Origin: a virus
Lineage: Duplodnaviria; Caudoviricetes
Strand: one strand, 5' to 3'
DNA length: 30,764 bases
IMG/VR virus record: IMGVR_UViG_3300032289_002421
Span: 1 to 30,764 of that record
Position numbers and translations under genes: made by a program. Below are positions 1 through 30,764 of this stretch, piece by piece. The notes under the pieces are model-generated. The model ran no database searches. It was given only the letters and a program-made list of their open reading frames with translations, and was not told the DNA's origin. Positions within the stretch are counted from its first letter, which is position 1, and every line of letters begins with the position of its first letter.

Positions 1-2
1 CT

Positions 3-1532
3 TGATGTTGACAATGCAAACTCACCGCCTGCCGCGGTGTTGTAAGAATTGCTGGATGCTGCCGTGTAGCGGCGAACGGGAATCAGAGCTGCTTGTGCTG
101 TGGTTTCGTCGCCTGTGGAACTTGTGCGTCCGGGGTTTGTCACTTGAATATAACTTGACGCTTTTGATGTGATGATAAATCTGCCATTATTTGCGGCAGT
201 GGCAAACCCCGTTATATCAACATACATCCCGACAATAAAATCAACTGTTGAGCTTGTCGTATAACGGACTGTTGTCCCGCTTTGCCATAATGCTGTTGTG
301 CTTAAGTTATTGTTATTGGTTTGCAGTATATCAACGTAATCACCATTGGTGAACGTTGAAGCGCTTGAGCGAATCAAAGACACATCAAGCGTGTAATTAC
401 TTGTGGTATTTGCAATAAATAAATGATTTTTAAATAATGCAATATCTAAACCAACAGGCGGCGGAAAGTTTGCTTCAGTCTCGCCCTCGCCTGTGTTTGG
501 GTTTGTATACAAATAGGTGCTTTTAAATAAATCATCGACTGTGTCTGTGTAATTGATATAGCCCGTTGCAAGCTGTCCACTTGTGACGTTTGCTTCATAA
601 ATAAGTTGTAGCGTGCTCTCATCAGGTGCCACGTCGTTATTGATTGACGCGTTGCTCCGGTACACGCGATATAAAAACGCCGTTGAGTTTACATCTGCGG
701 GTATTGTAAATTCTAATTGTGGTTGAATGCGTTTCCCAAATTTTAACGCTGTTGAGTTTGCTGTTGCTGTCAGCACAGCTGCGGTACTAATTGTAAACGT
801 GTTGGTTGTATAACCCGTTACAACGTACTCACCATCAGGCACGGGAATAGTGCCATTTGCGTTTTTAATTGTGACGAAATCATTGGTCACAAGTCCATGC
901 GCGGCATACGTTACGGTCACGTTTGAAGTTGCAATTGAGATTGACGTTGCCGTAATTAATAAATTCGCTGTTTGGGTAAATTCAGATGGCGCACCTAAAA
1001 TTAAATTTTGATTAACATCTTTTCTGCCAAATAAAACCCGATACCCAATTTGTGTATCCGGTGCGTGGATTCCGGTATTGACAGCATAACTTGAGCCGGA
1101 ACCCAACGGCAAGTACAACAAGTCAGGCGCTTTATTCACACCTGCTTTTAATAATGAGGACGTTGTGTCTTCAAGTTTTATAATAAAATTATTGCTTGGA
1201 ATAAATAAGTTCCCGCCTGCCTGTGCCGAACGCGGTAAACTAATTGTAAATGTTTGGCCAAGCAAAGTTGTAATCGACTGAAAATCGCCCGCAATTGTCT
1301 GATCGATTCGTGAAATTGTCGTGCGCGATGTGAGAATTAATTTATTCTTGTAATCAATAATATCAACAGGACTTGGGGGCGGTGAACTTAAAAATGTGGC
1401 GTAACCATTTCTTTTTTGGATGATATCATCTTGTGCAAAGATGATGTTTTCTGCAATTTCTAAGAAGCCCTGCGCGCTATCTTGAAAGCTATTTTGTTGT
1501 AAATTTAAACCTTTAAATTGTGTAATTTGCAT
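3..1532 (-). CDS. Large tail/nozzle (P22 gp10-like DNA stabilisation) protein, 3'-partial (runs off window start)
   Basis: Not in the ORF track because no stop lies in the window. Manual translation from ATG at 1532 gives MQITQFKGLNLQQNSFQDSAQGFLEIAENIIFAQDDIIQKRNG...ANFPPPVGLDIALFKNHLFIANT..., open to the window edge (~510 codons). The N-terminal FKGLN...ENI...KRNG pattern and the position after the adaptor gene fit podovirus nozzle proteins. Confidence 0.75.
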   Translation of the reverse strand, partial: MQITQFKGLNLQQNSFQDSAQGFLEIAENIIFAQDDIIQKRNGYATFLSSPPPSPVDIIDYKNKLILTSRTTISRIDQTIAGDFQSITTLLGQTFTISLPRSAQAGGNLFIPSNNFIIKLEDTTSSLLKAGVNKAPDLLYLPLGSGSSYAVNTGIHAPDTQIGYRVLFGRKDVNQNLILGAPSEFTQTANLLITATSISIATSNVTVTYAAHGLVTNDFVTIKNANGTIPVPDGEYVVTGYTTNTFTISTAAVLTATANSTALKFGKRIQPQLEFTIPADVNSTAFLYRVYRSNASINNDVAPDESTLQLIYEANVTSGQLATGYINYTDTVDDLFKSTYLYTNPNTGEGETEANFPPPVGLDIALFKNHLFIANTTSNYTLDVSLIRSSASTFTNGDYVDILQTNNNNLSTTALWQSGTTVRYTTSSTVDFIVGMYVDITGFATAANNGRFIITSKASSYIQVTNPGRTSSTGDETTAQAALIPVRRYTAASSNSYNTAAGGEFALSTS

Positions 1533-1541
1533 TTACAACCT

Positions 1542-2495
1542 TTAAGAAATTGTAATGTTCGGTAAAACTTTTCTACGCATTCTGCGATTTAAAAATCCGT
1601 TGCGGTTGATAATAATCTTAGGCTCACCTGTAATTCTTGGCGTTAAAATATTTTCCATAATTCGGCGCAACTCATTAAGTTGTGGTTTAAACGCCGTGTA
1701 CGCTTGCAAGTCTTTTTGTGCTTCAATTATTTTTAATTCAATCGCTTTTGATAAGTATTTATAACACTCATCCGGCAATAAAAGCGTGTCAGTTTGACCT
1801 GCAAGTGTCACACGATCACCTGCTACCAATTCATCCGGAATATCGGATGGATTGAATGATAAGACTTGATCGTTGACGCCGAGAATTTGTTTATCAAATG
1901 ATAAAATACGCGGATTGCACCGTGGGTTTGCTTGAATAAAGTCACAATAAACCGAAGCAGAAAACGTCGAGGGCGGTAAACTTGTGAGTGTCACATCTCC
2001 TGCTTCTAAATCTACAGATTGCACAACAGCGACAGCAGAACTCAATACCAAACTATTATGCTGAATGGGATATGTGAAATTTAAATACCCATAATTTGAA
2101 TTTGGAGTTGGCACTAAATTAACAGTGTTACTTGAAAAATAAAAGCCCAATGGATTTCCTGGTGTCGTAATTTGCACGCCGTATGTATAATCATACAATC
2201 TTAAATCACGCGTGAGTGTTGGGTTTAATAAATCATCTTGAAAAAATAATTCCCGCAACTGTCCGCCAATCGCACGATAAGGCATCGTATAAGATTTTTT
2301 ATTCGCGACGACTTGTTGCACTTCTGTGTAAAGAAGTCTGTCACTATGCAATCGTAAAATCATGGGAATAATGACGTCTTGGATTTCTTCGTCAGCCATT
2401 GCGAGTAAATCCGTGTCATCAAAACGAAATGATGACGCAGCAATTGTTTGGTTGCGTTTGATAGATGCTAACAATTCCGCAGTTGAGTAACTCAT
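1542..2495 (-). CDS. Putative head-tail adaptor / tail tubular protein A-like
   Basis: 317 aa. The helical N-terminus (TAELLASIKR...DTDLLAMADEEIQ), the 'SYTMPYRAIG' segment and the position directly before the nozzle-like gene fit an adaptor. Confidence 0.6.
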   Translation of the reverse strand: MSYSTAELLASIKRNQTIAASSFRFDDTDLLAMADEEIQDVIIPMILRLHSDRLLYTEVQQVVANKKSYTMPYRAIGGQLRELFFQDDLLNPTLTRDLRLYDYTYGVQITTPGNPLGFYFSSNTVNLVPTPNSNYGYLNFTYPIQHNSLVLSSAVAVVQSVDLEAGDVTLTSLPPSTFSASVYCDFIQANPRCNPRILSFDKQILGVNDQVLSFNPSDIPDELVAGDRVTLAGQTDTLLLPDECYKYLSKAIELKIIEAQKDLQAYTAFKPQLNELRRIMENILTPRITGEPKIIINRNGFLNRRMRRKVLPNITIS

Positions 2496-2812
2496 TTTTT
2501 CCCTACAACAAATGGCGTTTTATTGTCAGACTTTTTCTTTGGCGCCATGGTGATTTGAGTTTTTGAGACAATCATTTGATTTTTCTTTGGCGCAACTTTT
2601 TTCTCGTTTTCAGATTGCAACCATTTTTCAAAAATTGATGGAACTTTTGGTTCTTCCATCTCATTTTCTTCTTTATCTTCTTTTGCATCTTCTAATGCTT
2701 CTTCGATTGCCGCAACAGGTTTTACAGCTTTAGAGCCAAAACCTTGCGCCATTTTTGCGTGCATCGAATCAATTAATTTTTCTAGTATTTTTTCTGTCGC
2801 ATCCGCTGCCAT
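2492..2812 (-). CDS. Hypothetical small charged virion-module protein
   Basis: 106 aa with an acidic centre (EEALEDAKEDKEENEMEE). Start and stop overlap the neighbouring genes in the operon. Confidence 0.65.
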   Translation of the reverse strand: MAADATEKILEKLIDSMHAKMAQGFGSKAVKPVAAIEEALEDAKEDKEENEMEEPKVPSIFEKWLQSENEKKVAPKKNQMIVSKTQITMAPKKKSDNKTPFVVGKK

Positions 2813-3342
2813 TATACATAACCCTCAATTAAAATGTTGACAGAGCCATTATCAAAAGTATCTGTGCTTGTAGTCGTAATTCTCAAGCGATCAACTGTTG
2901 CGGCCGTAGTTTTAACTCCAGAATTAATCGTCATTTGTGAAGTGGTTTGTCTTGTAACGCCATTTGAAACCCATAAATTTGATCCAAGCGTGATTATTGC
3001 TAAATGGCCAGTTGTATTTGTAGTGGAGTTATTACTAAATATTACAAACCCATTTGTTGCACTTGTACCTGTTGTCGACGACGCCGTAGTTATGTAAACT
3101 GTTGTCGACAAGTAACCGGTTGTTTCATAACCTGACGTTGTTCCTAATTGAATTAAAAGTTGCGCAGAGGCACTTAAAGAAACTTCATTAAATATAATTG
3201 TGATTTTTTTTGCCCAACTTGGTATGCCAGTAAAATCTATTGACGTCCCACTTGTTGTTGCTTTTGCTGTTTCAAGAAACATCAAACTATTTTTAATTCC
3301 GTCTAATGCAGAACCTGTATTGCCGCTTAAAACTAACGTCAT
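2812..3342 (-). CDS. Tail-tip/fibre-associated protein (paralog of 4405..4989)
   Basis: 176 aa, Thr/Ser/Gly-rich. Shares ATTSGT, IPSWAKKIT, DRLRITT and TFDxGSVNILIEG with 4405..4989. Confidence 0.65.
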   Translation of the reverse strand: MTLVLSGNTGSALDGIKNSLMFLETAKATTSGTSIDFTGIPSWAKKITIIFNEVSLSASAQLLIQLGTTSGYETTGYLSTTVYITTASSTTGTSATNGFVIFSNNSTTNTTGHLAIITLGSNLWVSNGVTRQTTSQMTINSGVKTTAATVDRLRITTTSTDTFDNGSVNILIEGYV

Positions 3343-3911
3343 TAGTCAATCCTCACAATTAAATTTCCTAACGGTATTTTGACTTCTGATTCCGGGGCAA
3401 CAGGATCCGGAGGTTTTGGTAGGATTGGGTCAGTTGGTAAAACTGGTTCATCAGGCACAACGGGGACTACAGGAATAATTGGTTCAGGAGGTTTTGGTTT
3501 TTCTGCTTTCAATTCTTTTAATTCGTCTAGTGTTGTTGCATCATCTGCAAGTTTTGTAATATCACGCAAACGCTTTTTTTCTTTGATAATTTCTGTTGTA
3601 TCACCATTAACTTCTAATGCTTTTAAATATTCCACATCTTGTGCCGCAAGTAATGGTTTGCGTTCTTCACGTAATCGTTGTTTCGTTATTTTTTTCGCTT
3701 TGTCAAAATTAATGTCGATTTTTTCTTGCACATGTTCCCACGCACTGCGGAATTCGCGGTCGTGTGGGAGTTCTGACACATCAACAATTTTATAATCAGT
3801 ATTCGGCGGCACATCTTTAGCAGCGATTTGTTCTATTGTTAACTCGCTGTCAGGTGAGGGAATTATGACTGAAATTCCGCCGTCGTTATTTTGATATACA
3901 ATACGTTTCAT
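3342..3911 (-). CDS. Putative tail fibre assembly/chaperone-like protein with Pro-rich C-terminal tail
   Basis: 189 aa. KRIVYQNNDGGISVIIP...DREFRSAW...RLREERKPLLAAQDVEY...KKRLRDIT resembles tail-assembly proteins found between fibre genes. Confidence 0.6.
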   Translation of the reverse strand: MKRIVYQNNDGGISVIIPSPDSELTIEQIAAKDVPPNTDYKIVDVSELPHDREFRSAWEHVQEKIDINFDKAKKITKQRLREERKPLLAAQDVEYLKALEVNGDTTEIIKEKKRLRDITKLADDATTLDELKELKAEKPKPPEPIIPVVPVVPDEPVLPTDPILPKPPDPVAPESEVKIPLGNLIVRID

Positions 3912-3919
3912 GATTTCCC

Positions 3920-4405
3920 CTAACGGAAAATAGCCACTAAAATTTGGTCATGATCAACCAGAGAACCTCCCGCAGAAGTCGAACTCACAAAACCAACAGT
4001 AATTTGTGCGGTTGTTGTTGTTTTTGTATTACTCGTCGATGCATTTTTAGCACCACATATAGCATAATTAGTACCAGTATATCCGCCTATACATGTTCCA
4101 ATTATTGTATAATTTGTATCAACCATAGCATTAGTAAAGTTAACGGTGTAGTCACCAACTCCATTATCAGTAATACTCGACACATTCCCACTTGCACGAA
4201 TTGCAACCGTGCCCGTACCATTAAAATTTACCCACGCACGACATCCATAAGCCGTTGCTACGGATCCATACCCGGAATTGAATTGCAAATTTCCGGAATT
4301 CACAGACAGGGCATCTGTTCCGTTATTTCGTAACGTAACGATTCCCGATGTGTCGGATGCAATTTCTAAACCCGTTGTGGTTGAAGCATTGAGTGTAACA
4401 GCCAT
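3920..4405 (-). CDS. Tail fibre-associated protein
   Basis: 161 aa. Contains RAWVNFNGTGTVAIRASGNVSSITDNGVGDYTVNFT, a beta-rich motif common at phage tail fibre tips. Confidence 0.7.
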   Translation of the reverse strand: MAVTLNASTTTGLEIASDTSGIVTLRNNGTDALSVNSGNLQFNSGYGSVATAYGCRAWVNFNGTGTVAIRASGNVSSITDNGVGDYTVNFTNAMVDTNYTIIGTCIGGYTGTNYAICGAKNASTSNTKTTTTAQITVGFVSSTSAGGSLVDHDQILVAIFR

Positions 4406-4989
4406 CAGTTGCCCTCAATTAAAATGTTGACAGATCCTGCATCGAATGTTGCGGTACCGCTAACTGTTGTAATTCGTAATCGGTCAATAATTGCAGTAGT
4501 AGTTTTACTACCCCCTCCTACCATAAAAGCATTTCCTATCCCAATATCAAACCCTGAATGTGAGCAGATATACGTTGAGCCACTAATCAAATTAATTAAA
4601 ACATTGGCCGTAAAAGTAGTAGCCGCGTTGTTATTATTAATAATAAACCCCGCCGTTGAGGTAATAGTATTCGTACCAGATCCCGAAGAATAGCCTGCCC
4701 CGCTTGAATACCCAGTGTTTTCTATGCTTCCAAATCCAATCTGAATTAGCATAGCTGATGCTGTTGCTGCGGTTGAAGTATTATTAAAAATCACAGTAAT
4801 TTTTTTTGCCCACGATGGGATATTTAAAAAATCTTTAAAAGTACCGCTAGTAGTTGCTTGAGATGTTTCTAGTTTTAATAATTGAATTGTCCCTGTTGCA
4901 GCTGGCAATTCTAAATTATTTGTCCCAGCAATTGCGGGCGTGTCTAGTGTGACCTGTCCGCTTGTTGCACCTTTTAAAATTATTGGCAT
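4405..4989 (-). CDS. Tail-tip/fibre-associated protein (paralog of 2812..3342)
   Basis: 194 aa. N-terminal LKGATSGQVTLDTPAIAGTNNLELPAATGT fibre motif; C-terminal domain homologous to 2812..3342. Confidence 0.65.
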   Translation of the reverse strand: MPIILKGATSGQVTLDTPAIAGTNNLELPAATGTIQLLKLETSQATTSGTFKDFLNIPSWAKKITVIFNNTSTAATASAMLIQIGFGSIENTGYSSGAGYSSGSGTNTITSTAGFIINNNNAATTFTANVLINLISGSTYICSHSGFDIGIGNAFMVGGGSKTTTAIIDRLRITTVSGTATFDAGSVNILIEGN

Positions 4990-4996
4990 AAATTCC

Positions 4997-6460
4997 TCAC
5001 AAAATAACCCAACGAGAATTGCTTGGGACAGTAACAGTAATCCCAGAATTAATCGTAATTGTTCCTGTGCTCATTGCGTTGTTATTTGTTGTGATAGTAT
5101 AATTTGTCGTGACAGTTTGGCCATTTTCGTAAAATATTGCATCACTGGCACCTCCTGTCGCACCGCCAATTGATGAAAGACTTGTGCCGTTATCGACAAA
5201 TAATCTTTTCGCATCCGAGGCAAAAAGAATGGTGCCTTCTTTGCGCGTCAGACTATTTAACGTTGATAGCGATGCCTTGGGTGTTGTGATGCGTGAGGTG
5301 TCCGATGCGGTGCCGCCATCAATATCTTTATTTGTAATTGTTTGCGAAGTTGTTGTTCCCACAGCAGTAAAATTTGCATCGGGTAACGTAACAGTCCGCG
5401 TTGTACCTGTTGTAATTCCTGCAACGTTAAATGTTAATTTTTTTGTTGGATCTGAATTATCCGTGATAAATGTTGTGGATGATTCTAATGATTTATTTTG
5501 TAATGTTTCAGAATTCGAACGCCCCACAAGTGTGACTGTTGCATCGGGAAGTGTGAATGTTCTTGCGGTTGCTGTGCTGATTTGTGACGCGTCAAATTTA
5601 GCGACTTTTGTTGAGTCAGATTGATTCACAATAGCCGTAGTGCTGTCAAATAAGAGTTTGTTTGATAATAATTGCGTCGCCGTTGTGCCGACAAGTGTTG
5701 AGTCGGAATCAGGAAATGCAAACGTGCGCGTGGTTGCAGTTGTAATTCCGCTCACATCAAATGTAATTTTTTTTGAATTGTCCGCGTTACTGATGACAAA
5801 TGTGGAATTATCAACCAAAGATTTGTTTGATAGTGTTTGGGTTGTTGCTGTTCCAACAATTGTCAAGTCAGCATCGGGAAATGATACAACGCGCGTAGTG
5901 GCGGTTGTCAGACCATTTAATTGAAATTGAATTTTTTTAGTGTTGTCTGCATTATTGATAAAATAATTGGCGTTATCAACAAGTGATTTATTTGTGAGAG
6001 TGTCCGCAGAGGATGCCGTAATCGGTACATCACCGCTTGCAACTGTGTTACTAATAAACTTCCAATCGCCTTGATAAAAAGCAATAATTATCTTCTGTTT
6101 ATTATTATTAATAACAAAAGAAGAATCACCGTTGATAGTGTTAGTTCCATTAGGAATAAGTGTAATATTATGAGTTGCGGCGTTTCCTGACTCATCACCA
6201 ATAAAAAAGATTTGATTTGCAACACCTGCTGGTAAATTCACAGTTGCAGCGCCTGCGTAATTAATCCCCACAACACAATCTGTCGCAGCACTCACAACTG
6301 TAGTCGCAACTGTTGAAATTCGAGTTGCTAGAAATTGTTTATTTGTTGTTTGCGCATTGCTTGCTAAATCAACGAGAAAATCTGTAAGCGACATCCAACC
6401 CGTTTCGCCTGATTCAGGAATACTATAATTTGTATTGTTCCAGGTGCGTTGTATGCTCAT
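4997..6460 (-). CDS. Tail fibre protein with four 55-aa repeats
   Basis: 487 aa, Thr-rich, with TLxNK-initiated repeats and a C-terminal FYENGQTVTTNYTIT...TVTVPSNSRWVIL fibre motif. Confidence 0.8.
   Translation of the reverse strand: MSIQRTWNNTNYSIPESGETGWMSLTDFLVDLASNAQTTNKQFLATRISTVATTVVSAATDCVVGINYAGAATVNLPAGVANQIFFIGDESGNAATHNITLIPNGTNTINGDSSFVINNNKQKIIIAFYQGDWKFISNTVASGDVPITASSADTLTNKSLVDNANYFINNADNTKKIQFQLNGLTTATTRVVSFPDADLTIVGTATTQTLSNKSLVDNSTFVISNADNSKKITFDVSGITTATTRTFAFPDSDSTLVGTTATQLLSNKLLFDSTTAIVNQSDSTKVAKFDASQISTATARTFTLPDATVTLVGRSNSETLQNKSLESSTTFITDNSDPTKKLTFNVAGITTGTTRTVTLPDANFTAVGTTTSQTITNKDIDGGTASDTSRITTPKASLSTLNSLTRKEGTILFASDAKRLFVDNGTSLSSIGGATGGASDAIFYENGQTVTTNYTITTNNNAMSTGTITINSGITVTVPSNSRWVIL
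5342..6001 (-). repeat. Four tandem 55-codon (165 bp) repeats within the tail fibre gene
   Basis: Units begin TLTNKSLVDN / TLSNKSLVDN / LLSNKLLFDS / TLQNKSLESS. Each contains a D-x-[ST]-K segment and T-x-T-x-R-x(4)-P-D...VG. Confidence 0.9.
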
Positions 6461-6858
6461 TTAGTTATTCCTTTTATTTTTTCAAAAGTTCTTAGGCCGC
6501 CAAGGCCAAGCATACCTAAAAGTACTGGCAAAATCTCATCAATTTTAAACACGGGCAATGCTGTAATTTGTTTATCAAACAAAGTTAAGATAAAAATAAA
6601 TAACGGTTGAAGTAAATAGTTATATCCAAAAATTAAACCACAAATCCACATGATACAAGGACGTGCTCCACTGATAAACACGTTGTCACTTGTAGCTTGT
6701 GCTTGGTTAATTTCCATTTGTTTAAAATCCGCTTCTTGAGCAAGTTTTATAAGTTCCGCCTGGGCTTTTTGCGCGTCTTCAGCGTTTGGAAATATTTTGT
6801 CAATAACGGTTGAGATAAGCGGGAAAAGTACAGGCGGCAGACTCATGATAGACCTCAA
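6457..6858 (-). CDS. Holin, GTA-type 3-TM family
   Basis: 133 aa with VIDKIFP, SGARPCIMWICG and LLGMLGLGGLRTFEKIKG, the signature motifs of the 'holin of 3TMs for gene-transfer release' family. Confidence 0.85.
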   Translation of the reverse strand: MRSIMSLPPVLFPLISTVIDKIFPNAEDAQKAQAELIKLAQEADFKQMEINQAQATSDNVFISGARPCIMWICGLIFGYNYLLQPLFIFILTLFDKQITALPVFKIDEILPVLLGMLGLGGLRTFEKIKGITK

Positions 6859-6860
6859 AA

Positions 6861-8207
6861 TTAAGAAGCGGCTTCGTCATTAATTCCTTCCAACAATCCG
6901 TTTTTTGCTGGGGAACGGCAGAACATATAAACATCACCGTAAGTATGGAACACATACGCACCTTGGTCTTGAAGTTGAAAGATTAGTTTTTCTTCGGGCA
7001 TACCCTCAATTTGTGTTGCAATATCCTGTGAACCGCTGCACATCCACTCGTCAGTTTTCAGTAACAGACTATCACCTTCCATAATGTAACGATGACCGAT
7101 AATCTCAAGGTCACCCTCTGCATATGCAAAGCGAATGGCTTTACCGCCATTGACAATTTCTGATTTATTGTACGAGTAGTCATACTGACGCGCTGCCAGT
7201 TCGCTTGCCACAATGTTATGAAATGTGCGTGGGTTTACATACACTTTTAAATCACCGGAAAGGCCGCCAGCATTGACCATGTCAGCAACAAATGATTCTA
7301 ATTTTGCAAATGTAAGCTTGCCAGTGATAGTGCCAACATTTCCTTTCCACAATGGGTACGTTGCGGCGTTGATATTAAAAAGTGTGCCGGTATTTTTGAG
7401 AATCTTTTTTATGCCTACCATCTCATTTGACACTTCCATTCCCTCAAATGCGAGAATGTGAGAGCCTGAACTTGAGGCAGCGACTGGTGTAAAGTCAACT
7501 TTTAAAATTCCAAGTGCAGAATCAGCACTAATGAGTTTTCCTTCTGCGACAACGCTTAAGTTTGAAGCGAGGAGTTGCTTGACTTTGACACCTTGCATAC
7601 CAACCCAAATACCGGATGCAAAATCTCCTGCATTTAATAAAATGTAATTATTGCCACTGCTGCTCAAAACTCCTGCGGTAAATGTAAGCGAGCCGTAAAG
7701 GGAACTGGTCAAAGTTCCGCCACCATTTGTAAATGATGCCCCGCGGTAAGTTGCTGTCATATAAGCAACGCGGCCAAGAAGTTTGGTGGTGTTTTGTCCG
7801 TGAATTTTGACAATTTCTTGAAAGCGTTTATGCGACAGCATATTGTTTCTGACAACGTGTTTCGTTGCTTCAACAAACGCTGCGTCATTGCCAAGCGACC
7901 TACTAATTGATTGCCAAGGAATGACAGAACGTAACACAGAAATTGACGGCGAAATTTCACTTTGACGGATTGCACCGGCGATTGCTGGGTTGATATTAAA
8001 CACCTCACCGCCAGAACCCGCAAATGTGATCCCAACTTCGGAACCCAGCACGATGGCTTCAATATATTTATCACCCACACGGCCTTTTTTTGTGTAAGCA
8101 ACTTCTTTGTTGATTAATAAATCGTCCATCGGCAATGCGGAAGTGTTCATTTGCCCATAGACGTCTTTAAAGATTTTAATGACTGACGAGCTACTTGTTT
8201 GTGACAT
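6861..8207 (-). CDS. Major capsid protein (HK97 fold, P22-coat-like)
   Basis: 448 aa following the scaffold and decoration genes. FKDVYG, GITFAG, LFNINAATYPLWK and VYVNPRTF segments fit this coat class. Confidence 0.8.
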   Translation of the reverse strand: MSQTSSSSVIKIFKDVYGQMNTSALPMDDLLINKEVAYTKKGRVGDKYIEAIVLGSEVGITFAGSGGEVFNINPAIAGAIRQSEISPSISVLRSVIPWQSISRSLGNDAAFVEATKHVVRNNMLSHKRFQEIVKIHGQNTTKLLGRVAYMTATYRGASFTNGGGTLTSSLYGSLTFTAGVLSSSGNNYILLNAGDFASGIWVGMQGVKVKQLLASNLSVVAEGKLISADSALGILKVDFTPVAASSSGSHILAFEGMEVSNEMVGIKKILKNTGTLFNINAATYPLWKGNVGTITGKLTFAKLESFVADMVNAGGLSGDLKVYVNPRTFHNIVASELAARQYDYSYNKSEIVNGGKAIRFAYAEGDLEIIGHRYIMEGDSLLLKTDEWMCSGSQDIATQIEGMPEEKLIFQLQDQGAYVFHTYGDVYMFCRSPAKNGLLEGINDEAAS

Positions 8208-8220
8208 AATTTAATCCTTT

Positions 8221-8730
8221 TTAAGCTTGTATAAAGTCAATTGTGATGAGGATGATACCAGCGGTAACGGAATCCAAGTTGCCCGCTGAAAAGCGCCCGT
8301 AAATGTTTCCTGCTGGTGACACAGAAATTTTCGATGTGGCAGCATCGGGCAGTGTTGTTGTTGCAACACCCTCACCGACGACGTATGCAATTGAGTTTGC
8401 GGGTGTTCCGCCTGTTGTTTGGATGGTTTCGATTCGTGCACCGAGAACAGCTTTTGCGCTGTTGTGTGCAATAATAAAGCCAAAATAATTCGAGCCCATC
8501 GCAGTTGAACCAAAACTTGTTGCAACAACGACATCATTTGCTGTGCCAAGCATATTGTCTGTTGCTGTCTGATTAAAATCTCCGGTGTCAAATCCAAACA
8601 GCACCGGTGCACCCTGTAATGCAATTTGCGCAGCGGTTTTTGCTGCAGAGATTGTGAATTTTAAAGTGAGTGTGTCCACTTGCGATTTTTGCAAGCGCTC
8701 GTCAGGTATGACTTTAGTGTGTGTAGCCAT
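8221..8730 (-). CDS. Putative capsid decoration/cement protein
   Basis: 169 aa, Ala/Thr/Gly-rich, beta-strand-like, lying between scaffold and capsid. The call is positional inference. Confidence 0.5.
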   Translation of the reverse strand: MATHTKVIPDERLQKSQVDTLTLKFTISAAKTAAQIALQGAPVLFGFDTGDFNQTATDNMLGTANDVVVATSFGSTAMGSNYFGFIIAHNSAKAVLGARIETIQTTGGTPANSIAYVVGEGVATTTLPDAATSKISVSPAGNIYGRFSAGNLDSVTAGIILITIDFIQA

Positions 8731-9548
8731 TAATAACCTCGTTTAAAAAATTGTTCTAAATTTGATGATACTTTTTCAGATTTTGGCGGAGTTTTTGTTT
8801 TCAATGATGGTATTTTTGCGCCTTGTTTTTTAGCTAAATACGTCTCAACAAATTTCTCTGCGTATTTTTCTGGGAGGAGTTCTAAAAACTTTTCCGGGTT
8901 TTGCTCTGTCCACGCGGCAAGTCGATTTTGAAACGAATTTTTACTACGTGTCAGTGCATCTTTTACCGGCAATCGTTGTTTGCTTGCTTTGTATTCTGCA
9001 AGCATTTGTTCTGCAACATCAGCGATCATTTCAACCGTGGGTTTTGTGATTCCCATTTCTGCAAAAGTTGCTGCAAACTCGTCATCAAGAGATTTTGCAA
9101 TAATTGCTTCTTGCTGTGCGAGTTGCTGTTGCTTTTGACTTGATTCAAAATCATCACGCCACTTTTTGAGCTCTTTCAATTCTTTGGCTTCCGGGGAAAG
9201 CTGTTGCTCTTCTTGCTGTGCACGGATTCGCTCAAGTAGCCGTGATTCGTAATATTCGTAGGGATTAATGCCGAGTTGCTCTAAAAGCAATTCCGGATTT
9301 TCTTTCACTTGTCCTACAAACTGCTCAATTTGTTTCTTTAACTCTGCTGCTTCCTTAAACCGTTTATCTGCACTAACGCCTTTTTGGTAGTTAGAGATCA
9401 ATTCAGTTTCAGGGACTTCAAGTTCGCTCCCATCCACTTTGACGCGAAACTTTTTAGTTTCGGCAGTGGTTGATGGAGTTTCTGCAACATTATTTTCTGT
9501 AACAACAGACTCTGCCGCTGGTGCTGGGTTAGTATCAGTCATGATCAT
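8730..9548 (-). CDS. Capsid scaffolding protein
   Basis: 272 aa with KFRVKVDGSELEVPETELISNYQKGVSADKRFKEAA, the typical 'KVDGEE.EV...EL...YQ' scaffold motif, followed by coiled coil. The true start may be the ATG at 9542 (AAGGA SD). Confidence 0.85.
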   Translation of the reverse strand: MIMTDTNPAPAAESVVTENNVAETPSTTAETKKFRVKVDGSELEVPETELISNYQKGVSADKRFKEAAELKKQIEQFVGQVKENPELLLEQLGINPYEYYESRLLERIRAQQEEQQLSPEAKELKELKKWRDDFESSQKQQQLAQQEAIIAKSLDDEFAATFAEMGITKPTVEMIADVAEQMLAEYKASKQRLPVKDALTRSKNSFQNRLAAWTEQNPEKFLELLPEKYAEKFVETYLAKKQGAKIPSLKTKTPPKSEKVSSNLEQFFKRGY

Positions 9549-9569
9549 CCTTTTTGTGGGTAGAAATAA

Positions 9570-9598
9570 CTTATACTAACTATTGTTACAAAGCCCAA
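9570..9598 (-). promoter_or_regulatory. Candidate sigma70-like promoter for the structural operon
   Basis: Minus strand TTGGGC-17 bp-TATAAG, about 20 bp upstream of the scaffold gene. Imperfect consensus. Confidence 0.35.
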
Positions 9599-9790
9599 AA
9601 TTTTATTTTCAAAAGATGAGAAAAAGATGACTCGTGGTTTGCTAGTTTTGCACGCGAGCATGCTAGAGATTTGGCGCGCACAGGATAAGCACCAAGGGCG
9701 ATAGGTAGTTAAACCTTGATGCTCAAAAAGCATCTTACTCAATTCTTTATAAAATTCTATTATTATTGATTAATAATTAATTTTCAGCTC

Positions 9791-9810
9791 AAGGCCTCCT
9801 GGCCTTTTTT
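9791..9810 (+). terminator. Intrinsic terminator-like hairpin
   Basis: AAGGCC-TCCT-GGCCTT followed by TTTT. Confidence 0.5.
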
Positions 9811-10678
9811 GCTGTGTTTTGCTTGGTTTTTTAAAAGTTGTGCTTATTTTAAAGGTATTTTCTCCTCAAGGTCAGCTCACAGTGTCAACCTTGGGCTTAT
9901 TCGATCATCTCCCAAGGTTCTTCTATTGTTCTTCTATAGTACTTATATAAAAAAATATTATTATTAAATAATAATAAAAAAATAAAAGAATACAACAGTT
10001 GAAAACTATAGTAGCCAAAAATTTTCAAAACCCGATCGCCAGATCCGTTATTATTAATTAATAATAGAATTTTAGAGAGATCGGCAGAAATTTTTTCTGC
10101 CATGTTATCATAAGTTGTTACCTTGCCCTATTCCTCCATCATCACCAAAGATATTTTTAAGCCAATACAGCAACTTTAATTTTTTTAAATCAAAACTACA
10201 GCCCCACTCCCAAAATCAAAGCGGGAGATAGTCGTAAACGATTCCTAAGATTGGTTCCGATGGCCACTCTATTATACTAATTGTATTTTGTACATTTAAA
10301 GTTGGCCAACTGGCCAATCATTGACACTCAAGGCAAAGTTTTCTATGTTTTTCAACATGTTACATATTTTGGTCTGATATCTTCGGAGTTATCACATGCC
10401 CCTCGTTCTCGTTTTACTCTTTGCTGCTCTCGTGTTTTCAATACTGCCTTTTTTTATGGCACCCACGTTTTCGATTGTTGTTTTTCTCACTTCATTTTTT
10501 TTAAGTGTGAGCTTTGTTCTCTTGATGTGCAAAAAAAAACCGGATGATAAAAACTATTAACCACTTGATTTCGATTGTGTTGTAATTTTTGGGTGTGTGT
10601 TTTATGGTGTGGGTGCTAAGCCGAGGGGTTTAGGTGTATTGTAGCTTAGTTATGGGTTCCCTATGAAAACCTTTTTAG

Positions 10679-11320
10679 TTATTTATATTTTGGATTAGGA
10701 AGAGGTTTGAAATTTTTAGTCTTAACAAATCTATCAACAGTTGCTCTGTTTACGCTAAACATTCTCCCGATGGCTGAATGACTGACCCGTAATTCGACAA
10801 GCTTCTTTATCTGATCCTCTTTATCATCAAGCACGCACTTACCCGTTGAGCCGGGAGGTCTACCCAATCGTTTTCCTCGCTTTTTAATAGCTGACAATGC
10901 TTCTTTTGTTCGATAGCTTACTAAGTCTCTTTCAATCTCTGCAAATAAACTAAACAACGTGATTAACATTTTAGATTGCATATCAAGTTGTTCTTTAATT
11001 ACAATGTTTTCTTTTAGTGAGATAAGATAAATTTTTCCTTTTATAAAGCTATTTATTAATTGTATTACTTCTGTTACAGAACGACCTAGGCGACTTAGTT
11101 CGCTAACTATAATCGTGTCGCCCTTTTCCAATTCTGTGAGCACATTTGTCTTACGTTCTTTTAATGACTTGCGCGACGAAGCATATACTTCTACGAATTT
11201 GTTTATTATCAAATTGTGCTTATGTGCATAATCATAAATCGCAACTCTTTGATTGTTACAGTCCTGTGCTTCTGTCGAAACTCGAACGTATGCGCAAATG
11301 TTACCCAAAAACCCCTCCAA
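10679..11320 (-). CDS. Small serine recombinase (resolvase/invertase family)
   Basis: 213 aa with catalytic AYVRVST, GDTIIVSELSRLGRS, AEIERDLVSYRTKEAL, a LGRP hinge and a C-terminal HTH (SHSAIGRMFSVNRATV). Confidence 0.95.
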   Translation of the reverse strand: MEGFLGNICAYVRVSTEAQDCNNQRVAIYDYAHKHNLIINKFVEVYASSRKSLKERKTNVLTELEKGDTIIVSELSRLGRSVTEVIQLINSFIKGKIYLISLKENIVIKEQLDMQSKMLITLFSLFAEIERDLVSYRTKEALSAIKKRGKRLGRPPGSTGKCVLDDKEDQIKKLVELRVSHSAIGRMFSVNRATVDRFVKTKNFKPLPNPKYK

Positions 11321-11520
11321 TTTTTGAAAATGTACAAAACCAAATTATTTGTTACACTACTCTATACAAATTAACAAACATTATTTGTCGCAACAGTTGG
11401 GTAGCCTATACGTTCGTTTAAAAGTCGCAGTTGACTGACTGGCCAAACTCTAAATGTGTAAAAACACTTAATGATAATGATTCTCAATATCATAGATTAA
11501 TTGTCTATCGTACATTTAAA
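11321..11520. promoter_or_regulatory. Putative res-type recombination site region
   Basis: Immediately upstream of the recombinase gene, the usual position of res sites. Contains copies of a TTTTGTACATTT-like motif at 11328-11339 and near 11452-11464 (minus strand) and near 11506-11517 (plus strand). Confidence 0.5.
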
Positions 11521-11640
11521 CGAGAAGATGAAAAAACTACTAAAGCTTAAATATATGATTTTATTGATTATTTTAGGAAAAAGATGAAAAAAAGATGACT
11601 CCAAAAACACAAAAAATTGATCCAAATCAATTCATTCTCT

Positions 11641-11763
11641 CAAAACCATTCATAAACATACAAAACTTTTTCAAACGCTCTCAAAACCCTCTATAAACAA
11701 GGAAAACTTTTTCAAACTACCCCAAAACCATTGGTAAACAAGCAAAACTTTCTAAAGCACAAA
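11641..11763 (+). repeat. Three tandem imperfect 41-bp repeats with phased A-tracts
   Basis: 11641 CAAAACCATTCATAAACATACAAAACTTTTTCAAACGCTCT; 11682 CAAAACCCTCTATAAACAAGGAAAACTTTTTCAAACTACCC; 11723 CAAAACCATTGGTAAACAAGCAAAACTTTCTAAAGCACAAA. Confidence 0.85.
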
Positions 11764-11905
11764 CAAATATCAACAAACGCACTAACAAACGCCAGCCAAT
11801 GTAGTAAATAACAGCCAAAAACTTTTTCGGCAACTTTCGTATGCAGAACTGCACTAGTACATAGATAGAATAGACAAAGCTCAATAAATGTAATAAGTAC
11901 ACTAA

Positions 11906-12730
11906 ATGGAATTAAACAAAGTTTACTGTGCTGACAATTTACAAGTAATGCAATCAATGACAGACGCAAGCATTGATTTGATTTACATAGACCCACCTTT
12001 TAATACTAATAGAATTCAAAAAACCGCAACAGCGCAATTTTCAGATTCTTTCGGTGGTCTTGAAGAATACTTGAATTTCATGAGGCCACGGTTGCAGCAG
12101 ATGCATAGACTATTAAAAGAAACGGGTAGTCTGTTTGTTCACGTCGACTATCGAGTTGTGCATTACTTAAAAATTGAGCTTGATAAAATCTTTGGCAGTC
12201 CCAAAAACTTTATCAATGAAATAATTTGGCATTACGTGATAGCTGGCGGTAGAAATTCAAAAAGTTTTAAAAAAAGACACGATACAATTTTATGGTATGC
12301 AAAAGATATCAATAAATATTATTTTTTTGATAATCAAATACGACAGCCTTTTACACCTGATAACAAACTTACAAATAAATTTCATGGTACAAAACGTGAT
12401 GAAACTGGTAGAGAGTACGTCGAAAAATGGGGAACATGTACCAAAAAAAAATACAGATACTATCTCGACAATGGAAAAATGCCTGAAGATGTGTGGTTAG
12501 ACATCAAACCGCTTAACTCTGCTTCAAAAGAACGCGTTAATTATCCAAACCAAAAACCTCAAAAATTACTTGAACGTATTATTAAAGCCGCAAGCAAACC
12601 TGATGATATTATAGCAGATTTTTTCTGTGGCTCAGGCACGACTTGCAAGGCAGCAAAATCATTAAATAGAAAATATTTGGGAATTGATAGCAACCCGCAA
12701 GCTATTGACTCATTTCAAAAATTTTGCTAA
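11906..12730 (+). CDS. Orphan DNA methyltransferase, N6-adenine/N4-cytosine, beta class
   Basis: 274 aa. Catalytic IDLIYIDPPF precedes the SAM-binding DFFCGSGTT; also YPNQKPQKLLERII. Confidence 0.93.
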   Translation: MELNKVYCADNLQVMQSMTDASIDLIYIDPPFNTNRIQKTATAQFSDSFGGLEEYLNFMRPRLQQMHRLLKETGSLFVHVDYRVVHYLKIELDKIFGSPKNFINEIIWHYVIAGGRNSKSFKKRHDTILWYAKDINKYYFFDNQIRQPFTPDNKLTNKFHGTKRDETGREYVEKWGTCTKKKYRYYLDNGKMPEDVWLDIKPLNSASKERVNYPNQKPQKLLERIIKAASKPDDIIADFFCGSGTTCKAAKSLNRKYLGIDSNPQAIDSFQKFC

Positions 12731-12762
12731 GTTGTTCATATCCTGTAAAAAAAAGTTTGTTT

Positions 12763-12796
12763 CCGCTGGGTTTCCTGTTCCCCCGGCGGTTTTTTT
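12763..12796 (+). terminator. Intrinsic terminator after the methyltransferase
   Basis: CCGCTGGG...CCCGGCGG stem followed by T7. Confidence 0.75.
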
Positions 12797-12830
12797 ATAT
12801 ATATACTGCACAAATTTAAAGCATATTCTC

Positions 12831-12859
12831 TTGACTTAACTATTAAGCTATAGTATAAT
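12831..12859 (+). promoter_or_regulatory. Near-consensus sigma70 promoter
   Basis: TTGACT-17 bp-TATAAT, followed by an AGGAGG SD and the ATG at 12891. Confidence 0.85.
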
Positions 12860-12890
12860 ATAAATAGCCCAAAGAACAGGAGGGTGTGTT

Positions 12891-13247
12891 ATGTCAGAGT
12901 TTTATATTAAAAAGCGCACAGCGCTGACGCAAGTATCTGTCAGTCACTTGCTCAACTATTTGAAAGGATTTCATGATTTTACGCTCTATAAAGATGAGCT
13001 TAAAAGTAATAGCAATAAAGTAGATTATTGCAAAGTGTTAGAAGCTGTAATCGGATGTATGTATGCTGAAAATGCAGTCGGCGAAAGAAAAAGAAACAAG
13101 CTTTTAGTGCAAGAAAGCACGTATACTTACGCTTATTACACGAATAAGTTTAACAAGAACTATAAAGCTCACAAAAAGCTTGCAAAAACTCTCGCAAAAG
13201 AAATGACAACACAACTTGACTTAGAGTTTGCAGAAGAAACTAAGTAA
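12891..13247 (+). CDS. Hypothetical protein (own promoter and terminator)
   Basis: 118 aa ORF with a strong SD. No family recognised. Confidence 0.8.
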   Translation: MSEFYIKKRTALTQVSVSHLLNYLKGFHDFTLYKDELKSNSNKVDYCKVLEAVIGCMYAENAVGERKRNKLLVQESTYTYAYYTNKFNKNYKAHKKLAKTLAKEMTTQLDLEFAEETK

Positions 13248-13251
13248 AGTT

Positions 13252-13284
13252 AAGAGCGCTCAAGGGAAACCTTGGGTTCTTTTA
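13252..13284 (+). terminator. Intrinsic terminator
   Basis: GCTCAAGG-GAAA-CCTTGGGT stem with GNRA loop, followed by a T-rich tract. Confidence 0.7.
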
Positions 13285-13308
13285 ATTCTAATTTTTACAC
13301 TATAAAAC

Positions 13309-14013
13309 ATGAGATTTGACAGCATGAAACAGGTTAAATTAAACAATAAAAAAAGAACACAAACTTTAGTAAATCAAATTTGGCCTGATTTAAATTATCG
13401 CCTTAATTTATACAAATTATATGGTTCAAATTGTTTAGAACATACCAGCAGTTTAATTTTAGATTTAGCAAATAACACCTGTTTTTTAATTGATGACTTT
13501 GAAGAAGAAGACTCAATCCCTTATAGATCACAATTAGATAAATATTTAACTATAAAACTTCACCTATATAATATAAATGACAATCAACAATTTATGGATT
13601 GTCAATATAAAACAAATTTGAGTCTAATTTGTGCCGAGGGTGACTACTTTAAAGTTGATTTAACAAAATTTAAATATATTCCAAAAATTAACCGTTGGTT
13701 TTCTGATAGCTTTATTGCTGAAGTTGATAAAGCACTTTTTAATAGACTTAAAAATTATTATCAAAACTATCCCGATTTATTTAATCTATTGTATCAAGAA
13801 GTGATTAATACACACAATCAACAGGAATTGGAAAATTTACTTCTATTTAAAATACCGAAAAAAATTTGTGCTGAAATAGATTTTCAGACAGATTTTAAAG
13901 TTCGTAAATTTTTAAGTCGTATCAATTGGCTTGAAAACAACCTATACAAACCTGACATTATCAAACGTTTACACTCACAAATTCTTGCACTCTATAAACA
14001 ACAGGAGATTTAA
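13309..14013 (+). CDS. Hypothetical protein
   Basis: 234 aa ORF, very AT-rich. No recognisable motif. Confidence 0.7.
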   Translation: MRFDSMKQVKLNNKKRTQTLVNQIWPDLNYRLNLYKLYGSNCLEHTSSLILDLANNTCFLIDDFEEEDSIPYRSQLDKYLTIKLHLYNINDNQQFMDCQYKTNLSLICAEGDYFKVDLTKFKYIPKINRWFSDSFIAEVDKALFNRLKNYYQNYPDLFNLLYQEVINTHNQQELENLLLFKIPKKICAEIDFQTDFKVRKFLSRINWLENNLYKPDIIKRLHSQILALYKQQEI

Positions 14014-14016
14014 AAA

Positions 14017-14532
14017 ATGACAACAAGTTATATTGAAAACGACGGGCTTAAAATTTGTGCAAAATTTCTAAACAAATTTATAGCGTCAGATCCTTTAATA
14101 GATATGAGTTTTGATTTAGAAAGTGGTCTAGCAGCAAAAGAATTTTATGAAAAATTTAAAAATGATTTAAAATTTTTAAGCTGTATTTATGATAAAGAAA
14201 AATTAATCAATTTTAACAATTTAGCGTTATTTATTGCATTAAACTCTCACAGTAGCTTTCTCTGTGACGACGAAAAGACTTTACATATTAAAATTGCCAA
14301 AATTTGTTTGCCAAAATTTGAAGCTCTCATTAAAGAGAATCTCGACAATTTAGACAATCAAACAAGCATTGATGAGATATTTGAAACTCATTTTGCACAT
14401 TTAGTAGCCCCAAAAAATCCTAAGGGTGGCAAATGGGATCTTCCTCGTATCGTGACACTTGCCGAAATAAAACCTTTTTTCGTTGATCCTAATAATATCG
14501 ACGAATTGTTTAAAGCGCACAAATTGGATTAA
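14017..14532 (+). CDS. Hypothetical protein (paralog of the downstream ORF)
   Basis: 171 aa with AGGAG SD. Shares EFY..F..D..FLS.IYD.E.LINF.NL with 14483..14890. Confidence 0.75.
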   Translation: MTTSYIENDGLKICAKFLNKFIASDPLIDMSFDLESGLAAKEFYEKFKNDLKFLSCIYDKEKLINFNNLALFIALNSHSSFLCDDEKTLHIKIAKICLPKFEALIKENLDNLDNQTSIDEIFETHFAHLVAPKNPKGGKWDLPRIVTLAEIKPFFVDPNNIDELFKAHKLD

Positions 14533-14890
14533 TCAGTGTAATTTTGATTATAAAGATAGTAAATTTGATGAAAAAATTTTTGATTTAGCAAACGAATTTT
14601 ATGATGGGTTTATAAGTGATCCAACATTTTTAAGTTTTATTTATGATGAAGAAAACTTAATCAATTTTAAAAATTTAGTTTTTATGATCGGTGAATTTTT
14701 TGAATTAAGTTACGACCTAAAAATAAAATTAGCGCCACAAGTTGCAAAAATAGTTCATCCAAAATTTCTAGTTTCCATAAAAAAAGGTAGTGGAGATTTT
14801 AAGAACCATAAAAAATTAACTTATAAAGAAATATTTGATTTGTATTTTGGTTTTGAAAGAATGAAAAGCTACTACTTCCTCGATAACTAA
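14483..14890 (+). CDS. Hypothetical protein, tandem paralog with uncertain start (possible pseudogene or frameshift extension)
   Basis: Clear homology to 14017..14532, but the only start upstream of the homologous block is a TTG inside the previous gene. Confidence 0.55.
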   Translation: MILIISTNCLKRTNWINQCNFDYKDSKFDEKIFDLANEFYDGFISDPTFLSFIYDEENLINFKNLVFMIGEFFELSYDLKIKLAPQVAKIVHPKFLVSIKKGSGDFKNHKKLTYKEIFDLYFGFERMKSYYFLDN

Positions 14891-14946
14891 CAAAAAAGGC
14901 AAAAAATGATAATAACACAATCCTTTATAATCAAAAAAGGCCAAAA

Positions 14947-15612
14947 ATGACGATAAAGACTAACGAAGCCCATGCGACACCCGCATTTTCAATGATTGCG
15001 GCTTCTTTGATTGCTGATTTTAATATGCAATACTTTAATGTTGAAAAGAAAACAGAAATCGCTAAAATATTTCACAACTTAAAAGAGCATAGCTTCTTTG
15101 CTGTGGATTGTTTTGAACATTCACATTTAGAACGAATCGAAAACCAACCGACAAATTATCAGCTTGTCGGTTCTTTTTTTGCTCATCCAAATTCGAGCTT
15201 TAAAAGTGAAAATGTGGACGCCGAATTTTTGATGATGTTAGCATCTGAAACCTCGACAATGCTAAAAAAATATATCAAAAAATTTAATGTTGACTTGAAT
15301 TTAACGACCTATGTTGAAAAAGAAAATCTAGGATATTATCAAGCAGATTTGCAAATCATGCTGCAATTATTTAAAGAAGAAATTGATAATATTGAAACCA
15401 GAGTTTTTAAACATTTTAATTATCTTCTTTCTAAAAAAGATTTACAAAATGATATAAAAACATTTATTATTTTTAAAGAACTCGACAATCACATTACAAA
15501 TTTTTATCTCAAATTTTTTTGCTTTCGAATGCGGTCAATGCTTTCAAATGATTCTGCTATTAAAGTTGAATTTGCAAATGCAATCCAAAATTACATAATA
15601 GGGAAATTATGA
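14947..15612 (+). CDS. Hypothetical protein
   Basis: 221 aa ORF with AAGG SD. Its stop overlaps the next start. Confidence 0.7.
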   Translation: MTIKTNEAHATPAFSMIAASLIADFNMQYFNVEKKTEIAKIFHNLKEHSFFAVDCFEHSHLERIENQPTNYQLVGSFFAHPNSSFKSENVDAEFLMMLASETSTMLKKYIKKFNVDLNLTTYVEKENLGYYQADLQIMLQLFKEEIDNIETRVFKHFNYLLSKKDLQNDIKTFIIFKELDNHITNFYLKFFCFRMRSMLSNDSAIKVEFANAIQNYIIGKL

Positions 15613-15887
15613 GCAATAATAAAGGCAGACCACCAGCACGCTGGGTTGACCAGTTAGCTGACGGGGAATATACAGTGCAAGATTTGATTGAGCTGACTGG
15701 TAAATCAGCACTTGCGACGCGTTGGATTATGCGTAAATACGCAAAAAGCGCACGCTATGTTTTAAATCCGAATGCTAAGGGTATTATTGTTTATTATCTT
15801 TGGAATAGAGAGCATTACATCGATAAGCTAAAGAGTGCCGCGCAAGCTCGTAAGCTGCTAATCGACGCAACCCGCGGCACAAAATAA
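15609..15887 (+). CDS. Small putative HTH DNA-binding protein
   Basis: 92 aa, basic, with KGRPP and YTVQDLIELTGKSALATRWIM (winged-HTH-like pattern). Confidence 0.5.
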   Translation: MSNNKGRPPARWVDQLADGEYTVQDLIELTGKSALATRWIMRKYAKSARYVLNPNAKGIIVYYLWNREHYIDKLKSAAQARKLLIDATRGTK

Positions 15888-15904
15888 AATTAGCACAAAT
15901 AATT

Positions 15905-16546
15905 TTACGCATCAAATTTTAAACTTTCTAAAAAAAGTTCAGCATTATAAATTTCTTTGATATAAATCAATTGTTCTTCTTGACACTTTTTATAATAAGA
16001 ACACCACGTCAAATCGATATCAATTGGAAAATGCCCTAGAGTTTCAAACCACTCTTTACTTGCTTTGGTTTTGTTAGCATTTTTTCTAACAGTATCAGGG
16101 CAGCTCAACGCTGTTAGTGCTTCGTTTCTGTGAATCTGCCATTGGACTGCACAAATAAAATGCAGAAAAAAATCATAATGTTTTTTTATGTAGTCTTTAG
16201 AAATTTTGACAGCCAAATTTTCTTCAATAAATTGAAACGTCGCATCGATGATTCTAGAGCGACAGGCGAGGATATTATTGTAATCAATATCAATCGCCCA
16301 TAATGTGTCTAACGTTGCTGTAATGGCTTCAAAAATGCCTAAATTTTTTAATGCTTCAAGCCTACGTTTGTACATTGCAACAACAAAGTTGCCAGTTCCA
16401 CACGTTGGCTCAAACAGACACACTTCTAAATCAGCCCATACTTTTGGATTATTCTGACTCATCAAATCAAGCATCTCTTCGACAACATGCTCGGGCGTAA
16501 AGACTTCGCCAAATTCTTTTATTCGCTCTTTACTTTTACTTAGCAT
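15905..16546 (-). CDS. N6-adenine methyltransferase-like protein (SAM-binding half; no NPPY)
   Basis: 213 aa with GEVFTPEHVV (motif X), FEPTCGTGNF (motif I) and AIDID (motif II). No (N/D/S)PP(Y/F) motif present. Confidence 0.75.
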   Translation of the reverse strand: MLSKSKERIKEFGEVFTPEHVVEEMLDLMSQNNPKVWADLEVCLFEPTCGTGNFVVAMYKRRLEALKNLGIFEAITATLDTLWAIDIDYNNILACRSRIIDATFQFIEENLAVKISKDYIKKHYDFFLHFICAVQWQIHRNEALTALSCPDTVRKNANKTKASKEWFETLGHFPIDIDLTWCSYYKKCQEEQLIYIKEIYNAELFLESLKFDA

Positions 16547-16871
16547 TAAATAACTCTTGTTGTTTTTCTTTATTATTTAAAATAACTTTCCGCACTCGGA
16601 TATTGATTAAAAATTCATCAGAATCTTTATGCACTAAGTTTACGTGTGCGTGTGCAATATCTCTGACGACTTTCACGAGTCCAGATTTTTTATAAACCTT
16701 ACCAAAAACGCCGAGGTCATAATAAAATTTACCGCGTTTTAAAGAAATATTTTTATGTTCCGGGTATCTTTTTGGGATATTTTCCAATTCTTTTTTAGCA
16801 CTCGCATAGTCATCAAACACTTCTAAAACATAAATAACTCGACTTTTTGTCCCAACGTAACAGTATATCAT
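16536..16871 (-). CDS. Hypothetical protein
   Basis: Track ORF 16536..16946. The likely start is the ATG at 16871 (MIYCYVG), preceded by AGGAG. Confidence 0.65.
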   Translation of the reverse strand: MIYCYVGTKSRVIYVLEVFDDYASAKKELENIPKRYPEHKNISLKRGKFYYDLGVFGKVYKKSGLVKVVRDIAHAHVNLVHKDSDEFLINIRVRKVILNNKEKQQELFNAK

Positions 16872-17140
16872 AACACTCCTAAAAATTTGATTCAGAAAAA
16901 AAATTAAGCTAAACTTACTAAGAGATAGCTGCCTGCCAAAATTCAATCATCAAAATCCTACCTTATTATTTGACTTAACTTAATATGCCCACCAAAAAAT
17001 TACAGCTATCTTATCCAATTCATCACCTTGACAAAAATGCTCAAGTCAATTACTTAACAATTATCCTTCCTTGTTCAATATCTCTCTAGACTCACAGATT
17101 TCATCGCTCTGTGAGTTTTGTTATTTTAATTGGAGGTATA

Positions 17141-17446
17141 ATGCGGACTTTTCTGTACGTGAAAGAAACACATGAAATAATTAGCAAGCACTGTTCAATT
17201 AAAGCAGCACAACGTCAACAGTCAATTATGCCAATTGATGGCAATAAATATGAAATTATCCCTATATCAGAACTCCCAGTTTCTGTTGTTTATGTTCTTG
17301 CATATTCAATTGACCCGATGGAAAAAGAAGATATTTTCGCTGTGTTTTATCATTATCAAGAAGCGCATGAAGCAACGACAAAAAACGTAAAAGACCCACG
17401 ATATTTTTTACTAACACCAAGAATTTATTTTAAAACGATTTACTGA
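17141..17446 (+). CDS. Hypothetical protein
   Basis: Likely start is the ATG at 17141 with GGAGG SD. First gene of a rightward operon. Confidence 0.7.
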   Translation: MRTFLYVKETHEIISKHCSIKAAQRQQSIMPIDGNKYEIIPISELPVSVVYVLAYSIDPMEKEDIFAVFYHYQEAHEATTKNVKDPRYFLLTPRIYFKTIY

Positions 17447-17456
17447 TGGAGTTTAA

Positions 17457-17960
17457 ATGCTAGAAAATTCTGAATTACCCCTACTTGTCAAAATATTTAA
17501 AGAGAAATTTAACACTGAAGTAGCAAAAACTATTTTAAATTATTATATGAGCGTTGCGTTAATTCCACAGGATGAAGTCATATTAAAAGCAAAAAATGAA
17601 AAAGATAAAGAGTTTTTAGAAATTACTATTGTAGAAGACTCTGATTTTAAAAAGTACTTTAGAACTTCAAAACATATCATGATGGTTATTGAATCAATAC
17701 AAAATTTAATTAGTACAGTGAATATATCAGATTTTAATTTAAAAAAAGAAAGTGACAAAGCGCCTGAAGAATTTATACAAATAAAACTAATTTTATTGAT
17801 TAGTTTATTATTAAAAGAACTACGCGGTCACACAGATAATCAAGAATTAAAAGATGTTATGCAATTAATTACAAATGCACTACTCGTTTCAACGGATGAC
17901 TTTCTAAAACAGAATTATGACACAAAGTATCAAAACTGGGAGACAAATGACAAAATATAG
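17457..17960 (+). CDS. Hypothetical protein
   Basis: 167 aa, GGAG SD, helical composition. Confidence 0.7.
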   Translation: MLENSELPLLVKIFKEKFNTEVAKTILNYYMSVALIPQDEVILKAKNEKDKEFLEITIVEDSDFKKYFRTSKHIMMVIESIQNLISTVNISDFNLKKESDKAPEEFIQIKLILLISLLLKELRGHTDNQELKDVMQLITNALLVSTDDFLKQNYDTKYQNWETNDKI

Positions 17961-18405
17961 TTTTCAAATAATTTATAAACCAATTGTTGAAATGTACGTG
18001 AAACTTCAAGAAGATTTACTTAAATATGGGCAATATGCCAACACGCTAAAAAAATTAGAATCAGAAAGTGATGAGGATTACGTCAAGAAAATGGAACAAT
18101 TCGTAACAAAAATCCGAAGTTCTGATGAAAAAACTATGAGAGATGTAGCAAAACTACTTGCAATTAACGAAACAAAAGAGCCAAAACAAGTTGCAAAATG
18201 TACAGAATTTTATAAAACCTCTGAACATTTGGCCATTATTTTAAAACGACTTCATGAACTCAAAGACTCAAAGTATTCAAACCCTGAAATTGAGAAATTA
18301 CTAGAAAAAGTGATTTTCTTTTTCTTTAGTTATACATTACAACTCTGTGATAACATTTATTCAACCCACACAGTAAAGAATGAGAACTATGAAAAACCCA
18401 ATTGA
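17917..18405 (+). CDS. Hypothetical protein
   Basis: 162 aa ORF. The start is probably the second Met (MTKYSF, GGAG SD). Confidence 0.7.
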   Translation: MTQSIKTGRQMTKYSFQIIYKPIVEMYVKLQEDLLKYGQYANTLKKLESESDEDYVKKMEQFVTKIRSSDEKTMRDVAKLLAINETKEPKQVAKCTEFYKTSEHLAIILKRLHELKDSKYSNPEIEKLLEKVIFFFFSYTLQLCDNIYSTHTVKNENYEKPN

Positions 18406-18652
18406 CGAGAAAAAAACAAAGTATTTTGAGTTGAAAAAAACTTTAAAAATTACAAATAAGATTGTACGATTATTTCACGAAATCGGAGATTTGAGACCTG
18501 GACTTATTAATGAGCACGAAGCATACATCAACGCAGTCGGCGCAACTGTTTATTTCTTAGAAAATACTGTCAAAGAATATGCAGATATTGCGCTAGAAAT
18601 TCATCAAGCGGACGAATGCGAAGCAAGCATAACATCTTTAAAACTACAATAA
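18380..18652 (+). CDS. Hypothetical protein
   Basis: 90 aa ORF overlapping its neighbours in the operon. Confidence 0.6.
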   Translation: MRTMKNPIDEKKTKYFELKKTLKITNKIVRLFHEIGDLRPGLINEHEAYINAVGATVYFLENTVKEYADIALEIHQADECEASITSLKLQ

Positions 18653-18921
18653 AGGGTTACAAAAAGCTGGTCACAGATGACTACAAACACGAAAAAAACT
18701 ACCTCAAATCTCTCAATGAATCAGAAAAAGAATGGCTTGAAACGTTTATTTCAGGCTATTATTTTAGAAATACACAAAGTTTTTTAAAGCTCAATTTCAC
18801 AGTGAGTCAACGCCGCGCAAGTTACAATCGACACCGCGCTATTTTAAATGATATCTATTCTAAATGTGTTCCCTTACAATTTAATGATAATCATGAGGTT
18901 GATAATGATGATAATAATTGA
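18616..18921 (+). CDS. Hypothetical phage protein
   Basis: 101 aa. The YLKSLNESEKEWLETFISGYY motif resembles small conserved phage proteins; function unknown. Confidence 0.6.
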   Translation: MRSKHNIFKTTIKGYKKLVTDDYKHEKNYLKSLNESEKEWLETFISGYYFRNTQSFLKLNFTVSQRRASYNRHRAILNDIYSKCVPLQFNDNHEVDNDDNN

Positions 18922-19174
18922 AGCATTTTGTCTTGGAATTCTTCTTGGAACTGCACCCATTGGCTATTATTTAATCAGAAAAAAAATTGAGAGTGTTACC
19001 ATAAAGTTTGACAAAGCTCACTTGAATATGAAAGACGCAACAGAAAAACTCAAACAATTGCATGAAAATGCATTGACAAATTATGAGTCACAATCTAAAA
19101 AAATTGAAAAACTCCAAACTGAAATGAACATTATTAAAACAACCACAACCCTTAAACGCTCAGGAAGTGTATGA
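18848..19174 (+). CDS. Membrane-anchored coiled-coil protein
   Basis: One hydrophobic segment (IIIEAFCLGILLGTAPIGYYLI) followed by heptad-like sequence. The start is likely near 18900. Confidence 0.6.
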   Translation: MISILNVFPYNLMIIMRLIMMIIIEAFCLGILLGTAPIGYYLIRKKIESVTIKFDKAHLNMKDATEKLKQLHENALTNYESQSKKIEKLQTEMNIIKTTTTLKRSGSV

Positions 19175-19770
19175 AAATTTCAATCTCAAATACGTTTGAT
19201 ATTTCAACCGTCGCAAACACAAAATCTTACCAAGAGTTGCAAAGTTATTTTGATTATGCAAACAGATTCACTTATGAAACTGTACAAGCTCTCACAAAAA
19301 AACTGACACTCAATGATAATTTTAGTTACTCCACGTTGAATTTAACAGTGAGTCACGGTGAGCCAATAGTTCTTAAAATTTCGAGTTATTCTCATATTCT
19401 TATCAATTCGATTATTCCAATTTTGACGTATGATATCTCTCAAAACTCACTCTCTCAATATGTTTTGACAATCTTTTTTAAACAAAATCAAAATATTTTT
19501 GCAAATAATGCAATTTGGGTAGCAGGGACAATTGTCAAATACTCTGTGCAAAATATCCAAAATTATAGCATTGGGGATGTAGTCACATTTTCAGGGTTCC
19601 GCAATCAACCCAATAATGGAACTTATTTAATTGTAGGAATTGATTTAGACACAGCGTCAGTATTTGTCCAAAATTATAACCGTACAAGTTCTACGGGAGA
19701 TGAACTTCTCTCAACATATTCTGGTAGTCCCCTTGTAAAAAATTATGTGACCATTGGAGTTATCAATTGA
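19171..19770 (+). CDS. Putative virion/tail-associated protein sharing a domain with the nozzle-like protein
   Basis: 199 aa. The C-terminal AIWVAGTIVKY...NNGTYLI...RTSSTGDE matches ALWQSGTTVRY...NNGRFII...RTSSTGDE in the 3..1532 protein. Confidence 0.65.
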   Translation: MKISISNTFDISTVANTKSYQELQSYFDYANRFTYETVQALTKKLTLNDNFSYSTLNLTVSHGEPIVLKISSYSHILINSIIPILTYDISQNSLSQYVLTIFFKQNQNIFANNAIWVAGTIVKYSVQNIQNYSIGDVVTFSGFRNQPNNGTYLIVGIDLDTASVFVQNYNRTSSTGDELLSTYSGSPLVKNYVTIGVIN

Positions 19771-20018
19771 ACAACCGTGAAAAAATCCGCGCAATTATTG
19801 ACCAGCAAATACAAAAACTTTATGAAATTTCTGAAACTTCAAGCAAGCCATTATTTGATAAAGAAATTGACTCACTGGCTAAACTTGCAAAACTTGTTGA
19901 AGCAGAATCATTACTTGATAGCTTAAAAGACAAAACAAAATTTGATGATTTATCAGAAGAAGAATTGTTACTTCTTTATAATTTTAGAAAGAATCAACCC
20001 AATGGACAGAGTGACTGA
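19767..20018 (+). CDS. Candidate terminase small subunit
   Basis: 83 aa, helical, directly upstream of and overlapping terL, with a C-terminal DDLSEEELL. Positional inference. Confidence 0.4.
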   Translation: MNNREKIRAIIDQQIQKLYEISETSSKPLFDKEIDSLAKLAKLVEAESLLDSLKDKTKFDDLSEEELLLLYNFRKNQPNGQSD

Positions 20019-21399
20019 AAAATTGTGGCAACGAGGCGAAATGAGCTTTTTGTTGCATGCAGCACAGAAACAAGTCTATGACAAAATATTAACAAGCAAC
20101 GAGCAATTGCATTTGTTTTTAGGCTCAAGACAGTTTGGCAAATCATTTCTCTCTCTTGCTCTTGGCTTTCAACACGTCGCAAGCCCGCACACGATTAATA
20201 AACTCGTAAAGATTGCAGCGGGTACACTCAAAGCGACAAACGATATCGTGAACGATAATATGAAATTTTTTATTGTGAGTGCACCACCGGGTCACATCAA
20301 ACCGACAAAATCTGACAAGCGTTACAAAGTTGGAACAAATGGCGAGATACGCTTGGGGATGATGGAACGTGCGCACGTCGATTCATTGCGCGGTGGGAAT
20401 GCTGGGCTTTACATTCTTGAAGAAGCAGCAGCAGCGGTGAGTAGTGATGATTTTGAGTACGCATACAAAGCCGTAATCATTCCGCAGCTACTTCGCTCCG
20501 GGGGTAAGATTGTTATCATCACCACGCCCTCAAAAAACCCTGATCATTACGTGCACTCTGTGATTCAACCGCAGTGTGAAAAAAAAGGCACACTTTACAA
20601 AGCGACTATCTTTGACAATCCACAACTCACAACAGAGCAAATACAAAACGCTATTAATGCGTATGGTGGCGCTGACACTTTAGATTTTAGGCGTGAGTAC
20701 CTGTGCGAAGTTGTGCGCGATGGACGCTCATTGATTACGCCTGCATTTTCTGATGTGCGGCATATTACAAATCAAAGCTATGAGAGTGTGTATGCAGCAA
20801 ACTGTTGGATAATCGGAGACACGGGAGGCATACGTGATAAGCACGTCTTACAAGTTTGGGGTCATCGAATTACAGACAATAAAAAATTAATCATTGCAGA
20901 GGTGATGTTTGATTCCAATACCAACACGATAGTTTTGGGTGATATGATTAAACAACTCCGCACAAAATATCAAATAAAACCCTATCACATTTTTTTAGAC
21001 TGCCATGGTCAGACTCAAGTCGATCTCAATACTTTGTGTGATGTTTCTGTTACGTTACCGCCGAAAGTTGATCGAGACAATGCAATTATGGCTTTGAATT
21101 CGGCGTTCTTTCAAGATGAGATTTTTATCAATAAATCATGTGAGTTTACAATAAAAAGTTTACGCTCTTGTATGTTTAATAAAACACGCACAGACTTTGA
21201 ACGAACAGATGAGTTAGGCCATGCTGATGCTGTGATGTGTGCTGTCTATGGTTTGCGTGTTGAAAAATTTATTGAGCGCTCTAAAATCATCACTAACTTT
21301 TCAAACTTTAGTCAAATGAGCAATCAATCACCACAGACAAATTTAGAAAAAGTCACAAAAGCCCTTAGACCCTTTCACAAAAGCCTAGCAAATTTTTAA
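20002..21399 (+). CDS. terL: Terminase large subunit
   Basis: Q motif (LLHAAQ), Walker A GSRQFGKS, Walker B LYILEEAA, coupling motif ITTP, FRREYLCE, and nuclease acidic motifs GDTG and HADAV. The likely start is the ATG at 20002 (track ORF from 19942). Confidence 0.92.
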   Translation: MDRVTEKLWQRGEMSFLLHAAQKQVYDKILTSNEQLHLFLGSRQFGKSFLSLALGFQHVASPHTINKLVKIAAGTLKATNDIVNDNMKFFIVSAPPGHIKPTKSDKRYKVGTNGEIRLGMMERAHVDSLRGGNAGLYILEEAAAAVSSDDFEYAYKAVIIPQLLRSGGKIVIITTPSKNPDHYVHSVIQPQCEKKGTLYKATIFDNPQLTTEQIQNAINAYGGADTLDFRREYLCEVVRDGRSLITPAFSDVRHITNQSYESVYAANCWIIGDTGGIRDKHVLQVWGHRITDNKKLIIAEVMFDSNTNTIVLGDMIKQLRTKYQIKPYHIFLDCHGQTQVDLNTLCDVSVTLPPKVDRDNAIMALNSAFFQDEIFINKSCEFTIKSLRSCMFNKTRTDFERTDELGHADAVMCAVYGLRVEKFIERSKIITNFSNFSQMSNQSPQTNLEKVTKALRPFHKSLANF

Positions 21400-21784
21400 C
21401 GATATTTTCTGTTAATGAATCCAAAATAATTTGTGTTGCTTCTTTCTCTGAAAGAATTAAAGAATCAATCACTTTTTCAAGTGTGTCTTTTTTCCAAAAC
21501 TCAAACCATTTCTTCTTTTCAATTTTTGCAGCTTTCTCAACCATAAAGTTTTTTAATACAGTTCTATCGCCAGCAATCCAAACCATAAATTTAATCGAAT
21601 ATCCATTGACTCCATGATAGCGAAAAAAACAGTTTGCATATTTTGGTTGTCCGTTCTCATCTTTTTCTTGAAAGCTTGTTGTAAAAATTTCAAAAGATAA
21701 ATTAACAAGCCGAGTTTTTACAGACAACTCTTGAATTGCAATGCATGGAGTTTCTAAAATTTTTATAAGCGACGTAGTACCCAT
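21365..21784 (-). CDS. Hypothetical protein
   Basis: 139 aa ORF, convergent with and overlapping the terL end. Confidence 0.6.
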   Translation of the reverse strand: MGTTSLIKILETPCIAIQELSVKTRLVNLSFEIFTTSFQEKDENGQPKYANCFFRYHGVNGYSIKFMVWIAGDRTVLKNFMVEKAAKIEKKKWFEFWKKDTLEKVIDSLILSEKEATQIILDSLTENIVKNLLGFCERV

Positions 21785-22206
21785 GAGCCTAACACTTTCT
21801 TAGCCTGGTCTTCGCGTAAATAGGGATGTGCAGCGAGAATTGCAGCGACAACGTGACCCGTTGACATGCGCTCGTAATCCTGCAACCCAAAATCTTCTGG
21901 ACGGCTATTTTTTAATAAATTATTAAATCGACGCGTTTTATTTTCTTCTAGTCGTTTTTTCTTGTCTCGACTTTCTCTACGAAGACAATCAGAAACAGCT
22001 TGAACAGATGGTCTGAATTCTGCATAAGTGCTAATATCATTAAAGACAATTTGCCAAATTTCTGAATCTGTTAAATCTGGGTTGTGTTGTTTTAATATTT
22101 TTTTCACTGTTACATATTTAATGACTCGGCCGTTTTTTTTCAAGTGGCCGTTGCGCCATTGCACACCAATGTGTTGTAATACGAGAGCCGCGTTAACTTT
22201 TGTCAT
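21763..22206 (-). CDS. Hypothetical basic protein
   Basis: 147 aa with AAGGA SD, divergent from the replication operon. Confidence 0.65.
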   Translation of the reverse strand: MTKVNAALVLQHIGVQWRNGHLKKNGRVIKYVTVKKILKQHNPDLTDSEIWQIVFNDISTYAEFRPSVQAVSDCLRRESRDKKKRLEENKTRRFNNLLKNSRPEDFGLQDYERMSTGHVVAAILAAHPYLREDQAKKVLGSWVLRRL

Positions 22207-22282
22207 TCATATCCTTTTGTTTTTAAATTACATATGTTAATATAGATGACGTTACCAAATAAATCAATAGAGGGCATCGTGT

Positions 22283-22864
22283 GTGTTAAGTTATTACGAT
22301 TTGACTAGACAAGTGCATTATGATCCCAAAACAGGAATTTTTACCTGGAAGATAAAAAAACGAAAAACTCGAAAAGGATCAGAAGCTGGTTTCTATGCGC
22401 CAAGTCGTCTGTACCGCTACATCAGAATTGATGGTAAAGATTATACTTGTCAGCGTATTGCATGGTTTTATATGACAAAAACTTGGCCAACTAAATTTGT
22501 TGGCTTTAGAAATAAAAATCCGATGGATTTACGATTTTTAAATTTAATCCATTGTGATAAATATGATTTGCAATCCAACAGATCCAATTCACAACACCTC
22601 ACAGGTGCACATTTCAGAAAAGAAAACAAAACCAAGCCGTGGAATTCAAGAATTTACTACAAAGGTAAGTGCATTTCCCTTGGTTATTTTAAAACAGAAA
22701 AAGAAGCACACAGGGCACACACAAGAGCAAAAAAGGATATACAAAGTGGAATTATCGACTTTGCTAAAGAAGTACCGAGTAAATGGCGAGACCTTTTATC
22801 ACCACGCAGGACGGTATGCGAATCAGCCCGTGGAGAAACGCAAACTGGTTCAAGAAATTCTTGA
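22283..22864 (+). CDS. HNH-AP2 homing-endonuclease-like protein, catalytically degenerate
   Basis: YDPKTGIFTW, YRYIRIDGKDY, RIAWFYMT..WP and the AP2 domain (WNSRIYYKGKCISLGYFKTEKEAHRA) are typical. The usual IDHIN...DNR motif reads VGFRN...DLR. Confidence 0.8.
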   Translation: MLSYYDLTRQVHYDPKTGIFTWKIKKRKTRKGSEAGFYAPSRLYRYIRIDGKDYTCQRIAWFYMTKTWPTKFVGFRNKNPMDLRFLNLIHCDKYDLQSNRSNSQHLTGAHFRKENKTKPWNSRIYYKGKCISLGYFKTEKEAHRAHTRAKKDIQSGIIDFAKEVPSKWRDLLSPRRTVCESARGETQTGSRNS

Positions 22865-24260
22865 AATGGGCGCAGAGCTTGAAGAAGTTGAACCAATAAT
22901 CGAAATCCTCAAGCAAAAATGTATTGAACGGCAAAAATTTTCCGATCAATCTTTTGATGAGATTGAACAAGTCATCCATTCATTTCATTACGTCATCGAT
23001 AAATTCCAAATTGTTTTAAATAAAAATAATCCTGAACAAAAACTTATCTATTTGATTGAGGGAACACGAGCAAAACTATTGGCATCCTCACTCCCTGGCA
23101 CAGATGAGCTAGTGCGGTTGCTTGCAAATATTTATCCTGAAGATATGGCGTTATTGCATAAAGAAATTCAATTGCGCACAGAAAAAAAGAAACGACACCA
23201 TGTGACAATCGAGAGTTGCATTAAATTATTAGTCAACTCGATTATCAATGCACTATACACAAAAACTCCAATGGCAATTAATTATGATATCAAACCATTA
23301 ACACTATCAAATAGTTCCGAATTTTCAGCGCACAAGTTGAATTATGAATACAAAGAAACACCACAACTCAATCCACATCTTAAAGAATTATTAGGGCGTA
23401 TCACAGACAGTGATCGGTTGTGTGCGTTACTTTGGATTTGTTTTAATGGCCATAAATCGCCGTATGTTATTTATTTATACGGCGAGGGCGGCGAGGGGAA
23501 ATCATCATTTACTGGAATGTTGCGGCGAAAAATTGGCAAAGATGTTGTAGCAAGCTTTGATAGCTCAAATCAATTTTCAAATTTTGGCATGTTCAATAAA
23601 GCGCTAATTGTTCTCTCTGAAAATAACAATCCCCGAGTTTTGCAAAAAGCAGAAGTGAAACAATTAACAGGAGATAGTATTGTCAGCATTGAACAAAAAG
23701 GAAAAGATAGGTTCACAGGAACATTGTCAGGATTATTGATAATTGACTCAAACGTACTCCCTGAAATAGACGGAGATTCCTACGAACTTCGAAGACTTCG
23801 TTTATTTAAATTTGAACCATTACAAGCCACAGAATTTTATTCTAAAGAAATGTACGAGAGTTTTTTAGGAGAAAATTTTAATGACTTTTTAAATTATTGC
23901 AGAATTTGTTACGAAAACATCGGGCAAAATTGGACTGTGCTACCTAGCCCAAATCAACAAGCACAATTTAAAAGTTTACAAGACAAAGCACAGCTTGTCA
24001 TGAATCAAGAATTGTGGGCTAAACTGATTCGCTCTGGAGAATTTGCAATTGATCCCCGTTCTGAAATTGAAGAATCCACATTTTATAAAGCATTGCAAAA
24101 CATTACAAACCTCAAAGAATTTAAAAAGAATTACGGACTTTCTAACTTTTTAAAATATTTAAAGCATGAACACGCCATCAAATCCGAGCATGGAAGAATT
24201 TATGGTTTGAAAGCCGTTGATAAAAAAGGCGTGTATTATGACCCATACCATACAAATTAA
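22746..24260 (+). CDS. Superfamily 3 (D5/P4-type) DNA helicase
   Basis: Walker A YGEGGEGKSSF, Walker B LIVLSE, KQLTGD, motif C LIIDSN and an LRRL arginine finger. The frame is open from 22554; the GTG at 22746 has an AAGGA SD (alternative ATG at 22866). Confidence 0.88.
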   Translation: MELSTLLKKYRVNGETFYHHAGRYANQPVEKRKLVQEILEMGAELEEVEPIIEILKQKCIERQKFSDQSFDEIEQVIHSFHYVIDKFQIVLNKNNPEQKLIYLIEGTRAKLLASSLPGTDELVRLLANIYPEDMALLHKEIQLRTEKKKRHHVTIESCIKLLVNSIINALYTKTPMAINYDIKPLTLSNSSEFSAHKLNYEYKETPQLNPHLKELLGRITDSDRLCALLWICFNGHKSPYVIYLYGEGGEGKSSFTGMLRRKIGKDVVASFDSSNQFSNFGMFNKALIVLSENNNPRVLQKAEVKQLTGDSIVSIEQKGKDRFTGTLSGLLIIDSNVLPEIDGDSYELRRLRLFKFEPLQATEFYSKEMYESFLGENFNDFLNYCRICYENIGQNWTVLPSPNQQAQFKSLQDKAQLVMNQELWAKLIRSGEFAIDPRSEIEESTFYKALQNITNLKEFKKNYGLSNFLKYLKHEHAIKSEHGRIYGLKAVDKKGVYYDPYHTN

Positions 24261-24269
24261 AGGTAAAGT

Positions 24270-24734
24270 ATGCCATTAATTACAAGAGACAATTATTTAA
24301 AAATGAGAGATATTACATACCATAAAGATTGGAATAAAAAACTTGAAAAAACAATGGAAGCCACAATCAATCAAATCAATGAATTTTTAAAAGAAATTAA
24401 ATTTTCAAATGTGGAAGTTGTAAGCGGCTGGCGACCACAACAATTGAATGAAAGCATTAAAAATGCCGCTACGCAAAGTAAACATATTACATGCCAGGCT
24501 GTTGATTTACTGGATTTAAAACCGTTTCCATTAATGCATGCAATCTTAGAGAATTTAATTGCGGCAGAAACTCATGGTGTTTACTTTGAAGATTTTTCAT
24601 ATACGCCAAGCTGGGTTCATATACAAGTTGTGCCGCCTAAATCGTTTCGTAGGGTATTTGTTCCAAATTCCAATCCACCTCTTGTTGCTAATAAATGGAA
24701 AGGTCTTGAGTATTATGACAGACAGTTTATATAA
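24270..24734 (+). CDS. Peptidase M15 family endolysin
   Basis: SGWRP..LN, SKHITCQAVD (SxHxxxxAxD) and WVHIQ zinc-ligand motifs. Confidence 0.88.
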   Translation: MPLITRDNYLKMRDITYHKDWNKKLEKTMEATINQINEFLKEIKFSNVEVVSGWRPQQLNESIKNAATQSKHITCQAVDLLDLKPFPLMHAILENLIAAETHGVYFEDFSYTPSWVHIQVVPPKSFRRVFVPNSNPPLVANKWKGLEYYDRQFI

Positions 24735-25272
24735 AGTTGGCGATAAATTTAAAATAATTGAAACAACAAGTGATAAGTTTTTAATCGGAGATATCTTTAA
24801 ACTGCATGAGATCCGTTTAGGTCATTATCCATATTTATTAAAAAGAAAAAGTTATTCGACTATTTTTGAAATTGAGCTCAATGCTGAACTCGTGAGTGTT
24901 TTCGGTGTAAAATTTGAGCCTCTCAAAAAACTTTTTGATGGAATTAGCACAAAAGATGATATGACGCTCAAACCACATTATCGAGCGATTAGTCCTTATT
25001 TATTGCAGAATATGGCGATGATTTTTAGACAAGGAATTAAAAAGCACGGCCTCGATTCCCATCGTAATATTGAAGCAAAACATGCTGGAGAAATTATTGA
25101 TGCATTGTTGCGACACATTGAAAAAATCAGGCTTGGGGAATTTTTTGATTTAGAAAGTAAGCAACCACACCTTGCACATGCTGGCTGTAATCTTTCAATT
25201 CTCATGAATATCTATGCAAAATATGGTGCCGAAGAATTGATTAAATCAATAAATGGGGAATTGAATGAGTGA
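24715..25272 (+). CDS. DUF5664-like dATP/dGTP diphosphohydrolase-domain protein
   Basis: GIKKHG, DALLRHI and DLESKQPHLAHAGCNLSIL match the GA.KYG...ALxRH...D.ESG..HLAHA..N pattern. The likely start is the ATG at 24715. Confidence 0.75.
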   Translation: MTDSLYKVGDKFKIIETTSDKFLIGDIFKLHEIRLGHYPYLLKRKSYSTIFEIELNAELVSVFGVKFEPLKKLFDGISTKDDMTLKPHYRAISPYLLQNMAMIFRQGIKKHGLDSHRNIEAKHAGEIIDALLRHIEKIRLGEFFDLESKQPHLAHAGCNLSILMNIYAKYGAEELIKSINGELNE

Positions 25273-27199
25273 AGCTGTGCTTGATTTTGAATTCTTTGGT
25301 GCAAACAACGAACACCCAACGTTAGTGTGTGCGGCACTAGCACATAAGACCTACTGGCTCTTGGATAACTCGGATACAACACGTTTTAAAAATGATTTAA
25401 AAAAATTTAAAAAGCTGATTGTTTATTACGGAGTTGCAGAATCTCGTTGTTTACTTGCTCTTAAAATCAATCCCTTAAATTTTGAATGGGTTGATTTGTA
25501 TGCAGAGTTTAAGATGTTGCAAAACTCAAACAATCAATATCTTTATGGCACTTATATTGATAGTGCAGGGCTTAAGAAATTCTCAGAACCCAAAAATTTT
25601 CGTGAATATATAAATCAAGTAAATAACGAAGATGACGATGAAGAAATGCTGAAGCATAACAAAGTACCCTCAAATTTAATTAATGCAGTATTTAAAATGA
25701 CGCAACACGTTTTAAGTTCTTTGCAAAAAAATCAAATGAGAGAAATCATCATTTCAGGAAACGTCGAAAATATCACAAACCATAAAAAAGAAATTATGGA
25801 ATATTGCTTGAGTGATGTTTCGTTTCTTTATGCTGTGCGTAATAAAATTGAGTTCGAGTATTATAGGCTAGGACTACGAAACTTTGAAGAATCTATACTT
25901 GATCGTGGTTTGTATTCAGCGTGCATTGGGATTTGTGAGCAGATAGGAATTCCCATCAATAAACAACTGTTGGATAAAATTATTGCAAAGACTCCTGAAA
26001 TTATTAAAGACTCAAGAGATGCTGTCAATGCATTATCCTCATTTCCAATTTATATCCCTGAAATTCCCGCCACAGAAAAACATTTTAAAAATGGTGCTGT
26101 AAAAATCATCAAAAGCAAACCCGAACGACGCGACAACAAAGCAATTCAAAAACTCATTGAAAGTTTTGATATTCCCGCTTGGCCAAAAACAGAAACGGGC
26201 TTTTATAAAACAGATTCTGACACGATAGAAAGTTATAGAACGATTCCCGTTATTGAAGAGATGTATAAGTGCAACAAAACCGAATCATCTTTAAAATGGT
26301 TTCGTGAAAAAAATTCCGACGGGTTTTTTGCCGCTTATGATTTTAAAAATGACGTTGTCAGACCCTTTTATGGAATTTACGGCACACAGACGGGACGTAA
26401 TGCCGCCAAAGCGAAAACGTACCCATTGGCGATGAGTTCCTGGTTGCGTGCGATTATTCAACCAAAACCAGGAACTGTCATCATTGCAGCAGACTTTAGT
26501 CAACAAGAAATTGCTGTTGCAGCGTGGCTCTCTCAAGACAAGAATTTAATCAACGCTTACAATTCAGGTGATGTGTACTTAGAGTTTGCAAAACAAGCGG
26601 GCGCTGTGCCCATGGATGCAACAAAGAAAACCCACGAGCGCGAGCGCGACCTTTTTAAATCAACAAAGCTTGGCTTGCAGTATGGGATGGGTGCTGAAAA
26701 GTTACGATTGAAGCTCACATACGATTGCAAACGGACTGTGTCGCTTGAAGAGACTCAAGCATTAATTACAGCACATAAAACTGTGTATGCAGAGTACTGG
26801 AATTGGGTTTATGAAATTAGCAAGCAATACAAAAGCCGCGTGCCGCTTGTCACATCTGATGGTTGGGTTTTGTGGACTGACAACCCCATTATGACAAGCG
26901 TGCGCAACTTCCACGTTCAAGCACACAGTGCCAGCATTACGCGTCAAGCTGTAGTCGATGCGTGCAAAGCAAATTTGAAAGTGATGTCAAGTTTGCATGA
27001 CGCGCTTTATATTATCTCGCAAGAACCGACAAAAGATTTGATTATTCTCAAGCAAATCATGCGCAACGCAACAGAAAAAATACTCGGTGAAAACTGTATA
27101 GAAATACGAATTGATGATAAAATCTTAACAGATTCAGAAATATGGGTTGAAAAAAAAGGACAAGCCGATTGGTCTAAAATCAAAACACACATCATTTGA
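25265..27199 (+). CDS. polA: Phage DNA polymerase, family A
   Basis: 644 aa with ExoI LDFEF, ExoIII YCLSD, TQTGR, motif A DFSQQE, motif B RDLFKSTKLGLQYG and motif C LHDA. Confidence 0.93.
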   Translation: MSEAVLDFEFFGANNEHPTLVCAALAHKTYWLLDNSDTTRFKNDLKKFKKLIVYYGVAESRCLLALKINPLNFEWVDLYAEFKMLQNSNNQYLYGTYIDSAGLKKFSEPKNFREYINQVNNEDDDEEMLKHNKVPSNLINAVFKMTQHVLSSLQKNQMREIIISGNVENITNHKKEIMEYCLSDVSFLYAVRNKIEFEYYRLGLRNFEESILDRGLYSACIGICEQIGIPINKQLLDKIIAKTPEIIKDSRDAVNALSSFPIYIPEIPATEKHFKNGAVKIIKSKPERRDNKAIQKLIESFDIPAWPKTETGFYKTDSDTIESYRTIPVIEEMYKCNKTESSLKWFREKNSDGFFAAYDFKNDVVRPFYGIYGTQTGRNAAKAKTYPLAMSSWLRAIIQPKPGTVIIAADFSQQEIAVAAWLSQDKNLINAYNSGDVYLEFAKQAGAVPMDATKKTHERERDLFKSTKLGLQYGMGAEKLRLKLTYDCKRTVSLEETQALITAHKTVYAEYWNWVYEISKQYKSRVPLVTSDGWVLWTDNPIMTSVRNFHVQAHSASITRQAVVDACKANLKVMSSLHDALYIISQEPTKDLIILKQIMRNATEKILGENCIEIRIDDKILTDSEIWVEKKGQADWSKIKTHII

Positions 27200-27208
27200 G
27201 AAAGGTTA

Positions 27209-27565
27209 TTGATGCAAACAGAATTTGTCAAAACTGAAAGCAAAACGATTTTTAAAAAAGCGCCATCGCTGAAAAATCAACCAGTAAATGGTGAGCTCTT
27301 TACTCTGAATGAAGCAGTGACAGGGACACTCTCAAATATTTTTGAGAATCAAGACGGGCAAATTATTTTTCTCAAAACACCCACTGGAGATGTGGGAGTT
27401 CCTTTGTATTCAGGGCTGAAATTTTTTATTTATCATAAGAAGTATAAATACGGCGATATTGAGAAAGTGGGCAAAGAAAAAGGCGATCCAATTACGATTG
27501 TTTATCTTGGTACGAAAATGAGCCCAAAATCGAATAGACTCATGCACAACTTTTTTGTGGAGTGA
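27209..27565 (+). CDS. Hypothetical protein, possibly OB-fold ssDNA-binding
   Basis: 118 aa between the polymerase and exonuclease. GDPITIVYLGTKMSPKSNRLMHNFFV resembles phage SSB C-terminal strands. Confidence 0.45.
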   Translation: MMQTEFVKTESKTIFKKAPSLKNQPVNGELFTLNEAVTGTLSNIFENQDGQIIFLKTPTGDVGVPLYSGLKFFIYHKKYKYGDIEKVGKEKGDPITIVYLGTKMSPKSNRLMHNFFVE

Positions 27566-28356
27566 ATACTTTGACTGATGCTGATTATTACAAGCTCGAT
27601 TGTCTTAGCTTTTCAAAACTCAAATACATTTTACATTCACCGCGTAAATTTTTTCAAAATCAAGAAACACCTTTTGCGGGAACGGCTGCAACAAATTTAG
27701 GCAATGCGATTCACTGTTGGATACAAAATCAGCAAGAGCGCGTGAGCTTTCTGCCTGACTTGTCTCACGTCAAAACGCGCGACGGCAGAATAGCCCGAAC
27801 ACCGCAAAGCACAACCGAGGGAAAGCAAATCATTGAAGACTTTAAAAAAACTGTGCCGGCAGACAATTTTATTTTGTCTTGCGATTGTCTCCCTATTTTG
27901 ATTAATCTCTATAATCATTATAAACAGAATTACGAAATTCAAGAAATTATGAGCGACTTCATGAATTTTGAAACGCCTTACTTTGCAGAAATTGACGATT
28001 TAAAATTTAAGGGCAAGTTAGACGCGGAAAATCGCAACTATATTATCGATTTTAAAACAACGTACAAACCCGCGTCAAAATATTCTGTTGCAAAACATCT
28101 CATATACGACGAGTATTATCATATGCAACTTGCAATCTATGGGTTGCTAAAAGCACGCAACGAAGAAAAAGATTTTAGAGATTATCATTACAAAATTATT
28201 TTCTTTGAAACCGAGCCACCGTATGATGTAAAAATGTACACAATAAGTCATTTTACAATTCAGCAAGGGTTGGATTTACTCACTTCTGCTATCAATAAAT
28301 ACAAACACTATATCATCAATAAAAACCCTCTCTATGAGTTGAGCGAAACGATATGA
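27562..28356 (+). CDS. PD-(D/E)XK exonuclease (RecE/ExoVIII-like, DUF3799)
   Basis: LSFSKLK...SP, GNAIH, KGKLD, IIDFKTT and YHMQLAIY motifs. Confidence 0.88.
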   Translation: MNTLTDADYYKLDCLSFSKLKYILHSPRKFFQNQETPFAGTAATNLGNAIHCWIQNQQERVSFLPDLSHVKTRDGRIARTPQSTTEGKQIIEDFKKTVPADNFILSCDCLPILINLYNHYKQNYEIQEIMSDFMNFETPYFAEIDDLKFKGKLDAENRNYIIDFKTTYKPASKYSVAKHLIYDEYYHMQLAIYGLLKARNEEKDFRDYHYKIIFFETEPPYDVKMYTISHFTIQQGLDLLTSAINKYKHYIINKNPLYELSETI

Positions 28357-28835
28357 TAAAAATTCCTACAATTATTGCAATCGACCCCGCGTCAAATAAA
28401 GCGGGAGTTGCATTGTATTATAACGAAATTATCCGCTCGGCATTATTGACGGGCTATGGGAATTGGACGCAAAGAATCACACAACAGCGCCAACAGCTCG
28501 AATTATTTTTAAATCATTATTTACCGGAAAATCAAATTATCAATCATCTTGTTGTAGAGAACGTTGTAGGTTTTCGCAATTCAAAGCTTAGTTATTCTGT
28601 GGGTGCGTTGTGCTCATTGCCATGCATTCAGAGTGAACTAAACCTGATGGCACCATCTTGTTGGAAGAAAATTGTGAAAAAATGTGGCGGCGGAAAAATC
28701 CAAAAAGGGTTTGCAGCGTTACGTTATGTGCGGCCGGCGTACCCGCAAGTGTCTGATGATGAGGCCGACGCTATCTTAATGTTACTTGCTTATCTTGAGA
28801 AAGGCTTTACAGATGAACAGTATACCGATTACTAA
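28353..28835 (+). CDS. RuvC-like Holliday junction resolvase
   Basis: IIAIDPASNKAGVA, LVVE, PSCWKK and DDEADAI motifs. Confidence 0.85.
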   Translation: MIKIPTIIAIDPASNKAGVALYYNEIIRSALLTGYGNWTQRITQQRQQLELFLNHYLPENQIINHLVVENVVGFRNSKLSYSVGALCSLPCIQSELNLMAPSCWKKIVKKCGGGKIQKGFAALRYVRPAYPQVSDDEADAILMLLAYLEKGFTDEQYTDY

Positions 28836-29403
28836 TATCTTATTTTTAGATCTCGAAACAACAGGGCTTGATTGTGCAAAGCATTATATTTTAGAAGTTG
28901 CAATTCTTCCAGCACAATTGCATGAAGAAAACTTTTTCTGTAATAAAGAGAATTTGTTTACGGCTCTGTTGAACTTTCACGTTGAAAATTTCAAAGAGAA
29001 TTTTGACCCAAAAGCTCTTGAAATGCACGAAACAAATAATTTGATTCAAGATATTTTAAATTCTGATATTAAAAAGTGGGAACTAAAAGAACTCGAGCAA
29101 GAGTTGATTAAACAAGTCAATAATACTTTTGGAAAGTATGCAATGGGCATTCAATTAGCCGGAAATTCCGTGCATTTTGATTTGCAATTTATCAAACATC
29201 ATATGCCCACATTTGCAAAACGTTTGAGTTATCGAATTTTAGATATGAGTACATTCCGCACACTCGCAACAGCACTTTGTAATTATAAATCAGAACTCAA
29301 CCCAGCGCACAGAGCTAAAGAAGATGTTTTGTATTCTTACAGTTTAATGCTTGATTTTATCAAAAAGTTGAGACACAGCGAGACTAATCGAAGCTTAAAT
29401 TAA
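28813..29403 (+). CDS. orn: Oligoribonuclease-like DEDDh exonuclease
   Basis: FLDLETTGLD, EMH, AGNSVHFDLQF...MP, SYRILDMST and HRAKEDV are collinear with bacterial Orn motifs. The likely start is the ATG at 28813. Confidence 0.8.
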   Translation: MNSIPITNILFLDLETTGLDCAKHYILEVAILPAQLHEENFFCNKENLFTALLNFHVENFKENFDPKALEMHETNNLIQDILNSDIKKWELKELEQELIKQVNNTFGKYAMGIQLAGNSVHFDLQFIKHHMPTFAKRLSYRILDMSTFRTLATALCNYKSELNPAHRAKEDVLYSYSLMLDFIKKLRHSETNRSLN

Positions 29404-30531
29404 TCCGCCATCTTTTCTAACAAACAATTTTGAATTTTCTATTTTATATTCAAAATTGGTATTTTCTGTTACGTAAGCATTTTTAATCAATTCAAGAGCA
29501 GAGCGTAAAGACCTGTTGAATTCTTTTTGAATCAAACCGCTTCTTGATAAGTCGTGTAAATATTCAAGCGAAAAAGGGATGGGTTCTTTATGTGAAGCGT
29601 AAAAATGAAAAATCCATAAAGCCAATTGATTTTGGCCAAGTTGCTTTCTAATATTGATATTGATAAATGTATAGTCATCTGTATCTCTAAACACGCAAAG
29701 TAAATGATTATCAAATTCTAAATAATAAGCGTTGGGTTCATCTTCGATCAAAGCAAACGATTGAATAAGATGACTCATATACATTGCGTGTTGCTTGCCT
29801 TTGACTTGCACAACCGCGAGTACAAGTTTAAAAATTCGATTTTTCACTTGGTCGCGGGTTTCTGTACTATCTGTATACCCTAAAAATTTACACACTTCAT
29901 AAATTGTCACACGGACACGATTACTTCCTTTAGACTTTTCTTTAAATAAATAGACCAATGCATCCCAAACTATGAGATCCAATTGGTTTAATTCTTCTCC
30001 CGAAAACAGCACTTGATACTGCGACATCGACAGTATCTCTTTATTTTTGACAGTAAGATGAACCCCTCTTTTTTGAATTCCGAACAAAGCAGAACGTAAA
30101 AAAACGTTGGGAATTGCTCGACTTAAAGGTTCTGTGACGGGGATAAATTCTGTTGTCGGAAGAGCATTAATTTTTTCTTTGATGCTATCAAAATGTTTAT
30201 TGAGATAATCTTTGAACTCTTCAGTATTATTCTTTAAATAGTCGTAGAGCCTGTAAGGTTTTGTTTTCAAGTCGCTAATTGTTTCATGTGTCGTGAGTAT
30301 CTTTTCTTCTAAAAATCGAAACCCTAAAATTCCAAAATCATTGAGACAAAGATTGACGACGTGTTTAAATGCATTGTAACTAAAATAATTAAAATTGCCT
30401 TTAAAATCTTGAAAGTTGTCAAAAAACAAAGCCCCACAAATACCCATCGCTTGGTTAAAGTGTGGATGTTGTTGAGTATTGTCGTTTTTAATTGAGATTC
30501 TCTTGACTGTCTGACTTTTTGTAATTAGCAT
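29395..30531 (-). CDS. trfA: TrfA-family plasmid replication initiator
   Basis: RAIPNVFLRSALFG, FSGEELNQLDLIVW and LALWIFHFYASHKEPIPFSLEYLHDLS match TrfA-family motifs. GGAGG SD; adjacent to the iteron array. Confidence 0.88.
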   Translation of the reverse strand: MLITKSQTVKRISIKNDNTQQHPHFNQAMGICGALFFDNFQDFKGNFNYFSYNAFKHVVNLCLNDFGILGFRFLEEKILTTHETISDLKTKPYRLYDYLKNNTEEFKDYLNKHFDSIKEKINALPTTEFIPVTEPLSRAIPNVFLRSALFGIQKRGVHLTVKNKEILSMSQYQVLFSGEELNQLDLIVWDALVYLFKEKSKGSNRVRVTIYEVCKFLGYTDSTETRDQVKNRIFKLVLAVVQVKGKQHAMYMSHLIQSFALIEDEPNAYYLEFDNHLLCVFRDTDDYTFININIRKQLGQNQLALWIFHFYASHKEPIPFSLEYLHDLSRSGLIQKEFNRSLRSALELIKNAYVTENTNFEYKIENSKLFVRKDGGLI

Positions 30532-30687
30532 AAATCAACCTCCGTGTTTATAGCTATTTTAAGAAAATTAAATATACACAGAGGCTTTTTTTTTGCCAAA
30601 TTTTTCTTCTATAAAAATTCCTGCACAATTTTTAATCAAATATATCGCATCATTTTTAAGCATATTTAAAACCCACTAGATCGGGGT

Positions 30688-30764
30688 TTATACACCCACT
30701 ACCGACTTGATTATACACCCACTACCGACTTGATTATACACCCACTACCGACTTGATTATACAC
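30688..30764 (+). repeat. Iteron array (23-bp direct repeats), putative oriV, truncated by window end
   Basis: TTATACACCCACTACCGACTTGA at 30688, 30711 and 30734, plus a partial copy at 30757. An in-phase degenerate copy (ACCCACTA core) lies at 30665-30687. AT-rich flank; about 160 bp upstream of trfA. Confidence 0.9.

Follow-up and report, generated by a model that had tools for sequence, protein, structure and literature searches.

The virus record IMGVR_UViG_3300032289_002421, analysed here over its whole length of 30,764 nucleotides (the window), belongs to a podovirus-like phage that carries a trfA gene with iterons in a swappable slot. With a probability of roughly 0.7, the phage persists as an unintegrated plasmid prophage and uses its own helicase and polymerase for lytic replication. 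A first-pass annotation had proposed such a plasmid prophage from the letters alone. Comparison with relatives supports the proposal, as integrase-bearing sisters have an empty slot and homologues of an alternative slot gene (ORF208) lie on a circular phage-plasmid, but neither parAB nor a repressor was detected. The element has virion, packaging and lysis genes, a plasmid initiator, and a circular map without an integrase; a partition system, expected in large phage-plasmids but not required, was not found.

The window is the whole record, yet not the whole genome: it makes up ~78% of a circular-mapping genome of 39–40 kb. The proposed check of circularity had a positive outcome, with the map closing through the direct terminal repeats of a complete relative (G001) and through the circular gene order of G003 and run X5. 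The virus is from freshwater, and its host likely belongs to a family inferred to be Silvanigrellaceae, placed through CRISPR spacers (for a second CRISPR array, the spacer match was obtained with the repeat border re-set by 5 nt). The element itself was absent from all bacterial genomes searched, and its carriers are viral or metagenomic contigs in every record, with no RNA holder listed. No trfA carrier among the 19 of 38 members listed is longer than the phage genome (longest 40,074), and neither is any carrier of the 33 ORF208 clusters (longest 39,878); short carrier contigs are also expected if the sequenced DNA came from virions alone. Cumulative GC skew of G001 marked no origin, and scans for promoters and terminators gave none above shuffles.

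The virion genes noted earlier on the same contig were found (terminase, capsid, tail fibre, holin, and endolysin; Table 1). At the left end of the window the first gene is cut off, and in relatives the map continues to portal-like and injection-protein-like genes, named solely by position and size, and back to the iterons. The capsid protein has 259 homologues. No tail sheath was matched among the window’s genes, and the one tape-measure match, on a 106-aa protein, was below the cut-off. The morphotype is read here from the genes, among which the weak podovirus capsid match suggests a podovirus-like particle.

Table 1. Features of the window, with the evidence for each assignment.
Feature	Position	Strand	Evidence
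Holin, tail-fibre-like and other virion genes	1..6858	-	Profile and PHROG matches
Major capsid protein, podovirus type (weak)	6861..8207	-	NF033394 E 1.8e-6, below cut-off
Small serine recombinase, resolvase/invertase type, 213 aa	10679..11320	-	PF00239 E 8.5e-31
Terminase large subunit	19942..21399	+	PF03237 E 1.6e-9; PHROG 2
SF3 helicase, D5/P4-like C-terminal part	22746..24260 (long frame from 22554)	+	DUF5906 E 2.9e-14
Peptidase M15, probable endolysin	24270..24734	+	Profile and PHROG matches
dATP/dGTP diphosphohydrolase-domain protein	24559..25272	+	PF18909 E 4.8e-15
Family A DNA polymerase with 3'-5' exonuclease region	25265..27199	+	PF00476 E 1.8e-21; A/B/C-like motifs
Small conserved protein, possibly SSB	27209..27565	+	Language-model lead only
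PD-(D/E)XK exonuclease VIII-like	27562..28356	+	DUF3799 E 6.8e-17; PHROG 412
RuvC-like Holliday junction resolvase	28353..28835	+	PHROG 827 E 1.7e-7
DEDD 3'-5' exonuclease, oligoribonuclease-like; left border of swappable slot	28786..29403	+	Family profile
TrfA-family replication initiator, 378 aa, extra N-terminal helical region	29395..30531	-	PF07042, plasmid tblastn, predicted fold
Iteron array, cut by contig end	30673..30764	-	Three identical 23-bp units and one variant

The operon described in the first-pass annotation (SF3 helicase, family A polymerase, exonuclease, RuvC-like resolvase) is present at its places and in its order and converges on trfA, and the profile searches suggested there recovered TrfA, DNA_pol_A, and terminase. 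However, its gene list had left out the M15 peptidase and the dATP/dGTP diphosphohydrolase between helicase and polymerase, and its SSB-like label could not be sustained, as the small protein has no family match. The language-model lead for that protein consists of Atlas values of 0.92–0.93 to phage clusters, in one of which phi29 SSB stands on 15% of members. The helicase has its Walker A motif at residue 310 and likely starts at an in-frame GTG at 22746; the alignment with the homologue in CP017838 begins at residue 64 of the long frame. Family profile searches recognised no primase domain in the window or in complete G001. The DEDD exonuclease reached 77.7 bits against the oligoribonuclease model, under its cut-off of 106. 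CP017838 (Proteobacteria phage MWH-Nonnen-W8red 1, host Silvanigrella aquatica; an unannotated, partial record) is largely syntenic with the window (PolA 54%, capsid 59%, terminase 38%, helicase 43%), but it has a tyrosine recombinase, no match to trfA, ORF208, or the resolvase, and its helicase follows the exonuclease.

The TrfA-family assignment, also made in the first-pass annotation, was borne out by the PF07042 profile (E 1.6e-10; 41 bits against a cut-off of 22), by tblastn, in which 29 of the 30 plasmid matches listed are annotated TrfA, and by a predicted fold that matches RctB (E 1e-7), RepE, and TrfA 9a0w, consistent with an initiator of two winged-helix domains. Identity to the TrfA proteins of PLSDB is only 26–33% over the C-terminal two thirds among the matches listed, and an IncP-1 (RK2-type) plasmid was rejected on this divergence and on the lack of conjugation and partition genes. 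Two leads from Arsenophonus/Piscirickettsia were likewise rejected as TrfA phage-plasmids: paPv9 is a type IV secretion plasmid whose annotation holds no phage genes, and pPSLF89-4 is conjugative, and its prophage is incomplete (PMC6963756). Among 50,697 records of isolated phages, no TrfA match was found. The profile matched three of 131 Oligoflexia genomes, the sole strong match being a 3-kb contig without phage genes.

Adjoining the initiator gene, the perfect 23-bp direct repeats reported earlier were confirmed (longest perfect match run 54 nt, against ≤14 in 100 shuffles), with the same period as the “23 bp iteron sequence” of RK2 TrfA (PMC8034659). Five assemblies have 2 to 7 units per array, counts that assembly may have collapsed. 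Arrays of 22–23-bp units accompany the TrfA homologues in all six loci examined on contigs that also carry ParA, MobA, or Tra genes, and an AT-rich TTTAATC motif is common to the phage and those plasmid-like loci. One relative’s contig (L001) extends past the window’s end into a conserved AT-rich stretch beyond the iterons (GC 0.18–0.20, ~100 bp from the array), in which four regular 13-mers were not seen and which may be the unwinding element. The slot has no perfect E. coli-type DnaA box and scattered one-mismatch matches, by a consensus that is E. coli’s and may not be the host’s.

What is new here is that trfA and its iterons fill a swappable slot. The cassette occupies one fixed position, at which relatives hold the unrelated ~208-aa ORF208 with 11-bp repeats; G003 (trfA) and complete G001 (ORF208) are 90–96% identical except at this slot. 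Homology between ORF208 and TrfA was not detectable (probability 0.6%, E 0.092), and ORF208 had no family match. Its predicted fold weakly resembles a winged helix (Foldseek E 0.14; Z ~6) and has a MarR-like look; fold searches gave no clear family, with coiled coil filling the match list, and all Atlas matches were under 0.9. Of 131 Oligoflexia genomes, three have homologues, in each case with upstream repeats and on a phage contig that also encodes ParA (ParB in two); two Pigmentibacter ruber plasmids have them as well. In pGTC16762-2, a complete circular P. ruber phage-plasmid, the homologue lies directly before parA-parB, behind 11-bp repeats. Given that parA accompanies its homologues on phage contigs and that parAB directly follows one of them on the circular phage-plasmid, ORF208 is likely a second, undescribed replication initiator.

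By analogy with RK2 (PMC4980987, PMC8034659), TrfA would bind the 23-bp iterons, open the AT-rich element next to them, and load DnaB helicase and the replisome of the host; in the lytic phase, replication would be driven by the phage’s own helicase and polymerase. ORF208 may be the alternative initiator in the same slot, and the small serine recombinase, a candidate dimer resolvase, would resolve dimers. The search for parAB past the right edge came up empty, with neither ParA nor ParB in the window, G001, or G003 (tblastn, Walker-A scan), and inheritance would therefore depend on moderate copy number, together with a BrnT/BrnA-like toxin-antitoxin pair in some strains. This pair is present in G001, G002, and G004, but absent from the window. 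No family match to a repressor was found in the window or complete G001, where many small genes lack annotation. There is a precedent in phage Miko, in which deletion of repA left lytic growth intact and abolished stable lysogeny (PMC7157519).

A broader reading, to which we give slightly less than even odds, is that two unrelated plasmid replicons alternate at the one slot in a single population of freshwater podophages. One would be TrfA with its 23-bp iterons; the other would be an undescribed initiator of ~208 aa, built of winged helix and coiled coil and paired with 11-bp iterons, and the common replicon of Silvanigrellaceae phage-plasmids. Swapping and fast iteron change would yield compatible variants sharing a cell, and the prophage would be kept without a partition system or recognisable repressor.

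Alternatively, the cassette could supply an origin and initiator for early lytic replication only, in a phage that is virulent or merely chronic and forms no true prophage. This would agree with the lack of a recognised repressor, parAB, or primase and with the exclusively viral or metagenomic records, and an initiator that recruits the helicase and primase of the host would make up for the unrecognised primase. We nevertheless consider it unlikely, as the same PolA/helicase module is found in sisters that have an integrase instead of any slot gene: CP017838 and G138:C6 (2/2) have a tyrosine integrase and a gap-free empty slot, an anticorrelation that comes from two distant relatives at 40–60% protein identity, one with N gaps. 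In the window, G001, and G003 no tyrosine integrase was matched, in line with the first-pass annotation for the window. G138 was missed by a short-pattern capsid search of genome contigs and later found by a profile search, so that the earlier blank reflects a limit of sensitivity. In addition, pGTC16762-2, with its ORF208 homologue next to parAB, also encodes a distinct HTH_36 protein of 409 aa, which adjoins an S24 repressor and is presumably a lambda-O-like lytic initiator.

It is also conceivable, at distinctly poor odds, that the cassette does not serve replication and acts as cargo, as a regulator, or in exclusion, with its protein and repeats hindering co-infecting relatives or resident plasmids. 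Iteron units differ between relatives, and their middles vary among alleles in which TrfA is ~90% identical; the cassette moves between backbones, since trfA is near-identical and its flanks diverged in run X10; and ORF208 has its MarR-like look. Yet the slot is filled in all eight non-integrating contigs that span it (window, L001, L002, L035, L036, L006, L007, and run contigs), the AT-rich element beyond the iterons is kept in three alleles, and trfA is intact in four alleles, with more synonymous than non-synonymous codon changes in 6/6 pairs. Integration through the small serine recombinase, with the TrfA cassette secondary, is very improbable. The recombinase is kept in the window, G001, G002, and G004, has no match in the two integrase-bearing relatives, and gives weak matches to integrase-type models; however, it consists of a resolvase domain and a short HTH only, its best model is of the invertase type, and no listed allele has a contig that exceeds the phage genome in length. 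Finally, an assembly chimera at the exonuclease/trfA junction, raised in the first-pass annotation and suggested by a window end inside the repeat array and by near-identical genomes lacking trfA, is already refuted, because the same junction recurs in independent assemblies (L001, L002, L035, L036; 90–100% protein identity), genomes without trfA hold another cassette at this place, and public runs of other studies bridge the junction (by a single contig in 3/4 runs, one of them a possible source, and across a diverged flank in the fourth).

The plasmid-prophage lifestyle itself is known, and the novelty lies in the type of replicon (TrfA), in its podovirus setting, and in the family of the host. 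Cluster A mycobacteriophages are siphoviruses of Actinobacteria, P1, a myovirus of 94 kb, has a partition system and uses the host polymerase, and Carjivirus communis (crAssphage) has a genome of ~97 kb. In cluster A (Miko, Jeeves, RedRock), the integration cassette is swapped for repA/parABS in related genomes (PMC7157519), and the novelty suggested in the first-pass annotation, which did not recognise the combination from a characterised phage, was too strong, because these phages also have polymerase I. Like our phage and its relatives, the group has more than one replication system (RepA or RNA); lysogeny there, but not lysis, requires repA, and the genome segments carry a labelled DNA polymerase I gene (figure legend, PMC7157519). 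In contrast, parABS is present in all of them and iterons were not found (PMC7157519), whereas our podovirus-like phage has TrfA or ORF208 with repeat arrays, no parAB, and a slot that differs from the place of its sisters’ integrase. The P1 group similarly has two replicase families (IncY, p0111) at the same genome position, an iteron-type initiator, and separate plasmid and lytic replication (PMC7969092; PMC10983915). Carjivirus communis also combines its own replication genes with plasmid-type initiators and has been proposed to persist as a plasmid, but its initiators are RepL-type and it is a gut phage of Bacteroidota (PMC10983915). With the RK2/IncP-1 replicon, the phage shares a TrfA-family initiator, a 23-bp iteron unit, and an AT-rich element beside the array (PMC4980987, PMC8034659), but it has a different iteron sequence, no perfect DnaA box, and no conjugation or partition genes. 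Podoviridae are few among the phage-plasmids of Pfeifer et al., whose main text has no occurrence of TrfA, and PMC12217456 has nothing on the polymerases of phage-plasmids.

With this phage, the phage-plasmids gain a podovirus-like member that is small and encodes its own polymerase, as well as a replicon of the TrfA type. Integration and plasmid carriage appear as alternatives to each other within a single phage lineage, from a phylum that has been little studied. Of more use is ORF208, the other gene of the slot, which can be tested directly: it is a candidate new initiator family with its own binding repeats, on complete plasmids without a named Rep, and its cassette could supply replicons for Silvanigrellaceae genetics.

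The window is the complete virus record (30,764 bases); from left to right it carries virion genes, accessory genes, the terminase gene and a rightward replication operon. The first-pass annotation had this helicase/polymerase operon converging on a TrfA-family gene, and profile matches and gene order bear it out: the 378-aa minus-strand gene that meets the operon has a product above the Pfam TrfA cut-off. Helicase, PolA, exonuclease and RuvC-like gene names held, and the SSB-like label is a lead only. The trfA product has matches in 457 plasmid records, annotated TrfA in 29 of the 30 listed, and none among 50,697 phage records; its predicted structure (mean pLDDT 76.7) resembles RctB, RepE and TrfA. 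The perfect 23-bp direct repeats described upstream of the gene were recovered as three identical units and one variant, in an array cut by the contig end; the perfect repeat run is 54 nt, and 100 shuffles gave no more than 14. For RK2, contacts of TrfA with an iteron unit of 23 bp have been described (PMC8034659). In bacterial assemblies, 21 loci carry the nearest TrfA homologues; ParA, MobA or Tra genes adjoin the homologue in 7 of the 10 scanned, 22-23-bp arrays occur in all six searched for repeats, and an AT-rich TTTAATC motif is common to three phage alleles and all five bacterial loci with sequence past the array. Among the phage alleles, GTGTATA and a terminal GG are constant in the iteron unit and its middle varies; no perfect DnaA box was found. 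By their sequence, the repeats appear to behave like iterons.

The near relatives G001 and G002 lack trfA and carry in its position, after the DEDD exonuclease gene, a gene of ~208 aa (ORF208) with short upstream repeats. The trfA-bearing relative G003 and the ORF208-bearing G001 are 90-96% identical on either side of a 1.9-kb break; the slot is swappable between trfA and ORF208 cassettes. Two clusters, with 38 members in all, represent the trfA allele, and relatives of ORF208 at 68-100% form 33 clusters. ORF208 has no detectable homology to TrfA and no family match; its model combines a coiled coil with a small N-terminal domain that weakly matches winged-helix structures. Of 131 Oligoflexia genomes searched, three contain a homologue; in every case the contig also encodes terminase, portal, tail sheath and ParA, two of the three adding ParB, and repeats lie upstream of the gene, with a clear 11-bp period in two. 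Two of 72,556 plasmids, both from Pigmentibacter ruber, also have a homologue. On the complete circular pGTC16762-2, the homologue has 11-bp repeats upstream and is immediately followed by parA and parB; the 70 genes scanned of the 102 on this plasmid include neither a plasmid Rep family nor an integrase, and a 409-aa HTH_36 protein, which looks like a lambda-O-type lytic initiator, adjoins an S24 repressor. Given this gene context (phage contigs with ParA, and the parAB neighbour on pGTC16762-2), ORF208 is likely a plasmid-mode initiator, a centromere-binding or regulatory role being less likely. Across the family, a PPDTP motif is invariant, and the 11-bp upstream repeats differ in sequence in every element.

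pGTC16762-2 (AP029161.1; loci L071 and L072), filed as a plasmid, looks like a myovirus-type phage-plasmid with ParA, and contigs G138:C8, G130:C30 and G136:C111 of three bacterial genomes resemble such elements; the literature searched holds no description of any of these as phage-plasmids. Besides its ORF208 homologue, plasmid pGTC16762-1 has a CRISPR-Cas9 locus of type II.

Our preferred reading, at a probability of roughly 0.7, is that the slot cassette replicates the element in plasmid mode and the phage helicase and polymerase serve lytic growth, much as the first-pass annotation proposed. The injected genome would circularise, and TrfA (ORF208 in other strains) would bind its own repeats, open the AT-rich element and recruit the host helicase and replisome on the model of RK2, for which TrfA-type origin opening and such recruitment are described (PMC4980987). 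The resolvase would keep the genome monomeric, and lytic growth would run on the phage's own two enzymes.

The nearest named phage, CP017838 from Silvanigrella aquatica (PolA 54%, capsid 59%), and a prophage of bacterial genome G138, which lies within a long contig with host-like genes on its flanks, have the same polymerase and helicase as the window, plus a tyrosine integrase; their slot is gap-free, under 270 bases, and without TrfA or ORF208. Because these relatives share the enzymes and have an empty slot, the lytic module would work without a slot gene, and it is unlikely that the cassette is a lytic initiator only. Less probable again is that the cassette is non-replicative cargo or an exclusion device. 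The two tyrosine integrases have no match in the window, G001 or G003, in agreement with the earlier statement that the window has no integrase; judging by these two relatives, both distant and one of them with N gaps outside the slot, presence of a slot gene goes with absence of integration. A small serine recombinase is present in the window, G001, G002 and G004, and integration through it seems highly improbable. CP017838 also contains an exact duplication beside N gaps, probably an assembly artefact.

The search for parAB came back empty in the window, G001 and G003. Of toxin-antitoxin genes, also sought, a pair of BrnT toxin and probable antitoxin is shared at 100% identity by G001, G002 and G004; the window lacks this pair. 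Family searches recognised no primase among the window genes and no repressor, and none of the bacterial genomes searched was found to contain the element.

An assembly chimera at the exonuclease/trfA junction can be set aside on independent assemblies and public runs: the junction (29395-29403), flagged for a continuity check, recurs in four other assemblies (L001, 100% identical; L002, L035 and L036, TrfA identity 90-91%) and is bridged by one contig in three of four public runs examined, one of them a possible source of the window; in the fourth, a single contig contains both sides and has a diverged flank. Beyond the repeats, L001, L002 and L035 run into putative injection-protein and portal genes, named by size and position with no family match, and L002 continues to the tail gene at the start of the window (93% over window 1-921). 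In public run X5, an 11,855-base contig begins at the array, and a contig of equal length and depth covers window 133-2821. From the L002 gene order and the X5 contigs, the map closes to a circle of about 39-40 kb, answering the circularity check, with trfA between the lytic replication genes and the virion genes. The complete relative G001 has 40,322 bases and direct terminal repeats.

In bacterial genome G128, 8 of 23 type I-F spacers match the phage group at up to 5 mismatches, four of them matching the window with 1-3 (shuffled spacers, 0 of 93), and the type II array, counted after its repeat border was re-set, gives 4 of 7 at up to 4 mismatches, two of them matching the window. G128 belongs to one family with G006, G130, G136 and G138, and from the named relatives we infer Silvanigrellaceae as the host family. 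Freshwater metagenomes from two or more studies contain near-identical DNA.

Diphosphohydrolase/polymerase pairs occur in base-modifying phages; the DpoZ match of the window's PolA is weak, far under cut-off, and no PurZ match was found among the window genes scanned. G001 has an extra Eco57I-like gene. The 41-bp repeats may mark a site of recombination or protein binding. At the tail-fibre-like genes, one run jumps over 2821-4412 and a second steps back 1,590, which suggests that a tail-fibre cassette is deleted and duplicated within the population.

Coordinates of features in the window and in related elements
Feature	Location	Remarks
Terminase	window 19942-21399	
Replication operon, rightward		SF3 helicase, M15 peptidase, dATP/dGTP diphosphohydrolase, family A polymerase, small unknown gene, exonuclease VIII-like, RuvC-like, DEDD exonuclease
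dATP/dGTP diphosphohydrolase and PolA genes	window 24559-27199	fused in operon
DNA methyltransferase-like genes	window 11906-12730, 15905-16546	two
Low-GC region	window 12891-18405	GC 0.27-0.32; variable among relatives
Imperfect 41-bp direct repeats	window 11637-11759	three; upstream of serine recombinase and methyltransferase
CRISPR spacer target	window 11741-11772	one spacer
199-aa gene	window 19171-19770	ahead of terminase; domain common to large tail gene at left end
Tail-fibre-like genes	window 2812-3342, 4405-4989	duplicated, ~1,590 bases apart
ORF208-family loci	L007:14140-14766; L057:1471-2076; L071:17850-18485; L073:22513-23166	unannotated proteins, ~200-230 aa
BrnT and likely antitoxin	L037:18592-19159	
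CRISPR-Cas9 locus, pGTC16762-1	L073:38321-42857	type II
Exact duplication, CP017838	L008:22520-25777, 31582-34839	3,258 bases
CRISPR arrays, G128	L089:8314-9730, L090:6137-6631	I-F and II systems; 12 of 30 spacers aimed at phage group

The TrfA gene with its repeat array in this phage genome is real, and the proposed lifestyle is of a known kind. Cluster A mycobacteriophages have a replicon in place of the integration cassette, and presumably, going by a figure legend, use their own polymerase I. There, parABS together with RepA or an RNA origin is described as taking the cassette's place, and repA as required for lysogeny only (PMC7157519). Two replicase families at one position are reported for P1-group elements, as is the scarcity of podoviruses among phage-plasmids (PMC7969092), and crAssphage has been proposed as a RepL phage-plasmid (PMC10983915). 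The view that the combination is unlike any characterised phage thus holds in part: the integrase-for-replicon exchange is known from Cluster A, but our open-access-weighted search turned up no paper dealing with TrfA phage-plasmids or with phage-plasmids of Silvanigrellaceae, though supplementary tables of PMC7969092 may list TrfA-bearing elements. The part most worth following is the ORF208 family, which may be a new family of initiators in plasmids and phage-plasmids of Silvanigrellaceae.
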